Shown: in pieces, positions 1 to 64,000 of the stretch
Layout: every line of letters starts with the position of its first letter
How positions within the stretch are numbered: the first letter of the stretch is position 1
Source: Takakia lepidozioides
Taxonomy: Eukaryota; Plantae; Bryophyta
Reading direction: 5' to 3'
DNA: 64,000 nt
NCBI GenBank assembly: GCA_030704615.1
Contig: CM060731.1
Coordinates: 81,530,001 to 81,594,000, forward strand
Notes under the pieces: model-generated
Seen by the model: the letters and a program-made list of their open reading frames with translations, nothing else
What the model was told of the DNA's origin: nothing
The model's database searches: none
Translations under genes and position numbers: made by a program

Positions 1-5
1 CTCGG

Positions 6-572
6 GTGTTCGAGGCCTTATGCTTGGTGAGGATGCGAAAGGACACCCTCCCTCCTGGTATTGCGGAGTTCCAGTTGAGAGACCTTGCAACACACATCGA
101 CCCCAGCTGCGAGCCTGTGGGGGACGATGTCCTGTACAATTACGTGGACTCCGGGCGGACCATCAAAAGACGAATGGTGTCCTTGGAGAGGTGCTCGGGA
201 GAAATCTCCAGCATTCATGCAGACTCTGGTGGAGACTTGCAGCCGACAAGGGGGGCGGATGGTAGACTTGTCTTTGGGAAGAAGTTTGCCCTGCCAAGTC
301 TCCTGCTCTGCCGTATCTATGATCTTGAATTTTGTAATGATTGTTGGTTTTTTAACCATTCGTTCTGTGCATTTGCAGGTGCAACATTCCATGCCTGTAA
401 GAGCGCCGGTAGACACTTCCTCGGCATGGAGGGGGATGCGGAGCTGTTTTCATGCGAGATTAAACAACTCACCTCCGGCTCGGCATCGGCCCCACACAAG
501 GAAACAGTTTTTGACGAACGGGAACTTCCAGATGAAGACCTTGACGTGGACTCCGACTTTGAGTGTACGTAA
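6..572 (+). pseudogene. 3' exons of an N6/N4 DNA methyltransferase-like gene (paralog of 46292-50906), frameshifted and truncated by the window edge
   Basis: Across frames and a probable intron (~280-378) it reads DVLYNYV...PWRGAREKSPAFMQTLVETCSRQGGRMVDLSLG|GATFHACKSAGRHFLGMEGD. This matches beta-class amino-MTase motifs X-I-II (QKPxxLxxxLIxxxSxxGxxVLDPFxGSGTTxxAAxxLGRxFIGxE) and is collinear with 49981-50360. Confidence 0.6.
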
Positions 573-1412
573 GTCCGGTTTGTTTTGGATGACATGTCGG
601 ATTTTTCATTTTTTCAGACCTTCATTTTTGTCACAACCGCGGTCCTGTCTTTCTGCTTACTGGGCTTGCAACTTTGGGAATCTTTGCAGGACACCAGAAA
701 CGAGGAGAAGCATCCCTTTTATGCTAACCGGAATTTTTTCCGAGCCCAACTGCCCCCCTGCAGTTGCCATGCTATGCGGAGGCTGCCGCTAGGGAGTTTA
801 CTCTCTGTGACTCTCCCCCTCTAGTTTGCTTCAATCGTATAGAAAATGTGGACAGCAGGGCTAGGATCTTTATGGACATTAGTGCGTCGGAGTCCGGTGC
901 TACCACAAGTTCCAGTACATAGACATTTTCCGATTGGTTCCACCTGTTTGACAATATCTAGGGAATCAATTGTGAGGAGATTGCTCTCTTCCTTCAACTG
1001 CGTGCCTCCCTTCCCAACATTGTCTACATAAGCCATTTTCTGGACATAAAATTTGTCATCTGCACTTGCTAGTCCATTCATACAATCTCTGTGGGTCCAC
1101 AATACTTCCACGTACGTATCTTGTTCATGCATCCAAAACATAAGTCCATCCATCAACTGTCCGAAATTCTACCATTCCAAATTTGTCACTCCGTCATTCA
1201 TCCAATCGTCCAGCATATATCATCCATCATCCGCCCCACACTCAGCCATCATGCATGTAACATCCAACCAATATCCATCCACCATCCATCCAATATTTCT
1301 CATCCATCCACCATTCAGGCAAATGATTTATTCGTCTATTCATTTATTCGTGATTAATCGTTACTCGTTTAACGAGTAGTTCGGGGGTCAAATGATATTT
1401 GATTCATTCCAA

Positions 1413-2182
1413 TGTTACAGGTGCTAGACAAGAATGAGGTGACCAGGCCAACTCGGAGCTTCGGCTGCTCACTGGGACATAACGGTCCCCCTTTGCTCCT
1501 CCACAAGACCCTCGCTCACTTTGGGCCTAGTGGAAATTCCCTTTGGTTGTTGGCAGTCCGGAACAGCTCCCCACACCTTGGTCGCTTTCCGGCTCGCACG
1601 CTTACTCACTAGTTTTTGGTCATCAACGGGCTTGCACCGTTCTCGGGGTTACTACTCCCTATATATACTTCAGTGACTGTCCGCGGGGGTTTCACAAACA
1701 ACCCAATCATTTTATGGCGAACCGCCACGAAGACCCTCGATTCCCGGTGATGAGTCGCGGTGAGTCTTGGCCCACCTACCACGGCCCCATTGGACCGTGA
1801 TGAGTCCCAAGACTCCCCACGACTCCCACCACAAGGTCTCCACCCCATGGTGAGTCCTATGCCACCCCCACTAAGCTACCACCACCCCTCGTGGACCCAC
1901 CCCCACCGCAACCCGGTGTGCGGGGCTCCACCTAGTGAGCACCTCCGCCTCCTTGAGTGCCTTGGGCACTCAATGGTGCTTCAGCCCCCGTACCTATTAT
2001 CCAACTGCACATCCAGGTACGCATTGCATTTTCACTCGTTCCCACGGGAATAGGTCTCCTAGTTATCACCGTCCGCGGATGTGGGCCCCAACAACCTCTG
2101 GCGTGAGCATCTTTCTGCTCACGGATCGGCATCTTCTCGCTCACGCATCTTCCCGCTCACGTGAGCCACTCACGGACTAGCA
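1413..2182 (-). mobile_element. LTR (probable 3' LTR) related to the chromovirus LTR at 24328/30513
   Basis: About 1445-1995 is the reverse complement of the middle of the chromovirus LTR. It has TG...CA termini on the minus strand and a purine tract (GGGGGGGA, 2183-2190) immediately upstream on the minus strand. Confidence 0.6.
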
Positions 2183-3779
2183 TCCCCCCCAAAAAAGCAC
2201 GTCGCCAATGGCGATGTGCTGCAGTCGCGAGGGTAGCCTGGTGGGGGGGGTTGGGGGTTGATTTTGGGAGTGAATTGGGGGTGGTTTTTGTTTTTTGCCT
2301 GGTTTTGTTTTTGGGGATGGGAGACCTTACAGTTCCATTTCTCTGATTTAGCAGGTACACAATTGAGCAAGCATGAATCGAGGGTGAGGACAGTGCAACA
2401 CATGAATAAGATGGAAGATGGAAAGATTGAAATATATTTACAGGAAATGAGCTGAAAAGCTCACAAGGGTTCAGTAGGCTGACCCTCGGACCTACATGAA
2501 CTAGGACTAGTCATCCTCATTCTCATCCTCAGTGGAGGACTCAGAACTATCCGATGAGCCTGATGATTCCGCGCCCTTTGCCAGAGCACCTAAATCAGGC
2601 AGCGTTCCCCTAATTCCCACAGAACTCTCATCCAATCCTTGGCCATGACCCCCGACCTCATCCATACTAGTGCCCTATAGTGCACTCATCCCCTCCGTGT
2701 TGGCCATGTTCTTCATGAGGGATTGCCAACCACGCTCCTTGGCGTAGTTGTAATCTACCGGAGATGGCTTCCTCTCAACCGCGCGTTGCTACACATGCGA
2801 CAAATGGAAGGTGACATGATTCAGGATTTGCCAACCTGTGTAATTCCATAAGGTGGTTTGGGTATGGCCCCATTTTCCATTGCCCTCCGAATGATCTGTC
2901 TGGCACGGTACCTCCTGTCCTTCAAGTTTCGCCCCACCATCTCCATCACCCTTGTGTCACTTCAATTGCCCGGAAACCGGCGGTCTAACTCACGGGCATA
3001 CGCCCGCTTCGCGCCAAAGTGCTGATCAGCCCACTCGATGTGCAAAGGGAACCACCTCAAGGCGAGGCCGCTGATCGGCTAGGCCGCTCCGAACCGGCCC
3101 ATACCTCCTCCTCCCCCCCCCCCAAATGCGTATCAGGGTAGAAGCCCTCACCTGGCTTGACTTCTTCGAGGCGCTTCGCTATCTTGGCCACTTCATTGGC
3201 CCTCCTCGTTTCCTCCTCCCTCATCAACAACAATGGGCTAGCAATGGAGGCTTTCAAAGGCCCTTGAACCTGACGTTGGGCCTTGGTAAGTGCAGCCTTT
3301 ACTGCGGAGGAAGGGGTCGTTATGGGGGTGAAAAGTTGCCCATACCGGGCCCCCGAACGGGTGATGTGCTTGCCAAGGTACATTTCACCTGTCTTGGTGG
3401 CCGGGGGTGTGCTCAACTGAGCATCCGGCTCAGCAACAACCTCCCGAATAGGAGAGCTAGCTGAGCCGGCCCCTGGCGCATCCAAGATGTGGACAAGAGG
3501 GGGGTACTGGCCTCGGGGGGCAGACGAGCCCTCCAGCTGCGGCTGTCGACCGGGCTGGTTAACCGTGAGACGCCCTGGTGCGTCACACGTGCCGGCAGAG
3601 CAAACGGATTGTCCGCCCCTTTCTTTGGGGCAGGGGACTTCTTCTCTTTCCCCATAAGCTGGCACCTGTCATGCAAACCCACAAGTTGGCCTCATTAGGA
3701 AACAACCTCTACATTCCAGATCAAAAACAAAAAAAACCAAGCATGTCGGGGGCTGAGAGTAGCAAGTGCTCGAGGTCTC

Positions 3780-3945
3780 GAGAGGGGGCAACAAAGAGAA
3801 AAGAAAAAAGTGGGGGGGGGGGGGAAGTGACTGAGCACCACCAGTAGCTGCTGAGCACCACGGGCTCAGTCACTCCCCCCCCCCCCCCCCCCCCTTTTCT
3901 TTTTTTTTGGTTTCCTGATCTCTCCCTCTCTCCCCCTCTAGAAAC
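3780..3945. repeat. polyG-AGTGACTGAGC...GCTCAGTCACT-polyC hairpin, copy 1
   Basis: Inverted repeat with G/C homopolymer arms; a similar direct copy lies at 9480-9635. Confidence 0.75.
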
Positions 3946-6327
3946 TGGGTTTATGGAATTGTTACCCCGACTTCCATCTTTGAAAAAATTGAAAAATTGG
4001 GTTGCAGGGAATTTTGGATGTTTTTCATCCAAAATACAAATTTTTCCCTGGTGAAACATTTCTTCACTAAATACCTATGAGTTGCAAAACTCCCGTCAGT
4101 TTTTATTTTTTCAATCCAACCTGGATGAAAAAAAGACTTCATCTGACAGGACCTAAATACGGGGCAAGACAGGTATAAAAGAGTTGTTTTAAACCCCCGA
4201 TGTTTTTCATCTAACCTAGATGAAATGCGGACTGCATCCGTCGAGTTCAAGACAGGATGAACGCACGATGTTTTTCATCTTCTGCAAATGATAAACGGAC
4301 AACGTCCGTTGGGCATACAGGTTGGCGGATGTTTTTCATCTTGAGAAGGATGAATGACGGGCCAGACAGGGGAAAACCCTGCGCAACCCTAATGTCTTTC
4401 TTTTTGCACTGTGAGAGCGTGCGCAATGGCGGCTTGGGAGGAGCGATGGTGCTCGTGCTGCAGATACCTTGAGCTGCCAATCCTTGAGTGTTTATGGCTC
4501 ATGTGAGCGCCGCCTAGGCGGGCTCTTTAAGGCGATGGCGGTGGTTTAGAGATGAGGGAAGATTCACTGTCTCAGTTGTCTGTTTTTTTGCTGCACAAGG
4601 GAACCGCGGCAGTGATGGCGGAGGTACCACCTGCATGCTTATGACGTTTCCCTAGGAGCCCTCCTCTGGATCTTTGATGAATGGCGGCGTCTTGGTAGAA
4701 CAAGGAAGTCTCTCTCCCTCCCTTTATAAACCCTACCTTTTGAGACCAAGCTCTTTTTTCTTGTGCTTGGCAAGACTTTGCTTTGGTTAAGGTAGCAGTG
4801 CTGTGGTGCTGGCGGAGTCCTCCCTGCACGGTTAGGCTTGTGGAGAGATGACGACTCTCCCCCAAACAATAAAAAAAGTTTGTTTTGCTTCCCTGCTTTC
4901 TTTGGCATTCTCTACGCTTAGATTGAAGTGTATTTGACCTCGATAGCAAGTGTGGAAGCTTGCTACTCACCTCATGCATCCTCACTAACTCACAATGCGT
5001 TGTGGTTGTTTTTGGGACGGGCACAGGTGAGGGCTTCCACTTAATATTCTGATGTCTAGGTGTTGCTGGATGTCAAGTGGGGTTGCAGAGCAGGGGAAGG
5101 AATCGCTTGCCAGGGACTCATCTTAAAATGTTGAAAAACTAAACTACTCTATGGTTTTTCTTGATCCTACCTCTTTCCTTCCTTTATTTTTGAAGAACAA
5201 GTGTAATGCTTTCTACGATGGGCTATTTTCGGCCCAGCCAGTGGAAGACCTCTGCTTTGTTGTGACAGCCGGGTTTATGATGGCTTGTGTGAGAGACACA
5301 CATATGTTTTCCAGGCCCTAGTTTGCTTTGCTTACCTTATGGAAGTTGGAAACAAATTGCAAAGAGGCTATAAGGAAATGTTTGTTGCAGCTATTCGGGT
5401 ACCCATGTTGGCCCCTGTTATGTTCCAACCCAGATGGCTTTGTTAGCTAGATGCTTAGGCCAGGGTATGGTGAAGATTCTGCCTATGGATATTCGGCTGA
5501 TAATGAAATATGGCAGCAATATATAACTGGTAATTGGTTTTTGAGGCAGCCAGGGTGGTCAAGTGGAAATACCCCCTGGACATGGTGTAATGACATGGTC
5601 AAATGTGGAATGATGTAAATAGGGGGTACTGACAGTATCATATACTGTCACATGATGTGTATGCAGTCCTTTATCTTTACCTTGCTGGGTCATGAATTTT
5701 GATTTTCAGCTGTAGCAAGAAATAAAGGTATAGGGGTATTCTGGAAAACTTACCAGACATATCCACCTCCCCTGTGGGGGCAAGCTGTGCTGCAGACCAG
5801 TCTAAACAAATACTGACAGGGCAAGGTATTTAAATCTGTGATATCCAAGTGTTCTTTTTGTTTAAAAAAAAACCCCTTCCTTGACACCCATGGGGTTTGA
5901 GTAAGTATGCTTGGATTACACCTTGCAGACAGTAAATCTGTATGACCATTTGACCTGCACCACATCAAGGCCAAACTATGGCCAAGTACCCACCATCCCA
6001 CCCAGACCTCTGAATGTAAATCATGATCATGACTGGTGGTCAATCAGCATCAGTGGCATACTCTTTGGGTTATGAATAATGTACTGACATGAACACATTA
6101 CTGTGCATGGATGTAATTCTGGATTTTCTAAGCTTGATGATTGATGGATGGTGCCACTGTTAAGTGGCTGATATGTCTGATTATTCTTCTTATTCATGAC
6201 AACGACCCTAGGGGTCCTATCTTTGTCTTGACATGACAAAAAGCATCTTCCCTCTTTTTTTTGCTACTCACAAAAATAAACAAACCACAAGGGAGAGAAG
6301 GTGCAGAAAAAGTTAAAAAGATTGTAC

Positions 6328-6930
6328 TCATAAGACGTTGTTTGCCGTAGCCTTGTAGCCATTGACCCCGCGCCCAGTTTGAGCGGAAACAAAAGGGACA
6401 AAACCTGCCTCTGTCAGGGGCTGACGTTGGTAGTAAGACTTATCTTCATATATAGAATTAATCTGGGTTTTCCAGATATCCTCTAGAAATCCCTTCACAC
6501 AAGCATCAATCTGCTGTGTGTGATTTGCCCAATAACTAGGCCTCAGGAGGGCCTGGGCTTTTGGCTCAGCCTTGAGACTTTCAAAGTTGGTAAACAGTGG
6601 TACAGGCACAATTCCCTTGATAGATTTGAAGAGAGCGTCTCTTTGGTGAGAGAACCCCGGACAGTGTATCAGAAAATGAGTACTGTCTTCAGATTGCCCA
6701 CACAACGGGCAATTGCACTCTCCCTTTCCTCTCTACTTCAATTTGTTGTTCAAAGGTAGGCTTCCTGCCCAGAGTTTAAATTTCAGTCTAGTGCCGAGAG
6801 TGGGTAGACCCTTGAGGTCATCCAAAATGTCCTCCCCCATGTCACTGACTGGAAACAAGTTCAGGGAAGTTTTCTGCCTAACTTCATTTTCATCAGACAC
6901 TCTCATGGCAACAGACACCCAATCATTCAT
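6328..6930 (-). mobile_element. LINE 3' remnant (C-terminal CCHC zinc-finger region), with internal stop
   Basis: GTRLKFKLWAGSLPLNNKLK*RGKGECNCPLCGQSEDSTHFLIHCP is the C-x2-C...E-x3-H-x4-C motif typical of non-LTR ORF2 ends. Confidence 0.7.
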
Positions 6931-7039
6931 GATAAAACAGGGTGGGAGGGCGGGATTTGTTTATGTACAGGTCATGACAACAAGACAAGCACATAAGCAA
7001 GCACCTTGTGTACTAAAAAATCAGATTGCTGCAGCATGT

Positions 7040-7700
7040 TCAAATTCCTGTAAGTAACCCAAGACATGCACCATGCAAGGCTCCTTGGGTAGGTAAGAAC
7101 AGCCTCAGATTGTATCATCCATAGTTATCCATAACATATGCACCATGCAAGATATCATGGGCATATAAGAGCTTCTTGCCACATTACAGATCTAAGATAT
7201 GTATACACAGGTACCTTGAAGTGATCCAAGACAAGAATTATGCAAGGTAGGTAAGAATAGGCAGCCCTACAACACATTCAGGGAATGTACACACAAGCAA
7301 CTGGAAGGACCAGCCTGCAATCAATTACACTTCGGGCATGCCACCAAGTAAACTTCTTGGGCATGGCAAACCATATTGCAGCTTCACATTTCGCCAAATG
7401 TAAGTACCCCAAGGCGTGCATCGTGCAAGGTCTTCTGGGTAGGTAAGAACAGCCTTTCATTGTACAAATTCAGGACCTGTGTACACATGAATCTTGCTGG
7501 ACCAGCCTGCAGTAAATCAGACTCCAAACATGCAACCAAGTGATCCCTTTGGGCATGACAAGACTGACTGCGACTCCATTCTACATCATGTACAGTTGCC
7601 CCAAGATATGCATCATGTAAGGCATTTTGGCATGGAAGAAAGGTCTGCCCTGTCACAGCATCCAGATATGGACACACATACAATTTGAGTGCCCAAGATC
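7040..7700. repeat. degenerate tandem repeat
   Basis: Recurring GCACCATGCAAGG...GGGTAGGTAAGAACAGCC-like units. Confidence 0.5.
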
Positions 7701-9479
7701 AAGCCCACTTGGCCAAGATAAATCATACAATGCAGGTAGCTGTTCAGATGACAACATAAGGTAACTAATCACTGGCCATAGTCCTTTAGAGCTTACCATC
7801 ACTATTTCCCAGGAGGCTAATGCCATGTTTTGCAATAGAACCTCACTAAGCTCCATTCCACATCAAATCCAGGTCTGAAAACGGCATGTCATTGCCTTAT
7901 CAGGCTGTCTTCTTTAAAAAAAACTAGGCCTCCTCTTCCTTAGAGCCTAACAGCCACTGATGCCTTTGCCCTTAAACCATCAATCCTCTTTTAAGGCCAA
8001 AAAAGTACCTAGTCTAAAAATCCACAGGCAAAGCTGTCAAAGATTCAAGACAGGGTAAGATTCACATGCTGTGCTGCAAGAGACAGGGCTACCAGGCCGA
8101 AATGCTCCATCAACGGCAGCAAAACATAAGTCAAAAGCAAGCATCATCATGTCAAACCGGGAGCAAGCGGGCCGAAATCGGAGCTGCAGGCAACAGCCAA
8201 GTCATGACGCCATACAAAGTATGTTCATTTTGCTCACATCCTTATCTGCAAGCTCAAGAGAATTCAAAGCAAGTAGGGATCCTCACCTGGTCCCATCACA
8301 AAGCCCCCACAAAAACCAACAGGTTAGTGAGGATTGTGGAACCCCAGGTGAATCACAAACCCCTACACTTGTCATCGATGTCAACTAAGAACCTCAAAAA
8401 CAAGAGAGAAAAACATGAAGTAAAAGGAACCCTAAACACCAAAAACACCTTGAGCGATTGGGGAAGGTAACTGTGCGCCATCGCCACCAGCAAGCCACCT
8501 CTAGCATAAGTGAAGCAATCAAGCATCCTTGCTAGGTTTAAGAAGGGAGGGAGAGAGATATAATTCCCCACACAAGCGCCGCTGCGAAATATAAAAACCA
8601 GAGGAGAGAAAGAGACAATGCAATCACAGCGGGGTCTCCCGCCTGTGAGAAGAGACAAGACGCCGCCATTGCGCATCCCCAGGAGCTCGTCCGGCATGGG
8701 CACGCAGTAGCAGATAGGGAAGCAGCAGAGCTCAGACGCCATAACTCTCAACCCGCGAGCTCAGAAGCACGAGGAGTGCTGCTGACGGCGGGAGAGACAC
8801 CCTAGGGCAAAGCCCAATTTTTCATCCGTGCAGGATGAATAATCCACACCCTTTATTTCGAAACCCGACGGATGTCATCCATTAGCTAGGTTTAGACAGT
8901 AGGTTATAGGGTAGGGTTTAGGGTTTCACTCCTTAATTAGCCTCAATTAAGGGTAATTAAACAATTCTCCAGGGCCATCATAAGCTGCATTTTTCATCTG
9001 GTTCAGATGAAAAAAAGTAATAAGTTCATCTAGTTGGAGAAGGTCCATCAGTAGGATGAAAAAATAGTACATATCATCCAAGACAACGGTTTCTCATCCT
9101 AGCAGGTAATTCATCATCCCCTAAGAAAAGCCTCATCCAGTACGGAAAAAGGCATAAAGGAGGAATAACATGAATTAATATCCAGGTATTTTTCATCCGG
9201 TATGGATGGAAAAATTATAGATAGGATGCCAGTGTCAACCCCTTCAGAGGTAATTCCTCATTCTCTGGTGACTCATCTGGTATAGATGGAAGTCAATAAA
9301 AGAGGAATGAAAAAATCATAGACCCGTTTTAGAGGTATTTTAGTGTCCACCCAGGTAATTCATCCGGTATGGATAGAAAAACTTTATAGGGCGGGTGAAA
9401 ACACTGTTTAGAATCCATCCGGTATAGATGGAAAAACATGAAAAGAACACTGATGCAACCGGCCAATTCCGAGGAGGGA

Positions 9480-9635
9480 GACAGAGGGAGAGAGGGGGCA
9501 ACAAAAAAAACAAAAAGGTGGGGGGGGGGAGTGACTGAGCAGCTGCTACTTAGTCACTCCCCCCCCCCCCCCCCCCCCCACCTTCCTCTTTTTCTTTTTG
9601 TTTCCTGATCTCTCCCTCTCTCTCCCTCTCTCCAG
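9480..9635. repeat. polyG/polyC hairpin, copy 2
   Basis: Same arms and the same flanking TTTCCTGATCTCTCCCTCTC as 3780-3945. Confidence 0.75.
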
Positions 9636-9929
9636 CTATCGGATCGGGATCTAATCATTTTTTCTTAAGCCTATGTGGTTTGAAATTGGTATGATTCAAC
9701 TTAATCCTTGATCCATTTTTTTGCGTCATCCATGCCGGATGAATGCTGTACCTAGGTTTTTATCGTGGACAAATGACATCCATACAGGATGACATCAGAG
9801 ATGAATGCCTATTAATGTTATCAGTTATACACGATTTCATCCACACTGGATGAAATCGCGTGGAGTGAGGCCTTATCACTTTGCTAAACCTAAAGAAAAA
9901 CACGAAGCTCGTGCTTAAGCTTGTGTTGG

Positions 9930-10700
9930 AGTGAATGGTGACGGCTAAGTGGTCCTGCTGCGTGAATTCATGGCGTTTGATGCTTATGGAGAAGCGTAAT
10001 GAAGGCTTTGCAGCCTGACAGCTGAATTCCAGGTTTAATTGATGGTCTCAACATATGCTTTGGCGGCTATGTCTTCATACCTTGAGCTACTAGATTGCAT
10101 TCAAGCTTCTGCTGGTGTGAATGATGGCGGCTAGGTGCTTATACTGCATAAATCAGAGGCATTTGGTGCTTATGGAGAGGCGTAATGAGGGCTTTGCAGC
10201 CTGGCAGCAGAATTTCAGACTTAATTGCTGGTCTCGGCATGTGCCTTGGCGGCTATGTCTTCATACCTGATTACATGAGCTTCTGCTGGTGTGAATGGTG
10301 GCTGCTAGGTGCTTTTACTGCAGGAATCCGAAGCATTTGAGCCTGATTCCAGGCCTAATTGCTGGTCTCGGCATGTGCATTGGCGGCTATGTCTTCACAC
10401 CTGATTGCATGAGCTTCTGCTGGTGTGAATGGGGGCTGCTAAGTGCTTTTACTGCAGGAATCTGAAGCATTTGATGTTTATGCTGAGGCCTTATGAAGAC
10501 TTTACAGCCTGATTCCAGGCCTAATTGCCATGTGCATTGGCGGCTATGTCTTTACACTGGAAATGCGGCTGGAATTGAATGCATTCAGGGTGTTTTGATG
10601 TTTCTGGACCTGCACATTGAAGGCTATGCAGCCTGGCATCTGAAATCCAGCCCTAATTACCAGGCTTTGCATGCGCATGTGCGGCTGGGTCTTCAACTCC
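9930..10700. repeat. degenerate tandem repeat (units roughly 120-190 bp)
   Basis: Repeated TTGGCGGCTATGTCTTCA(T/C)ACCT and GCTTCTGCTGGTGTGAATG motifs. Confidence 0.75.
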
Positions 10701-12889
10701 TTTACTGGTAGCTACTTCTTTTTTTCTACGAAGCAATCAATTTGGTTGCTAGCTGAACCCTTGAATGCTCATTGATGAAGCTGCAGCACCTGCATGGTTT
10801 TCAGGGAGTCTCTCTCACTTGATAAACTCCTCATTCTTTTCAGCAAAGCAATCTATTTTCACTTGTTTGAATGCACGTCTTGGACATCATGTCGCAGGCT
10901 TCGCCACTTCCACAAGCCTTCAAGGTCTTGGTGGTTTAATGTTTTGTTCCTTGCTTATGCTTGCTTTAGATTGTATGTATGACATCAATAGCAAGTGTGA
11001 AGGTATGTTACTCACCCGACGCAACCTCACTAACACACAAAATGTCTTTTGTGGTGGTTTTTGGGACCGGCGCAGGTGAGGATCTTCACCTTACATAATG
11101 TTTGAAGCTTGCAGATGCGAAGAACTCTGCATAAAATGTGGCTGATGTTGAATGCAACTACTACTCCAATGAGACATCAGGGGAGGACCTATTTTGTACT
11201 CTTTAACTTGTTCTCTAGTTGTTGACAACTCAGTTTACATTATTAAAGGGCAGGCATATGCTAGCATTCATAGAATACACATATTCTACTGAAAGGTATC
11301 TATTTTTCTTGACATAGCCGCATTGTGGCATTTTTTGACCTTTGCTGTAGCTTGACAAGGCAGTATGTTGCCTTTTCCAGGCACTATTTTTTGTCTTTTG
11401 ATGAGTCAAGACTGCTCTGGTTTATGCAGCTTATGTTCAGATCATACCTGGCAGTGCTTATTTAGCTTCTTCAGAATACACACATTCTTTTAAGCTACCA
11501 CATACTGTTGGTTTTGATCTAATAACAAACATGTACATCTTGAGCTTTTTTCTTACTTTGGCAGAATGATGATAAGGCCCTGGAACATCAACTCTAGGCC
11601 TGATTCTGCTTAGGAAACACTCAAATAGTACTGCTACTGCAATCATTGCTTAGTAAAAGTACTTTGCAATGTTTTTATGGAAGCCTCTCTAGCAGACTTG
11701 GTCTCGCTTAAATGCTGCCAGTCATTTTGGGAACATAACCTGCTACATAGTTATAGTGTTTGAACTAGGAACAATGGGGCAATCACACTTATAACTATTA
11801 GGTACTGGTACCCCGGACCTAAAAGCTGCCTTATGGAAGCCTATCTGTTTTGTACTTTAGCAGAATGTGGATAAAGCCCTGAAGCAAACACTTCAGGCCT
11901 GGGCCTGCTGCTGATAAGTTCAAATACGATCTATGAATGCATTGTTTGTTTTGCTAACCACTATGCAAATGCTCTTGAGGATGTTTGTTTAAAAGACATG
12001 GTTTCTTTTAAAACTTTCTAGCTGTTCTTGGGAACATATCTTGCTAAGTGGCAGATATATCTCAATATGGCTGAGAGATGAAATTACTCTGCTCTATGGA
12101 ATATGAAACCAGTCTGTTTTGGTGGTGATGGAATTTTTCTCTTTCTATGATGAATATCTTACAATTCCCACCCTCCCACTCTAAGGTATAGGTACACAAA
12201 TTGTCTCTTCATTCTAAAAAAGCCATTGCAAAGCATGTCATGGGGTTACAATTTCTATACGAGGTGCTTCAAGGGGTATCAACATTCGTTCCACAACTAC
12301 CTACCTTCTCAAAGGCAACGGTGAAAGGGATGTCCATGAAGCTTCGAAAGCTGGAAGAGTCGGACATGGTCGTGGCGTGGGCGCCGGGGAACCGAGTAAG
12401 ACATATCAACGTCAATTTGGATGCGGACGGAGAGCTCAAACTTGCTGCATTAAATATCGAGGACATTTGAAGAGGTACCCCACTTTGCTTCCTTCATTTC
12501 CCCCGCATTGTTTATGCCACCCGGTTTAGTCCAGAAAATGTCCTCCCCTCATGCACTAAAAGTACAATTTTTTGCACATGCCTGCTATACCACATGGGAG
12601 TTGGTAGACCCATATACAATAGGACCTATCTATCTATATTGATGCCGAATCTCCTCTAGCAGAAAGGAGGTTAGCTATTTCATGAGCTTGAGCGGCATGA
12701 GCGGAGTAGCAAGACAATCAGTTTTCATGAGCAGAAGTACAAATTCTGGAAATAAAAAAACATTAAAAACATTATTTTAATGGAATGTGTCAGAAAAAAC
12801 CAATATAATATTCATTGTTTGAAGTAAAAATTGTAGTTTTGAGAGCTGCGCTCATGATATTTTGTCTTCCGCTCATGCGAATTCCGAGC

Positions 12890-13190
12890 AACATCTGCGA
12901 AAATGGCGCCGAATTTCGCGGTAATAGGTGTCTCCGGCGAAAAATGGTGCTGAATTTCGCGGCTATAGGTCCCAACATGGCAGGTGTGCAGTAAGCCCAA
13001 AATTTGGAAATGTGGCGCCGAATTTCGGTGCATGGTGTCGGGGATTGCACAGATGTTGGGCAGTTCTGGGTCATGTATCTGAAAATTTGGCGCCATTTTT
13101 CCAGACTTCGTTCCCATGCATGTTGGGACTTAGCTTGTTTTCGGCCCAAAATAGGGAAATTCGGCGCCATTTTTCCAGAAATAGCCCCAC
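12890..13190. repeat. cluster of AAAATGGCGCCGAATTT motifs in both orientations
   Basis: At least five copies. It also contains GGGACTTAGC...TTTTCGGCCC, shared with the 48873-49400 array. Confidence 0.75.
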
Positions 13191-13195
13191 AACTG

Positions 13196-13799
13196 CTACT
13201 GTTGGAACTCAGTTTTCTGGAATATTGTCTGTCTCATTCCAGGAGTTTTGGACATTTCATTACACTGCAAAACAAAGTCTAATGCATCAAAATGCAATTG
13301 AAAATATTCATATGGTGGATTCCCTTTGCCCCATGAATGATTTCTGGAATCCCGGCGGAGGAATTTGTGCAGTTCGTTCACGCTCAATGCTGGTGCATGA
13401 ATAAAGTCATCAATAGTCAAGTTCATCCTCAACCTCTTCAGGTAAATGTAATACAGATGCTTGCACGGATAATACTTTGAACCCTTCTTTGCTTCCATCA
13501 ATGAGAAGTCCGTACAATTGCAAGTCAGCTTTACTCCAATCGTAATTGTGTATACGTCGTTGCGTACAGCTGAGCCGACCGTTGTCATCCGATAAACACG
13601 CCCAAGAACGGGTAGGGGTACGTCCACGGAGCTCTGAATAGTGCAAGCCATCCCAAGAGCATTGGCAATCCGAGTCTCATTCAACTTGTTGGGAGGGTAT
13701 TTTCTCTTCACTCTTCCGAATCGCATTGTGGGATGTGCAGAATTGTCCAATCCGTCTCCACTGGACCGAGCAGTCTGCAATGGCTGGGTCTGAGGAACT
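13196..13799 (-). pseudogene. MULE-like transposase, C-terminal SWIM zinc-finger segment
   Basis: YTITIGVKLTCNCTDF...PCKHLYYI is a SWIM motif (CxC-xn-CxH). It joins 21207 in frame once the 13800-21206 insertion is removed (QAFPV|PQTQPLQ). Confidence 0.8.
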
Positions 13800-14589
13800 T
13801 GTCGTGCGCATACATATCGCTACACAACTACATCGCTGTCCAAACCACACCACATATATATATGCACAATAAAGTAGTCTGCCACAATGATAAGAAAACC
13901 AAATAACACACTGTTGACACAAAACATGAAAACCAAAACCATCACTCTTTGAAATAGTAGGCGAGCCAGGGGCATCCCAAGCTATGGGGACTCCACCCCA
14001 CAACAACCTACACTCCCATCATGAGTACACTCAGATCTAAACGCATGTAGGAGCTCGGTCGCGCAGGCTGAACTCGAGAGAGATGAGCTACGCGACTGCC
14101 GCTCTCGTGAAGATAAGGCCGTTCAGGTGTCAAACTAAACTTGACACCTGATTTAACACTTGACCTAAATCCAAGTGTTAAATACAAATAACTAGCTTTA
14201 TTCTAGTTCTTTTCACACTGTGCTTATTTAACTTGACAGCTATCGTGCGCATACATATCGCTACACAACTACATCGCTGTCCAAACCACACCACATATAT
14301 ATATGCACAATAAAGTAGTCTGCCACAATCGCCCCCCTAGCTGGTGGGTAGGTCCATCTACCTCCAGATAGCTACAAGATTGTAATAGCCACAGCCGTAC
14401 TAAGTCCTCTATCACTGCCCCTATTGCACTCAAACTCTATAGACCAAGAGGCCGGGTACAAGAATAGCCCCATCGTTAGTCGTCATCTTGCAATCTGTGA
14501 ACTTGAGCCAGGACCTCGTGTGTTCAAGGTCTCCTAGTAGCTGGGGCCTTGCGTTTCTTGTTAGCCTTCCATGGTTGTATCCACTCCCA

Positions 14590-16440
14590 CTATCCAATGC
14601 AATGTGGACATAACCAATCCCCATCCGGGTTACCATCTCAAGAGGTGGAGTCAAGCATCCCATATGCCAACCTCTAGAGCATCGATCACACACCAGCATG
14701 GTGGCTGCCCCTTTAGCAGACCCACACAACATGCACCTCAAACCTGCAGATACCACTGCCAGGTTTGGGTCAATCCTGCCATCGACATTCGGAAGGTGAC
14801 ATGGCGCACAATTACGCACATGGTCATTCCAAAGTTATGCCATCCCCCCCTCCCTAAGACCAAGACGCCTGAAGGCAAAGACCTCTCGAACCCTCAAAAA
14901 AATACCGTCCTGCAGTCACATCCAGGGTCGTAGGAGCAGTCTGCTGCAATAGACATAGTCACCAGGGTTGAATCTCCGAACCCCAGGACGATATAGCCCC
15001 CACCACGTATGGTAGCATACCTCAAACGTATCACGATGTTGTGCAATGGCAAGGTTCTCGAAAGCCATTGGCATGACTCTCTTGAACAACTCTGCACGCT
15101 GCTCACATGCACGTACCCACATGTCCGGATCGTCAAGGTTAAGAACTGTAGCAGCTTCTCTGCGAATGGATGTAGGCAAATCCGGCTCTCGGCCAAAGAA
15201 AAGAAAGTATGGTGAGAAGGAGGCAAGTGATGCTTGCTTGCTGAACCTGTAGCCCATGGTTAACCAGGGTAACTGAAGGTCCCAATCTCCTAGGTGTCCA
15301 TTCTGCAAGCCATACTTGCGCAAAACCCCTCTTTACTGTCTGAACACTCTCTCTGCCAAGCCATCGGCCTCAGGATGATCCCGAGAAGTGGTGCGGTGGT
15401 CTATCAAGGCCTTGTCACACAAACGCCTGAAACTCCCCCAAGAACTCTCTCCCTTGGTCCGTGAGTACCCTCAGCTGGAGCACCGAATCGGCTAAGCACA
15501 ATCCAAGAATGCATACAAGCTCCCTCACTAGCCTTATCAGGCAATGGAACCAATTCAATCCACTTGGAGAAGTGCTCCACCATCACTAACACGTACTTGT
15601 TGTGGCGCATGTCAGTGGCAACGGGCCTGCGAAGTCAAGACTCCACCTGTAGCCCAATCCCATGATCGGAAGAGGGTGCAATGTGGAGTAGGGGCGTTGA
15701 AATGAAGCACGCACCCTGTCACACACATGCACCTAGCCACAAATTGTTGCACCTCTGTGTGCATACCACGCCACCAATACTGCCTCTGCAGTAGACTATG
15801 AGTGCGTCGCACCCCAAAAATGCCCCAACTCCTCATGGGGCATGGCGCACTAACCGTGCCCGCTGTGTTGGGGTGAGGCACAATCCTCACTTGACCATCC
15901 TCCCACACTCGGAGCAGATGTGTCCCCTCCCACTTGAACCTCTTGGCTCGTTGTAGGATCCGATCCATCTCCTTGGCAGTCACAGTGGCTGCCGTGTCTC
16001 CAGTGCGGAGGTAGTAGTCCAACAACAAGTGAATCCTCATGTATATCTTTGGCGCCACCTTGCTATTGCTGGCCTCAGGGTCCTCAGACACTTGATCTAC
16101 AGTCATCCCTGTTGTAGGTCCAACCTGGCCTTCCACTGCCAAGATACATAGAAATGCAGATGCATGCCATCCGGGCACCATCTCCTCGTCCGTCTCACCA
16201 TGCCACCGAGCTCCAGTGTCATCTTGTTGGCTCATGCATGGATTGCGACTCAACCCATCTGCATTGCGATTGACCAAACCTGGTCGATGCACCACCTGAA
16301 AGTCATACTCTTGAAGGATGAGTGGCCACCGTGCAAGCTTCCCTGTAAGCTTGTCTGACTCCATCAACCATTTGAGTGGTTGGTGATCCGTGACAAGGGT
16401 GAAGAGATTGTCGTATAGATAGCACCTGAAGTGTGCCACG
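14590..16440 (-). pseudogene. RNase H C-terminus, integrase (HHCC + rve core) and PHD finger, frameshifted
   Basis: TLVTDHQPLKWL...ARWPLILQEYDF...NADGLSR; KWIELVPLPDK...FGAPAE; CMLCGS...CDRCSRGWHMGC. Confidence 0.85.
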
Positions 16441-17257
16441 CATACCAAAACTGGATTGCTTGAGCTTCAGTAACCCCTTGGGTCACACTTATCAAGCGCC
16501 TCATACGAGTGTACGCCTCTCGCAGGCTCTCACTGGGTTTGCGCTGGAAGTCTTGCAAACTTCGCAGCTTCTCTGTCTGTACACCTTGGTAGTTCCTCCG
16601 CAACTCCTGGAAGAACTCCACCAATGGGTTGAATCTAGGCACATGTATTGTAGTCGTGGCAGGATGAGTAGTAGCACCTTTTGAACTGGTACCACCTACA
16701 GAAGTACCAGCACTACTTGCTCCACTACTAGTGCTGGCAGTGGGAGATATTGGTGCTGATGCAGCTACTGGTCGCGTCGTGCCTCGAGTAATGGAGACGT
16801 AGTCAGGTGACCAATACATCCTCCACTCCTCAATCTCTGCTTCATGTCCTCGCCTGAACTCGTGGTAATCGTCCATAGGCGGGCCTTTCCAATGCTAGAA
16901 CAGTCCCTTCCACGCCATGAATGGGGTGAATAGCTGTGGATTGCGCATCTGCTGCAAATCACACCAGCTGTCGAACTCCTGGATAAAGTCATCCAGCTCA
17001 ATTGTGCCCACAACTCCAGAGTACCTACGAGGCCCCTTGGTAGCTCCATACATCTCCTCCATGTCGTCCCACAACAATGGCGAATGAAAGTGCACACATG
17101 TTGATGAAGCCTCCGAGTCTGTGTCTGACTCTACAGTAATTGAGGGTGGCGGTGAAGGTGGTCTGAACCGAATACCTCGTCTTGTGAACCCACTCTCACT
17201 GTTACTGCCTATAGCCGTACTCCCCTCAAAAACCCTTGGGTAACTCCGTAATGACAC
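16441..17257 (-). pseudogene. gag N-terminal part, fused to RNase H by an internal deletion
   Basis: Near-identical to 32835-33650 (LDDFIQEFDSWC...FQRKPSESLREAYTRMRRL). It jumps from AIQFWY directly into RNase H sequence. Confidence 0.8.
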
Positions 17258-18850
17258 TCACAATGTGCACCTCCTCCACGTGACACTATAAGGCTCTAGT
17301 ACTAATCTAATAGTGACACAGGTGGGCACCTGTTGCAGTTTAAGGGTCATATCCCAATGGCTCAGGGCACTTGCACCTGCATCCACCGCAAGAACTCCTA
17401 TGGTTGGCTGGTCATCAACCCAGCCTCACCATAGAAGAAACACTGGTGGTCTTGCTGGTCATCACTCCAGCCTCACCACCGACAGCATACTCTAGGATTG
17501 ACCAGTGATCAAATCGGCCTAATCCCTATGAAAGCAAGCGCCCACACAAAAACCAACATGGCGCACAGTCAAGCATGCAGGTGTTGGGGGCGATCCAAAC
17601 ACAAGAAATCAAAAACATCAACACCCCCACACCAAAATCCAGCTGCAATGCTGATCCTGCAGAATAGCCCAGCCCAAAACCCCGGACTGACTGGCCTCCA
17701 CCAAGAGAGGCTTTGGCAACTATAAGTACTAGGTAATGAAAATAGTACAGAGATGGAGGGGAAGAATAGAAGCCCGACCAAGCAAGATCTAATCCTGATC
17801 TATGCTATCAACTGCCAGACTTCTCTCAAAGTGCCTCGCTCTGCATGATGGTAAGGTGTAGGAGGTATATCTATGTCCAGAAACCTGCCACTAACCTTGT
17901 CCCAAGCTACAGTAGCTCGCTCTAAACCAACCCTCCTCCTCTTTCTGCCAGGTAGAGACAAAGCAATACTCCCCTATCTCCCGCTCACTGAACACTAAAG
18001 AAAACAAAGGTAGGGTCTGATAGTCTCTCAACTCGAAAGCTTTGAGACGGTTGCGAGTGTCCTCATTGCGAATGACTCCATCTCCTTCACGCACAACAAA
18101 CATGTCATTGCAAATGAACCCCCGCTCGTGGTTGCCCTGTGTAGAGCGTGTCCGGCTGCAACGCTGTCTGATTGCACAAACTTGTGTAGCTCCTGCTCCT
18201 CTGCTCCAGTACACCCACGGCCTTGGCTGAACACCTTGGTACCCGGGGCTGTCTTTGGCTGTGTTCCAAGCCTAGCTTTCACCCACTTGGTATTTCACTT
18301 ACAGCTGCAGAACTGCTGGCTCCAACAGAGTTCTGACTGTCCAAGGCGATATTGAGGCCCTCAATGCCAACTACAGCAGTCTGTTATCTACTGCTAATGC
18401 CTGACTCCCAGTATGCAATCAACTCTTCCAACTGTTCTCCACTCAAATCAGTCTGAGTTCCTTGGGAAACATAAATCCTGTCCCCTTGTGTGCACAGGCT
18501 AAGAGAAGAGATCTGCCCTTCAATTACGTCCTCATTTCCCCCAGCCATACAAGGAGTACATCCACAGATTTGTCTCTCATATAGACCAGCACAGGTTCTA
18601 GAAACAGAATTGTGGATCTTTCATGACACACTCACACCTCTAAAAAATTCCATAGATTTTTAGCAGAGTCCTAAAACAAAAATCAGGTCTAGATAGGTAG
18701 ATTTCCCCTTTCTGCAGCTATCCCCTCAAAAACTGAGTCAAACAGAGCCCATTTGACAAAGATATGACCATCTTCAGCCGCAGCGTGCAGGCCCAGTTCG
18801 AGGAAGAGGAGCAATAACGCAGGAGCAGATCCGCCATCGCCAGAGCTCAA

Positions 18851-18940
18851 ATGCCCCCGCCATCGGAGAAGATTCACAGGCTAGTTGATGAAATCTCCAG
18901 CCTCACTCTACTTGAAGTTTCGGATCTCACAACGCTGTTG
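18851..18940 (+). pseudogene. captured fragment of organellar ribosomal protein L7/L12 (bL12) N-terminal domain
   Basis: PPSEKIHRLVDEISSLTLLEVSDLTTLL. Confidence 0.8.
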
Positions 18941-19954
18941 AACTCAAATGAAATGGAGGGGAACAGCAGGCACATGGCCAGGGAACCTAGGAAACCATAT
19001 AGAAACTTAGGGAACCGGGAACCAGTTACCAGATATTTTGGGTGTAACTTTAAATTTTAAACTTGAAAACTTATTATAAAAAAAAAAAAAAAAAAACCCT
19101 TTGATCTAATTTAAATGATTTAGAGCCAAATTGGCTTGCAACAGTGAGCGGTAGCAGGACGAGGCAAGAACTGACTCATAGCAGGGAGCTCCCTTGCTCT
19201 GCAATGGGCCCCATCTTCTTTGCCTCCCGCTCTTTTCATGTGCCTGCTCACCTCCCTCTCAGTGCAGCATTCCTTCTAATGCCACCCGCAGTGCTCGCAA
19301 TTTCATGTTGCCACCAATACAGGGAAGTGCCACCAATCCCGAGCTTATTCTGTCTTCCTTGAAAAGCCTGTTGGCCTATCTCAATCTTCTCATGTACTTA
19401 GCTTTTCTATCACAGTACTTGCCAGTTCACCTCCATGGCTGTGACCCTGCTCTCAAACAGTATATAAACATACATAAACTGTGCATCACACAGGCAGTCC
19501 TAAGGCTCTGTATTCTCTACACCTTTTAGCCTGTGACCACCTTCTTGGCAACAATCCAGGCTCTAGGATCTAACCTGCAACATGAGTGTGCAAAAGAACC
19601 GTTGTGATGCACACTCATCCAAAGAGTTCTGCTCCAGCTCAATACTCCATGCCCATTTGCTCTCACTCCTTACGGGCCGTCAAGTGGTCTTGGATAGAAA
19701 ACTCCCAGCTATCAAGACTTTATGGAGTAATATGAAATGCGACAGTCACCAGTATGACTGTGTTGAGCGCACCGATACATTAAAACGCTTACTGAAATGC
19801 TGCTTTTCGCTTTTTTGGCAGCCTTCTTGGCCATTCGAGAACCTTTGTCTGCAAGAAGAATGGAAGCAAAACACATGTGTGTCTGCTCTTCACCCTCTCC
19901 AAGATCTGCCACATGAAAGCCTTGTTTTACCAGACCTGTGTAGGGAGGCTCTTG

Positions 19955-20147
19955 CAAGGCCTGCATCCCTCAAGACTTCATCTATTGCAACATCATCATT
20001 CCATGCCACCTCAGGAATCACTTTGTTAAAATGACGTTGAATCTTCGTGACGTTTCGCTCATCTTGATCTGTGAGCAACAAATTGAAAGCAACACCTTTG
20101 CGACCAAACCGCCCGCTTCGACCGATTCGGTGCAGATATGTCTCAGG
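19955..20147 (-). pseudogene. captured C-terminal fragment of a DEAD-box RNA helicase (DBP5/RH38-like)
   Basis: [24 protein letters not shown]...[15 protein letters not shown]...LRDAGL (motif VI plus C-terminus). Confidence 0.8.
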
Positions 20148-21206
20148 GAGCTCTGTTCCCGAAAGCTTGACTGAACGAGGGAAAGTGGTCCGGTGCAGAA
20201 TCTCAGCGACATCAGCATTCCTCAGAAGTTCGTCTCCTTCATTGTGACCGGAAGTCAAATGCGTTCACATTGGCGAAGGTAACTGGTGCCTTGAACTTCC
20301 AACCCTGCAGCAAATGGCCATTGCGAGAGACAGCAAACAATGCAGACTTGCTGCCCTGCAAATTGGAACTAACTTAAGCCGGGAGAGACCTAATATTGCA
20401 TGGAACGGAAGCCAGTCCCACTCATGCTGGCGGAATATCGCTGGTCACCAAATCCCAGCCAGCGCGGGCCCTTCGCCGGGAGAGAGCAGGAGTAGCTTCA
20501 GATGAAGAAAGCAGTGTCTCGTTATCCCAGATATGAGAGAAATGGCTAATGTTGGCCGCCTCCCATGGGCCCATCGCGCCATCGCGCAGGCAGACAGTTC
20601 AGTGGTCACTACAAGACTCCATCACCAAGACCTTGTGGCCAACTATCAAAGTCTCCAACCTCCACACCTCTTGTTTTTTTTTTTTTTAAACTCACGAGCA
20701 GAGACGACAACTAGATCTGCGCGCACAGCCCATGGCAACAGCAGGGGCCAGATGGACTCCTGCCCCAAGATGTATATTATAATAGTGCTAAAAAAACATT
20801 GTATCTAGCTTAGCATTAAAAACTAGGTAGCATGATCTCTCTCGAGTGATAAGAAAACTAGAAAAACACACTGTTTACACAAGAAAACAACATGAATCCA
20901 ACAGCATCACTCTTTAAGATAATAGTAGTTGAGCCAGGGGCACCCCAAGCTATGGGGACTCCACCCCACAACAACCTACACTCCCATCATGAGTACACTC
21001 AGATCTAAACGCATGCAGGAGTTCGGTCGCACAGGCTCAACTCGAGAGAGATGAGCTACGCGACTGCCGCTCTCGTGAAGATAAGGCCGTTCAGGTGTCA
21101 AACTAAACTTGACACCTGATTTAACACTTGACCTAAATCCAAGTGTTAAATAAAAATAACTAGCTTTATTCTAGTTCTTTTCACACTGTGCTTATTTAAC
21201 TTGACA

Positions 21207-22132
21207 AACTGGAAATGCCTGGGCCGGGACGTCTGTGCCTTGCACCATTCGAAATCCTGCTGTAGAAAGAGCATCCGCCTCATTCTGAGAGAGGTTGCAA
21301 CCCAGTGCAACATGCCAGACACCCGGAGGCTTCGGCATTCCCTGAATCCCGTACTTGGGCTTGCCAAATACACAGGTCATTATGTCGTGCCTACAGAACC
21401 AAAACGTCTGCGTTGTGGCGTGAGCAAATATGAGAGTCAAAAATCTGCCGCTGAAACAAGGTGCAGGTACAGCACCGTGTGGGTTCCTCCGAATCATCTC
21501 ACCACACCGTGCTCTCGTATCCACCCAGATGGCGCAACACTTCTCTCGAAATGCCGACAATGTCCTTGCAATTCTCCACTGTGACTCTGACACTCTTGTC
21601 TCCACAATGGGTATGTTGTACTGCGTTACTATATATGGCTCGTTATGTTCCTCGGGCATGTGTCATGTGCTCAAAGGAGATGGTGATCTTGAACGTGCAG
21701 GACTTGCAGTGCTCGACGAGACCTCATCGGGCAACATCACGGGACCACGAGGGAGCGTGCGAATATTCTTGTTAGCTCGCCATGAATCCTCTTCTCCGCC
21801 AGGTGCCTCGTCAAGTCTCCGTCTCACTGGACGGGTGTGAACATCTCCTTCCAAGTGTTGGCCTCTTCGAAGCAATGGCGTGTCCCGAGGGCCCTCTCGC
21901 AAGGCTGCTGCCCACTTCCGAGGATTCTTTGATCTGGAGGCAGTCCGCATCAGCATTTCCTGCCTGTCCGGCCCCAAGCCCCACTGTTTCCTTTCAAGAA
22001 CTCGTTGTACCTGCATTGCTGTATAATTGACCTCATAATGTCCTCCGTTGTGGCAGTGAGGATGTCCACTAGATGCGCCGCAGAGGAGACACGCCAGGAA
22101 GAATATACTGATTCGGCCATGTTTGTTGTCGG
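21207..22132 (-). pseudogene. MULE-like transposase, middle segment with catalytic-E region
   Basis: TTNMAESVYSSW matches the T-x-N-x-x-E-S motif. It joins 39920 (DTDM[P/S]|TTNMAES) and 13799 in frame after the insertions are excised. Confidence 0.8.
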
Positions 22133-23036
22133 TGTCAAATTAAATAAACCATTCTCAGATATAACCACAGGTTGACAAAAATCGTAGCAACATCTCAAGC
22201 CTCATGTTCTGCTCCACTTGGCACACATAGCCAGTCTAATTGCAGGCTCCCTGTGACCAAGCTATATTATAATAATGCTTAAAAACAAAAACTTAATATT
22301 AGCTCAGCACTAGAAAACTAGATAGAGGATCTCTCTCGAGTGATAAGAAAGGACTAAACTCAAATAACAAGAGAAACACAAAACACAACACCATCACTCT
22401 TTAAAATAGTAGTCAATCCAGGGGCACCCCAAGCTATGGGGACTCCACCCCACAACAATACTCAGGTTTTGAACGGTGAAGAAGCTCGGTCGTGCAGGCT
22501 CAACTCGAGAGAGATGAGCCGCACGACTGACGCTCTCGTGAAGATAAGACGGTTCAGGTGTCAAACTAAAATTGACACCTGACTTAACACTTGAACTAAA
22601 TCCAAGTGTTAAATACAAATAACTAGCTTTATTCTAGTTAGTTTCACGCTTGCGCTGGAATCGGACACCGTGCCGCCAAAGCGATCTCGCTGCCGGTCAT
22701 GCGTTGCGGTGTCGTGAACTCCTCGCTTTCTTACATCGATTTAGCTAAAGCCACGTTTCTTATGCCCATAAATGGCTGCATGCCTTCACATCGCAATAAA
22801 GAAAGAGGATAGACAGAAGAGCCGGACGATGCACCGGAGAGCGGTAGCCATGAGGCGGGCTGTGGTGCAAGCTGTTGCTTCCTGCATGAACGCAGGATTT
22901 TCCTCTCCGTGCCAGCAAGGTGATCAAGTGTGAGTAGGCTGTTCGTGCTTCTGCAGCAGGAGTTGGCCACAAGGCCATCCTCCCTTCCATTTGATGAGGG
23001 TGAGGTGGATGGAAGGAGGAGACTATAGCAAGTAGA

Positions 23037-23465
23037 CCATCAAGTGGTCAGTAAGTTGGTTGAGCCGAGTTTCCAGCTCCAGTTCCATTGCTGATAAGGT
23101 GATATGCGCCTCACTTGCCAACGCTATCTTCTCTTCTAGCTCCCTTGCCTTCATCTGACATTGCTCAAGACTTGTACGAAGCTCCAGTTGCTATTGCTGA
23201 AAGGAATCACGTTCAAGTTTATCATGCTGGGCTGACTCTGCCTGAGACTGCAAAGGTTGCCTTAGTGCAAAGTGGAGGCTTGCGATTCTACGTTCCAAAT
23301 CTGACCGGGCAACTTCCATGAAATTTCATCACCATTATCAAACTGGCTGTCCACGGCATCCAGATGCTGGTGCCGTTGCTTCCGTAATGAGCCAGCAGCT
23401 TGCTCGTCGATCTGTTGCAAAAGCTTCTCAGCCACTTTAAGTTTGGAGGAAAGCCATCCCGCCAT
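23037..23465 (-). pseudogene. captured, internally deleted fragments of golgin-84-family (GC2-like) gene
   Basis: MAGWLSSKLKVAEKLLQQIDEQAAGSL joined to the coiled-coil segment ...ELELETRLNQLTDHL. Confidence 0.75.
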
Positions 23466-23529
23466 CTTCCTTGTCTTCCTCAATCTGGTCTCATTGCTCG
23501 CGATGGATTTACAGCTATGCCAGATGACA

Positions 23530-23801
23530 TCCTTCTTTAGGTGTGATCGGTGAACTGAAGCTGAGGGCTGGTTCATCTTCTTAGTTTTGGTGGTGGCAAG
23601 CACAACTGATAGACCCTCACCAGCTGAGGCAACAGCCACTGTCTTCTTGTTGGCAAGCCCTGAATATTTGAACGTGTTCAAGTTATACAAATTGTTCGGC
23701 TCAGAGCTGAATGTCACAGATGCATTGCCATTGCCGTTCCTCGTCACCAAAAACTTGTTGCTGTTCTTTACCAACAACCAGATCAGGTCCGAAGACGCCA
23801 T
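23530..23801 (-). pseudogene. RPL28: captured uninterrupted 5' fragment of 60S ribosomal protein L28
   Basis: MASSDLIWLLVKNSNKFLV...FSSEPNNLYNLNTFKYSGLANKKTV. Confidence 0.9.
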
Positions 23802-23904
23802 CCTTCGACCCGAGGAGGGGATCCCGCTCCAACAAAATGGACGGCTGCAGCGAAATGCAATGAGCACGAAAGAGACATCCTTCTCACTAATGGAACAAGT
23901 CCTG

Positions 23905-24197
23905 GGGTGCGTTTGCTGGAGTTTCTGGCGACTATGCCATCGTCGTGTCTCACAACCCTGACAGCGGCACTACTCGCATTAAGTTGCCGTCTGGAGCAAA
24001 GAAGGTTGTACCAAGCGGATGCCGAGCAATGGTAGGGCAGGTTGTTGGAGGGGGCCAAACAAAGAAGCCTATGCTGAATGCAGGTAATGCGTATCACAAG
24101 TACAAGGTGAAGCGCAACAGCTGGCCTAAGGTGCGGGGTGTGGCCATGAACCCTGTTGAGCATCCCCACGGAGGTGGTAACCATCAGCACATTGGAG
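23905..24197 (+). pseudogene. RPL8: captured internal fragment of 60S ribosomal protein L8 (uL2)
   Basis: [13 protein letters not shown]...KLPSGAKK...[25 protein letters not shown]. Confidence 0.92.
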
Positions 24198-25057
24198 CCC
24201 GCCAGAAAGCCCGACTTGCACAGAGACGAGCAGGAGACTCCCGCTGCAACCTGCATTGAGACAGCCGCCATAGCTCCTAAAGCCAATCCTTCAGCTTTGT
24301 ACGCCCGCTCTTGCCGCCCTCTCAGACTGTCGAAGCCCTTTGCCTTGAGGGTAGGGGGTCGGGACACATGAGGGGCTGCCCCTGTGGTGGGGGCAGTGGC
24401 AGCGATAGGTACGGGGGGCTGAAGCACCCTTGAGTGCCCAAGGCACTCAAGGAGGCGGAGGTGCTCACTAGGTGGAGCCCTGCACACCGGGATGCGGTGG
24501 GGGTGGCTTCACAAAGGGGTGGTGGTAGCTTAGCGGGACTTAGTGAGGGTGGCATAGGACTTACCTTGGGGCGGAGACCTCATGGTGGGAGTCGTGGGGA
24601 GTCTTGGGACTCATCACGGTCCATAGGGGCCGTGGTGGGTGGGCCAAGACTCACCGTGACTCATCACCGGGAGTCGAGGGTTTTCGTGGTGGTTCGCCAT
24701 AAAATGGCATGGTTGTTTGTGAAACCCCCCGCGGACAGCTACAGAAGTATATTTAGGGAGTAGTAACCTCGAGAACGGTGCAAGCCCGTTGGTGACCAAA
24801 AACTAGTGAGTAAGCGAGCGAGCCGGAAAGCGACCAAAGAGTGGGGAGCTGTTCCAGACTGCCAACTACCAAAGGGAATTCCCGCTGGGCCCAAATCGGT
24901 GGAGGGTTCTTTGGGAGATCAAAGGGGGACCGTTATGCCCCGGTGAGCAGCCGAAGCTCCAAGTTGGCCCGGCGGCCATGTTGGGAGTTAGGCACACGCA
25001 TCAAAGCGAGTAACTATGACTTGAAGGGGAGCTTACCGAAGTGAGGTGCGCGACACT

Positions 25058-25069
25058 TGGTATCAGAGC
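25058..25069 (+). promoter_or_regulatory. primer-binding site, tRNA-iMet
   Basis: TGGTATCAGAGC two bases after the 5' LTR. Confidence 0.9.
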
Positions 25070-25110
25070 TTAGAGTTCAGTACGTGATCGTCCTTGGGAT
25101 TGGCCTCATC

Positions 25111-28100
25111 ATGGGGTCGGGCAAGCCAAAGCGAAAGCGGAACGGCCCAAAAGATGATGATCCCGGTGAGCCCGATGGGGGCGACGTGTCACCGAGGCGG
25201 CCGTTTGAGGAAGCGATGCATGTTTCCGAAAACGAGGCCGCTCAAGGGCGGGAGGAATCTGAGGAGTCGGAGCCCAAGGAATCCTTGAGAGCTCCGACCG
25301 ACCAACATATGCCTCCCATGCCGGCAGCCTTTTGGGAAGGGTTGTTGGCGCAGTTTGGCGGGACGTTGAAAGACGTGTTGAAGGCGGCTAATGCCACTTC
25401 CACTAAGGCAAAGTTTAAGGTGAAGCCTAAGGAACCCGGCACCTTCGAGGGTGTCCAAAATCGGAAGGCACTCAACACCTGGCTCCTGGAGCTAGAGCAG
25501 TACTTCCGGGCGGCCAAGTTGAGTGACGAGGATCGGGTGGAAGTGGCTCCCACCTATTTGAGGGGCTATGCTCAACAATGGTGGCAGAAACGCCTTCACG
25601 ACCGAGGTCCAAGCCCGGAAACCTTGAACTGGATGGGTTCAAGGAATTGATGAAGAGACAGTTTGTGCCCCTCAACGCGTCCTGGCTTGCCCGGGACAAG
25701 ATGAGGAATTTGAAGCAAACAGATGACATTCGGGGATATGTCCAGGCTTTCAATGAGCTTTTGCTCGAAGTCGCGGACATGGCAGAACTAGAAATGGTCT
25801 TCAACTTTGTGGCGGGACTGGCCCCATGGGCCAGGCGGAAGTTGGAGGAGAAGCCACCTAAGACTTTGAACGAGGCAATTGAGAGGGCTGAATGTTTCTC
25901 GGATGTCCCTAGGGGTGAAAGACAAGGCCGTACGGAGCTGAACCACAAGAAGACCCGGCGGGAAGGTGAAGAAGTGGGATAGGCCACGCGGCGACAATGG
26001 CACGTGGAAATCGAAGGGAGGGCCTTCACACGTCAAGACGGTACCCGGTGCTTCGAAAGGAAAAGCGGGTGGAGCGGCTTATGGCGGACAGAAGACCACC
26101 TTTGATGGAGTGTGTTTCAATTGCGGGGAGCTCGGGCACATGGCCAAGAAGTGCACAAAACCTCGACAATTGAACATGACTCGGGCAACCACGGAGCTGT
26201 CAGAAGATACCATCAGTCGCTTGGTGGAAGCGGTGGTCGCCACGACTTGCAACGTAGGCAACTATTCTTGTGAGTTGTATCAGGAAACTGGCGCCCTACG
26301 TAAAGGGAGTCAGTTATTGTTTGTGGATGGGATAATATCCGGAACTAATGTGTCGTTGTTGGTGGACACAGGAGGGTCGCACTCCTTCATGACGCCGGCG
26401 GCGGCGCAAAAGTTGGGACTCTCGACAAGTGACGTGGGGGCCTCTATTGAGGTGCATTCTGCCAAAAAAGAACCACAACTGGTGACAAGGTTGGCATTTG
26501 ACGTTCCTCTTCAACTGGGGAGTTGGGGATGACCTTTTTGAGCAAATCCGGAGCGGTCATAGATGGCCGCAAGGGAGTAGTCACACTGCCATGTGGGAAT
26601 GGTGGCGAGGTCTTACGAGTGTCAGAAACGCCCAAACCCGTGGGAGGGCGAATAAGCCTTCTGTCAGCAAGGGAGTGGGCCGTGGAGGAGGCACACGAGC
26701 CCCAGTTTTTGCTCTACATTAGAGAAGTGAAGGGGAAAGGCGATGGGGAGCCGAGCCCAGATTGGATCAAGGGGATTTTGGAGAAATACCAGGATGTGAT
26801 GCCGGAGGATTTACCAAGCGGTTTGCCACCGCGAAGAGGAGTTGACCACAAGATTGAGGTGATACCGGGATCAGAACCGCCTGCCAAGGCGCCCTACCGG
26901 TTGAGCCACAGAGAGTTGGTCGAGCTGAAGACTCAGCTCAAAGATCTAATGTCAAAGGGGTACATCCGGCCGAGTAAGTCACCTTACGGAGCCCCGGTGC
27001 TATTTGCAGATAAAAAGGATGGGACGCTGCGGATGTGTGTCGATTACAGGGCTCTGAATAAGGTGACTATCAAAAACCGGTACCCTTTGCCAAGGATCGA
27101 CGACCTCTTCGATCGGTTGGCAGGAGCGAAGTATTTCAACCGGATCGACTTGCGCTCCGGCTATCATCAAATTCGGGTGGCGGAAGGGAGAGGAGAAAGA
27201 CGCGTGCAGGACAAGGTATGGTTCATATGAGTTCTTGGTGATGCCTTTTGGGCTCACCAATGCACCAGCGACATTTAGCACGCTGATGAACAGCCTTTTT
27301 CAGGATGGTTAGATGACTTTTGTGATCGTGTACATCGACGACATCTTGGTGTACTCGAAAACGAAGGAGGAGCACTTGGAGCACCTGAAAAGGGTGTTCC
27401 AAAAATTGCGGGAAGGGAAGCTATACGCCAAAGCTTCAAAGTGCGAATTCGGGGTCACGAAAGTGGGTTCTTGGGGCATGTGATTACACAGGATGGGATC
27501 AAAATGGATGACAGAAAGGTGAGGGCGATCTTGGACTGGGAGCCTCCGACTTTGGTCCCGGGAGTGCGATCCTTCCTAGGACTCGCCTCCTATTACCGGA
27601 AGTATGTGAGAAATTTCGCCAAGATCGCGGGGCCGCTGTCGGACCTTCTGTGTAAATCCAAAGTCTGGGTATGGAACACCTTTTGTGGCCAAGCTTTTGC
27701 TGAATTGAAGCAGCGGATGGCGGAAGCTCCAGTCTTGAAAATCCCGGAGTTCGATCGTCCATTCGAGATTCATACGGATGCGTCGGACTTCGCGATTGGG
27801 GGTGTACTTATGCAAGATGGACGTCCAGTGGCTTACGAAAGTAAGAAACTAAATGAAGTGGAGCGACGGTGGCCAACGCACGAAAAAAAAGAGATGAAGG
27901 CGGTGGTGCATTGCCTTGAGCTTTGGCGCCACTATGTTGGTTCCAACCCAGTGAAGGTATTCACGGACAATGTTACGGTGAAGTATTTTGCCACGCAGCC
28001 CAAGTTGTCCCCAAAACAACTTAGGTGGCAAGATACTTTGGCAGTGTTTGACGTGGATATCCAGTACAAACCGGGACGTGACAATGTGGTGGCCGATGCT

Positions 28101-29560
28101 TTAAGTAGAAAGCAGCAGCTCATGTTGGTGTACAGGGGCGAGACGGCGCTCCAAAGGAAGATCCGGAAGGCTTTCCGGAAGGATGAGCTGGCGAAGTCTG
28201 TGATGCAAGACTTGAGGAGGGGGGTTAAATCGCAGTTTCCACTTGCAAAATGGACTGCTCCGGTATAAGCAAAAGCGTCTCTACGTGCCGAAGGGAGGGA
28301 TCAGAGATAGTCTCTTGAGAGAATGCCATGATAGCCCGCTTGCGGGCCACGGCGGAGCCAAGCGCACTGCGGCACTCTTGAAGAAAGAGTATTTCTGGCC
28401 CAAACTGAGGGAGGAGGCAGAGGAGTATGTCAAGACATGCACCACATGCAACAAAACCGGAGCGAGTACAAAAAGCAAGCGGGGCTGTTACAACCCTTGC
28501 CGATTCCAGAGGGGACTTGGGAAAGCGTCTCGATGGATTTCATGACTGCTATGTCGCTGTCAAAAGGATTCGATGCAATCATGGTGGTGGTGGTGGATAG
28601 GTTCAGTAAAATGGGCCATTTCATCCCACCAAGGAGACGGCAACGGCGCAGGAGGACAAGGCGACTTTACTTCGCCCACGTCTTAAAGCATCATGGAGTC
28701 CCGAAGGATATTGTCTCGGACCGCGATCCAAAGTTTACGAGTAAATTTTGGATGACACTTTGGAAGAAGATGGGGACGAGGCTGAAGATGAGCACCGCCT
28801 TCCGACCTACGACCGACGGCCAAACGGAAAGAGTGAATTCCGTAGTGAAGCAGATCTTGCGGAATTACGTGTCGGCAGACCAATCAGACTGGGTGGAACA
28901 CTTAGACGCGGTAGAGTTCTGTTATAATAACACAGAACACTCCGCAACGGGAGTTTCCCTTTCGTATTGGTCTATGGAAAAGCACCTCTGGTGCCGACAA
29001 GTTGGGCCGCCCAGGACGTTGAGAGGAAACCGGGTAGCGGCGGTACTGGAAGAACGTGAGCGTTTGTTGAAGCTCGCAAAGTACAACATTGCCAAAGCTA
29101 GGAAACCGTATGAAAGGCAGGCGAATCAGAAGCGGAGGGGAAGTGAAGTTTGAGGCAGGCACAGAGGTCTGGTTTGAACATCAAGAATTTCCGACTACCT
29201 CCGGAAGTGAGTCCAAAGTTCGTACCTCCGTATGCGGAACCCTTTCGCATCTGGAAGGTTATGAATGAGGATGTGTATGAATTGGAGCTGCGGCAAACAG
29301 CAAGGTGCATCCAGTATTCCACGTCTCCCTTTTGAAGCCTTACTTCAAAGATGAAGCGCGTCCGAATCGGCATCAAGTGTTGCGTCCGCCACCTGTGCTG
29401 TTGGATCATGAAAATGAACGTGAGTACGAGGTGGAGGCAGTACTTAAGTCAAGGAGGTTCAAGAACCGAGAAACGGAGTATCTCGTCAAATGGAAGGGCT
29501 ATCATCATGTGGAGGCATCTTGGGTGCGTGCCTCAGAAATGGAAACGCATCCGAGGCGGT
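25111..29560 (+). pseudogene. gag-pol: gag, CCHC knuckle, protease, RT, RNase H, integrase, chromodomain; multiple frameshifts
   Basis: CFNCGELGHMAKKC; LLVDTGG; [11 protein letters not shown]; YIDD (~27330); HTDASDFAIGGVL; SDRDPKFTS; TDGQTERVN; YEVEAVL...EYLVKWKGY...SWV. Confidence 0.92.
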
Positions 29561-32500
29561 TGCAGTTTTTGAAGGGCGACCTCAAAGCGGAAGAAGCGTT
29601 GATGGGACATCCCTTGGAGCATGGGGGAGGAAATGCATGCTTAGCCCGGCTTAGCTAGCTTAGGAATCCGATTGCAAAAACTGTATTGTACAAAAAATTT
29701 GTTATAAAGGAAATGGGTTCTAAATGTTGTGCGTCCTATTTTGTTTGGAATGGTGTGATGCATGGTGTGGTTGGCTAGTGTGTAGAATGCATGCTAGCTT
29801 ACAAAAGTGGGAGAGGTAAATTGGGTTAATCGTGTGTGTGTTTACGCAGTGCCGAAATCGGGTGACTCCCATCCAAGGGGCAAGGAAACATGCACCTTCT
29901 TTGGGAGTTCACGTGCTAGTGCGCACCTGGCGCGTGCGCGTACTATAACTACGCTACCGAGGCTATAACTGCGCTACCGAGGTGGTTGCCTTGTAGTAGG
30001 AAGCTACGTGCTTCCGTTCACGTACTATAATCGTGTAGCCTCGGGACGGGAAGTCATAGTGCGGCTTCGACGTGTTCCCGTACCTCAGGCCAGCATTCCA
30101 AGACGGACCCCAATTGTAATGATTGGGGCGCACGGTTGGTTCAAGGTTCTTCCTAGTCAAGGGGGTTCGAGGTGACCCTTGTGCAAGGTAATGCCAAGCG
30201 GCATCATGAGCGATCGCAAACAATGTTGTTGCAGTAAGGCGATTCGATCCTCGGGGAGGATCATTCCTTGGCCTTGAAGTAGGCCAAGAAGAGTGCACTG
30301 GGAGGAGCTTGAGAGGCTCCACCCCTGGCCGGGACTTGGAGGAAGTCGGCCGAACTAGCTAGTGGAGAGTAGAGTCAAGTGTAGGGTTTGGTTCTTGCCA
30401 TGGGACGCCATGGTACGGAAACAAACTCCTTGATGTGGGACGCCACAACTTGGATGTTCGTTTCTACAAAATGGACAAGTCGATGAGGACATCGACTCCC
30501 GTAGGGGGTGTGTGTCGTGGCCTTTGCCTTGAGGGGCAGGGGGTCGGGACACATGAGGGGCTGCCCCTGTGGTGGGGGCAGTGGCAGCGATAGGTACGGG
30601 GGGCTGAAGCACCCTTGAGTGCCCAAGGCACTCAAGGAGGTGGAGGTGCTCACTAGGTGGAGCCCCGCACACCGGGATGCGGTGGGGGGGGCTTCACAAA
30701 AGGGTGGTGGTAGCTTAGCGGGACTTAGGGGGGTGGCATAGGACTCACCTTGGGGCGGAGACCTCGTGGTGGGAGTCGTGGGGAGTCTTGGGACTCATCA
30801 CGGTCCATAGGGGCCGTGGTGGGTGGGCCAAGACTCACCGCAACTCATCACCGGGAGTCGAGGGTTTTCGTGGTGGTTCGCCATAAAATGGCATGGTTGT
30901 TTGTGAAACCCCCGCGGACAACTACAGAAGTATATATAGGGAGTAGTAACCCCGAGAACGGTGCAAGCCCGTTGGTGACCAAAACTAGTAAGTAAGCGAG
31001 CGAGCCCGAAAGCGACCAAAGAGTGGGGAGCTGTTCCGGACTGCCAACTACCAAAGGGAATTCCCGCTGGGCCCAAATCGGTGGAGGGTTCTTTGGGAGA
31101 TCAAAGGGGGACCGTTATGCCCCGGTGAGCAGCCGAAGCTCTAAGTTGGCCCGGCGGCCAGGTTGGGAGTTAGGCGCGCGCATCAAAGCGAGTAACTATG
31201 ACTTGAAGGGGAGCTTACCGAAGTGAGGTACGCGACACAGACGCTGATAAGCATATGTAAACTCCACCTTACACAAAGAGAAAGCATGACCCAGGTGGAG
31301 AAGTCCATTCATGTGAGGATAGGGGAAGTTTCCAAAGAGCTTTTCACCTTCCTTTGAATTTTTAAATTTGAAAGGATAGTTGATAGTTGCAGAAAGGGGA
31401 AATCTACGTATCTAGATCTGGTTTTAATTTTTTGGACTGTGTTAAAAATCTATGGAATTTTTTGAGTGTGAGTGTGCCATGAAAGATCCACAATTCTGTT
31501 TCTAGAACCTGTTGTGGTCTATATGAGAGACAAATCTGTGGATGTCCTCCTTGTATGGCTGGGGGAAATGAGGACGTAATTGAAGGACAAGTCTCTTCTC
31601 TTAGCCTGTGCACACAAGGGGACAAGATTTATGTTTCCCAAGGAACTCAGACTGATTTGAATGGAGAGCAGTTGGGCGAGTTGATTGCATACTGGGAGTC
31701 AGGCATTAGCAGTAGACAACAAACTGTTGTAGTTGGCGTTGAGGGCCTCAATATTACTTTGGACAGTCAGAACTCTGTTAGAGCCAGCAGTTCTACAGCT
31801 GTAGGTGAAATACCAAAGTGGGTGAAAGCTAGGCTTGGAACATAGCCAAAGACAGCCCCAGGGACCAAGGTGTTCAGCCACAAGGCCGTGGTGTATTGGA
31901 GTAGAGGAGCAGAAGCTACACAAGTTTGTGCAATCAGACATGGTTGCAGCCGGACACGCTCTGCACAAGACAAACACGAGCGGGGGTTCATTAGCAATGA
32001 CAAGTTTGTCCTGCTTGAAGGAGATGCAATCATTCGCAATGAGGACACCTGCAACCGTCTCCAAGCTTTCGAGTTGAGAGACTGTCAGACCCTACCTTTT
32101 TTTCTTTAGTGTTCAGTGAGGGAGGGGGGGTATTGCTTGTCTCTACCTGGTAGAAAGAGGAGGAGGGTTGGTTAGAGCGAGCTACTGTAGCTTGGGACAA
32201 GGTTTAGTGGCAGGTTTCTGGACATGATATACCTCCTACACCTTACATCATGCAAAGCGAGGCACTTTGAGAGAAGTCTGGCAGTTGATAGCATAGATCA
32301 GGATTAGATCTTGCTTGGTCGGGCTTCTATTCTTCCCTCCCTCTCTTTACTATTTTCATTACTTTGTACTTGTAGTTGCCAAAGCCTCTTTTGGTGGAGG
32401 CCAGTCAGTCCGGGGTTTTGGGCTGGGATATTCTGCAGTATCAGCATTGCAGATGGATTTTGGTGTGGGGGTGTTGATGTTTTGATTCTTGTGTTTGGAT

Positions 32501-32834
32501 CCCCCCCCAACACCTGCATGCTTACTGTGCGCCATGTTGGTTTTTGTGGGCGCTTGCTTTCATAGGATTAGGCCGGATTTGATCACCGGTCAATCCTAGA
32601 GTATGCTGTCATTGGTGAGGCTAGAGTGTGACCAGCAAGACCACCAGTGTTTCTTCTATGGTGAGACTGGGTTGATGACCAGCCAACCATAGGAGTTCTT
32701 GCGATGGATGCAGGTACAGGTGCCCTGAGCCACTGGGATATATGACCCTTAAACTGCACAGGTGCCCACCGTGTCACTATTAGAATTAGTACTAGAGCCT
32801 CATAGTGTCACGTGGGGGAGGTGCACATTGTGAG

Positions 32835-34330
32835 TGTCATCACGAGTTACCCAAGGGTTTTGAGGGGAGTATGGCTACAGGCAATAATAGTGAGAGTGGG
32901 TTCACAAGACGAGGTATTCGGTTCAGACCACCTTCACCTCCACCCTAAACTAGTGCAGAATCAGACACAGACTCGGAGGCTTCATCAACAGGGTGTGCAG
33001 TTTCATTCGCCATTGTTGTGGGACGACATGGAGGAGATGTATGGAGCTACCAAGGGGCCTCGTAGGTACTCTGGAGTTGTGGGCACAATTGAGCTGGATG
33101 ACTTTATCCAGGAGTTCGACAGCTGGTGTGATTTGCAGCAGATGCGCAATCCACAGCTATTCACCCCATTCATGGCGTGGAAGGGACTGTTCTAGCATTT
33201 GGAAGGCCCGCCTATGGGACGATTACCACGAGTTCAGGCGAGGACATGAAGCAGAGATTGAGGAGTGGAGGATGTATTGGTCACCTGACTACGTCTCCAT
33301 TACTCGAGGCACGACGCGACCAGTAGCTGCATCAGCACCAATATCTCCCACTGCCAGCACTAGTAGTGGAACAAGTAGTGCCGGTACTTTTGCAGGTGGT
33401 ACTAGTTCAAAAGGTGCTACTACTCCTCCTGCCACGACTACAACACATGTGCCTACATTCAACCCGGTGGTGGAGTTCTTCCAGGAGTTGCGGAGGAACT
33501 ATCAAGGTGTACGGACAGAGAAGCTGCGAAGTTTGTAAGACTTCCAGCGCAAACCCAGTGAGAGCCTGCGAGAGGCGTACACTCGTATGAGGCGCTTGAT
33601 AAGTGTGACCAAGGGGGTTACTGAAGCTCAGGCAATCCAGTTCTGGTATGGAATTTTGGACAAGGAGCTCAGGAGAAGGGTGCGGGATGCAACCCTGTTA
33701 CAAGCAGCCCAACCCACATTAGCAGATGTGTTTCTGCTGGCTGAGCGGATTGAGTCAACATGGTGGAGGAACGAGTTGTTACCATTGGATTTGGCAAAGA
33801 CATGCTGCACGAGGCGCAGCTGCCAGCCCACAGGCACAAGGGACTGCCCAACAGCGTGGTCAGGGGGGCAAGGTTTCCCAACCCAAATTTCATGGAGCTT
33901 ACATGGGACCTCAGGTGCAGAGGCAGGCAGTAGCATCTTTTGCAAGCCAACAGCAACCAGGGGTGATATGTTGGACATGTGGAGGACCCCATGTCAAGAG
34001 AGATTTTCCCAGAGAGTGGCAAAAGGCCGGCACAAGCACAGCCTACACAGTTGCAGTGTGGCATTGTGGCAATATGGGCATGGAGATGCCCAGTGTTTAT
34101 GACTTGCATCCTGAGTTGCGCCCAGGCCAGTTCCAAGGGAACAATGGTGGCCGGGGGCGAGGGGGACCAGCCCAGAGAGGACGAGGTGGCCGGGCACGAG
34201 GTGCAGGCCAAGGGCAAGCTCAACATGGCCAAGGACGCGAAGGTTAGGGTATTGACCAAGGCATGGCCAACCGGCTTCAGCAGCTAGAGCAGAGGCTCGC
34301 TGCCATGGCTACAGCTCAAGTGGTACCGGC
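32835..34330 (+). pseudogene. gag with two CCHC-like zinc knuckles, disrupted
   Basis: FQRKPSESLREAYTRM (retrotrans_gag-like); CWTCGGPH; CGHCG-like...GHGDAQC; RGG-rich tail. Confidence 0.75.
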
Positions 34331-34759
34331 TCCCAGGCGGAATGGTCCACCTCCTGCTCCTGAGGGAGGAGATATGGGAGGCATGGGATTCATGTGCGGA
34401 GCAGCACTACCACTAGAGCAGGTGGAGTCTGCTGCAGCCGTTGCCAACACTAGCCGCCTTTACAGCTGCAGTTAGTTGGCCTGGAGAGTTGGTGGAAGGC
34501 AATGCCCATGCAGAGGATGTGCCACCTTCAGCAGAGCAAAATGACATGCATGGTACGGTGGAGTTGCCTGCCATGGTTGCTCACACTCCATTGTGGGGTA
34601 CGAGCAAGGATTTGCAGCAGGCTGCTGATGGACGGGTGCAACAAGCCTGGGTAGAGGCCTTCGTACTGTCAGGAGAAGAAAAGAGTGCGGTGATTGCACC
34701 AGGACCGCCTCAGTTGTCGCCATTGGATACCACACTTCTTGTGTGGCAGTGCCCGGATG

Positions 34760-35710
34760 AAGGCATATGCCTTCTAGACTTGTTTGGCGAGATCAGCACT
34801 GGATTGGCTGCAGTGCTGCAGGCAGGTGTACGAGTTCGACGTTACCTGTATGTGGAGAGGGATGAGACTACACGACGCGTCTCACTATGCCATGTTGCTC
34901 AGTTGGTACAGCAGTACCCTGATTTGTTACCAGTGTCTGCAGTTCGTGGATACCAACAAGCCTTGCCAGCAGACATTTCGTTGCTGGGGGGCATTTGGAG
35001 CAACATGGTTGGGATCCATTGATCTGGTAGTGGCAGGTTGGCCCTGCCAAGGCATTCATCAGCGGGCATGGCAATGGATTGCGAGACTCGAGGACGGGTC
35101 TGTTTTGGGAGATGGTGCGGGTTTTGCGCCATTTGCAGCTTCATCAAGCTATATCTCCAGCATACATCTTAGAGAATGTGCCACTGATGGGCGATTCTCG
35201 GGCCAGGGTGATGGCCAGTGTGCATCAAGTCCGGTCATGGCTTGGGTCAGCAGTGTTGCTGGATGCAGCTGCAGTGGGGTCACGGGCTCATCGTCCACGG
35301 CTATGGTGGACTAACTTGATGCCACCTGCACTGCTCAAGCGTGCATTTGATGGGGTGCAGCGGCTAGCACACCTCACAGTGGATAGCATTTGGACACAGA
35401 AAGGCAGTCTCAAACGGTGAGATACGATGACCGTTCACCTTTGGCAGTGGTCAACAGGGTGGGTCAACCGCGAGCAGCATTACCTACACTGCTCAGCTTC
35501 CCAGGATCCCATGCTTTTCGGGATGGTGGACCTGGCCTCTTGTGGGATAGCCAATTGCAACAATTAGTGGAGCCCAATGCTGACGAGCGCGGGCGATGGG
35601 TTTTTACCACTGGTACCACGGTGGTGCCATCTCTTTCTGAGGCATCACGTCGTCAGGTTTTGGGGCAAGCAATGGATCTCAATTGTTTGACCTGGATTAT
35701 CAGCTTGGCT
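34760..35710 (+). pseudogene. C5-cytosine DNA methyltransferase domain (DNMT3-like) inside the retroelement polyprotein, frameshifted
   Basis: Motif I LLDLFGEISTG, II YVERD, IV DLVVAGWPCQG, VI YILENV, VIII AHRPRLWWTNL and X RQVLGQAMD, in the canonical order. Confidence 0.9.
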
Positions 35711-36129
35711 ATGGCTGAACAACGCAGAGTACACTTCCCTTCATGGTCTCCCTGCCTACCGAGACGGTACAGGCAACAAGTGGGGGCGAGCAGGTGAGGA
35801 CACGCGTGCAGGCCGCATCCATGGCACACGTGGGAGGTGCTCGAGGTTCAGAATGAGGTTGGCAGCCAAGGCAGCAGTGATGGATCAGGTTGGGGATTTT
35901 TCTCGGTTGAGGAGGTCTCAAGGATGGGGATGATGGGGGGGCAGGGTGAGACATTGTCACTGATAGAGGAGGCAGTGGTCATTGCTCAAGAGGTTGCAGC
36001 ATAGCAACCACGGGACGCGTCTTCTACCTCTAAGCCTGCTGGACTCAAGGTTGCAGTCACGGAGGACAACTGGGAACCTGATGTTGGACCTATAGTCACC
36101 GGAGGAGAGAGACGACGTATACGGCGGTT

Positions 36130-38990
36130 CTTGAGGGCTTACGGAACTGCTTTGCCTTCAGTTTGAAGGACTTAGGAGCACTGAAGGGTCAAGAGATTCA
36201 GATTGAATTGGTACTGACACGCCAATCTTTCGGAGACCCTATAGATACAGTGACATGGAGAGGTCCTTGATTCAGATGAGAACTCAGGACCTTTGGGAGG
36301 CTGGTTTGGTGGAGCTATCTGGGGGAGAGTATGCTTCAGCCACAGTGATGCCAGCCAAGAAGGATGTTTATGGCAATTGGACGGAGAGACGTATGTGCGG
36401 TGATTACCGGCCTGTAAATCGTCAAACCAAGTCCGATAGGTATGCCATGCCGACACCAGAGGAGATCTTTGATGCCATTGGGCATGCCAAGGTCTTTAGT
36501 ACTTTGGATTTACAATCCGAATATCACCAATTGCCGATCAAGGAGGCGGATAAGTAGAAGACGGCATTCTGGGGGATCAATGAGCACGGGAAGGATTGCC
36601 TATACCAGTGGCGGTTCTTACCATTTGGGCTTAAGAACGCTCCTGCAGAGTTTCAGAGAGTCATGGACAGGATTCTAGCAGGGGTGGAGTTTGCTCGGTG
36701 CTACATAGATGACATCATCATCTTTAGTGCTATGGTGGAGGAGCATGAGAGACACCTTCAGGTGATATTTGAGCGCTTGAGGGCGCACGGATTGAAGTTA
36801 CATCCGGGGAAGTGCAAGTTTTTCCACAACCAGATTGAGTATCTGGGTCCATGATATATCCTGGAGGATTGGGGTACAACAGACTAAGGTAGAGTCCATT
36901 GCACAGATTCCACGCCCCACGATTGAGCCGAGTTTGAGCTTTCATGGGGTTAGCAAACTATTATAGACGGTTTGTTAAGGGATTTAGTGTCATTGCAAAG
37001 GCTTAACCAAAGCTGCCCAAGTGGACCACAATAAGTGGCAGTGGGAAGATGAGCAAGAACAAGCTTTTCAAGAGCTCAGGCGAGGTTGACTCGGCGTCCA
37101 TCTTGAGACGACCTATCAGGGGGCGTCCTTTTCAGCTGCATACGGATTGGAGCATGCTGGGGCTTGGAGCGGTGCTCACACAGGTGGATGATGAGGGAAG
37201 AGAGTTCGTAGTGGCTTATGCTAGCTGCTCGAACAATGCTGCCGAGTCTAAGTATAGCTCATATGAGGGAGAATGCTTAGCTGCAGTGTGGGGTGGGTGG
37301 CACACTTCAGGTGCTATCTATACGACAATCTCTTCACCCTTGTCACAGATCACCAAACCACTCAAGTGGTTGATGGAGTCAGACAAGCTTACGGGGAAGC
37401 TTGCACGGTGGGCACTCATCCTCCAAGAATATGACTTTCAGTTATGCATCGACCAGGTTTGGTCAATCGCAATGCAGATGGGTTGAGTCGCAATCCATGC
37501 CACGAGGCCAACAGGATGACACTAGAGCTCGGTGGCATGGTGAGACGGACGAGGAGATGGTGCCCGGATGGCATGCATCTGCATTTCTGTGTATATTGGC
37601 AGTGGAAGGCCAGGTTGGACCTACAACAGGGATGACTGTAGATCAAGTGTCTGAGAACCCTGAGGCCAGCAATGAGCAAGGTGGCGCCAAAGATATACAT
37701 GAGGATTTAGTTGTGTTGGGACTACCTCCGCACTGGAGACACTGCAGCCACTGTGACTGCCAAGGAGAGGGATCGGATCCTACAACGAGCCAAGAGGTTC
37801 AAGTGGGAGGGGACACACCTGCTCCGAGTGGGGGAGGATGGTCGAGTGAGGGTTGTGCCTCACCCAACACAGCGGGCATGGTTAGTGCGGCATGCCCATG
37901 AGGAGTTGGGGCATTTTGGGGTGCGACGCACTCATAGTCTACTGCAGGGGCAGTATTGGTGCGTGGTATGCACACAGAGGTGCAACAAATTTGTGGCTAG
38001 GTGCATGGTGTGACAGGGTGCGTGCTTCATTCAACGCCCCTACTCCACAATTGCACCCTCTTCCGATCATGGGATTGGGCTACAGGTGGAGTCTTGACTT
38101 CGCAGGGGCGTTGCCACTGACCATGCGTCACAAAAGTACGTTTGGTTGATGGTGGAGCACTTCTCCAAAGTGGATCGAGTTGGTTCCGTTGCCTGATAAG
38201 GCTAGTGAGGGGAGTGCGTATGCATTCTTGGGATTGTGTACTTAGCCGCTTTGGTGCTCCAGCTGAGGTACTCACGGACCAAGGGAGAGAGTTCTTGGGG
38301 GAGTTTCAGGCTTTGTGTGACAAGGCCTTGATAGACCACCGCACCACTTCTCGGGATCATCCTGAGGCCGATGGCTTGGCAGAGAGGGTTGTTCAGATAG
38401 TGAAGAGGGATTTGCGCAAGTATGGCTTGCAGAAGGGACACCTAGGAGATTGAGACCTTCAGTTACCTTGGTTAGCCATGGGCTACAGGTTCAGCAAGCA
38501 AGCATCACTTGCCTCCTTCTCACCATACTTTCTTCTCTTTGGCCGAGAGCCGGATTTGCCTGCATCCATTCATAGAGAAGCTGCTACAGTTCTCAACCTT
38601 GACGATCCGGACATGTGGGCACGTGCATGTGATCAGCGTGCAGAGTTGTTCAAGAAAGTCATGCCCATGGCTTTCGAGAACCTTGCCATTGCACAACATC
38701 GTGATACGTTGAGGTATGCTACCATACATGGTGGGGGCTATCGTCCTGGGGTTCAGAGATTTAACCCTGGTGACTATGTTTATCTGCAGCAGACTGCTCC
38801 TACAACCTTGGATGTGACTACAGGACGTACTATTTTGAGGGTTCGAGAGGTGTTGCCCTCAAGAGTCCTAATCTTGGAGGGTCGGGATGGCATGATTTGG
38901 AAGGACCATGTGCGTAATTGCGCGCCATGTCACCTTCCAAATGTTGATGGAAGGGTTGACCCAAACCTGGCAGTGGTACCTGCAAGTTTG
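36130..38990 (+). pseudogene. RT, RNase H and integrase (Ty3/gypsy order), disrupted
   Basis: RRMCGDYRPVN; FSTLDL; PFGLKNAP; CYIDD (~36700); LHTDWS..GLGAVL; HEELGHFG; VLTDQGREF; ADGLAERVV. Confidence 0.92.
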
Positions 38991-38992
38991 AG

Positions 38993-39137
38993 GTGCATGT
39001 TGTGTGGGTCTGCTAGAGGGGCAGCCACCATGCTGGTGTGTGATCGATGCTCTAGAGGCTGGCATATGGGATGTTTGACTCCACCTCTTGAGATGGTTCA
39101 TGATGGGGATTGGTTATGTCCGCATTGCATTGGATAG
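38993..39137 (+). other. PHD finger at integrase C-terminus
   Basis: CMLCGSARGAATMLVCDRCSRGWHMGCLTPPLEMVHDGDWLCPHC is a C4HC3 pattern. Confidence 0.92.
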
Positions 39138-39919
39138 TGGGAGTGGATACAACCATGGAAGGCTAACAAGAAATGCAAGGCCAAGCTACTAGGAGACCTT
39201 GAACACACGAGATCCTGGCTCAAGTTCACAGATTGCAAGACGGCGACTAACGATGGGGCTACTCTTGTACCCGGCCTCTTGGTCTATAGAGTTTGAGTAC
39301 AATAGGGACAGTGATAGAGGACTTAGTACGGCTGTGGCTATTACATCTTGTAGCTATCTGGAGTTAGAGGGACCTATCCACCAGCTAGGGGGCGATTGTG
39401 GCAGACTACTTTATTGTGCATATATGCGTGGTGTGGTTTGGACAACGATGTAGTTGTGTAGCGATATGTATGTGCACGACAGCTGTCAAGTTAAATAAAC
39501 ACAGTGTGAAACTAACTAGAATAAAGCTAGTTATTTATATTTAACACTTGGATTTAGTTCAAGTGTTAAGTCAGGTGTCAAGTTTAGTTTGACACCTGAA
39601 CCGTCTTATCTTCACGAGAGCGTCAGTCGTGCGGCTCATATCTCTCGAGTTGAGCCTGCACGACCGAGCTCCTTCACCGTTCAGAACCTGAGTGTGCTTA
39701 TGAAGGGAGGATAGGTTGTTGTGGGGTGGAGTCCCCATAGCTTGGGGTGCCCCTGGCTTGACTAATATTTTAAAGAGTGATGGTGTTGTGTTTTGTGTTT
39801 CTCTTGTTATTTGAGTTTAGTCCTTTCTTATCATTGTGGCAGACTACTTTATTGTGCATATATGCGTGGTGTGGTTTGGACAGCGATGTAGTTGTGTAGC
39901 GATATGTATGCGCACGACA

Positions 39920-42180
39920 TCGACATGTCGGTGTCGGAGTCGAGACACATTTCCTGCACATGCACATGTTGAGGTTACAAACAAATTACAAATAATGAGT
40001 AGCATAATATTCAACGAGACGCGAATTCGTCCAACTCACCTCCCGCATATAGTCGCCGAACTGGAGGAAACGATAATGCCACCATGCTAGCCAACTGACC
40101 ATTGCTCCCTCGTCTGATTTCTTTACAGCACCTGACGTTGTCCACCAAGCCCGTATACATGCAAACTGTGTCTCTGCATCATCCAAGGTGGGAGCATGCT
40201 TCCACGCAAGACACATGGAATGGTGCTCATCTATGAAATCTGGCGCCACAAGCCTGGTTGTGTACTGCGACAAGCTCTGTAGAAAATGGAACCCACAAGA
40301 TCTCTCCTTGCCTTTCATGGGAACATTGGGGTCTTCCCTGTACACCCTTCGGATGGCAGCCCAATTTGCTTGTGCGTTGTCCGCCATGAAACCTCGGAAA
40401 TTGGGAAGGGCAATCCTGCCCTGGCTATCTGTTTCGTTTATTGTTTCCCTGCCAAAGAAGCATCTCCGATTGGTGTGTCCTCTCCTTTCATTTCACAAAT
40501 AGCATTGCATTAAGCATCCTACAGTGGGTGGTCGTAGACATTGCACCCATTGTCACCCACCACTGGTGATTTGTAAGTTCGCGTTGATATGGTCGATACA
40601 TGTGATACCCAACACGTGTTTGTACAAGAGTCCTTAACTACTCGTCATCCGGACATTGGAATCAGGCCATTCGACGGCACCGCTCAGAGTTCGCCTTGTC
40701 CCACACGCGGTACATTTTGAATACGAAACAACGATCTGCCTCAGTTCCTTGTCCTGACAACCTACTTCCTTGAATGTAGTCATAGCTTCACATCGTCGCT
40801 CGCTTCACCTCCAGAGGTGGAATGCATATCCGATGCCCGCTCGCCAATTCGCTGTTTGCAGGAGACAATATGGTTTCGACATGCGCTGAACCACAGACGG
40901 TGGGACCTGACTCCATCACCAGGCAGCCACTCCATTTCCCTTCTCACTCGAGAGGAACTCTTCTTGCTCTTCCATCAGTCCTTCTAGGCTGGCCTCATGG
41001 CTATCTTTGTATTGGTCGGCCTGCAGCTGGAGCGAGGGGGGTTTGGGCCACGCCACGTCGTCAACGCACCGCCTCCGTGCCACGAGCTGCACTGCTGTGG
41101 GGGCATCCCTCCATCCCGCGAGTTCTCCCCTCGCCAATGCATTGCGTTGGTGCTACGCTTGCGGAAAACGCACGTGTTTGCAAGCGCGGGCATGGGCAGG
41201 AAACAGTGCAACACATAGGCAACGTTCCTTGGCCCCATTACAAACAGACATCCGACAATGTGGGTGGTTCGTTAGTGCAATGCCCGAACAACTTGAAATG
41301 TGTGGAGTTTTGGTGACCTTGTGCTCCTGAGTCTGTTGAGTCAAATGGTGTGAATTTTGCTGTGCCTGTCTTCATACCGTTCCTCGTTTCCTGTGACCTC
41401 TGGTTTGTAAGTGGAAGCGTTGGGAGGAAACACCTGTGCAACGCTGCCCCCGCACAACAACGTAGCGCACCCGCACACATCGAGCATCTTCATTCTGGTG
41501 GTTTGGTGACTCAACCAAGGATAACCGTCATGTTTCCTATCCATATCTGTCAACATTCCGACGCCCTGGAATAGTCCGTTCGAGAAGGAACTCAAAGAAG
41601 ATATTACCGTCGACGTCTGCGGGAAGGCATGTAACGGATTTTAATTGCAACTTGCTGTAGTCCAGCCCAGCCAGCTCGAGCGTTGTCCTCCATGTGAAGC
41701 CCTCGCAGAATTTCAAGAATGGATCGAATTGCCGAGCTCGTGTTGGGAATATGACTCCCTCGTCCGCTGATGTCCATTGAGGACTTGCCTGATCTCCAGG
41801 ATGATCTCGGAACTTCCATGACCCTCGTCTGAGTCGGACAGGTTTGAACAACCCGGTTCTCGCTCATTCTTCATTGATGGGGTCGGCTCTGGATTTACTT
41901 CGTTGCGGACTTCTCTCTTTGAGGTACCCAGTCTCTGATTCGCGGATTGTTTCCGTAAAGGCGCCAGGATAGAAGGCATTTGGCGGGCAAATGAAGTCCC
42001 CACAGCCCTGTATATGACGCTGTCCAATGGTGGAACTCGCCATTCCCTGCCGTCGCCGAAATCATCGTGGAGCACAACAATACTTTTGACTACAACTCCG
42101 TTTGAATCCTTCCTTTCCTCCTCCAAAAATACCGACCCCGGTTTCAGGCGGTATCGAACGCAGAGATATTTCTCCATCAC
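39920..42180 (-). pseudogene. MULE-like transposase, N-terminal and DDE core segment, frameshifted, with an intron near 39955-40043
   Basis: FRGFMADNAQANWAAIRRVY (second catalytic D) and ERSCGFHFLQS (CxxH motif of Mutator transposases); GT..AG intron before EMCLDSDTDM. Confidence 0.75.
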
Positions 42181-43422
42181 CCGGCAGATGTTCCCCTTGC
42201 ACGAAATGTAGCTCTATGCTTGTGAGGAGGGCAGTACACTATAGCGCTCGGGTTTTCTTCCATGGGAGATGTGCACACATGACTGCCAGGATGGCGTTCG
42301 GGCAAGCGCCCTGGGAAAAGGGGATGCAGCGGGGAAGGAATGCAGGGCCGATTTGTTCCGAGCGGCGAAGCCTATTCACGAATCCGGGAGCCCACTATCC
42401 CAAAAATCCACTGTCAGAGTGTAATGAACCTTGTCTCCGGAATGCGGCCCCTGGCCCTTTGCGCAATAACTGCCAACGGTATGCAGTCAGAAGGTATATG
42501 ATCAGTGCAGATGCGCTGCGCAAACCAATAATTTTGTCGGCTGACAAGAAGCGTGGGGGGCAAGCGTGCAAGCACCTTCCCCATGGACAGAGGGAACTGA
42601 CAGAGGTGGAATTCCAGTGGGTCTGATTGCAAGATTGAGTGCCAGACCCTCGCTGCCAAAAGTCAACATTCAACAAAATGCAACATTGCACAAAAAGTAG
42701 AACTTTGGTTCAAAGGAGACATTTTTATTAATAATGACTGTGACAGTATGCATGCCCTCACAAACCGAAGGAAGCAAAAATATGCATGCAATCCATGCTC
42801 AGGTAAGTTGGAATTTGCTCCTGTGTTGCACTATTCTCACAAGACTGGAACCTCGATTGGCCTCTCAACAAGCTCATGACTGACAGGGTGTCGGTAGGTG
42901 AAGACAATGGATGCAGCCCATTCGCCTTTGGTGTGGTGGACAACGGTGTCATGTCCTCTGTTATATGCACCATCGTAAATCGAGACCTTTGCTGTGGAGA
43001 CTCTGTGTCCATAGGACTCATCCTCGTAGCTTATGAGAATGTCCCCATACACTGTTTGGGATGGAATCCTCTCTGGCATGTACGTACACCTGATGCAATC
43101 CTCGTAGGCCCACTGGCAGCACCTCCAATGATGTAGTAAGGCCCTGCGGCTTTTGGGGATGTTCCATGTAGGCGGATATTGCAGATCAACGATTCGCAGG
43201 CACCAAAGCCGCGCAAGCCCGTCCCCGCGAGGCTGATCGTGGAAGCCAGGAAGGTACTCAAGAGCGGACTGGTGCACCCTCCTCTGCTGAGAGTGGTCTA
43301 TCCAATCCTACAGGTATATGAAGATATCCCCTGACTTGGGCGAGAAGTCCCACGGGGTGAGATGCTTGTTTGGGCAGTTGCTGGAATCCCGGCACACCAT
43401 CCGACTATTGAGAACATCCCCC

Positions 43423-44205
43423 GGATGGAAAAACTGCGCCGAATTTCAATCCGGGGCCGGTCGGATGAAGTCCTCTCGGGGGGAGAGGCCGACACCTGGC
43501 CGACATAGATCATCCCCAGGATGGAAAAACGGCGCCGAATTTCTATCCGAGGGTGCACGGATGGAGTCGTCTCGGGGGAAGAGGTCGACACCTGGCCGAC
43601 AAATAAAATCCCTCGGATGGAAAAACGGTGCCGAATTTCCATCCGAGGCCGCACGGATGGAGTCGTCTCGGGGGGAGAGGCCGACACCTGGCCGACAAAG
43701 AACATCCCTCGGATGGAGAAACGGCGCCGAATATCCATCCGAGGCCATTCGGATGAAGTCGTCTCGGGGGGAGAGGCCGACACCTGGCCGACATAGATCA
43801 TCCCCCGGATGGAAAAATGACGCCGAATTTCCATCCGAGGCCCGTTGGATGAAGTCGTCTCGGGGGGAGGGCCGACACCTGGCCGACAAAGAACATCCCC
43901 CGGATGGAAAACAACACCGAATTTCCATCCGTGGCCGCACAGATGGAGTCGTCTCGGGGGGAGAGGCCGACACCTGGCCGACAGAAAACATCCCCCGGAT
44001 GGAAAATTGGCGCCGAATATCCATCTGAGGCCGTTCGGATGAAGTCGTCTCGGGGAAGAGGCCGACACCTGGCCGATAGAAATATCCCCCGGATGGAAAA
44101 ACGGCGCCGAATTTCCATCCGAGGCCGCCCGGATGAAGTCGTCTCGGGGGGATAGGTCGACAGATATCATCTGCAGGATGGAAAAACGGCGCCGAATATC
44201 CATCC
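43423..44205. repeat. tandem array of ~96-bp units, nine copies of a 30-bp near-palindrome
   Basis: GGATGGAAAAACGGCGCCGAATTTCCATCC at about 43423, 43519, 43615, 43711, 43807, 43902, 43997, 44091 and 44176. Confidence 0.9.
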
Positions 44206-44402
44206 GTATCGACCCTTCATCAACAATTTTTTCAGTCGTTCGTTGCATCAAGTTTTTCGCGTTTTTTGGTCTAAACAGACACTAAACTTAGAGTTTTTTG
44301 CGTGCAGGCCACTTCTTGGCACGTTATTCCCACCATTGTCGTCCGCTAGAGACAAATTCGGTGCCGGTTATCCATCCATGAGGTGAACCGAATTTTCCTG
44401 CA

Positions 44403-45030
44403 GGATGGAAATTCGGCGCCGGTTTTCCATCTTGCCGCCCTCCCGCTTACCTCCTAGATGGAAATTCGTCGCCGGTTTTCCATCCGGCCGCGCTCCCGCT
44501 TACCTACTCGATGGAAATTCGGCGCTGGTTTTCCATCCGGCCGTGCTCCGGTTTACTTGCAGGATGGAAATTCGGCGCCGGTTTTCCATCCGCCCGCTCT
44601 TCCGCTTACCTGCAGGATGGAAATTCGGCGCCGTTTTTCCATCCGGGGGATATTCTCTGTCGGCCAGGTGTCGGCCTCTCCCCCCGAGACGACTTCATCC
44701 GACCGGCCCCGGATGGAAATTCGGCGCCATTTTTCCATCCGGGGGATGTTCTCTGTCGGCCAGGTGTCGGCCTCTCCCCCCGAGACGACTTCATCCGACC
44801 GGCCCGGGATGGAAATTCAGCGCCGTTTTTCCATCCGGGGGATGTTATCTGTCGGCCAGGTTTCGGCCTCTCCCCCCGAGATGACTTCATCCGTTCGGCC
44901 TCGGATGGAAATTCGGCGCCGTTTTTCCTCCCGCTTACCTGCTGGATGGAAATTCGGCGCCGGTTTTCCATCCTGCAGCGCTCCGGTTTACCTGCAGGAT
45001 GGAAATTCGTCGCTGATTTTCCATCCGATG
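44403..45030. repeat. oppositely oriented array of the same palindrome (53-bp and 96-bp units)
   Basis: GGATGGAAATTCGGCGCCG(G/T)TTTTCCATCC about ten times; the 96-bp units are the reverse complement of the left array. Confidence 0.9.
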
Positions 45031-45613
45031 GCTCTTGGATGAGAACGTCTCGGGCGGAGGGAGGGCCACGTTGCGTCCTACTGGTGAATGATGAATTCTC
45101 GGGGGGGGGGCTGTGGCCGACCTCCATAACATTTAAGGGCGCAGTTGCGCATTAAATGTCCTCCGCCGTCAGTTTTGAACCGGATGTTCCGCACGGATTC
45201 CGCGCGTGCTTCCCGGATACGCCTTCGACACCTGATGTGACAGGTGGATGAAGTTCCACTCGAGGCCTATACGCACACATTCTGCGGGTGATTTTTTCTT
45301 TTACTGGGACTTGTGCCGCGTGGAGAAAGGCGTGGCTCTCCTGAGAGAAACCCCACATCCAGACCGCGGCGCAAACTGAAGGCTTTGTACTACGGGCGGC
45401 GTCCAACCTCTCTGGCCAAACTGAAGCTCCAGCAGGAGATCCCATTGTCTTGCTCACAGCCCGCGCCAACTAAAGCCGAGCATTCTCAGACAAGCCCCTT
45501 TCTCTTTCGCTTTGTGTAACATGTGCGGTCGTCTTCACTTTGTTTTGTTTGTTTTGGCATCTTCAGCCTGGCAGCCCTGGAAGTGTATGGTTGCATTGCA
45601 AAAGCAGGAGTTG

Positions 45614-45772
45614 TTGAGAAGAATGATGAAGGTCAGAGGGGTTAGAAAGGAGCCAGGTCGTTGCTGCATTGAGATTTGCAACAGGGTGCACACCTCGCTG
45701 TAGATGACAGGTTGCATCCCAAAATTAAGGAAATCCATGCTGAGCTGAGAAGATTGTCTGGGCAGATGAAGT
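45614..45772 (+). pseudogene. fragment of PLS-class PPR protein E/E+ domain
   Basis: MMKVRGVRKEPGRCCIEICNRVHT / VDDRLHPKIKEIHAELRRLSGQMK, with a frameshift. Confidence 0.8.
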
Positions 45773-46291
45773 GTCTTCAAAACATTTCACCCTGTTTTCC
45801 CGTCTTATCGAAATCGTCCTTAAATTTTCATGTTGATTTCTGTAAGTTACTGGTTGAGTGAACCTTTGATAGTTTGCAATGCGTGTGCAAAGCCGGCAGC
45901 TTTGGAGAAGGCTGCTTCTGCATGTGATTGTTAGGCATTACTTGGGTTTGTTTTCATTGTTGTTCCACGATTGTTGCGATGGTGGTTGCGATGGTGGTTT
46001 TCATTGTGATGGTAGTTCTCACGATTGTTGGGGATGACAAAGTGAAGACGAGCACGACACGTTGGTGGTATCATCGACAGCTCCAACTGCTCGAGCAGTC
46101 ACTCCAAAAGCCGCTAGTCATCAATCGCAGTCGGAGAGTCGTCGGCAACAGACGTCGGAGCTGGTGCTTCGCATGTTTGGATCGCCCAACTTGGGGCGGG
46201 CAAACAAAATCTTGCTCCTTTTGTTGGTGGACGGGAGGACTTGCAACGAGAGTACGCCAGAATAGGCATTCGGGAGGTTGGTGCAGGCGGC

Positions 46292-49200
46292 ATGGCAGGT
46301 GAAGGGCGTCGGATGAGGACAACAGATCCGGCAATGGAGGAAGCTGATGCACATGCAGTAGGGCCCGCCCACGCAAAGAAGAAGAAGAAAGCCAAGCACA
46401 TGCAATCCCCGGCGAGAGAGCCGTCACAGGCTGCGGAGGGGGGAGTGAGCAGGGCGCGTGAGGGTGTCAGTTCGCCTCAATCAAAGGTGGTCGTCCTGGA
46501 GGCCTCCCCTGCTGCTACCCCTAGTAAGAAACAAAAGGCCCGTGAGAGGGCAAAAGAGAGGGCAAAAGAACAGGTGAGACAGAAGGCTAGTCAGGAGGCA
46601 AGAGAAAAGGCCACTGAAGAGGCCAGGGGTGTCGAAATGACAGATGCCCATGCAAGCGAGGGACGCACAGAGACGGTGGATCCCACCAAGACACCAGAAA
46701 TAGGCAGTAACACACCGGTTTCATCCTTACCGGTTACAGCATCGCGGGTGGGAGCAGCCCCCGCAATTACACATACGGTGGAGAGTGGAGGAGGGGAAAG
46801 AACACCACAAAGTGCACGGATTGTGGGAGTTCGAGGTGAAGCCGGGGAGAGGGCAGTAGAGACGGGGAGAGTGCTCAAGGTGCTTCTGCCGGTGGTTGAC
46901 CATGTTGAGGACGACAAGATGGAGCTTTCTGACCAGGATGACATCCTCCCGGACATCCCCAGGCCCCAAACCCGGAGCATACAGGCTGGATTTGGCGGTC
47001 CTGGTGGGCTGCCGGAGAACCCCCCTGCAACAGACGTCATGTCGGAGGCGGATATGAAGTTGGCCGCTGCCAAGATGTTGGAGGCAACCCACAGCAACAT
47101 TGGCAGGGTCCTGGGGGGCATGGTGTACCCGGCCAAGCTTCGGATTCCCCTTTGCCGCTTGGTTTCATTGCAGGTGGTGAGACCTACCCTCCCAGGCTGA
47201 AATTCTCTTTCCGGGAGGGATATTGAATGGGGTCTGCCGCGTTTTGCGTTTCCATTGATAACGACCACGGAGCTTCTCGTGCCCACACTTCCGATGAGGT
47301 GGACAAATGGGGTCCCCATTGGCAAAGGCGAAATGAGGAGTTCGAGAGATTGATTGCTACTGATCCTCTTTTCCAGCACTTGTCCGGAAAGATGTTTTAC
47401 GTGTGGGACGACAATCATCGCCTCCTGGCATGGATGGAGTACATAGCCAAAGCCCACCCCAACGACCTGGATTGGCATTTCGCCGTGGAGTGTGTTGTGC
47501 TGAAGGTTGCGGGGCCCAAAGATCGCAGTCTTTTCAAAGCTGCAATGGCAGACATCAACTCGTAAGTTACAATGCCTCTTGCTTTGGAACTTTGAATTTG
47601 AAACAGTCATTTCATTGCCAATCGTCATATTTGTTGCAAATTCTCATTTCAGTATTGTTTAATGGAAATGTGGCATTGCAGGGTGACTGAGAATGCCTTC
47701 ATTGCCACCAACTTGTCCCATATGCTCTTCCGAGTGAAGGATGTCGGGAAGCAGGGGGTGCAAGAGTTTGCCAATTCGCTCAGTGCCAACCTCCTGCGCA
47801 AGTCGGAGGCAAAGGCAGACAGAACCTAGTATAGGCTGAACATGGACGCGATGGTGGACTACATATTTCGGGTAAAGCTCCTGACTGTTTTGTTCAGCTT
47901 ATCTGTCTCCCCTCCCCCAATAGAAGAAAAAGTGTTGACCAGGATTTCTAATCTTATGTGCGCATTCTTGACAAACCAAAATTCAGCAGGATTTGGCACA
48001 TGCGCGGAGGTTCTATATGGAGTCAGAGGAGAAGAAACTAACCCTCCTGGCACTGGAATCGTATCTCAAAGCTGCGGAGGCGAAGGCCCGCATAAAGTAC
48101 AAGTCGCGGATGGTACAGTACGTAGCTATAGCTGATCCCGCCCTTGGTGCCGACTTTCTGGTGGAGGTGGGGAAGCACTACTCCCGCACTCTGAAGCCCA
48201 CGATGACATTGGAGAAACTGCATCGTCTAGCCACATCCTGTGTGGATGCAACAGAAAAGGTCGTACATTCTTAACCAAATTGTCGTGGCAACAATTCGTT
48301 TTTGTGGTGTTTGGCGCTTACTAATATGCTGGGTGGTTGGACAGACCCGGTGGCTCCAAATCTGGAATGGTTCCCAAAGTACAAGGGACATGTGGAGCTT
48401 CCCCAAACCCGACAAACTGTCTGACCCCACATTCGACATGTGGATGAACCGCATGACATGGTGGTTTCAGGTACTTTCCCACGCTTCATTTGCCAGTTCT
48501 ACGCTTGTACCGGGTGGATTTACTGTATTTGTTGAGGAAAGCAGTCTGATGGAGAATTTGCGCAGGTGACGACGAATGCGCAAGAACAGCTTGACACACA
48601 AGCACATCAGTTCAAGCTGGAGATTTCTGGTGAAGCAGAGAGCCTACGCGACTATGTGACGAGGTACTTTCTGCTCTACAAAACCGACCTATTCTTTCGA
48701 GAGATACCCCATGCCCGCCAGAGCCACGAGTTCACCGATCAGCCAAACGCGGACAAAGCGGCAATGCGCCTTCTGTACAGGTACATACGCGATGCCTTTC
48801 TTTTTAGTCCCTACATTTCCAGGATGTAAGAGGCCTTATGTGGCGCTTGAAAATTAGTTGTGAAGAAGTCCTTGGAAAAATGGCGCCGAATTTCCAGTTC
48901 AGGGCCCCGAAAATGGCTAAGTCCCTGGGGTGGCTGGCACTGAAATTGGAAATTCGGCGCCATTTTTCCAGTTCCGGGCCCAGTCAGTTATGGGACTTAG
49001 CCATTTTCGGCCCTAACCTAGGAAAATGGCGCCAAATTTCCAGTTCAGGGCCCCAAAAATGGCTAAGTCCCTGGGGTGGCTGGCACCGAAACTGGAAATT
49101 CGGCGCCATTTTTCCAGTTCCGGGCCCAGTCAGTTATGGGACTTAGCCATTTTCGGCCCCAACCTGGGAAAATGGCGCCGAATTTCCAGTTCAGGGCCCC

Positions 49201-50906
49201 GAAAATGGTTAAGTCCCTGGGGTGGCTGGTACCGAAACTGGAAATTCGGCGCCATTTTTTCAGTTCCGCGCCCAGTCAGTTTTGGGACTTAGCCATTTTC
49301 AGCCCCAACTTGGGAAAATGGCGCCGAATTTCCAGTTCAGGGCCCCGAAAATGGCTAAGTCCCTGGGGTGGCTGGCAAAAATGGCGCCGAAATTCCACTT
49401 TCATTGCAGGACACCCCGGAGAGCCGGGACCACCGTGCCAACCCCGTATAGAAATTCGGCGTCATTCCCTAAAATTTACCTCGTTCACGGGACCTCATTT
49501 TGTGTGTGTTTCTTGAATGCAGGTACTGCAAGTTCTTCCTTTTGGAGAAAAGTCATCTGTCCTTCGAGCCACCATTCCTCGCATGGAGGAACCCTGGGGC
49601 TGACTCCATATATACTGACGTTATCGTGAAGGAGTGGCATCTGGAACATTTGCGCGACTGCCCTTGGTATGTGGACCTTCCGCCCGGCTCGCTTGACTCA
49701 TCCGAGTTTCAATTGAAGCTGGATGCGGAGGTCCGACGAAACCGGGCCTCCGCTGGGTCCAAAGGAGGCGAAAGGTGGCAAGGTGGCAAGGTGGACACCG
49801 AAAAGTGTCACCCCGGACCTCCTCAAAAAATGGTTCTGCATCAATACGCAGGGGTTGCGAACAGAGGGCCAGAGTGTAAGTTATCAATCTATTGCATTCA
49901 CTTCATATTGTGGTGTATCTAAACTAGACCCTGGAGTTCATCCCTCTTTTGTTGGATGTGCAGACATTGGTGTTTGAGGCATGAGAGGGTCTACGTTCAA
50001 ATTCCGCAACGACGGTCGTCTTGTTGATGCCGCTGTGGACCCTGTTACCTACGATGTCCTCTACAACTATGTGCCCCACTCCAGTATGCCGAAGGACACA
50101 AAGACAGGCAAACCGTGGCAGTACAGCCGGACCCGGAGTCCTGCTTTCATCCAAACCCTCATGGAGACGTGCTCGGATGTCCAAGGGCGGATTCTTGACC
50201 TCACATGCGGTACGGGTAAGCCTTCACGTGCACAGTTTGTCCCTTGGCCTGATTGCAATTGCATGCCGCATGCTACTAACCGCCCGCTTTGTCCCTCAGG
50301 TGCTTCAATGTGGGCAGGGACGTTGTCTGACAGGCATGTCTTCGCCTTCGAGCCAGATATTGCCCTCCACAACTCCGAACTTGCAGCGGCTGAACGTCTC
50401 CCGAAAGAGGAAGAGGCATCCTCGGAGGATGAGGAAGAATCCGACAAGGAGCAGGGGGAGGTACAAGTTGGGATGAGGAGCCCCCGGTTAACGAGTGAGT
50501 GGTCGCATTGTAAGTTGCCTCCTAATTTCGTGAGGCGCCTCCCTTCGCTATCTTATTTCATTGAAAGACCTTTTTTTGCTTCTGCTGGTATTTACATTCT
50601 TAAAGTGGATTTGTTCTTACTGCAGGAGGGACGTCTACACTGCAGTTCATGGGCAGGAGGAACACGCCTTTTTTTGCCAGGGGGGATTTCATGCCTAGTT
50701 CAGAAAGGGACTACATCCTTCCTACTTATGCTGCCCCGCTTGCTTCGGTGTCCATTATGAGGTCTTCCGAACCTAGTCGTGTACAACAGATTTTAGACGA
50801 GGCAAGCCTCAAGAAAATGAAGATGAGGGAGGATGCAGCAGCTATTAGAGCCCGTCAGGCTCGTAGATTTGTCTTGGATTATATTGGACGTCTTGATGAA
50901 GGGTAA
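46292..50906 (+). pseudogene. multi-exon gene: disordered N-terminus, ParB/Srx-like domain, helical region, N6/N4 DNA methyltransferase-like C-terminus; disrupted
   Basis: IPLCRLV...VRP...LKFSF...MFYVWDDNHRLLAW is ParB-like (DGxHR). RSPAFIQTLMETCSDVQGRILDLTCGT|GASMWAGTLSDRHVFAFEPD matches amino-MTase motifs X-I-II. GT-AG introns at about 47563-47681, 47872-47988, 48260-48343, 48471-48565, 48826-49522, 49876-49963, 50216-50299 and 50495-50625. Confidence 0.65.
48873..49400. repeat. intronic tandem array of ~146-bp internally palindromic units (3.5 copies)
   Basis: Each unit has inverted GGAAAA(A)TGGCGCCGAATTTCC and inverted AAAATGGCTAAGTCCC. Confidence 0.9.
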
Positions 50907-51374
50907 ATATATGGATAAGGGTATATCATAAAAGTATACCCTGATATACGGGTATACATCCGGGTACCTAAACTTGCCACACTAGGGCATATATATATCA
51001 ATATACCCGCCCAACTCTGGAATAAACCATTCTATGTAGTAACGTTGCTTAAAAAAATGTGCCAACTGAATAAAACTACAACTAATCACCTTCAAAGACC
51101 GTCCTAGACTGTTGGCAGATTCCCAAGTCAGACCTACTATTAACTATAAAGATCATTCACAATGTATCATTTTGTCTATATACATACATATAATGAAAGT
51201 GCAGAACATTAATGATGACACATGATTCAAAATAAGCTCCATTAGCACAACAACTAGGACCATTGAAAATGCCTCAATCAATAACATTAAACAGATATAT
51301 AGCATATAAATGCGAGAAAAAATGTTAACTCATGGGTCGCGGGATGATAGATACAAACAAGAGAAAAAATAAGG

Positions 51375-51377
<3 letters not shown>

Positions 51378-51406
<29 letters not shown>
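51378..51406. repeat. (CA)n microsatellite
   Basis: Direct reading. Confidence 0.9.
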
Positions 51407-51414
<8 letters not shown>

Positions 51415-51909
51415 CCCACTCTCGAACATAGAGTAGTAGCCGCAAGACGAAGTGGCTCTTAGTTACGCCAGCTTTGGTCGGAGTCTTCTTTCTATATATA
51501 TAGACATGACGGTATAGACCACCCGTGTAGCAAAATCAAGGAGTATAGACTAACATTTAAATCATTTTAGTTGCGTCGGCCGGAATAATCTCTATCTCTA
51601 TATCTGTAGTTTTCATTTGTAACAATAATGACACATAGACATCCAATAGATCGCCTAGTGTTGGAGCATAATACCATTTAACTGGTGCTTGTGAGTTCAA
51701 AACCACATAAATGTCTTTGCTTTATGTCATAAGGTGTCCACCTCTCCATCAGAATGCAATAGTCATTCGGTATCAAGTAATACCCAAAATTATGGTCTAT
51801 ACGTTTTTTGTTTTTTTGAACTTGTTACATTAGAGCTAGTTGAATATAATGACACACTTCTCATTTAAGGATTCTACGGTAAATAGTTCAAACTTGACAT
51901 CAATATATG

Positions 51910-53960
51910 AAGCGAGACGTTTGTTTGTTTGTTTGTTTGTTTTGTTTTGTTTTGTTTTGTAGAGTTGGGATGTCCCGAACCACAAGGCCCCAGCGCTGGT
52001 GCTTGGTACCATTGGAAAGCCCTAGACGAGGAGGGGTGCACTGGCTTGCACTCAGGATTTTGGACATGCGGTGTGGGAGATACGGAATTCCAAGTACTTT
52101 TGGTCGCTGGAAATTCACAAAAAATAGCAAAAGTGGGCATTCTTGGGACAATGGTTGGAGCCTCGACGGGAGAGATATCAAGGGAAAGGTCTCCGGTTCA
52201 AATCTGGTCTAGGCTCTCTGGAAAAAAAAATGATTAGATATGGGATTGCACTTGGACTTAGATGACACTGGACATTTGGGCCTGTACATGGGAGATGCAC
52301 TTGGATACATGAATAGAAGATTGCACTTGGGCTTAGAGGTCGCTCTTGGGCCTCGACATAGGAGACCCACTTGGATACATAAGAAATTGCACTTGGCCTT
52401 ATATTTCAATTCTTCACACATGGGCCATGACATAGGAGATGCTACTTGAATACATAGGGGATTGCACTTGGACTTAAATTTCAATTCTTAACACATGGGC
52501 CAATGGCGCAGACTACCCTAGGCCTAGATCTCCCAAACAGGAGGGTCTCTAGATACATAGGGATTGCACTTGGACTTAGATGACACTGGACACTTGGGCC
52601 AACGGCACAGGCTACCCTAGAGGTTGCACTTGGATACATGAATAGAAGATTGCACTTGGGCTTAGATTTCAATTCTTTACACATGGGCCAACGGCATAGG
52701 CTACACTAGAGGTCACACTTGGGCCTCGACATAGTAGACCCACTTGGATTCATAAGAAATTGCACTTGGGCTTAGATTTCAGTTCTTCACACATGGGCCT
52801 TGACATAGGAGACGCTACTTGAATACATAGGGGATTGCATTTGGACTTAGATTTCAATTCTTAACACATGGGCCAATGGCGCAGGCTACCCTAGGCCTAG
52901 ATCTCCCAAACAAGAGGGTCTCTAGATCCATAGGGGATTGCACTTGGAGACTTGGGCCAACGGCTCAGGCTACCCTAGGCAATATATGAATGAAGATGAT
53001 TTGTTTGTTTTGTTTTGTTTTGCTTTGTCACGTTGAGATGTCCCGAACTGCTCAGCCCTGGTGCTTGGTACCGTTGGAAAGCCCTCACGAGGAGGGGTGC
53101 ACGGGCTTGGTCTCATGATTTTTGGACATGGAGTGTGGGTGATGTCGAATTCCAAGTACTTTTGGTCGCTGGAAATTCACAAAAAATAGCAAAAATGGCA
53201 AAGTGGGCATTCCCGGGACAATGGTTGGAGCCTCCACGGGAGAGATTTCAAGGGAAGGGTCTCCGGTTCAAATCTGGTCGTAGGCTTTCTGAAAAAAAAA
53301 AAAAAACTGATTAGATATGGGATTGCATTTGGACTTAGATGACACTGGACACTAGGGCCTGGACATGGGAGACACACTTGGATATATAGGAGATTGCACT
53401 TGGGCCAACGACACAGGCTAACCTAGAGGTTGCATTTGGGCCTCGACATAGGAGACGGACTTTGATACATAGGGGATTGCACTTGGACTTAGATGACATT
53501 GGACTCTTGGGCCAACGGCAAATGCTACACTAGAGGTTGCATTTGGGCCTCGACATAGGAGACGCACTTTGATACATGGGGGATTGCACTTGGACTTAGA
53601 TGACATTGAACACTTGGGCCAATGGCACAGGCTACCGAAGCGAGACGTTTGTTTTTTTTGTTTGTTTGTTTTGTTTTGTCACGTTGAGATGTACCACTTG
53701 GGCTTAGATGAACACTTGGGCCAACGGCAGAGGCTACCCTAGTATCTATCTATTAAACAAGATAGTTTGTTTTTCGTTCTGTTTCGTTGTTGAGATCTTT
53801 CAAACCGCAAGGCCTGCGCGCAGGGTCTTCATATTGCTAGAAAGCCCTCGATGAGTAGGGGTGCATCTCGGAGGTAGTTTCATACTTTTTGGGCCTACGG
53901 TGTGGAAAATTTTAGATTTCAAGTATTTGTTATCATTGGAAATTCATGAAAAATATCAAA
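51910..53960. repeat. duplicated ~1-kb repeat unit containing GGATTGCACTTGGACTTAGAT subrepeats
   Basis: Head block at about 51920-52230 is repeated at 53000-53310 and partly at 53640-53960; many internal subrepeats. Confidence 0.8.
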
Positions 53961-54142
53961 TTGGGATTTTCTGGGGAACACACTAGACATAGGATGGGAG
54001 TTGATTGCGAGCGTGCGAGCTAACCGGTACAGTCGTCGAGATGGGACGCCCTGGCGGGGCCCGCAGTCAAATCCCCACCCCCTCAGCCTCGCCCTTGAGG
54101 CTTGTGCCTGTATTTATTCTAGCGACGACCGAAGGTCGAAAG

Positions 54143-55743
54143 CAGTGTTGGACCGGTATCATAAACATTTCATACGAGCTAGGGTCTGGTCTCGTCGGTG
54201 AAGCTACCTCCTTCATACCTGGCAGGTAATGGTATCAAAGTATATATCAAATTTTTAATGTACCAGTCTGGTATGTATATTGTTTTTTCTTGGCCTGGTA
54301 TGGTATGGTATCAGTATTGCAATTTTCAAGAGAGACAGAGAGAAGACTCCGGCCGAGGCCGGCATAACTAAGAGCCACTTCGTCTTGCGGCTACTGCCCC
54401 CTTTCGGGGGTGGGCCCTATAGCAAAAAAGTGTCCAGGGGGACACCAGGTGACCATTAAGAATAGAGGGGGCGAGGGTATCCTGGGGGGCCTAAGGTGCG
54501 TTTGAAGTGTCGGATTCCAGTTGGTGTTTGTTGGTGATAATAGCTGTGAGTGAACGGAGTGCCGTGAGATGGATTTCTTTGAAACATTTGTGGATGGGAA
54601 GAATGAGAATTTGGAAGTTATCGTGTATGTTTGTGATACTGGCATTATGAATGCCATCTCGAGTGCCGGCTGCGATGCCAGTTAACGGGCCGGTTTTCCA
54701 GCCATGCCTTCGGAGTGCAAGGATAAGCGGGGCATATTTTTGACGTTTTTCTAAGATTGAATCGTTTGGATAACGATCATGGCAAAATGTGAATTCAATG
54801 AAATGGATGGTGAGTTGTGGGGATGGTGAGGTGGGGGGTAAAGTATTGATAGGTAGACCTTGGACGAGGAGTATGTCCGAGCAAAGTCGAGCTTGGCATG
54901 AGCATGGTGATCGGGTACATATACATGGTAGTAGCCACGGTGGTACTGTGTGGTCGGGTGGCCGTCCCTGGTAGGTGCCTGCATTCATGAGCGAGAACCA
55001 ACGGGTTTCAGCACGTTTTAGAAAGAGCTTGTGGAGGTGCCAGACTGTTTGGTTATGACGCGTGATATGCAAGCCATGTATAACTGGGTGTGTACATTGG
55101 CTGAGGAGATGTGGCCAAGTGTCACGAGCTTGGTGGGTGGTTGCACATAACGGGCAGTATGGCAGATGTGGCCAGAAGATGTGTTTGCGCTGGTGACCTA
55201 TGTATTGGGCATATCGGACTTTGAATGTTTGTCAGATTTGTGTGTCGGTGGTGGCTTTGGTTAGCCAGAAATGATTGGAGAGTTTATGGTGTAGAAATCT
55301 CCATGGCAGGTATAAAATTGGACAAATTTTTGAATGGTAAAATCAGAGCACTCTACTCTTCTTCTTCAACAAGCTAGCGTCCCCCAAGGTCATTTTCACG
55401 CTCCTCTAGCAACTCAGCTCCTGCAGAATAGTATTTTGAAACTGATTGCTTAGCCAGTGGGCAACCCATACTCTCCATTGCTGCACCCTAAATCCCTAAC
55501 GCTCCACATATTGACACCTAGGGTGCAAGCGACAGCGGAAGACGGAGTATTGGTATTGACAAAGCTGCGTTCTTTGCAATACTAGGCTGGTCTGGTAGGA
55601 GCCCAGGTATTAGCATTTCGCTATATTACCCCCAATATGTTCTGCCCAGGGTACCGCCTATACCCGCTTGGTCTGGTACCCTGCTGCGATACCCTCACCC
55701 GTGCTGATAGCCCGCCTCGCCCCCATATACCGGTGCAACACTG
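54143..55743. mobile_element. non-autonomous hAT-like TIR element, with a LINE fragment inside
   Basis: 17-bp TIRs CAGTGTTGGACCGGTAT / ATACCGGTGCAACACTG (one mismatch); 8-bp flanks GTCGAAAG / GTCAGAAG (6 of 8 match). Confidence 0.6.
54335..55290 (-). mobile_element. 5'-truncated non-LTR retrotransposon with restriction-like endonuclease (RLE) C-terminus
   Basis: CPLC...DTWPHLLSQC...TRHN...DILLV...FIEFTFC...KRQKY, followed by a 3' UTR. Confidence 0.8.
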
Positions 55744-56090
55744 GTCAGAAGCTAGTTTAGCATAGAGCAGGGTGCCATAGTGCCTCGTCATCATCGCCAT
55801 GTCATTGTCACCACGTCATCGTCGTCAAATTGTTTATAATCTGCCCGGATTGCCCGAAAATAACCGGGCGAGGTTGCAGAGCGGGGAGAAGGATGATGTC
55901 GTCCGCTCGTGCTTGAGCGCCCAGGGGTTTCACACACCGATCTCATAGGGAGATCCTACATGGTGATGCTGCACAACCTTTTCCATCTTGCAAAAAATCT
56001 GCAAATTTTACAAATATCTCGTTGGCCGACGAGAGTGCTGAGAGGCAGTCCTCGTCGTCTCTTTTGTGAGTTGCTTGCTTGCTCGCAGCG

Positions 56091-57055
56091 ATGGCTCCCT
56101 CGGTGGCGGCCAAGGGTGCAGGGCCCAAGGGCAGGAAGAAGGCGCAGACCTTCACCATCGACTGTGGCAAGCCCGTGGAAGACAAGATCATGGATATTGC
56201 CTCCTTTGAGAAGTTCTTGCAGGACCGTATCAAGGTAGGGGGCAAGGCAGGAGTATTGGCAGACGTCGTCACCATCGTCCGCGAGAAGCACAGGATTAGC
56301 GTCACTTCCGAGAGCTCTTCTCCAAAAGGTAAGTCGTGTTGTTCCGTTTGGAAACAGGCTTCTCTTGGGTTGGACTGGATGTTACAACCAGGATATAGAG
56401 TTGGATATACCCCCAGGCGAGCGAGTGTGCAAGAAAAGGAACTGATGTAGGGTGTGCTCTGATACAAAATTCGCCTTTACTGCACGCTCCTTATCTCGCA
56501 GTCTATGGTTGGGGAAAATCAGCGTATTATAATAAACTACCTATAGGGATAGTGCATTCCATGAGTTAGAAAAGCAGTGTGCCTCTCAAGCATACCTACG
56601 TCTCAGATTTCCTCATAGTAAGTTCTCGATAAGTTCACACACAATTTTGAGATTTCATGCCTCTACGCAGATCTCAGTTGAAAAGGATCAGTGATTTCTG
56701 AACAATCCGACGTCGGTTGCGGTGCGAGGCATCGGCATATCACCATTGAGTGAATTCTGCCTCGCATTGGGGTGGCAGCGGTCAATCTCATTTGGCGATT
56801 TATACTCCATGTCTTGTTTGTTGCTAGGGACGCCTGCCATGTTTGTCTGTCTCTTGTCAGACGATTTACCACAGTTATCCCATCTGAGGCAGAATATTGG
56901 TGGGCGTGGCAGGTACTTGAAGTACTTGACAAAGAAGTATCTGAAGAAGCACAACGTGAGGGATCAATTGGTTGCGAGTCATTGCTTCCAACAAGGACCG
57001 CAATATCTACGAGTTGCCCTACATTGCGGACAATGAGGCTGAAGAAGAGGATTAA
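56091..57055 (+). pseudogene. RPL22: 60S ribosomal protein L22, intron-containing, frameshifted
   Basis: Exon 56091-56328 ([29 protein letters not shown]) and exon 56913-57055 ([17 protein letters not shown]). A 4-nt insertion CAAT at 56965-68 precedes [11 protein letters not shown]. Confidence 0.85.
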
Positions 57056-58619
57056 GGTGCAAATTGCTTGGACGAATGGTTGGGAGCATTAAATATTCAT
57101 CAAGGACATAGTGTACGCTGGGGAATCTCCAGTGGTCATCAAATTTTGCAGATCTAAATCACAGTAATGGCATGTTTTTTTCGCTTGGGCAGTTTGTTTT
57201 TAGTATATACACCTCAAGGTCATTGTAATTCAATACTTCCGGAAAAATTGAAGCACTTGTGTCGTATCTCTATAGTGTGCATGTGTGCAACACAGGACGT
57301 ACAGAAATTCCATCTTGAAGTTCCATCAAGTTCTACCATCTAACTGATTTGCTCCAGAGTTCAGGCAGTGCCTCAGCTTGTGTCAAGCTTCTTAGCACTT
57401 GATGCAGTAAAGATTGCCCGGCAAAGCACACTACTAAATTTTAAGCTGGGAAAATTTGAAGGGCCATGGGTTGCATGAAACTGTTCATCTTAGAAGGTGC
57501 ATTAGATCCTTCTCACAAACTCGTCATTCCCACATTTGACTTAGGTACATGGAGGTGGATGGAAGTGCAAAACCACATGACCACTTTTCCGGGTCATGGC
57601 TGACCTCGGCATTAATGGAAGTTTCCTGCATGCATAGTAACTCGTAGGTAGGTGGGCCAGAGACTTTCCCAATGTTCCAACTGCAACGCAGTCAGGGATC
57701 ATGCCCTCCTGATCTTCTTCGGTTGCAGTCACGAGCAATAACCCAAGTGCTAAGCTAACCCAGTAGAAGCAGAAGACTAGCCTGCAACAAAAATACATAT
57801 ATAACCTGCAGGTGAAGAGTCTAAGCTACATAGAGTACGCCATTCATCACCAGGATGTAGGTACTGTGCGATGACACTGATTCACAAAATCGATATCAAA
57901 GATCGACAGTCGCTTGCGCCTTACTTCAACCTAAGATCTCTGTTCAAGGAGCGCCAGCATAAACGTTCCGCACCAACTGGGATACGAGGGGATATCGAGT
58001 CTATATAAACAATAAGACAAACTTGCAGTAGGCATGGGCATCAATCACAAGTTTACAAAGGAAGTTCAAGTGCTGGTAGATGATTGACAGAGTACAGTTT
58101 CCAAACAGGTCGGCCAGCATGCTTGGTCACTTGAGTGCTCAGAAAAGTGCAAAATGTTGCGAAGAGGTTAATATGATACATCAAGATGCGTTCAAGACGT
58201 CGTCAGTGGTGGTAGTCTAACCATATACAAAAAGACGCCCAAGGGATATTTTACTGTCTTAACGCCATCTCCCTAGTACCTATTGCAGACACTTGAGAGA
58301 TGCTGTTTGGTGTTCACTAATAGGTCCCAGCAGGCCTGGCAAAATATGAACTATGTACAGTCTACGCGTAAACTTCATCAATCTGGCAGAGTAATTACAA
58401 GTTGAAGGAAGCCTGTCATTCCTCAACACCAGACATGGCAAGAATCCAAGGCTCCACTATCTCATAATAAACCTGAGGTCGCCATCAGATCTTTCATCAC
58501 AATAGTTGTCACCACATCTGCAACCACAGGATATCCATTAAACAGGTCAGTTCGGTTAAGTGTCTCAAACTCAAAACCGTGAACATTATATCTACAACAA
58601 TGCTCGGAGCTGGAGCTAC

Positions 58620-60014
58620 GGTCAGTAGCAATCACACGGTGCCGGGCAGAAAAAACAACATTCATGAACTTGTCTTGAAGCTGGAAGACAGGAGTGGAGG
58701 AATCGTTTTCTCTTACCACTCCTGGCCCTTGACCTTCTGTCCTTGTTCCGCTTTTTGAGCAATTTGTGGTGCTGATGCGACGTAGCCTGACCACACAAGG
58801 GTCACAATGAGAGGATGCACCACCTAATTAGCAATGTCGACTAATTCTGCGTGAAAACAAGCACTCAAGCTAACTGGTAGAATACATATTCTTTCGAGGG
58901 CTTACAAATCAGATACTCAAGGAAAACTAACATGAAATATGTAGTACCGGCATCCTGCACATGCATGGCTGTTTCCCTTATTAATCCGCCAATTTTTTTT
59001 CATGATCCCAACATGGATCCCATTCATGAAGTCGTTCTCTGGTGATTGTTTAACCTGGGTAGAATAAAGTGGCCCATACATGGTCCATAGAGTGCTATAT
59101 GGTCCTGAAGATGAGAGATCAGTGAAGCTTGCACATAGAAAATTACTGAACGTCCTGAAAGTACCTCTTTAATATCGCCTTTGCCTAAGGTGAACTCACT
59201 TGCCGCAACCTTCTCTTGGACCTCCTTAAGAATTCCTGCAACCGATGCAGCAGTGGAATTGGCCGCCAGCTTCAAGGATTTTTTGGGCACTCTGCATCAA
59301 TCGAGGTGAGTGTTTAGGTCAAAGTCTGCTTCATTTGGACTCATAAATAACCTTTACACTGATGAGCCTAGTTCACACGCGCAGCAGACGGTAATTAATA
59401 TGATTCTAGAACCACTGTGAAGCTTGCACACAATCATGCATCATATGTTCTGACATAGGAGCATTTCGAGATCAAGTTCTCTTACAACTAAAACTCATCT
59501 GTTACGGAATCGTGCTGGACAAACTGTTGCAAAAACCGTATAAAACATGGAGCATATGAACCTACCCATCAGCAGGTGAGATTGAAAGTTCTTTAACCGA
59601 GGCCGCCATCTCCTGAACTTCTTCAGTGCCTCCAACCAAAGCCACCTTCTCCATAAGCTTGATAGACTCGGAGCTTATGGGGATGGATATCCGCGTCGAC
59701 CTTGCGAGGGGCAACCGCTTTCCACTCCCTCCGTATACGGAAGAGGCTTCTTCAGTGGAGGCCGTCCCAAGCTTAGGAGGTGATTTTAGTTGCCGTCCAC
59801 CCCAATGCTGCTCCTTTGAGCGATGGAGGCGGCAACGAAAGGAGCCAGCGTGTTCGGTAGGTGCACAAAGGCAAGCCATCTGACTAGTTCTTGTTGGTAC
59901 TTCCCGGACGGATTCCCGATGCAGTTCAGTTGATCGATGGAGGCGGCAGCGAAAGGAACCAGGGTGATCGGTAGGTGCACAAAGACAAGCCATCGAACGG
60001 CTCCCGGTTGTCAT
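58620..60014 (-). CDS. plant 'serine-rich protein-related' family protein with two CxCxPTxHxGSFRCRLH motifs; probably spliced
   Basis: Exon 60014-59566 carries both motifs and splices in frame to 59291-59165. A possible third exon starts at 58786; the 3' end is uncertain. Confidence 0.7.
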
Positions 60015-61428
60015 TTTAAGACTGATCGATACTAACCTTGGTCTTTCTATGTACAGATGACACTCCTTGTATTGAACTTAAATTTTCAGATATATAGATA
60101 TAAGATTGAAGCACTTGCGAAGCTCCGTGAGCCTTCGTCTAATCTGACATAACAAAAAACTGAAACACGTTAATGGACAAACATGAAGAAATGTCCCGCA
60201 ACCTGGGTAGAAGGCGCCTAGTACGTAATCGAGATTGGACACTAAAGAAAGTTTACTAAATGCTTACAAAGCAGACATCCGGCAGTCACAAGTCCATTAC
60301 GAAAGCTCCACTATGATCTCAAGTTCGTGGAACAGACGATCTCTAGGAACACATCCGGTGGTCAAACCGTGAGGTGTACAGCAAATTGCTCGATCGATAA
60401 GAGAAAGAAATCTAGGTCCGTTAAGAGATGAGAACTCGCCGAGACTGCTGTCAGGTTGGAAATGGAAAAGGATATTAGGACTAGATCTAGTATGTACAGA
60501 CTGCTGTCTGCAATCAAATTGACCAAAGAAGTGGGAAAAAATGCAAAACGATCGATGACCTAGACACTACATGCATGCAGAGTTTGCTACAAAGATGACT
60601 GAGCCAATCAGTAGGAGCATCAGCAAGAGATTCAATCGAGTACGAGCATGACGGTAGGTACTTCAAGAATCAGAAGCCCCACGTTAAATACACCAACAGA
60701 TCCACGGAAATGGCTCCAGACTCACTAGGAGGGTCGAATATATTTGCAAGAAACCTCTCCGCCTCGCACTTCTGAGAGAAACAGCCTGGCAAGCCGTAAG
60801 CCTGAAAGGCGATGTCAACCGCGGCTGAAAAACTTGAACTGTGGAACTAAAAGCATGCAAACATGTAGAGAGAGTAACGGGAACTACCGATACAAATACT
60901 TCTGCTGCTACTCTCCGGCACACATCCACAGCCTCCGCTCCACAGCGTTCACGCCCTCACTGATATACGACCACGCAAAACACAAATGAAGGAAGAAGAT
61001 TGGCGACTCAAACTGTACTGGATAACACAACCCTCCCTCGCGGGCTCCTGTGTATATATAGCCTGCGTGCTGCCCTCGTCGACTGCCACACTTTTTCTAA
61101 ACGGGCACCCGCTCTCATCTACTTTTACCTTGTTGGCCGTAAATAGCTACTTTTCTTTTTTCTAGTTTTACTTTATAATAAATAAAAATGTAAAATATAA
61201 ATAACTAATGTTTTTCCCATCCTTTTACAAAAAGTTAATTTTATTTTTTTATTTTTATTTTTTTGAGGAAAAGGGGAGGAAGCCCTTGAGAGGTTAGTTT
61301 TCCCCTTTTGACAAACAGAAATTAGTGGGCCATTTTGGGGTTTCAGAAAACATTTAACTAATTAACACTATTAGAAACTCCGAATTTTCCCTTTTACCCT
61401 GAAAGGGATGCGATCCCCATAGAGTTTA

Positions 61429-61590
61429 GGGTTTGTAGCTCAGCTGGTAAGTGCACAGTGTGTCGCCCTGGTGGTTCGGGGTTCAAACCCGCTGCCCTGC
61501 CCCGTGTGTGGGATTGTTCGTGACGGTATGTCTGGGCGTTAATCGTCCTGTAGGTCTCATGGCCCATAAATGAAAGGGGGTTAATTTTTC
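61429..61590 (+). mobile_element. tRNA-derived SINE or tRNA pseudogene
   Basis: Pol III A box TAGCTCAGCTGG (61436-47) and B box GGTTCAAACCC (61480-90); no clean acceptor or anticodon stem. Confidence 0.55.
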
Positions 61591-64000
61591 CCCCTCCTCA
61601 AGGGGCCTGAATTGTGGGCTGTCGCTCCCAGGTTTCCCTTAAAAAAACAAAAAAACAAAAAAAAAGAAGAAAAATATCTCTTCCCTCGAGAGTCACGCGG
61701 AAAAGTAGGCTAAAATAACCCCCGAGGGAAAGACGGGTAGCGGGAGGGGCCGGCCCTGCGCTAGAACGGGCCGCCCGCCGCCGCCGCACGGGGGGGAACT
61801 GGTACCTCGTTCTACGGCGGCTGTGGGGGTATCGATGAATGTCATCCACGTATTTCGCTGAACGTGGGCCCGGTGGCATGGAATGTCGGCGTAGTGATTA
61901 TGGATCGCGTCCGTTACGCCGGCAGTGCGGCCACGTCGCCGTCGGGACAGCGACGAGTGTGCTCATTCATAAGCGCTTCCCATTCCAGACTCGACGGAAG
62001 AATACGAGAATCTGTGGTGCATCTTAGAATATTCTATCTGCAAGGAATGTAAACGGTGGCGGAGGGGCTATTCCCAGGCCCGAGTGTGGTGGGTAGAAGC
62101 GGCCCGCGTTATTCCTTGTTTATTTGTTACGTGGGAGTTGATGATGAGGTATAAGGGTATGCGGGAGTGTTGTTGTAAAGGAGAAGGGTGAGGTCTGATC
62201 ATGGGTTTGCCGTGAGCTCACACCAAAAGCCCACTTGTGAGTTGTCTGCACAGGTGAACTACCTGTGGACATGCCTCTCACATGCTGTCTACAAGCGACT
62301 CTGTAAAGGCATGTAGGAGTTGAATGCGTCGTTTTGTGATTGGAAAAGCTGGCATATGAGGGATGACAGTGAGTGGGAGATAGATCGTGAATTTGTACAT
62401 ATGGACCTGTAGTATATAGAGCTTGAGAGGTAGATAATTGAATGCAAACCGTGCCCTCGAAATGTTCGAAAGAGTTAACATTCACTCGACAAATAGGTGG
62501 AATAGCCAAGTTTCTTTCCACAAAATTGTATGCTAAGCTAAAGCTCCAGTGTAGATTGAAATCTTATCGGTGGGGTGTAGGTGTTATATTGCTGCATAAC
62601 GGGGAGCTCCCACCTCGTCGGTAAAAACACATGAAAGCAGTCACAGAGGCACTGAAGACATGTCTCTGAAGGTGCGAAATCCTTGGTTAGGATTGGAGGT
62701 TTTTGTCACTGGCCTGTATCTCTGTCTAAATAGCTCTGCTATTCGCTCGCTCTCCGTAGGATTTACAGGGGTACACAATCTTCAACATTGACGACATGAT
62801 GACCATGGAAAGGGCGGGACGAAGCTTGACCCAAAAAGCTTGATCATATAAGGATTGGCTACTAGAGATAGTTTGAGAGGCTGGCTGAGGGAAATCGAAG
62901 GGCATTGTCATTGAGAAGAATATGGTCTACCAGCTAATTACCGCTACATTGTGATCTACACTGAAATTTCAGTAAGCGTGGCGACTATTGTTTGGTGTGC
63001 CGATGGTACATGTAGACGCCCAGAATCGATTGTTGGGTCTGTCTAACGGGATTCGAGTATAATTTGAGCTCTTTCTTGCTGGCTCACCACATTCTAGATT
63101 GCTTTGCTTCGGGTTTACAATGGGCTTGTAGATCAGAAACAGGTCAAAAACCTTCTCCATTCCGTATTGAAGAAGCTTATTCGGTCCCCACTTGGGGCAG
63201 CTTTGACCAAGCCAGATCTCTCAATGGTTAATTACATACTGAGTTTTGGTTCAACTGCCTGAAAGTGCAAATCATACATGTACAAGTTTTCTTTCTCGAA
63301 GGCTCCTCTGCCAACCTGATACTTGTAGCTACCAAAAACTTGTCTCATCCCATTCCATTGGGAGCCCACCATTGGCTGCCCATGCACTCAAGTGATTTGT
63401 TCATTATCCATTCCCAATTAATTATTACTATGGACTGAGGGGGCTTATGCATCTGTTCTATTAATTAATATAACTATGGTTCATGTTTGCGTCTTTTCTT
63501 TGGCCCACTAAAGTAGGTATTAACTAGTAAGTAATAAGAGGTAGGGGAAGAGAGCGCTCTTCTCCTTTATATAGCCATTGATTGGCCCTTATTTATCTAA
63601 GGGGGCCTACTTGCACAGCCCACCAAAGTAGCCCACCAAAGTGAGGTGGAGGTGAAAGAAACCTTGTAAAATGGAGCCCCTACCCTCCTTATATAGTGTC
63701 TCATGGAAGGGGCCCACGGCCTCATCTGCTTTTTGAAAGGGCCACCCTCCTACTTCTATGCTAGCATGTACACGTGGCATCTCACTTCACCCATTCCAAC
63801 ATAGGTGCCCTCCCTCCCCATTGGTTGCTCCAATCCTCTCCCTTTTTTGACCTTCAAGGAATAGCCTTGCCAGAATTTGGGACCCTTACCCTCTCAGCCT
63901 CACCCAGTCGGGCGGTCATGGACCTTTCTAGCCGGCTGCCCCACACATGTCACCCCTACAAACCAAATTTGGCACCTCAACCATCCTCCATTCCTTCCTA

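Follow-up and report, generated by a model that had tools for sequence, protein, structure and literature searches.

The element and its neighbour in the Takakia window

The window, a stretch of 64,000 nucleotides from Takakia lepidozioides (CM060731.1:81530001-81594000), harbors two copies of one retroelement family, designated as copy 1 and copy 2, together with an element of another family nested in the former (Table 1). Copy 1 is bounded on the plus strand by positions 22133 and 39919 and is constructed, from 5' to 3', by a B repeat, a self-complementary primer site, host-gene fragments, a leader, gag, a DNMT3-like methylase, RT, RNase H, a DDE integrase, a PHD finger, a polypurine tract and a terminal A-B-A block. 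An earlier reading of this DNA, made from the sequence alone, had proposed this layout in this order, which was confirmed in all listed parts by repeat comparison, Pfam and homology, and its two end coordinates proved exact. The 5' B that it described is present but not intact, since everything from B nt 16 onward is turned round in the inverted segment: the rest of B occupies 22653..22341, the primer-binding site follows at 22340..22329, and then come about 80 nt of leader (..22263) and a further 115 nt. Likewise, the cargo interval does contain a host-gene fragment, but it also holds a nested 6.9-kb chromovirus with 720-bp LTRs, a tRNA-iMet primer site, the coding order gag-PR-RT-RH-IN-chromodomain and its own 5-bp duplication, CAGAC. 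The 4-bp target-site duplications are perfect in copy 2 (AGTT at 21207-21210 and 13796-13799), while the flanks of copy 1, TCGG and TCGA, match at three of four bases and thus represent a decayed duplication.

Table 1. Features of copy 1, and the extent of copy 2, in window coordinates
Feature	Position	Strand	Basis or remark
Copy 2, same family	13800..21206	-	about 1 kb upstream of copy 1
Left flank of copy 1, TCGG	22129..22132	+	read directly from the sequence
5' terminus, B nt 1-15, begins TGTCAA	22133..22147	+	B continues without gap or overlap in the inverted piece
Inverted 506-bp segment, breaks 5' B	22148..22653	-	repeat comparison
Variable 5' region (cargo)	22654..24327	+	without similarity to the copy 2 equivalent
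Nested Ty3 chromovirus, outside the Gypsy-DNMT3 family	24328..31237	+	interrupts the cargo interval of copy 1
Leader	31382..32997	+	about 93.6% identity to the copy 2 leader (18722..)
gag, degenerate	32998..34319	+	homology to intact Calypogeia ORF1, Sphagnum and Marchantia gag
DNMT3-like C5 cytosine methyltransferase, split across three frames	34438..35860	+	homology, motifs
RT and RNase H, one stop and one frameshift	36044..37500	+	Pfam, homology
DDE integrase (H2C2 zinc domain and rve core), frameshifted	37717..38450	+	Pfam, homology to relatives
Integrase C-terminal region, ends in C4HC3 PHD finger (38994-39128)	38454..39134	+	Pfam, translation
Polypurine tract	39383..39394	+	directly precedes A1
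3' block A1-GC-B-A2	39395..39919	+	repeat comparison

The 3' block of copy 1 is composed of A1 (39395-39481), a GC spacer, B (39484-39832) and A2 (39833-39919), whose last bases, CACGACA, form the 3' terminus of the element. A1 and A2 are 97.7% identical, and the A1|B junction, which amounts to the joined termini plus GC, is a 10-bp palindrome, GACAGCTGTC, at 39478-39487. In copy 2 the corresponding block comprises A2 (13800-13888), B (to 14240) and A1 (14243-14329), which is followed by the integrase-PHD region (14631-16451), gag (16439-17200), the leader (to 18722), the cargo (18723-20772), the primer site (20846-20835) and the 5' B (20847-21206), with an internal deletion corresponding to positions 33650-37294 of copy 1. 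Stops and frameshifts break all ORFs of copy 1, and both window copies are degenerate and dead. Within each copy the two B repeats are 7-9% divergent, while the A pair is 98-100% identical. Such unevenness is not expected if the repeats were simply made together at insertion; the A copies, which lie close to each other, may have been homogenised by gene conversion.

The cargo of copy 1 includes, in antisense orientation, a fragment of RPL28e that covers residues 18-106 (23529-23798; Pfam Ribosomal_L28e, E 1e-20), with its best match in Sphagnum fallax at 86% identity and the next ones in bryophytes and lycophytes; these matches make a land plant the very probable host. The cargo of copy 2 is unlike it and contains the C-terminus of a DDX19/DBP5-like helicase (19890-20258, minus strand, E 3e-12) and a weak match to the bL12 N-terminus (18851-19060, plus strand). 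The 5' untranslated region of the family acquires host-gene fragments that are different from copy to copy.

Coding capacity and intact relatives

Pfam searches of copy 1 revealed DNA_methylase (weak), the Ty3/gypsy-type RT, RNase H and DDE integrase in the form of RVT_1 (E 2.5e-24), RT_RNaseH (E 1.6e-22), Integrase_H2C2 and rve, and the PHD finger (PHD, E 2.4e-10). The intact relatives consist of two ORFs, the first encoding a gag with a CCHC knuckle, an aspartic protease and the DNMT3-like methylase, and the second encoding RT, RNase H, the DDE integrase and a C-terminal PHD finger; the protease block, which lies upstream of the DNMT in these relatives, is deleted in copy 1. The gag of copy 1 aligns with residues 61-463 of the intact Calypogeia ORF1, the CCHC knuckle included. 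Its DNMT, in which motifs IV (PCQ), VI (ENV), VIII and IX/X are recognisable, aligns with those of locus L004, Calypogeia, Marchantia and Sphagnum; motif VI of Calypogeia reads KNV, not ENV, and the best PDB matches of the intact L004 homologue are DNMT3A/3C/3B (E 6e-9). The RT/RNase H part shares 73% identity with the L004 pol, and the integrase C-terminal/PHD region (38454-39134) is matched by 312 clusters at E<1e-30. A chromovirus identity for copy 1, Chlamyvir included, was rejected, since its integrase terminates in a PHD finger, not a chromodomain.

These features co-occur in other copies and species, and they belong to one coherent retroelement family, as the sequence-only reading had proposed, and the intact members that it had suggested looking for were found, for example the ORF1 of Calypogeia fissa (L005). 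Split direct repeats, with one block at the 5' end and three at the 3' end, occur in the window copies, in Klebsormidium nitens L008 and in Calypogeia L005. The B...A-B-A arrangement with a perfect 4-bp duplication is found in three complete elements, namely copy 2, the Calypogeia element (B pair 99.4%, A pair 100%, duplication GTCA, ORF1 intact at 1339 aa) and the Klebsormidium element (duplication TCTT). The 3' A-B-A, reduced to A1-B in truncated or rearranged ends, is also present in L004, Marchantia L002 and Sphagnum fallax L009, the Marchantia and Sphagnum fallax copies being partial or rearranged (L009 is rearranged); A-B-A was not found on the metagenome contig L001. A canonical Ty3/gypsy LTR element was thereby rejected, since identical LTRs are missing from the two ends, where only B (5') and A-B-A (3') stand, while the other canonical traits are kept, namely a primer site that follows the 5' repeat, a polypurine tract ahead of the 3' repeat, TG..CA and a short duplication.

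The junctions are conserved as well. The A|B junction is palindromic with a GC spacer in the window copies, L004, Marchantia, Calypogeia, Klebsormidium and Sphagnum, and it covaries, reading GACA-GC-TGTC in bryophytes versus GGCA-GC-TGCC in Klebsormidium; the same five relatives carry a polypurine tract directly before A1. Wherever the B2|A2 junction is kept (window, L004, Marchantia, Calypogeia and Klebsormidium), A2 begins at the same nucleotide as A1 and directly follows the end of B. TG..CA with conserved terminal bases is located at the start of B and the end of A, not at the start of A and the end of B. The primer site is self-complementary rather than tRNA-complementary: a perfect pair of 12-18 nt was observed at the same place in five elements of four lineages, differing in sequence by lineage (moss 13, Marchantia 14, Calypogeia 12, Klebsormidium 18 nt), and none of these sites begins with TGG. 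In addition, a TATA-like box lies about 30 nt upstream in three lineages. The shared terminal anatomy, compared at the level of sequence, exceeds chance, because three complete elements bear the perfect 4-bp duplication and five bear the self-complementary pair.

The L004 pol is 40-46% identical to that of two K. nitens elements (L003 and L008). In a quick RT-RNase H tree with a poorly resolved backbone, the window element groups with Calypogeia, Marchantia and L004 (SH-aLRT 97). This group lies within the family, which, with the K. nitens rows included, is set apart from five outgroups of chromovirus and animal Gypsy type (SH-aLRT 98); K. nitens KFL_009030040 falls in a polytomy.

A proposed life cycle and its alternatives

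The window element is probably a dead, rearranged streptophyte Gypsy-DNMT3 of the KnitGypsy-Dnmt3 lineage, for which the following life cycle is proposed. Transcription would start inside the 5' B, about 30 nt past the TATA-like box, and the first 12-18 nt of the RNA would pair with the site after B and prime the minus strand as in Tf1, while the plus strand would start at the polypurine tract before A1. Because the self-primer site follows B and the polypurine tract precedes A1, ordinary reverse transcription would yield a linear cDNA with a composite A+B repeat at both ends. In every genomic copy examined, the B2|A2 junction connects the B end set by the PBS exactly with the A start set by the PPT, and the integrated termini fall at the conserved palindrome between A and B, which points to cDNA ends that would first join, in a 2-LTR circle or something equivalent. 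One palindromic A|B site would then be opened by the integrase, giving CA-3'OH ends, and integration, which makes a 4-bp duplication, would leave a provirus with the permuted order B-body-A-B-A. Methylation of the element's own new DNA may be the task of the DNMT3 domain, and the PHD finger may direct insertion towards particular chromatin.

Self-priming and a joined-end (circular) intermediate, both put forward by the sequence-only reading, may reasonably be deduced from the termini. The complementarity, its covariation and the TATA-like box are what Tf1-like self-priming may explain, and the junction anatomy, which constitutes the entire basis of the joined-end model, suggests integration from joined cDNA ends opened by integrase at the internal palindrome. 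The B-A-B-body-A arrangement, expected if the other palindrome of a 2-LTR circle were opened, was not seen among about six ends.

It is rather unlikely that no circle is involved and that RT itself builds the linear B-body-A-B-A by an extra template switch, for example with a plus-strand jump from the U5 end to the start of A, or else with the internal A|B junction as the template that regenerates both termini, the integrase inserting the linear DNA afterwards. Regeneration of both termini from an internal junction has been proposed for Ngaro, PAT and DIRS, whose repeats are split. The topology is that of the split direct repeats in tyrosine-recombinase elements (PMC5890265), and both termini are represented in full at the internal A|B junction, 2 nt apart. 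However, the 3' B has neither a primer site after it nor a polypurine tract before it, so that standard priming rules do not give these ends, and the one nucleotide of possible microhomology at B2|A2 in moss and Calypogeia has no counterpart in Klebsormidium.

Far less probable is that an ordinary LTR element, with A+B as its true LTR, shows this pattern through a local accident, be it of recombination, of tandem insertion or of assembly. The window copies are indeed old and rearranged by inversion, deletion and nested insertion, and the condition of L009 and of contig L001 points the same way, but the perfect duplications at the start of B and the end of A recur in three complete elements of three genomes, one of which has repeats that are 99-100% identical, the conserved TG..CA bases sit at precisely these two positions and are missing at the start of A and the end of B, and split repeats were published independently for K. 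nitens (PMC5890265). A DIRS/Ngaro-type element with a tyrosine recombinase supplied in trans or unrecognised, the integrase being irrelevant, is the least credible of all, for although those elements are typified by split direct repeats and DNMT3-bearing DIRS elements exist in Symbiodinium (PMC5890265), no tyrosine recombinase (Phage_integrase) domain was detected in the open frames of the window element or in the ORFs of L001, L004, L006 and L007, intact relatives included, the TG..CA ends and perfect 4-bp target duplications (AGTT, GTCA, TCTT) are those a DDE integrase makes, and RT places the family next to Gypsy elements (RT tree; PMC5890265, supplementary figure 14 legend).

The lineage has persisted from Klebsormidium to bryophytes. 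Returning to integration from joined ends, it is tentatively proposed that its DDE integrase normally acts on joined cDNA ends, in a form like a 2-LTR circle, and opens the inherited internal palindrome, which might make this the first such LTR-type element. If this is true, the provirus would be circularly permuted in every generation, in an element that also brings along a de novo DNA methylase and a finger that reads histones.

Comparison with known systems

Ngaro, PAT and DIRS elements, including SymbioDIRS-Dnmt3, resemble the family in their split direct repeat topology (A1-body-B1-A2-B2), in an internal junction containing both termini and, for some of them, in the possession of a methyltransferase, whereas they employ a tyrosine recombinase and produce no target duplication, in place of the DDE integrase, TG..CA and 4-bp duplication observed here. 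Elements of the Tf1/sushi type prime the minus strand with their own transcript, whose 5' end anneals to the primer site and is cut. The family shares with Tf1 a site right after the 5' repeat that complements sequence inside the repeat and not a tRNA 3' end, whereas Tf1 has ordinary identical LTRs and a chromodomain.

The PHD-bearing Gypsy elements of Chlamydomonas, such as Gypsy-7a_cRei (bioRxiv 10.1101/2022.06.16.496473), likewise equip their Gypsy polyprotein with a PHD finger, an accessory domain for chromatin, but there the PHD is listed before the integrase rather than at its C-terminus, no DNMT is reported, and the repeats are drawn as ordinary LTRs with sub-parts. As for retroviral 2-LTR circles, PMC1905944 and PMC1180852 describe integrase cleaving palindromic LTR-LTR junctions, the joined CA/TG palindrome giving integration-competent ends. 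For retroviruses this route is a secondary one, and the site of ligation is itself the palindrome, whereas in the present family the palindrome is inherited inside the element and the ligation-type junction, B2|A2, lies elsewhere.

The closest system is KnitGypsy-Dnmt3, reported by de Mendoza et al. in 2018 (Nat Commun 9:1341, PMC5890265) as combining a Gypsy polyprotein, Dnmt3 and DIRS-like repeats. It has in common with the window element a Gypsy-type pol with a Dnmt3-like domain, split direct repeats and the domain order protease-region ORF, DNMT, RT, RH, IN and PHD, and its K. nitens contig L008 displays B...A-B-A, a 4-bp duplication, the palindromic A|B with GC spacer, the polypurine tract before A1 and the self-complementary primer site. 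The claim of a new retroelement system, for which the sequence-only reading knew no prior lineage, does not hold, because this published lineage shares the architecture. The differences are that its host is a charophyte alga whereas here it is a land plant, that its ends read TGCC..GGCA versus TGTC..GACA, that its A/B measure 180/660 nt versus 87/350 nt, and that both window copies, which are dead, contain fragments of host genes. A published description of the bryophyte occurrence or of the fine terminal anatomy was not found, and in the main text of PMC5890265 there is no word of a PHD finger, of self-priming, of the palindrome or of land plants.

Two copies of one family and their coding content

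Self-comparison of the 64-kb window revealed two copies of one retroelement family, the second of which shares 92-94% identity with the first and is devoid of the stretch matching copy 1 33650-37294. Both copies end 3' in a 350-nt repeat B with a repeat A of 87-89 nt on either side, giving the order A1-GC-B-A2, with a polypurine tract immediately 5' of A1 and CACGACA as the 3' terminus of the element. Copy 2 begins with B (TGTCAAG...) and carries AGTT on both flanks, and copy 1 is flanked by TCGG and TCGA, which agree at 3 of 4 bases.

Coordinates of the element copies, coding parts and terminal repeats
Sequence	Feature	Positions	Strand	Basis	Duplication
Window	copy 1	22133-39919	+	window self-comparison	
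Window	copy 2	13800-21206	-	window self-comparison	
Copy 1	gag	32998-34319	+	mapping of L004 ORFs and Calypogeia ORF1	
Copy 1	DNMT	34438-35860	+	mapping of L004 ORFs and Calypogeia ORF1	
Copy 1	RT/RH	36044-37500	+	mapping of L004 ORFs and Calypogeia ORF1	
Copy 1	IN	37717-38450	+	mapping of L004 ORFs and Calypogeia ORF1	
Copy 1	PHD	38994-39128	+	mapping of L004 ORFs and Calypogeia ORF1	
Calypogeia L005	5' B	3782-4122			GTCA
Calypogeia L005	A1	13171-13269			
Calypogeia L005	3' B	13271-13611			
Calypogeia L005	A2	13611-13709			GTCA
Klebsormidium L008	5' B	360-1018			TCTT
Klebsormidium L008	A1	13917-14096			
Klebsormidium L008	3' B	14099-14754			
Klebsormidium L008	A2	14755-14934			TCTT

At the 5' end of copy 1, B nt 1-15 lie in + orientation (22133-22147), and B from nt 16 onward is inverted together with the primer site and some 80 nt of leader (22653..22263). 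The two B pieces are exactly contiguous in B coordinates, which indicated a 506-bp inversion within copy 1. A third copy, lying head-to-head with copy 1, was rejected as the source of the inverted B, since at both breakpoints the B pieces (nt 1-15 and from nt 16) meet exactly. The A pair is far more alike than the pair formed by the 5' and 3' B (100% vs 93% in copy 2, 97.7% vs 91% in copy 1; 13800-14329, 20847-21206, 22341-22653, 39395-39919), a pattern that gene conversion between neighbouring A copies may explain.

Pfam domains of copy 1 occur in the order DNA_methylase (weak), RVT_1, RT_RNaseH, Integrase_H2C2, rve and PHD finger. The gag and upstream frames of the window gave zero Pfam matches, and gag was recognised only via the Marchantia, Sphagnum and Calypogeia relatives. 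The mapping onto the window employed the intact 1339-aa ORF1 of the Calypogeia fissa element and the ORFs of L004, a metagenome contig harboring a close relative with intact ORFs and ~72% protein identity to the window element (an ORF of 284 aa that extends past the contig start, a DNMT ORF of 533 aa and an RT-RH-IN-PHD ORF of 1033 aa). Single-piece PDB searches with the window DNMT frames were weak or blank; among solved structures, the L004 methylase best matched DNMT3A, 3C and 3B (E 6e-9), with plant DRM behind. In the window methylase, motifs IV (including the catalytic PC), VI (ENV) and VIII are preserved, and no tyrosine recombinase domain was detected in the scanned ORFs of the window and relatives.

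Copy 1 lacks the protease block of intact relatives, the gap between gag and methylase being 119 nt (34319-34438). The loss of ~1.1 kb corresponds to Calypogeia ORF1 residues 464-825, including DSGA at residue 697, and the protease-free layout described earlier is thus attributed to a deletion in copy 1 rather than to family design. In the Calypogeia copy (L005:5840-9859), whose ORF1 is otherwise intact, methylase motif VI reads KNV instead of ENV; judged from this motif, the methylase of this young element may be inactive.

The stretch that separates the primer site from the shared leader displays no likeness between the two copies. In copy 1 it contains residues 18-106 of ribosomal protein eL28 in antisense, 86% identical to Sphagnum fallax, with bryophytes and lycophytes as the next hits; the host is very probably a moss or one of its near relatives. 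In copy 2 (18723-20772) it contains the C-terminus of a DDX19/DBP5-like DEAD-box helicase in sense (19890-20258, -; E 3e-12) and, antisense to the element, a weak match to the bL12 N-terminus (18851-19060). Since the two cargo regions differ completely, the proposed variable host-gene cargo holds for the window copies. A complete Ty3 chromovirus (24328-31237; gag-PR-RT-RH-IN-chromodomain) is nested inside the cargo of copy 1; its 720-bp LTRs are 96.5% identical, it has a tRNA-iMet primer site, and its 5-bp duplication reads CAGAC. A solo LTR of its family lies at 1446-1997 (-, 89% identity). The layout with permuted termini claimed from sequence was confirmed, once corrected for the inverted 5' B piece, the nested chromovirus and the missing protease.

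Pfam searches of ten further long window ORFs disclosed no host genes. Three tandem or inverted repeat blocks downstream of the element (43400-45030, with a ~96 bp period; 48870-49380; 51930-53640) are unrelated to the retroelement finding.

Terminal architecture across species

The features co-occur in other copies, as the same architecture was found in the Calypogeia element L005, with repeats 99.4-100% identical and an intact ORF1, and in the Klebsormidium nitens element L008, with its coding parts in the same order as in the window. The 3' A-B-A is also present in L004, whose contig stops within the second A, and in Marchantia L002, which additionally contains a second element's 5' B with its primer site. 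Another Klebsormidium contig, L003 (KFL_009030040), is truncated 5' and has no A-B-A at its 3' end, the complete structure coming from L008. Neither A-B-A nor palindrome was present in the relatives L001, L006 and L007, which may be collapsed or cut assemblies. In L001, a metagenome contig, an 87-nt unit occurs in two tandem copies downstream of pol (9051-9224); either a collapsed assembly or another type of terminus may account for this.

The Sphagnum fallax copy L009 (CM038202.1) possesses the 5' B and the 3' A1-B and is rearranged at the A2 position, where an inverted piece comprising A and the first 334 nt of B follows the 3' B (17288-18542). With the 506-bp inversion of copy 1 as a further case, rearrangements around B are seen to be recurrent.

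Across elements, the A1|B junction forms a 10-bp palindrome made of both element ends and GC, which covaries between GACA-GC-TGTC in bryophytes and GGCA-GC-TGCC in Klebsormidium, and A1 starts at the exact end of the polypurine tract. Wherever the junction is present, A2 begins at the same nucleotide as A1, directly after the end of B. The 12-18 nt located 3' of the 5' B are a perfect complement of a site within B; this self-complementary primer site differs in sequence among the moss, Marchantia, Calypogeia and Klebsormidium, and in none of them does it begin with TGG. Three of these four lineages have a TATA-like box ~30 nt upstream of the B-internal complementary site.

A model for the permuted ends

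Tf1 is self-primed from the first bases of its transcript, and the primer site and the position of the TATA-like box would fit priming of this style. With the primer site following B and the polypurine tract preceding A1, textbook reverse transcription would generate a linear cDNA with A+B at both ends. In the genomic copies, instead, the B end defined by the primer site is joined to the A start defined by the polypurine tract (B2|A2), and the element ends at the palindrome. The simplest reading of these termini is that the cDNA ends first become joined, after which the integrase would open one A|B palindrome, leaving ends with a recessed CA-3'OH and a 2-nt overhang, and integration of the opened form would produce the 4-bp duplication. 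Retroviral integrases have been reported to cleave palindromic LTR-LTR junctions (PMC1905944, PMC1180852). A non-circular variant, in which an extra template switch yields the permuted ends, is a less probable alternative. On the favoured reading the life cycle would include a circular step; the DNMT may methylate the DNA of the element itself, and the PHD finger may read chromatin.

Family distribution and relation to known systems

The IN-PHD piece of the window matched 312 protein clusters at E<1e-30, and 43 of the best 150 of these also matched the window methylase region. Named members come from Klebsormidium nitens, Closterium, Marchantia polymorpha, Calypogeia fissa and Sphagnum fallax, as well as from the chlorophytes Scenedesmus and Haematococcus. 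M. polymorpha has at least 15 annotated 'hypothetical proteins' that resemble ORF1, and the pol of the S. fallax element L009 is only ~73% identical to that of the window element in DNA sequence. In a quick RT-RH tree with a weak backbone, for which breaks in the window RT were bridged with X, the window element grouped with Calypogeia, Marchantia and L004 (SH-aLRT 97), Closterium was sister to the wider clade containing this group (SH-aLRT 83), and the whole family was separate from the chromovirus outgroups (SH-aLRT 98). The methylase lies upstream of RT in streptophyte members, whereas it lies between RNase H and integrase in a chlorophyte and metagenome clade (P0014, P0029, P0041, P0059, P0062 and others; RT-RH-DNMT-IN-PHD), the RT-RH-DNMT rows forming a single clade (SH-aLRT 98). 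The two positions may stem from domain shuffling or from a second capture.

The gains of this analysis are a conserved terminal anatomy, a mechanistic model suggested by that anatomy, and a lead to tractable bryophytes that hold young copies. The range of DNMT3-bearing retrotransposons is extended from one alga to land plants, including the model liverwort Marchantia, and Calypogeia holds a young copy with an intact gag-protease-DNMT ORF; with such hosts, the question of transposon self-methylation becomes genetically testable. Methylase activity of the K. nitens DNMT has been assayed in yeast. The termini offer a concrete, testable model for how DIRS-like split repeats could arise from a DDE integrase. 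In practice, LTR finders that assume identical terminal repeats will miss or mis-bound such elements, and bryophyte DNMT gene counts may include transposon copies.

PHD-bearing Gypsy elements are known from Chlamydomonas (bioRxiv 10.1101/2022.06.16.496473), and no paper on DNMT-bearing elements of this kind in Marchantia, Sphagnum or other bryophytes was found in the literature searched. The combination had been proposed as a candidate new retroelement system, a claim that does not hold in view of KnitGypsy-Dnmt3 (de Mendoza et al. 2018, PMC5890265), in which a Dnmt3 with conserved catalytic residues and under purifying selection resides within the Pol of a Gypsy element with a DIRS-like repeat arrangement. 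That paper mentions the repeats and offers no explanation of them; its survey of non-seed land plants covered only Physcomitrella and Selaginella, its main text, supplementary figure legends and supplementary species tables report no retrotransposon DNMTs from land plants, and Marchantia, Sphagnum and the PHD finger are absent from them. The wording 'streptophytes (Gypsy-DNMT3)' appears in a 2026 preprint of that group. Both copies of the window element are dead; the element joins this described lineage as a new member from a land plant, and its B...A-B-A layout is shared with the K. nitens element L008.

What the first reader, a model, noticed from the sequence alone, without database searches (positions are those of the whole stretch)
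22651..24327. Cargo region of copy 2: a different set of captured gene fragments in mixed orientation
Seen: GC2-like (two joined pieces), RPL28 (5' UTR plus ~90 codons), RPL8 and a transit-peptide-like start ([25 protein letters not shown], 24271-24198) abut one another at the same position as the copy 1 cargo. Three are antisense to the element. Inference: a dedicated acquisition hotspot biased to abundant transcripts, possibly an anti-silencing decoy or a source of antisense RNA. The mixed orientation argues against simple sense template switching alone.
Basis: partly seen in the sequence, partly recalled or inferred. Interest (0 to 1): 0.8.

Follow-up and report, generated by a model that had tools for sequence, protein, structure and literature searches.

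The report
Host mRNA mosaic in retrotransposon leader
A dead jumping gene in a moss-like plant genome carries, just behind its first end repeat, a 1.9-kb patchwork of spliced pieces of at least five host messenger RNAs, mostly backwards; this is most likely a by-product of sloppy copying during its replication, not a device with a purpose.

Summary
Window 22651-24327, plus 31243-31381 beyond a younger nested chromovirus, is a chain of host gene pieces:
- golgin candidate 2 (residues 1-41 joined to about 450-540)
- RPL28 (5' UTR plus codons 1-92)
- RPL8/uL2 (residues 124-220)
- a 25-codon transit-peptide-like start

Four donors are antisense to the element and RPL8 is sense.

The chain lies inside a near-TSD-bounded Ty3/gypsy element (22133-39919; gag-DNMT-RT-RH-IN-PHD, self-priming PBS). 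It starts about 135 nt after the 5' repeat. The neighbouring copy holds an unrelated 2-kb mosaic in the same slot, with poly(A) tails in both orientations. The right boundary is the same nucleotide in both copies.

The RPL28 piece lacks an intron that Marchantia and Riccia have, so the source was spliced mRNA.

At least 25 related elements from other mosses have compact leaders with no cargo. The slot is therefore specific to this genome's family.

Best reading: non-homologous template switching by reverse transcriptase onto co-packaged mRNAs, during minus-strand synthesis for sense pieces and plus-strand synthesis for antisense pieces. The hotspot claim is supported. The abundance bias is untested, and the decoy or antisense-RNA function has no support.

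The scan has noted similar mosaics in at least eight other windows of this genome.

This is a variant of known LTR-retrotransposon gene capture (Bs1 type).

The parts
22133..22149 (+). First 17 nt of the 5' terminal repeat (A1) of carrier copy 2. The 5' flank reads TCGG and the 3' flank reads TCGA.
   Evidence: 16/17 match to the start of A. It lies directly next to the inverted block, which lacks exactly these bases. Flanks read.
22150..22650 (-). Inverted block: A nt 21-350, the self-priming PBS (CTCGAGAGAGAT), conserved leader L1 (about 135 nt), and the first roughly 56 nt of cargo.
   Evidence: 91% match to A2 (39503-39833) in reverse orientation. Alignment with the copy 1 A1 and leader. 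PBS complementarity.
22651..23037 (.). Unidentified cargo piece or pieces (387 nt).
   Evidence: No Pfam hit. No match to copy 1 or to the rest of the window.
23038..23316 (-). Golgin candidate 2 coiled-coil piece (about residues 450-540 of a 685-aa homologue).
   Evidence: tblastn of GC2 proteins, E 2e-15 to 1e-6.
23343..23528 (-). Golgin candidate 2 start: at most 63 nt of 5' UTR (23466-23528) plus residues 1-41 (23343-23465).
   Evidence: Hits start at residue 1 of proteins named golgin candidate 2.
23529..23890 (-). RPL28 (eL28): 5' UTR plus codons 1-92, with no intron.
   Evidence: Pfam E 9e-21. Alignments. Marchantia and Riccia genes have an intron inside this stretch.
23906..24196 (+). 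RPL8 (uL2) residues 124-220, the only piece in sense to the element.
   Evidence: Pfam E 9e-30. Solved-structure search.
24197..24313 (-). Transit-peptide-like start (25 codons, 24197-24271) plus about 40 nt of upstream leader.
   Evidence: Reading frame. Too short for a homology test.
24314..24327 (-). End of the LeuRS piece (RLRG), cut off from the rest by the chromovirus insertion.
   Evidence: Read by eye across the target-site duplication CAGAC.
24328..31237 (+). Nested younger chromovirus. It is not part of the cargo. LTRs are 96.5% identical, it has a tRNA-Met-type PBS, and the TSD CAGAC lies at 24323-24327 and 31238-31242.
31243..31381 (-). Cytosolic leucyl-tRNA synthetase piece (HIGH-motif region, about residues 54-91). 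This is the last cargo piece before the conserved leader.
   Evidence: Solved-structure search E 5.5e-10. Boundary alignment.
31382..39919 (+). Rest of carrier copy 2: conserved leader L2, then gag, DNMT, RT, RNase H, integrase, PHD, PPT and B1-A2-B2.
18723..20711 (-). Same slot in copy 1, holding an unrelated mosaic: DBP5/DDX19-like C-terminus (sense), L7/L12 N-domain (antisense), A16 at 20672-20687 and T23 at 19078-19100.

Best explanation
The stretch is passenger sequence. It was picked up by an LTR retrotransposon while the element was being reverse transcribed, not after it landed.

The carrier is a Ty3/gypsy element (gag-DNMT-RT-RNase H-integrase-PHD) with termini A1...B1-A2-B2 and a Tf1-like self-priming site right after A1. 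About 135 nt downstream of that site, reverse transcriptase left the element's template, copied short runs (about 100-370 nt) of spliced host mRNAs packaged in the same particle, jumped from one to the next, and finally rejoined the element at the start of the conserved leader L2.

Pieces in sense to the element (RPL8 here, the DBP5-like piece in copy 1) fit jumps during minus-strand synthesis on RNA. Pieces antisense to the element (GC2, RPL28, the transit-peptide gene, LeuRS) fit jumps during plus-strand synthesis, when the enzyme swaps the minus-strand DNA for an mRNA and runs towards that mRNA's 5' end. That would explain why three antisense pieces carry their 5' UTR on the gag-proximal side, and why GC2 shows an internal skip in the same order and orientation.

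Shown: host origin, spliced state, position inside a near-TSD-bounded element, the shared slot boundaries, and the absence of cargo in relatives. Inferred: the timing (during replication), the strand assignment of the jumps, and the lack of function.
For: - Host origin of five donors.
- RNA origin: the RPL28 piece runs uninterrupted over codons 1-92, whereas the Marchantia and Riccia genes have an intron near codon 48 and another at the start. Cargo 1 holds an A16 tract and a T23 tract next to 3'-UTR-like sequence.
- The antisense RPL28 piece is spliced, so it came from sense mRNA and was turned at the cDNA level.
- The cargo lies inside complete insertions: copy 1 has the 4-bp TSD AACT; copy 2 has flanks TCGG/TCGA.
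- Slot: both copies share L1 (about 135 nt) and L2 from one identical nucleotide. The 1.87-kb and 1.99-kb fillings share nothing. Apart from one deletion and one nested element, the copies are collinear at 92-94% identity, so host pieces are confined to the slot.
- mRNA termini lie at junctions: three 5' UTRs in cargo 2 and two poly(A) tails in cargo 1.
- The GC2 pieces (1-41 and about 450-540) are joined in order and in the same orientation, as expected for a skip along one template.
- CpG observed/expected is 0.53-0.61 in the cargo, close to 0.45 in the element body and unlike 0.82 in the younger chromovirus.
- Abnormal template switching between co-packaged RNAs is the accepted route for such captures (review PMC13317346).
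- Scan notes report other mosaics in the same leader in at least eight other windows. Some recur at several loci, which would mean the cargo transposes with the element. These notes are unchecked.
Against: - No copy with this same cargo was seen elsewhere, so capture before insertion is not shown for this copy.
- Exact junctions could not be read because the donor genes of this genome were not available. Microhomology, untemplated bases and a cap-derived G are therefore untested.
- Plus-strand switching onto RNA is my inference. I did not look for, and cannot cite, a documented precedent in LTR retrotransposons.
- A balanced 501-bp inversion at the 5' end of this very copy (22150-22650) shows that DNA-level inversions happened here. 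Some orientations may therefore be secondary.
- The near-constant slot size in the two copies here (1.87 and 1.99 kb; the lengths listed for similar notes elsewhere in this genome are 1.4-2.0 kb, unchecked) is not explained.
Confidence: 0.6

Rival explanations
1. Capture after integration. A recurrent double-strand break or fragile site in the leader of integrated copies was repaired by end joining that patched in cDNA or RNA-templated filler from several mRNAs, in either orientation.
For: - Mixed orientation and many short patches are typical of filler DNA at repaired breaks (general knowledge).
- This copy also carries a balanced inversion right next to the cargo.
- No second locus with this cargo was seen.
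Against: - The same single-nucleotide right boundary and the same left boundary in two independent, near-TSD-bounded copies with unrelated fillings would need the same break twice.
- No host pieces lie elsewhere in 8-13 kb of element.
- Scan notes report identical mosaics at several loci, implying transposition with cargo (unchecked).
Confidence: 0.2
2. Functional module. The family keeps a slot for host mRNA pieces because sense or antisense host sequence in its transcript protects it from silencing or regulates host genes.
For: - The slot is filled in both copies here and, by scan notes, in many others.
- Small RNAs from LTR-captured genes have been proposed to regulate parent genes in rice and sorghum (PMC3726574 abstract).
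Against: - No conservation of content, donor, orientation or reading frame between copies.
- The pieces are CpG-decayed like the dead carrier.
- At least 25 related elements in other mosses work with a compact, cargo-free leader.
- No RNA or small-RNA data.
- By inference, antisense to abundant mRNAs should create dsRNA against the element itself.
Confidence: 0.07
3. Not cargo at all. The pieces are remains of host genes, or of ordinary processed pseudogenes made by LINE machinery, that lie between or were inserted into transposon fragments.
For: - The region is a nest of transposons.
- Cargo 1 has poly(A) tracts.
Against: - Five unrelated genes abut one another within 1.9 kb as intronless part-copies.
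- The chain sits inside an element with matching ends and near-perfect TSD.
- No poly(A) tract of 10 or more bases is visible in the sequence of cargo 2; per-piece target-site duplications were not looked for.
Confidence: 0.05

Closest known systems
Bs1 of maize, an LTR retrotransposon with three transduced host gene fragments
   Same: Several part-copies of unrelated cellular genes sit inside an LTR retrotransposon and are carried along with it (PMC13317346).
   Different: Here there are at least seven pieces from at least five mRNAs, mostly antisense, packed into one slot in the non-coding leader. A second copy has a different filling in the same slot. No hybrid ORF with signs of use was found.
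LTR-retrotransposon-captured genes of rice and sorghum (Jiang and Ramachandran 2013)
   Same: Host gene sequence sits inside full-length LTR elements. Most copies decay, and small RNAs have been suggested (PMC3726574).
   Different: That was a genome-wide survey of sporadic captures. The abstract (the only part I read) does not mention a fixed slot refilled in different lineages of one family.
Abnormal template switching between co-packaged RNAs (Veju, BARE-2; Sabot and Schulman)
   Same: This is the proposed mechanism: reverse transcriptase changes to another RNA in the particle (PMC13317346).
   Different: The known cases insert sequence from another transposon or of unknown origin. Here the donors are spliced host mRNAs, and both strands of synthesis seem to be involved.
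Retroviral oncogene capture, and L1 chimeric retrocopies formed at RNA 5' ends (own knowledge; no paper read here)
   Same: Non-homologous jumps of reverse transcriptase, with junctions at or near template 5' ends. The retroviral 5' leader is a known recombination-prone zone.
   Different: Those are single sense-oriented captures (v-onc) or target-primed events (L1). Neither gives a multi-donor, two-orientation mosaic.
Pack-MULE, Pack-CACTA and Helitron gene capture
   Same: A transposon carries fragments of several host genes.
   Different: Those captures happen at the DNA level, keep introns, and lie between TIRs or Helitron ends. Here the piece that could be tested is spliced, and the carrier is a retroelement.
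KnitGypsy-Dnmt3 of Klebsormidium, and Tf1-type self-priming elements (relatives of the carrier)
   Same: A gypsy element with a DNMT inside pol (PMC5890265). A PBS complementary to the start of R.
   Different: In the passages I searched, that paper says nothing of host cargo in the leader. The termini here are A1...B1-A2-B2.

Membership tests
Host gene fragments transduced by an LTR retrotransposon (Bs1 type) | The sequence lies between the terminal repeats of one element whose ends are flanked by a target-site duplication. | tested here: met
   Copy 2 spans 22133-39919 with flanks TCGG/TCGA (one transition). Copy 1 has a perfect AACT duplication.
Host gene fragments transduced by an LTR retrotransposon (Bs1 type) | The fragments are homologous to cellular genes unrelated to transposon functions. 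| tested here: met
   eL28, uL2, LeuRS and golgin candidate 2.
Host gene fragments transduced by an LTR retrotransposon (Bs1 type) | RNA-mediated origin (introns absent). | tested here: met
   The RPL28 piece lacks the intron near codon 48 that the Marchantia and Riccia genes have. Poly(A) tracts occur in cargo 1. The donor gene of this genome itself was not seen, so the test is by orthologues only.
Host gene fragments transduced by an LTR retrotransposon (Bs1 type) | The same cargo is found in several transposed copies, showing capture preceded transposition. | not testable with these tools
   Other windows of this genome cannot be fetched. Scan notes report shared mosaics elsewhere, but none mentions RPL28 or RPL8.
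LINE-made processed pseudogene or chimeric retrocopy | Each insert ends in a poly(A) tail and has its own target-site duplication. | tested here: not met
   No A or T run of 10 or more bases is visible in the cargo 2 sequence, and the pieces abut directly. Per-piece duplications were not looked for. Cargo 1 has two tracts, but they lie inside the chain.
DNA-level capture (Pack-MULE, Helitron) | TIR or Helitron termini around the cargo, with introns retained. | tested here: not met
   The only inverted copy of the end repeat comes from a local inversion of A1. The RPL28 piece is spliced.
Tf1-type self-priming Ty3/gypsy (carrier) | The bases just after the 5' LTR are complementary to the presumed first bases of the transcript (start of R). 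| tested here: met
   A 12-nt perfect complement to A nt about 154, just before a conserved TTGAGCC. The pair changes on both sides between this genome and Calypogeia (script). In Marchantia the same pairing, with one mismatch, was read by eye from the sequence printed. The transcription start itself is unknown.
Ngaro/PAT-like split-direct-repeat elements (DIRS order) | A1...B1-A2-B2 termini together with a tyrosine recombinase and no target-site duplication. | tested here: not met
   The termini fit. But the element encodes Integrase_H2C2 plus rve and has a 4-bp duplication.

The most novel reading that the evidence does not exclude
In this genome, one self-priming DNMT/PHD gypsy family has a replication weak point about 135 nt past its primer site. 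There, reverse transcriptase repeatedly swaps in runs of packaged host mRNAs on both DNA strands. Each lineage therefore carries its own roughly 2-kb record of host transcripts, and full-length element RNA carries long antisense stretches to housekeeping mRNAs that feed back on silencing of the element or of the donor genes.
Probability: 0.12. Interest if true: 0.75.

Novelty: new variant of a known kind. Interest (0 to 1): 0.42.

Why it matters
Gene capture by LTR retrotransposons is known, but mostly as isolated cases. A family in which the same leader position is refilled with different spliced host mRNA pieces in both orientations would be a natural record of non-homologous template switching. 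It would make three things testable from sequence alone: where reverse transcriptase leaves and rejoins its template, whether plus-strand synthesis can copy mRNAs, and which RNAs are packaged. It also warns annotators that ribosomal-protein and other housekeeping 'pseudogenes' in this genome may be retrotransposon leaders. If the pieces do nothing, this is simply a tidy example of a known process.

Tried and rejected
- The protein-atlas search on the GC2 start gave no usable hit. The exhaustive HMMER search settled its identity.
- Pfam scans of all open stretches of cargo 1 and of the unknown 22651-23037 found only L12_N.
- Pfam scans of the leader regions of related loci L001, L002, L005 and L007 found only a MULE fragment.
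- I first read the inverted repeat copy at 22263-22653 as a third, truncated element, and then as captured element RNA. I dropped both readings once the missing first 17 nt of A were found at 22133-22149 in plus orientation: it is a balanced inversion.
- I first took the sharp shared boundary in the moss loci for a slot boundary. Self-comparison showed it is the start of A1.
- The long leader of Marchantia L001 is an assembly gap of Ns, so it is not informative.
- L030's extra 915 nt begins with TGT and ends with ACA, so it looks like a nested solo LTR, not cargo.
- L008/L009 'upstream ORFs' look like an intron-containing RAD50-like host gene next to the element, not cargo (read by eye, plus an AAA_23 Pfam mark on one upstream ORF).
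- A test for base pairing between L1 and the start of L2, which could have closed the slot, gave z-scores of -0.2 and +0.9.
- The 235-codon open frame across RPL28 and GC2 (23265-23969, minus strand) is not longer than chance allows, given two true coding frames.
Full report
**What surrounds the finding**

The window is a nest of retroelements from a seed-free, moss-like plant. The gag protein's best hits are Marchantia and Calypogeia proteins and contigs from moss-associated metagenomes.

Self-comparison shows two copies of one family in opposite orientation:
- Copy 1 lies on the minus strand at 13801-21206.
- Copy 2 lies on the plus strand and ends at 39919.
- They are 92-94% identical where they align (18722-13800 = 31382-39919).
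- Copy 1 lacks 3.6 kb that copy 2 has at 33650-37294.

Copy 2 encodes gag with a zinc knuckle, a C5 DNA methyltransferase remnant (PF00145, E 5e-4, below Pfam's cut-off), RT, RNase H, Integrase_H2C2, rve and a C-terminal PHD finger. All are broken by stops and frameshifts.

The termini are A1...B1-A2-B2, with A about 350 bp and B about 87 bp. A starts TGTC, B ends GACA, and a PPT-like AGGGGGG precedes B1. The same architecture is present in Calypogeia and in a moss contig.

Copy 1 is flanked by a perfect 4-bp duplication, AACT.

**A nested element splits the cargo**

24328-31237 is a younger chromovirus (gag knuckle, protease, RT, RNase H, rve, chromodomain). Its LTRs are 96.5% identical and it has a tRNA-Met-type PBS. 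Its 5-bp duplication CAGAC lies at 24323-24327 and 31238-31242.

Before that insertion, 24327 was joined to 31243. The cargo of copy 2 is therefore 22651-24327 plus 31243-31381.

**Where copy 2 begins**

The copy of A at 22341-22650 is in the wrong orientation for a plus-strand element. It lacks A's first 20 or so bases. Those bases (16 of 17 matching) stand in plus orientation at 22133-22149, directly next to the far end of the inverted block.

So copy 2 starts at 22133. The block 22150-22650 (A nt 21-350, the PBS, leader L1 and about 56 nt more) is a balanced inversion. The flanks are TCGG on the 5' side and TCGA on the 3' side, one transition apart.

Copy 1 sits 926 bp upstream, head to head, as a separate insertion.

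**The observation**

In window order:

| Coordinates | Strand | Piece | Evidence |
|---|---|---|---|
| 22651-23037 | ? | unidentified | |
| 23038-23316 | minus | golgin candidate 2, residues about 450-540 of 685 | |
| 23343-23465 | minus | golgin candidate 2 residues 1-41, with at most 63 nt of 5' UTR |; hits are named golgin candidate 2 in Nymphaea, Cuscuta, Erigeron and Saponaria |
| 23529-23801 | minus | RPL28 codons 1-92, with up to about 100 nt of 5' UTR | |
| 23906-24196 | plus | uL2/RPL8 residues 124-220 | |
| 24197-24271 | minus | 25-codon Met-Ala-Ala, Ser-rich start with about 40 nt of leader; untestable | |
| about 24314-24327 and 31243-31381 | minus | cytosolic LeuRS, about residues 54-95; new here |; last four residues read by eye |

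About three quarters of the 1.87 kb is thus recognisable mRNA sequence. Four donors are antisense to the element and one is sense.

**RNA origin**

The Marchantia and Riccia RPL28 genes were fetched. Both have an intron near codon 48 and another at the very start of the coding region. The cargo piece runs through both positions without interruption.

This rests on orthologues, because the donor gene of this genome could not be fetched.

In copy 1's slot, an A16 tract (20672-20687, sense) and a T23 tract (19078-19100, antisense) sit next to UTR-like sequence. These look like poly(A) tails captured in both orientations.

Because the antisense RPL28 piece is spliced, it cannot come from antisense or read-through transcription of the gene. 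It was made from sense mRNA and turned at the cDNA level.

**The slot**

After A1, both copies share the 12-nt PBS and about 135 nt of leader (L1). They then diverge completely and become alignable again at one nucleotide, 31382 = 18722. Between those boundaries lie 1.87 kb in copy 2 and 1.99 kb in copy 1, with no similarity at DNA or protein level.

Copy 1's filling holds a DBP5/DDX19-like helicase C-terminus in sense and an L7/L12 N-domain in antisense. The rest is unidentified.

Nowhere else in the 8-13 kb elements is host sequence inserted.

CpG observed/expected in the cargos (0.53, 0.61) is close to that of the element bodies (0.44-0.45). It is unlike the younger chromovirus (0.82). This fits long joint residence under methylation.

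**Relatives**

A scan of metagenome contigs with a gag profile returned 80 loci from moss-associated samples.

- In at least 25 of them, the start of A1 lies 1.86-2.25 kb upstream of the same gag residue. In the window copies that distance is 4.49 kb (copy 2, without the chromovirus) and 4.65 kb (copy 1).
- The pairs I compared in one cluster of these loci align collinearly from A1 into gag, apart from small indels. The one outlier (L030) has an extra 915 nt that looks like a nested solo LTR.
- A Marchantia locus is uninformative because of an assembly gap.
- Two Calypogeia copies differ upstream of a shared leader, but no host gene could be recognised there.

So a filled slot is not a feature of the clade. 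It belongs to this genome's family.

Notes from other windows of the same genome describe similar 1.4-2.0-kb mosaics in the leader of the DNMT element, with other donors (LUC7/MAD1/ISD11/RPS18; THI1/ClpP5/RPS7). Some are at more than one locus, and one follow-up called its case clear but ordinary. None mentions RPL28 or RPL8. These notes are unchecked leads.

**Mechanism**

The carrier seems to prime itself. The 12 bases after A1 are the exact complement of A nt about 154, just before a conserved TTGAGCC. The pairing is kept through changes on both sides in Calypogeia (script). In Marchantia it is kept with one mismatch, read by eye from the sequence printed. This is what Tf1-type elements do.

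The slot lies about 135 nt beyond this site. The most economical account is forced copy choice in the particle (review PMC13317346).

- Sense pieces arise when minus-strand synthesis leaves the element RNA for a packaged mRNA and returns.
- Antisense pieces arise when plus-strand synthesis, just after the second strand transfer, leaves the minus-strand DNA for an mRNA, runs to its 5' end, hops to the next, and rejoins at L2.

This predicts what is seen in copy 2. Read in the direction of plus-strand synthesis, the chain runs: GC2 coiled coil, a skip to the GC2 start and its 5' UTR, RPL28 codon 92 to its 5' UTR, the transit-peptide gene codon 25 to its 5' UTR, and then LeuRS. Three of the antisense pieces end at a 5' UTR on the gag-proximal side.

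The strand assignment is inference. Later local inversions, of which this copy has one, could also flip pieces.

Repair of a recurrent break after integration is the main rival. The identical boundaries in two independent copies argue against it.

Nothing supports a function. Content, orientation and frame are not conserved, the carriers are dead, and antisense to abundant mRNAs would be a liability for the element.

**Comparison and verdict**

This is gene capture by an LTR retrotransposon, as in Bs1 of maize and the rice and sorghum surveys. It differs from those cases in three ways:
- the number and shortness of the pieces;
- the two orientations;
- confinement to one leader position that is filled differently in different copies.

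I file it as a new variant of a known kind, of moderate interest.

**Limits of this analysis**

Noticed in passing
window 22133-22650: Balanced inversion at the 5' end of copy 2. A nt 1-17 are in place, while A nt 21-350 plus the PBS, L1 and about 56 nt are flipped. Almost no sequence was lost.
   Followed up: partly
window 20835-20846 and 21041-21052; 22329-22340; L002 about 5733-5744; L001 about 5150-5165: The 12 nt after the 5' repeat are the complement of a site about 154 nt into the repeat, just before a conserved TTGAGCC. The pair changes on both sides between this genome and Calypogeia (script); in Marchantia the same pairing, with one mismatch, was read by eye. This points to Tf1-like self-priming.
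   Followed up: partly
window 13802-13888 vs 14243-14329; 13888-14238 vs 20847-21206: In copy 1 the two B repeats are 100% identical over 87 bp, while A1 and A2 are only 93% identical. Copy 2 gives 97.7% for B and 91.5% for A. The B pair seems homogenised, or is made differently from the A pair. Unexplained.
   Followed up: no
window 24328-31237: Nested chromovirus with LTRs 96.5% identical, a tRNA-Met-type PBS and the TSD CAGAC. It is inserted inside the captured LeuRS piece. An 89%-identical partial LTR of the same family lies inverted at 1446-1997.
   Followed up: yes
window 16441-16442: Copy 1 has a 3.64-kb internal deletion relative to copy 2 (33650-37294). It removes the end of gag, the DNMT, the protease, RT and part of RNase H.
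   Followed up: partly
window 31368-31388: At the junction of the LeuRS piece with the conserved leader, the 7-mer GATAGTT occurs twice in tandem. This may be a footprint of the jump back to the element.
   Followed up: no
window 23265-23969 (minus strand): A 235-codon open frame runs through the RPL28 5' UTR, RPL28 codons 1-92, a linker and the GC2 start. By a rough estimate it is not beyond chance.
   Followed up: partly
window 43410-45040: Arrays of 96-bp and 53-bp tandem repeats, arranged as two inverted blocks (43410-44206 against 44615-44933).
   Followed up: no
L008 1-5850 and L009 (moss metagenome contigs): What looks like an intron-containing RAD50-like host gene lies next to a family member (read by eye; one upstream ORF carries an AAA_23 Pfam mark). 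This shows that these 'metagenome' contigs are moss nuclear DNA.
   Followed up: no
L002 1-19510 (Calypogeia fissa): Two family members lie head to head, as in this window. The plus-strand one has no detectable 5' repeat within 3.4 kb. The family may tend to insert near or into its own kind.
   Followed up: partly

Follow-up and report, generated by a model that had tools for sequence, protein, structure and literature searches.

Does the cytosine methyltransferase (DNMT) signature found in the genome of the bryophyte Takakia lepidozioides belong to a retrotransposon or to a host gene and, if to the former, what might such an enzyme do for the element that carries it? We addressed this question in a stretch of 64,000 nucleotides (hereafter, the window; positions 81,530,001 to 81,594,000 of contig CM060731.1, assembly GCA_030704615.1), to which all coordinates below refer. 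The signature lies in what we read, with moderate confidence, as a decayed copy of a high-copy Ty3/Gypsy family whose DNMT ends the Gag-protease open reading frame (ORF), is likely made at the level of the capsid protein and likely methylates the element's own cDNA before insertion. The coding features of this copy (copy 1) and the two other copies in the window are listed below, A and B being the terminal repeats and j the junction between B1 and A2.

31,382–39,919, + strand: copy 1, a Gypsy-DNMT3-PHD element truncated at its 5′ end (no 5′ A) and with many frameshifts and stops (blastn against copy 2; tblastn with relatives)
33,028–34,440, + strand: decayed gag, matching residues 1–415 and then 771 onward of the relative P0019
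34,756–35,731, + strand: DNMT3-like C5-methyltransferase domain, motifs I–X unpermuted, at least 4 frame breaks (tblastn with relatives)
36,002–36,010, + strand: TAG CAA CCA, the stop codon at which the Gag-PR-DNMT ORF terminates, sharing the frame of the pol start
36,207–37,444, + strand: reverse transcriptase (RT) and RNase H (RH), broken, with YIDD within 36,699–36,713 (tblastn)
38,009–38,990, + strand: DDE integrase (INT), broken, with triad motifs at 38,087, 38,268 and 38,373 (tblastn; rve in relatives)
38,994–39,131, + strand: PHD finger at the end of pol (PF00628, E 2.4e-10)
13,800–21,206, − strand: copy 2, with both ends (A1-coding-B1-j-A2-B2), TG..CA termini and the 4-bp duplication AGTT
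22,263–22,650, − strand: copy 3, a fragment with most of A1 and the same 12-nt primer site as copy 2

Copy 1 reads gag, (deleted protease), DNMT, stop, RT, RNase H, DDE integrase and PHD finger, and the order is complete in its relatives, as gag-CCHC-PR-DNMT. Copy 1 has lost about 330 codons at ~34,440, the protease among them; one RNA-labelled contig ends loose at 34,442. The earlier note on this DNA had placed the methyltransferase inside the retrotransposon polyprotein: the domain does end the Gag-protease ORF, but a stop precedes RT and there is no continuous pol ORF. The split repeats, the primer site and the PHD finger had escaped that note. Copy 2 is 92–94% identical to copy 1 (blastn) and has an internal deletion equivalent to 33,650–37,294, such that DNMT and RT are absent. 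Its leader of ~2.1 kb (18,722–20,846, − strand) contains an internal A run, is mostly without counterpart in the truncated copy 1, and its single long ORF had no Pfam match. Beside the end of copy 2, the segment 13,199–13,819 (− strand) showed a weak SWIM zinc finger match (E 0.0014, under the cut-off), and copy 2 may lie within a MULE-like remnant.

The rest of the window contains other repeats. A separate, ordinary Ty3/Gypsy LTR element (24,328–31,238, + strand; gag-CCHC-PR-RT-RH-INT, no DNMT) has LTRs of ~725 bp that are 96.5% alike, a 5-bp duplication (CAGAC) and a primer site starting TGGTATCAGAGC, which we take to be of the tRNA-Met type; its RT clusters with those of elements from rice and Tanacetum, and a partial LTR of it, 88% identical, occupies 1,443–1,997 (− strand). 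An ORF adjoining the LTR insertion (23,265–23,969, − strand) has a plant-like ribosomal eL28 match of ~95 residues, scoring 90–99 bits to six entries, presumably from plant ribosomes, and at most 66 to the rest. A 96-bp unit, arrayed in both orientations, forms together with a related 53-bp unit a large inverted repeat (43,411–44,162 and 44,397–45,068) that is possibly a foldback or MULE-type element; a 146-bp array at 48,873–49,377 is related to them, and mixed arrays of 75–107-bp repeats span 52,058–53,965.

Judged by its sequence, the C5-methyltransferase domain is real and copy 1 itself is dead. Its motifs follow the unpermuted order I-IV-VI-VIII-IX-X, with motif I at 34,774, the PC of motif IV within 35,018–35,050, the ENV of motif VI at 35,163, motif VIII (AHRPRLWWTNL) at 35,286, an IX-like EPNADER at 35,570 and motif X at 35,660. 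They are spread over three frames, with breaks at ~34,990, ~35,062 and ~35,391, and there is a local frame slip at ~35,590–35,605. In an alignment of 251 DNMT domains from transposable elements (TEs), copy 1 retains the catalytic C, E and R-x-R and carries, in motif I, a substitution at a glycine-loop position kept in 239 of the 251 relatives. The claim that the motifs stand in order with catalytic residues intact was therefore borne out for the order and for C, E and R-x-R, but not for a single reading frame or for the motif I loop. The Pfam search that had been suggested as a check gave a mixed answer: the best piece, 110 amino acids encoded by 35,064–35,393, reached 18.7 bits against a cut-off of 22, four other pieces of the window matched no Pfam family, and the stop-to-stop ORFs 34,417–35,019 and 34,778–35,311 yielded 0 families, so that the DNMT was missed. 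Of 483 candidates, the same 110-residue piece retrieved 63 proteins, the best at E 1.7e-45 and most of them with PF00145.

The catalytic residues are nearly invariant across the 251 TE domains (C in 250, E in 251, and the two arginines of R-x-R in 247 and 250). The residue preceding the catalytic Cys is Glu in 124 domains and Pro in 110, and many algal TE DNMTs thus have EC in place of the canonical PC.

The type of enzyme was assessed on an intact relative (P0008) that is 70% identical to the DNMT domain of the window. Compared by sequence with solved structures, it matched DNMT3A first (48 bits), with DRM2 at 24 bits and M.HhaI at 19. Its AlphaFold model (pLDDT 93) superposed on DNMT3A with a Z-score of 29.2 (rmsd 2.5, 273 residues), as compared with 23–26 for bacterial enzymes, and DNMT3A/B were the top solved-structure matches both by sequence and by fold. 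Together with the unpermuted motif order, which is permuted in DRM, these matches uphold the earlier assignment as DNMT3-like and not DRM-like. Host plant DNMT3 has the same DNMT3-type catalytic domain, but it is a free-standing gene with a C-terminal DUF3444, its hallmark domain (Yaari et al. 2019, PMC6453930). A Pfam search for DUF3444 on the relatives of our element found none, the neighbours being gag, protease and RT instead. On the evidence of sequence and modelled fold, the domain of copy 1 is of the DNMT3 type and is neither a host plant DNMT3 nor a DRM. TE ORFs of this kind are prone to be miscounted as host DNMT3 genes.

The family is very abundant and DNMT-bearing, as indicated by the contig numbers of one run (X1), in which 16,139 contigs matched the DNMT region (34,250–36,150) and 5,465 the 3′ end; two runs guessed to be RNA gave 11 and 0 contigs, which speaks neither for nor against expression. 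Of the 63 protein matches, 26 bore the name of an organism, in every case Marchantia, Riccia, Calypogeia or Sphagnum. A profile search recovered 428 clusters at E ≤ 1e-30, and two layouts were found among 149 new representatives: DNMT after the protease and before RT, with Klebsormidium nitens (GAQ93235) and Closterium as named carriers, and DNMT between RNase H and integrase, the commonest, with Haematococcus, Hariotina and a Tetradesmus transcriptome as named carriers by tree position or Pfam content. In a chlorophyte-like contig (L074:828–5792), a single ORF of 1,654 amino acids encodes RT-RH-DNMT-INT, directly followed by PHD. A Coleochaete transcript encodes a close RT-RH-INT-PHD. Vascular plants were absent from the named matches, a weak negative given that the searches were word-based, and 28 pattern matches in viral contigs included 0 relatives of the element.

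In an RT-RH tree of 130 sequences, the window grouped with Marchantia and Calypogeia (support 0.89–0.96), and a clade with support 0.999 united this group, Klebsormidium, Closterium and the after-RNase-H group, whose members included 25 unnamed sequences sampled from a pool of 125. DNMT trees, midpoint-rooted and containing only TE domains (the matches listed included no host DNMT3 or DRM), also split the two layouts, both with 131 domains and with 47, the after-RNase-H group having an SH-aLRT of 99.8 in the latter; the placement of K. nitens P0177 shifts between the two. The simplest reading would be one old acquisition of the DNMT, the domain having moved later. The earlier proposal that the lineage extends from charophytes into land plants gained liverworts and Sphagnum among the named matches, but it was too narrow, as chlorophytes also carry the DNMT clade. 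Just outside the DNMT3 clade, three Gypsy RT relatives (P0405, P0422 and P0427) carry PF05869, which we take to be a Dam-type methyltransferase family, and two of them also have PHD. They are possibly the DAM-LTRs of a 2026 preprint.

A one-off capture of a host DNMT3 absent from other copies, or a host gene nested by chance in copy 1, would undo this picture, as the earlier note had recognized. Copy 2 lacks the DNMT, as such a capture would predict, and host DNMT3 has no place in trees that hold TE domains only. However, RT is wholly missing from copy 2 as well, and gag in part, so that deletion explains the missing DNMT; thousands of contigs carry the domain, and relatives occur in liverworts, Sphagnum and algae. 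Moreover, the window domain shares 70% identity with TE-linked domains from Marchantia and Calypogeia, and 32–40% with those from algae, whereas the intact relative reaches only those 48 bits against DNMT3A, and the relatives have no DUF3444. We consider a capture of this sort extremely improbable.

Given that copy 1 belongs to a family, we asked how the family has treated its methyltransferase. Between the window DNMT and the metagenome loci, synonymous sites are near saturation, with median pS 0.72, pN 0.20 and omega 0.10 (maximum 0.18; 62 loci, 6 saturated). The corresponding omega was 0.075 for RT (37 loci, 23 saturated), 0.077 for integrase (21 loci, 6 saturated) and 0.25 for the linker. 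Inside the metagenome family omega rose to 0.57, in keeping with the decay of copies once they have inserted. These sequence comparisons indicate that the DNMT is under purifying selection between families, comparable to that on RT and integrase.

The stop between DNMT and RT bears on the amount of enzyme made. In a survey of 53 sequences with a pol start (47 unique segments, mostly from one peat-moss-like family and representing about three independent lineages), a stop occurs at the same site in all 47 (46 by pattern, 1 by eye), as TAG in 33 and TAA in 14. CAA directly follows in 45 of them. The context in the window fits UAG-CAR-YYA, the readthrough motif of tobamoviruses (PMC3542737), a motif present exactly in just 3 of the 47. 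Marchantia and Calypogeia proteins terminate shortly after the DNMT, and the K. nitens annotation places DNMT and RT in neighbouring genes. We think it probable that the stop is leaky and that readthrough yields pol. Alternatively, pol might be translated by reinitiation, or its message might be a distinct or spliced RNA. An in-frame ATG two codons past the stop in 43 of the 47 segments would suit reinitiation, and the annotation of several pol-only relatives begins at a Met shortly before the conserved pol start; yet the window copy has no Met from the stop to the conserved pol start, three loci (L030, L036 and L070) have GTG at the ATG site, and the in-frame stop with its CAA 3′ context is retained across all three lineages. 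This alternative therefore seems rather unlikely to us. Under readthrough, the DNMT would be made at capsid-protein levels because the likely leaky stop separates it from RT. Such bulk expression is not universal, since P0384 (Closterium) and P0091 encode DNMT and RT in a single ORF with no stop.

The start of reverse transcription can be approached through two short stretches associated with repeat A.

20,835–20,846, − strand: primer-site position following A1 in copy 2, whose 12 nt pair without mismatch with 21,052–21,041 in A1
39,638–39,649, + strand: candidate self-primer stretch inside A2 of copy 1

The 11–12 nt that follow A1 are complementary to a stretch within A, with 12 of 12 pairs in copies 2 and 3. 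In the metagenome family, 20 loci were examined, 3 of which had no anchor; 12 of the 17 scorable loci form 10–11 of 11 Watson-Crick pairs, and the other 5 pair at 9/11 or fewer. This sequence is not the same in the two families, and pairing across families is mostly 5/11, versus 11/11 in both window copies, which, together with the pairing within each family, points to compensatory change, albeit between only two families. The primer-site helix closes the predicted 5′ RNA (z −4.4 and −2.3), and a TATA box lies ~31 nt upstream of the primer stretch in the metagenome family, with a weak TATA-like stretch in that of the window. In the family of locus L056 (repeat A, 1,679–2,017), the primer stretch also forms one arm of a local hairpin, the other being the sequence immediately before it, and that upstream arm precedes the predicted RNA start. 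The complementarity makes it very probable that the element self-primes its reverse transcription as in Tf1. The Tf1/Tj1 arrangement has been described (PMC4600332), and self-priming in plants has been predicted for Tcn1 and TAR (PMC6317226). As in Tf1, Sushi and Tcn1, the primer site lies right after the repeat and is complementary to a stretch inside it, but those elements are chromoviruses with ordinary LTRs (PMC4600332, PMC6317226), whereas ours has permuted repeats and encodes a DNMT; in the place of a chromodomain, a PHD finger follows its integrase.

The repeats themselves have an A-coding-B-A-B, DIRS-like layout with TG..CA ends, of which copy 1 preserves the 3′ part.

39,387–39,394, + strand: purine-rich tract right before B1, likely the polypurine tract, also found in relatives
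39,395–39,481, + strand: repeat B1, 87 bp, ending in CA, 97.7% identical to B2
39,480–39,485, + strand: j, the palindrome CA-GC-TG between B1 and A2, whose halves match both ends of integrated copies
39,484–39,833, + strand: repeat A2, 350 bp, starting with TG and ending in CA
39,833–39,919, + strand: repeat B2, the 3′ end of the element (..GACA)

The 3′ limit is supported by 39 contigs that diverge into unlike flanks at 39,919. The six copies with both ends all have 4-bp target duplications and TG..CA ends (one start decayed), from which it follows that a DDE integrase inserted them. The purine tract before B1 and the CA that ends A indicate, in turn, that B-j-A is the working LTR. Opening a two-LTR circle at j yields exactly the observed A-coding-B-A-B layout and is consistent with it; the junction is CAGCTG in four of eight cases, CAATTG in two and one change away in the remaining two. 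A palindromic circle junction is cut by the foamy virus integrase (PMC1180852). The A2/B2 junction of one locus (L035) contains filler DNA together with remnants of the purine tract, the kind of trace that end joining would produce. Two loci (L031 and L036) have a single B only, which fits a one-LTR circle, later recombination or assembly collapse, and self-alignment detected no B-A-B repeat in L074 or in 4 long-tailed loci of bryophyte type.

These structures lead us to favour, as the probable route, integration via an end-joined circle cut at j. The split ends might also arise without a ligated circle, either from an extra template switch giving a permuted linear cDNA or from transcription through B2. 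The precision of the A2/B2 junction in most copies speaks for this second route, as do the repeat pairs: the circle model predicts both pairs to be identical at insertion, but in copy 2 the two B repeats are identical and 15 of 346 columns differ between the A repeats, and B pairs are likewise more alike than A pairs in L056 and L071. Against it, B-j-A is bracketed by the purine tract and the primer site like a normal LTR, j is palindromic despite a two-base change, and one junction contains filler DNA. We regard the route without a circle as the less likely of the two. LTR finders that expect paired terminal repeats will miss these elements.

Integration through an end-joined circle can be placed in a complete cycle. 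Transcription would start inside A1, and the first 11–12 nt of the RNA, complementary to the site after A1, would pair with it and prime reverse transcription. Translation would produce mostly Gag-PR-DNMT, with RT-RH-INT-PHD arising by occasional readthrough of the TAG/TAA-CAA stop. Flanked by the purine tract on the B side and by the primer site on the A side, B-j-A would serve as LTR, giving a BjA-coding-BjA cDNA. The ends of this cDNA would then be joined and cut at j, producing the A-coding-BjA-B structure seen in the copies, with TG..CA ends and a 4-bp duplication. Meanwhile, packaged DNMT may put 5mC on the cDNA, so that it would already be marked on entering a methylated genome; the PHD finger may read histones at the target.

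That the substrate of the DNMT is the element's own cDNA is the option to which we lean, by analogy and from the Gag-PR fusion, which would place the enzyme together with the cDNA. The domain might instead be conserved for another job: methylating the target site or the integrated copy, dampening the element, or binding nucleic acid in the particle. Selection on the DNMT does not name its substrate, de Mendoza et al. (PMC5890265) listed self-limiting and chromatin roles as open, and the Klebsormidium enzyme was inactive in yeast in their work. We also considered CpG depletion as a mark of self-methylation and dropped it: depletion in metagenome elements (0.49–0.59) is not stronger than in their flanks (0.20–0.62), and this absence of an element-specific CpG loss counts in favour of another job. 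In a single comparison at codon 3-1 junctions, the CpG value was 0.35 for copy 1 versus 0.78 for the neighbouring DNMT-free element. A role in binding only sits poorly with catalytic residues nearly invariant over 251 domains. Overall, we hold these other jobs to be a less likely explanation than methylation of the cDNA, with roughly one chance in a few of being right.

Among known systems, the closest is KnitGypsy-Dnmt3 of Klebsormidium nitens (de Mendoza et al. 2018, PMC5890265), which shares with our element Gypsy RT, RNase H and integrase, an intronless unpermuted DNMT3-like domain, purifying selection (Ka/Ks <0.2) and DIRS-like repeats. The K. nitens protein GAQ93235 (PR-DNMT) is 34% identical to the window DNMT domain, and the gene next to it (KFL_013780010) encodes an RT that shares 49% identity with the Marchantia relative that served as query. 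By these resemblances, the element is of the KnitGypsy-Dnmt3 kind, extended to land plants. It differs in its land-plant hosts, very high copy number and conserved DNMT-RT stop; the DNMT of KnitGypsy-Dnmt3 was described as lying in the Pol ORF, though the annotation of K. nitens likewise separates DNMT from RT, and the accessible text of that paper makes no mention of a self-priming site, a palindromic junction, 4-bp duplications or the chlorophyte after-RNase-H form (PMC5890265). The enzyme produced no methylation in yeast, a result that the authors called inconclusive, whereas the SymbioDIRS-Dnmt3 enzymes of Symbiodinium methylate CG de novo (PMC5890265). SymbioDIRS elements also combine a TE-borne cytosine methyltransferase with the A-coding-B-A-B layout, but they have a tyrosine recombinase (PMC5890265) where ours has an rve DDE integrase and 4-bp duplications. 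EpiLTR elements likewise bear a cytosine methyltransferase in a retrotransposon, with DNMTs sister to DNMT4 and with DAM and chromodomains (bioRxiv 10.64898/2026.05.21.726589). In the portions available, later papers cite the KnitGypsy-Dnmt3 kind solely as streptophyte or charophyte (PMC12344493; bioRxiv 10.64898/2026.05.21.726589). Our literature search, outside of which lay most subscription journals and Repbase, found no report of the family in land plants or chlorophytes and, within the same limit on journals, none of the DNMT-RT stop, the self-priming site or the split-end mechanism for it.

Taken at its broadest, the evidence would accommodate one ancient Gypsy lineage of all green plants, spanning chlorophytes, liverworts and peat mosses, that would combine a DNMT3 writer and a PHD reader, prime itself without tRNA and integrate normally from a circle, with a DDE integrase opening j; in bryophytes, a leaky stop would bring the DNMT to Gag level, so that copies may arrive methylated. 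This wider scenario is doubtful as a whole. The structure of the ends also hints at an LTR element for which integration from a circle may be the rule. Why retrotransposons retain a silencing enzyme has been a question since 2018, for which the only plant-side example that we found in print is an alga. Since annotated Marchantia Gag-protease-DNMT ORFs with intact catalytic residues exist and Marchantia methylation mutants release transposons (10.1101/363937), the role of the enzyme can be tested in a land plant.

Follow-up and report, generated by a model that had tools for sequence, protein, structure and literature searches.

Two related retrotransposons in the window, the 64,000-nucleotide stretch of Takakia lepidozioides DNA analyzed here, begin and end on the two halves of a short palindrome that lies inside their LTR. 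Their architecture suggests that the integrase cuts this LTR-internal palindrome in cDNA whose natural ends have been joined to each other, probably into a circle. The core of this reading, that the internal palindrome is cut and that the reverse-transcription ends are joined separately, appears very likely from the sequences, and cleavage by the integrase is well supported by them. A circle, with joining before the cut, is the somewhat favored order of events.

Both window elements end on the halves of an internal palindrome

Self-BLAST of the window revealed two related elements in opposite orientation, both with the order B…A-gc-B-A, TGTC at the start and GACA at the end. Copy 2 (22133..39919, plus strand) is frameshifted and carries a nested chromovirus; its extent is supported by a target site duplication (TSD, TCGG/TCGA) and by empty-site contigs. 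It opens with B, whose TGTC starts at 22133 behind the left duplication TCGG (22129..22132, plus), and its GACA end at 39919 is followed by the right duplication TCGA (39920..39923, plus). Its 3' part consists of A1 (87 bp, 39395..39481, plus) ending in GACA, a GC pair (39482-39483) that is missing from the element ends, the 3' B (350 bp, 39484..39833, plus) and A2 (39833..39919, plus), which overlaps the end of B by one A and whose GACA forms the right end of the element. Only the first 17 nt of the 5' B, including the TGTC start, are intact (22133..22149, plus); the following sequence, ~22150-22650, is inverted, with the remainder of this B at 22341..22650 on the minus strand. This inversion of ~500 bp splits the 5' B and the primer site and could be real or an assembly error.

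Copy 1 (13800..21206, minus strand) starts with TGTC at 21206, ends with GACA at 13800 and is flanked by AGTT on both sides. Its 5' B with the TGTC start covers 20847..21206 (minus), and its 3' block (13800..14329, minus) comprises A1 (14241-14329), the gc pair, B (13888-14238) and A2 (13800-13888). An internal deletion with its break at 16441/16442 (minus) removed the gag C-terminus, the methyltransferase (DNMT) and the reverse transcriptase (RT). A SWIM zinc-finger ORF (weak match; 13199-13819, minus) lies directly at the right end of copy 1, which appears to have inserted into it.

The A|B junction of copy 2, GACAGCTGTC, is a perfect 10-bp palindrome at 39478-39487 (GACA-GC-TGTC) that extends no further and is the putative integrase site. 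Its counterpart in copy 1 reads GATAGCTGTC on the element's own strand (14235-14244) and differs from the palindrome by one substitution. Both had been located at these positions in a preliminary description of the window, which also held that the two elements begin at the TGTC half and finish at the GACA half; all four ends fit this account.

The span of copy 2 was confirmed by uninterrupted target-repeat contigs that connect its left and right flanks (loose ends before 39924). Exactly behind 39919, contigs pass from the element into unlike flanks (39 contigs in X1 and 29 in X4, flank agreement 0.35-0.36), X1 and X4 being the host's own runs from one sample that is possibly the same source as the window. 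This pile-up was used for the 3' end at 39919, and evidence on 5' ends was drawn from the window copies and metagenome loci.

Perfect 10-bp palindromes are frequent in the window (76 per 64 kb, 1.2 per kb), which rules out rarity per se as the signal; the signal is therefore the placement, with all four element ends on the halves of the palindrome. A function of the palindrome as a single-strand hairpin was likewise ruled out (z = +1.1, -0.5 and +0.8).

The chromovirus nested in copy 2 (24328-31237, plus) has the order gag-PR-RT-RH-IN-chromodomain, paired LTRs of ~730 bp and a 5-bp TSD, CAGAC. Its LTRs also start with TGTC and end with GACA, which is a generic att motif, and the nested chromovirus serves as a built-in control in this respect. 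A further stretch (1443-1997) matches its LTR at 88% in inverted orientation and is possibly a solo or partial LTR. Elsewhere in the window, two adjacent strong hairpins are found in the 3' B of copy 2 (39541-39599, z = -8.3), the second of which repeats the TGTCAAG end motif, and tandem repeat arrays, partly inverted, occupy 43410-45030, 48871-49377 and 51932-53960 with ~96-bp, 146-bp and irregular units.

The elements encode Ty3/Gypsy proteins and a Dnmt3-type methyltransferase

Copy 2 harbors, all on the plus strand, fragments of a frameshifted gag (32954..34247; the copy 1 counterpart matches Retrotrans_gag), of a DNMT3-like C5 cytosine methyltransferase (34417..35797; PF00145, E 5e-4) and of RT and RNase H (RH) (36207..37486), followed by an integrase (IN) zinc finger and DDE core with D(34)E spacing (37711..38453) and a PHD finger at the integrase C-terminus (38994..39128; E 2e-10). 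An intact relative, L013 (976-8229), has two ORFs, gag-protease-DNMT and then RT-RH-IN-PHD. Its methyltransferase is recognized with E 2e-13 and has DNMT3A/B/C as best PDB matches, its RT is nearest to Ty3 RT, and its integrase matches Ty3 and foamy virus integrase best. The D-D(34)E spacing is common to L013 and the window copy and is one residue shorter than in Ty3; combined with the 4-bp TSDs, it indicates DDE chemistry.

The gag-PR-RT-RH-IN order with a Ty3-like RT, as in Ty3/Gypsy LTR retrotransposons, is present, as is a Dnmt3-type methyltransferase inside a Gypsy polyprotein. An ordinary LTR arrangement, in which integration ends coincide with the outer ends of two complete direct LTRs, was found in neither window copy and in none of the complete loci. 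The elements are Ty3/Gypsy by their proteins and a variant by their structure. Named relatives occur in Calypogeia, Marchantia and Sphagnum, with up to 79% identity over long matches, which points to a seed-free plant as the probable host, and no match named Klebsormidium was present among the matches listed (120; 62; 10 clusters).

Tyrosine-recombinase elements typically have this layout and frameshifts abound in the window, so that a recombinase, an assembly error or a chance rearrangement might be considered as its origin. However, no tyrosine recombinase matched in 52 window ORFs (searched out of 87 of at least 90 aa in 13.5-40.2 kb, plus flank) or in the two ORFs of L013, the TSDs are 4 bp long, and the same layout recurs in separate assemblies and in unrelated families. 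As an explanation of the layout this origin is refuted, and overall it is extremely improbable.

Several features of coding and leader sequences were also observed. A single stop separates gag-PR-DNMT from the in-frame RT-RH-IN-PHD in L013, which suggests read-through, and the contig shows the order A-B-primer site, probably a collapsed assembly. Locus L075 (4860-11405, 53% GC) has another order, RT-RH-DNMT-IN-PHD, and two unannotated long ORFs of 1163 and 794 aa; its termini were not found. The 5' leaders are long, differ between copies and hold host-gene fragments: that of copy 2 has matches to ribosomal L28e and L2_C (23265-24256), and that of copy 1 contains a DEAD-box-helicase-like stretch (19893-20264), recognized by eye and without a Pfam match.

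A and B together form the copied LTR

In every family a G-rich tract precedes A1, and A begins with an A right behind the tract; in copy 2 the core of this polypurine tract (PPT) is the PPT-like AGGGGGCG (39387..39394, plus). The primer-binding site of the window elements comprises the 12 nt after the 5' B and is the exact complement of a 12-mer at B position ~155. It is located at 20835-20846 in copy 1 and, inverted together with B, at 22329..22340 (minus) in copy 2, where its counterpart in the 3' B lies at 39638-39649. Three metagenome families show the same relation, with 13-16 complementary nt at B position ~160-165, and a TATA-like motif ~25 nt upstream. Since the primer site complements B, it is a self-primer and not a tRNA site; Tf1-type self-priming was noted for some plant clades in the part of PMC6317226 considered here. 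A PPT before A1 and a self-primer after the 5' B define A+B as the copied LTR, as the preliminary description had concluded for the window. The start (ATTG, AGTTG or ATAC) and the end of A+B vary between families, and the internal TGTCA/GACA is conserved.

One observation counts against this model. Standard LTR copying predicts equal B copies, but those of copy 1 show 14 differences over the 195 positions behind the primer site and a single one over the 155 preceding it, with no difference between its A copies. In copy 2, both B ends match. Separate inheritance of the two U5 copies was dropped, as a test pooled over 10 copies was not significant (p=0.19).

Internal-palindrome ends are general across families

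To follow the feature beyond the window, a metagenome scan was evaluated, in which the best 80 of 534 confirmed loci were sorted; the contigs stem from short-read assemblies and may be chimeric or collapsed. A was followed by B in 38 of the 80 loci, 24 ended in a single A, one had a deleted B-A, and 17 were cut or interrupted. With duplicate insertions left out (L014, L018, L031, L058, L063, L068, L071 and L079), 31 A-then-B and 21 single-A loci of these best 80 remained. L029 and L077 were also left out (deletion through the palindrome or the B start), the palindrome of L029 having been lost by deletion between short repeats, and L033 was omitted from the junction count, its spacer being 2 nt in another alignment.

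Four further families were distinguished: three with A and B unlike each other and unlike the window, and L013. The motif ACA-NN-TGTCA is kept in all of them, and the spacer measured 2 nt in 30 of 30 placed junctions among the best 80 of 534 loci. It reads GC in 14 of these, AC in 9, AT in 3, GT in 2 and AA in 2, and is GC or a C-to-T derivative in 28 of the 30. Complete B…A-B-A metagenome copies carry a 4-bp TSD that is exact in 7/10, has one mismatch in 2/10 and is lacking in 1/10; complete B…A loci have a TSD in 2/4 cases. In total, 3/14 complete loci are without TSD, namely L045 and two B…A copies. A TSD of the form NCGN, the target preference of the plant non-chromovirus clade Phygy, was found for copy 2 only, among 14 TSD-bearing or complete copies. 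L061 retains its TSD although its A2 is 15 nt short, ending at an internal repeat.

Copies with normal LTR ends were not seen (0), and all complete copies examined had internal-palindrome ends. The feature is genuine and general. The preliminary description had named ends lying off the junction or an unconserved palindrome as observations against its proposal; the ends of the complete copies lie inside the LTR, and the spacer length was constant in all 30 placed junctions.

The B|A joint varies among sister copies

In family 3, the B|A joint falls into 6 length classes in 13 distinct copies, the most of 43 alignment windows, a joint-window count that is inflated by an 18-nt subfamily duplication; windows over the palindrome showed no length variation. 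On a tree built without the joint, the classes were unclustered (5 rows, 5 changes; 4 rows, 4 changes), the tree being weak with 2/10 branches well supported, and the best-supported trio (L042, L045 and L073) has three different joints. The commonest joint is a 1-2 nt overlap, and the others are blunt, have an extra base or are deleted; in L052, B is joined at ~76 nt to A via microhomology. A single-nucleotide spacer, written as B-t-A in the preliminary description, has to be replaced by this 1-2 nt overlap, which is found across families with A right after the G-rich tract. Variability of the joint is clear in family 3 only, with 1 variant in 5 in family 1 and a joint no more variable than elsewhere in family 2.

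Within each copy, A1 and A2 carry common subfamily marks, which indicates that A2 is recopied in each cycle. The variation among sister copies is what rejoining of the cDNA ends in every cycle should leave, and the B|A joint has the appearance of such a newly made junction.

Alternatively, the transcript might read through B into A2, with the joint copied from RNA by template switching and the layout inherited, as in PAT and Ngaro. The layout is indeed identical to the A1-B1-A2-B2 order of tyrosine-recombinase elements as given in the consulted parts of PMC4157794 and PMC6681497, the R-U5 divergence between the B copies of copy 1 fits separate inheritance, and joints are mostly uniform in the window and in family 1. 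Yet joints of sister copies differ and the joint class has no tree signal, the joint lies exactly where PPT and self-primer would end a normal cDNA, and the B ends of copy 2 agree with each other. We regard such copying as rather improbable, and joining of cDNA ends in each cycle remains the preferred reading.

Only the left palindrome appears to be used

A closed two-LTR circle has two equivalent palindromes, and cutting at the second one yields B-A-B…A. Among 13 elements with both regions visible, none was B-A-B…A and all 13 were B…A-B(-A) (p=2.4e-4 against 50:50). Visible 5' ends start with B on the flank in 18/18 cases (16 distinct loci and the 2 window copies). L064, in which GC precedes B, was considered as a B-A-B…A copy and ruled out: 8 nt before its B were unaligned in BLAST, and there is no A upstream.

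An unbiased cut at one or the other palindrome of a free, symmetric two-LTR circle gives the observed product exactly by its geometry, and the B…A copies exist. This model is nevertheless highly improbable, since about half of the elements would be B-A-B…A and none of the 13 is, and since all 18 visible 5' ends lead with B. Both products had been predicted in the preliminary description; B…A was found, with 24/80 loci ending in a single A (best 80 of 534), and B-A-B…A failed to appear. Of its model, the palindrome ends, the loss of the 2-nt spacer and the fresh joint are supported, but not the symmetric choice between two palindromes.

The zero-to-13 ratio implies that the left end used by the integrase invariably comes from the left LTR. 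On the circle model, this calls for an extra step in which the integrase is committed to the left palindrome. From the arrangement of the copies we infer that commitment would precede end joining, while the cDNA is nascent or still linear, and that the cut would come last.

B…A copies did not differ in age from A-B-A copies (mean distance, GC and CpG; family 3, 15 versus 9 copies, p=0.55; family 1, 6 versus 6, p=0.39). An origin of B…A copies as aged recombination products was rejected on this basis; recombination or assembly collapse is still compatible.

The same bias bears on a linear alternative, in which linear cDNA is cut at the left palindrome, both cut ends are inserted and the break that remains between the B end and the A stub is subsequently sealed by host repair. 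If sealed by end joining, the break would result in B…A-B-A, and if sealed by single-strand annealing between A1 and A2, in B…A, so that the genomic products equal those of a circle with a committed integrase. The natural asymmetry of linear DNA fits the ratio of 0 to 13, and such repair accounts for variable joints and deletion joints (L052, L058/L060) as well as for the frequent B…A copies, whose age does not exceed that of A-B-A copies. On the other hand, a chromosome break would be left at every insertion, a preference for the left palindrome would still be required, and no observation favors this route over a circle with pre-bound integrase. Linear cutting with repair after insertion is considered unlikely. 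Integration from a circle, as proposed earlier, stands as likely, but the inserted copies do not set it apart from a cut in linear cDNA that is repaired after insertion.

Proposed integration pathway

All steps of the proposed pathway are read from inserted copies. Transcription would start inside the 5' B, and the RNA would serve as its own primer at the site behind B, in the manner of Tf1. Reverse transcription would then proceed as for an ordinary LTR, with the plus strand primed at the PPT, and produce linear A-gc-B…A-gc-B, the ends of which would carry no conserved att motif. As the variation of the junction suggests, the free B and A ends may be joined by microhomology or by non-homologous end joining. 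Integrase, pre-committed to the palindrome of the left LTR, would nick after CA on both strands, and this double nick would create CA-3' ends with a 2-nt GC overhang, the GC spacer being lost on insertion. Strand transfer with a 4-bp stagger would yield B…A-gc-B-A, the product seen in inserted copies. B…A copies could arise from one-LTR circles or from use of both palindromes.

Implications

In the textbook view, LTR elements and retroviruses integrate the ends of linear cDNA, and two-LTR circles are mostly dead ends; whether circles can be true precursors has been debated on the basis of work on foamy virus and HIV. We see about an even chance that an entire Ty3/Gypsy lineage of streptophytes has given up its reverse-transcription ends for obligate integration from an end-joined circle opened at an inherited internal palindrome. 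If true, this would be a DDE route to a split-direct-repeat architecture otherwise tied to tyrosine recombinases, and the element would depend on host end joining to transpose. The pathway offers a concrete way to obtain split direct repeats without a tyrosine recombinase, and the question of circular precursors can now be put to the test in a lineage that has annotated relatives in Marchantia. A speculative idea with very little probability is that the Dnmt3 encoded by the element marks one palindrome and thereby determines the choice of the cut.

LTR finders are likely to call B…B the LTR pair or to miss the elements, and bryophyte genome annotations therefore probably misrepresent a widespread family that carries a methyltransferase.

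Comparison with known systems

The closest described element is KnitGypsy-Dnmt3 of Klebsormidium nitens, for which the legend of Fig. 4c in de Mendoza et al. (2018, PMC5890265) gives DIRS-type A-coding-B-A-B repeats with Gypsy domains. Compared by description only, it shares with the window elements the Gypsy domains, a Dnmt3-type methyltransferase in the polyprotein and the DIRS-like repeat order; the elements analyzed here widen this kind to relatives in liverworts and mosses and carry a PHD finger. In the portions covered, the text of PMC5890265 gives no ends, TSD, palindrome, primer or mechanism for it and the supplementary text mentions no palindrome, TSD or integrase, a preprint by the same group (2026) refers to Gypsy-DNMT3 of streptophytes for its methyltransferase only, and PMC6338049 and PMC12885004 contain nothing on structure. 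For Gypsy-7a_cRei, the portion covered of bioRxiv 2022.06.16.496473 reports a PHD finger and 'LTR subparts', which according to the legend are near-complete paired LTRs. The palindrome, the 2-nt loss, the variable joint and the bias are undescribed in the literature covered, with subscription papers, Repbase reports, theses and figures lying outside it. The layout is thus known in outline from the 2018 legend, and the mechanism is apparently undescribed.

Split direct repeats are known from PAT, Ngaro and VIPER, and a circular intermediate was proposed for the DIRS group (consulted parts of PMC4157794, PMC6681497 and PMC7192593). The window elements have the same A1…B1-A2-B2 order but differ in their DDE integrase, 4-bp TSD, PPT, self-primer and Ty3-like RT and in having no recombinase. 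With Tf1/Sushi and Tcn1, as far as described in the part of PMC6317226 covered, they share a primer site that complements the element's own LTR near the presumed RNA start; those elements have ordinary LTRs, whereas the window elements have a split LTR and no chromodomain.

Circle-junction insertion is also the route of IS3- and IS30-type elements. With IS3 and IS30 the window elements share a DDE enzyme that would act on abutted ends with a short spacer, but the insertion sequences have no RNA step and belong to another enzyme family, whereas RT is present here. The analogy to IS3/IS30 drawn in the preliminary description is loose: the IS junction is made by the transposase, in the IS3 pathway via a figure-eight (PMC3219604, part consulted), whereas here the cut palindrome would be inherited via RNA, the ligated joint lies elsewhere, and the integrase is Ty3/foamy-like. 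Foamy virus integrase cleaves both strands after CA in the palindrome of the two-LTR junction, so that the cut ends have a 2-nt overhang, and 2 nt are lost on integration (PMC1180852), and two-LTR circles of HIV-1 can feed integration (PMC4372172), according to the parts of both articles covered. A retroviral-type integrase and a palindrome cut after CA, with the 2-nt loss of foamy virus, are thus common features on the proposed pathway, and foamy virus integrase is in our analysis the closer chemical precedent than IS3/IS30. In foamy virus and HIV-1, however, the palindrome is formed where the two ends are ligated to each other, proviruses have normal LTRs and this route is an auxiliary one, whereas in the window elements the palindrome is internal and inherited.
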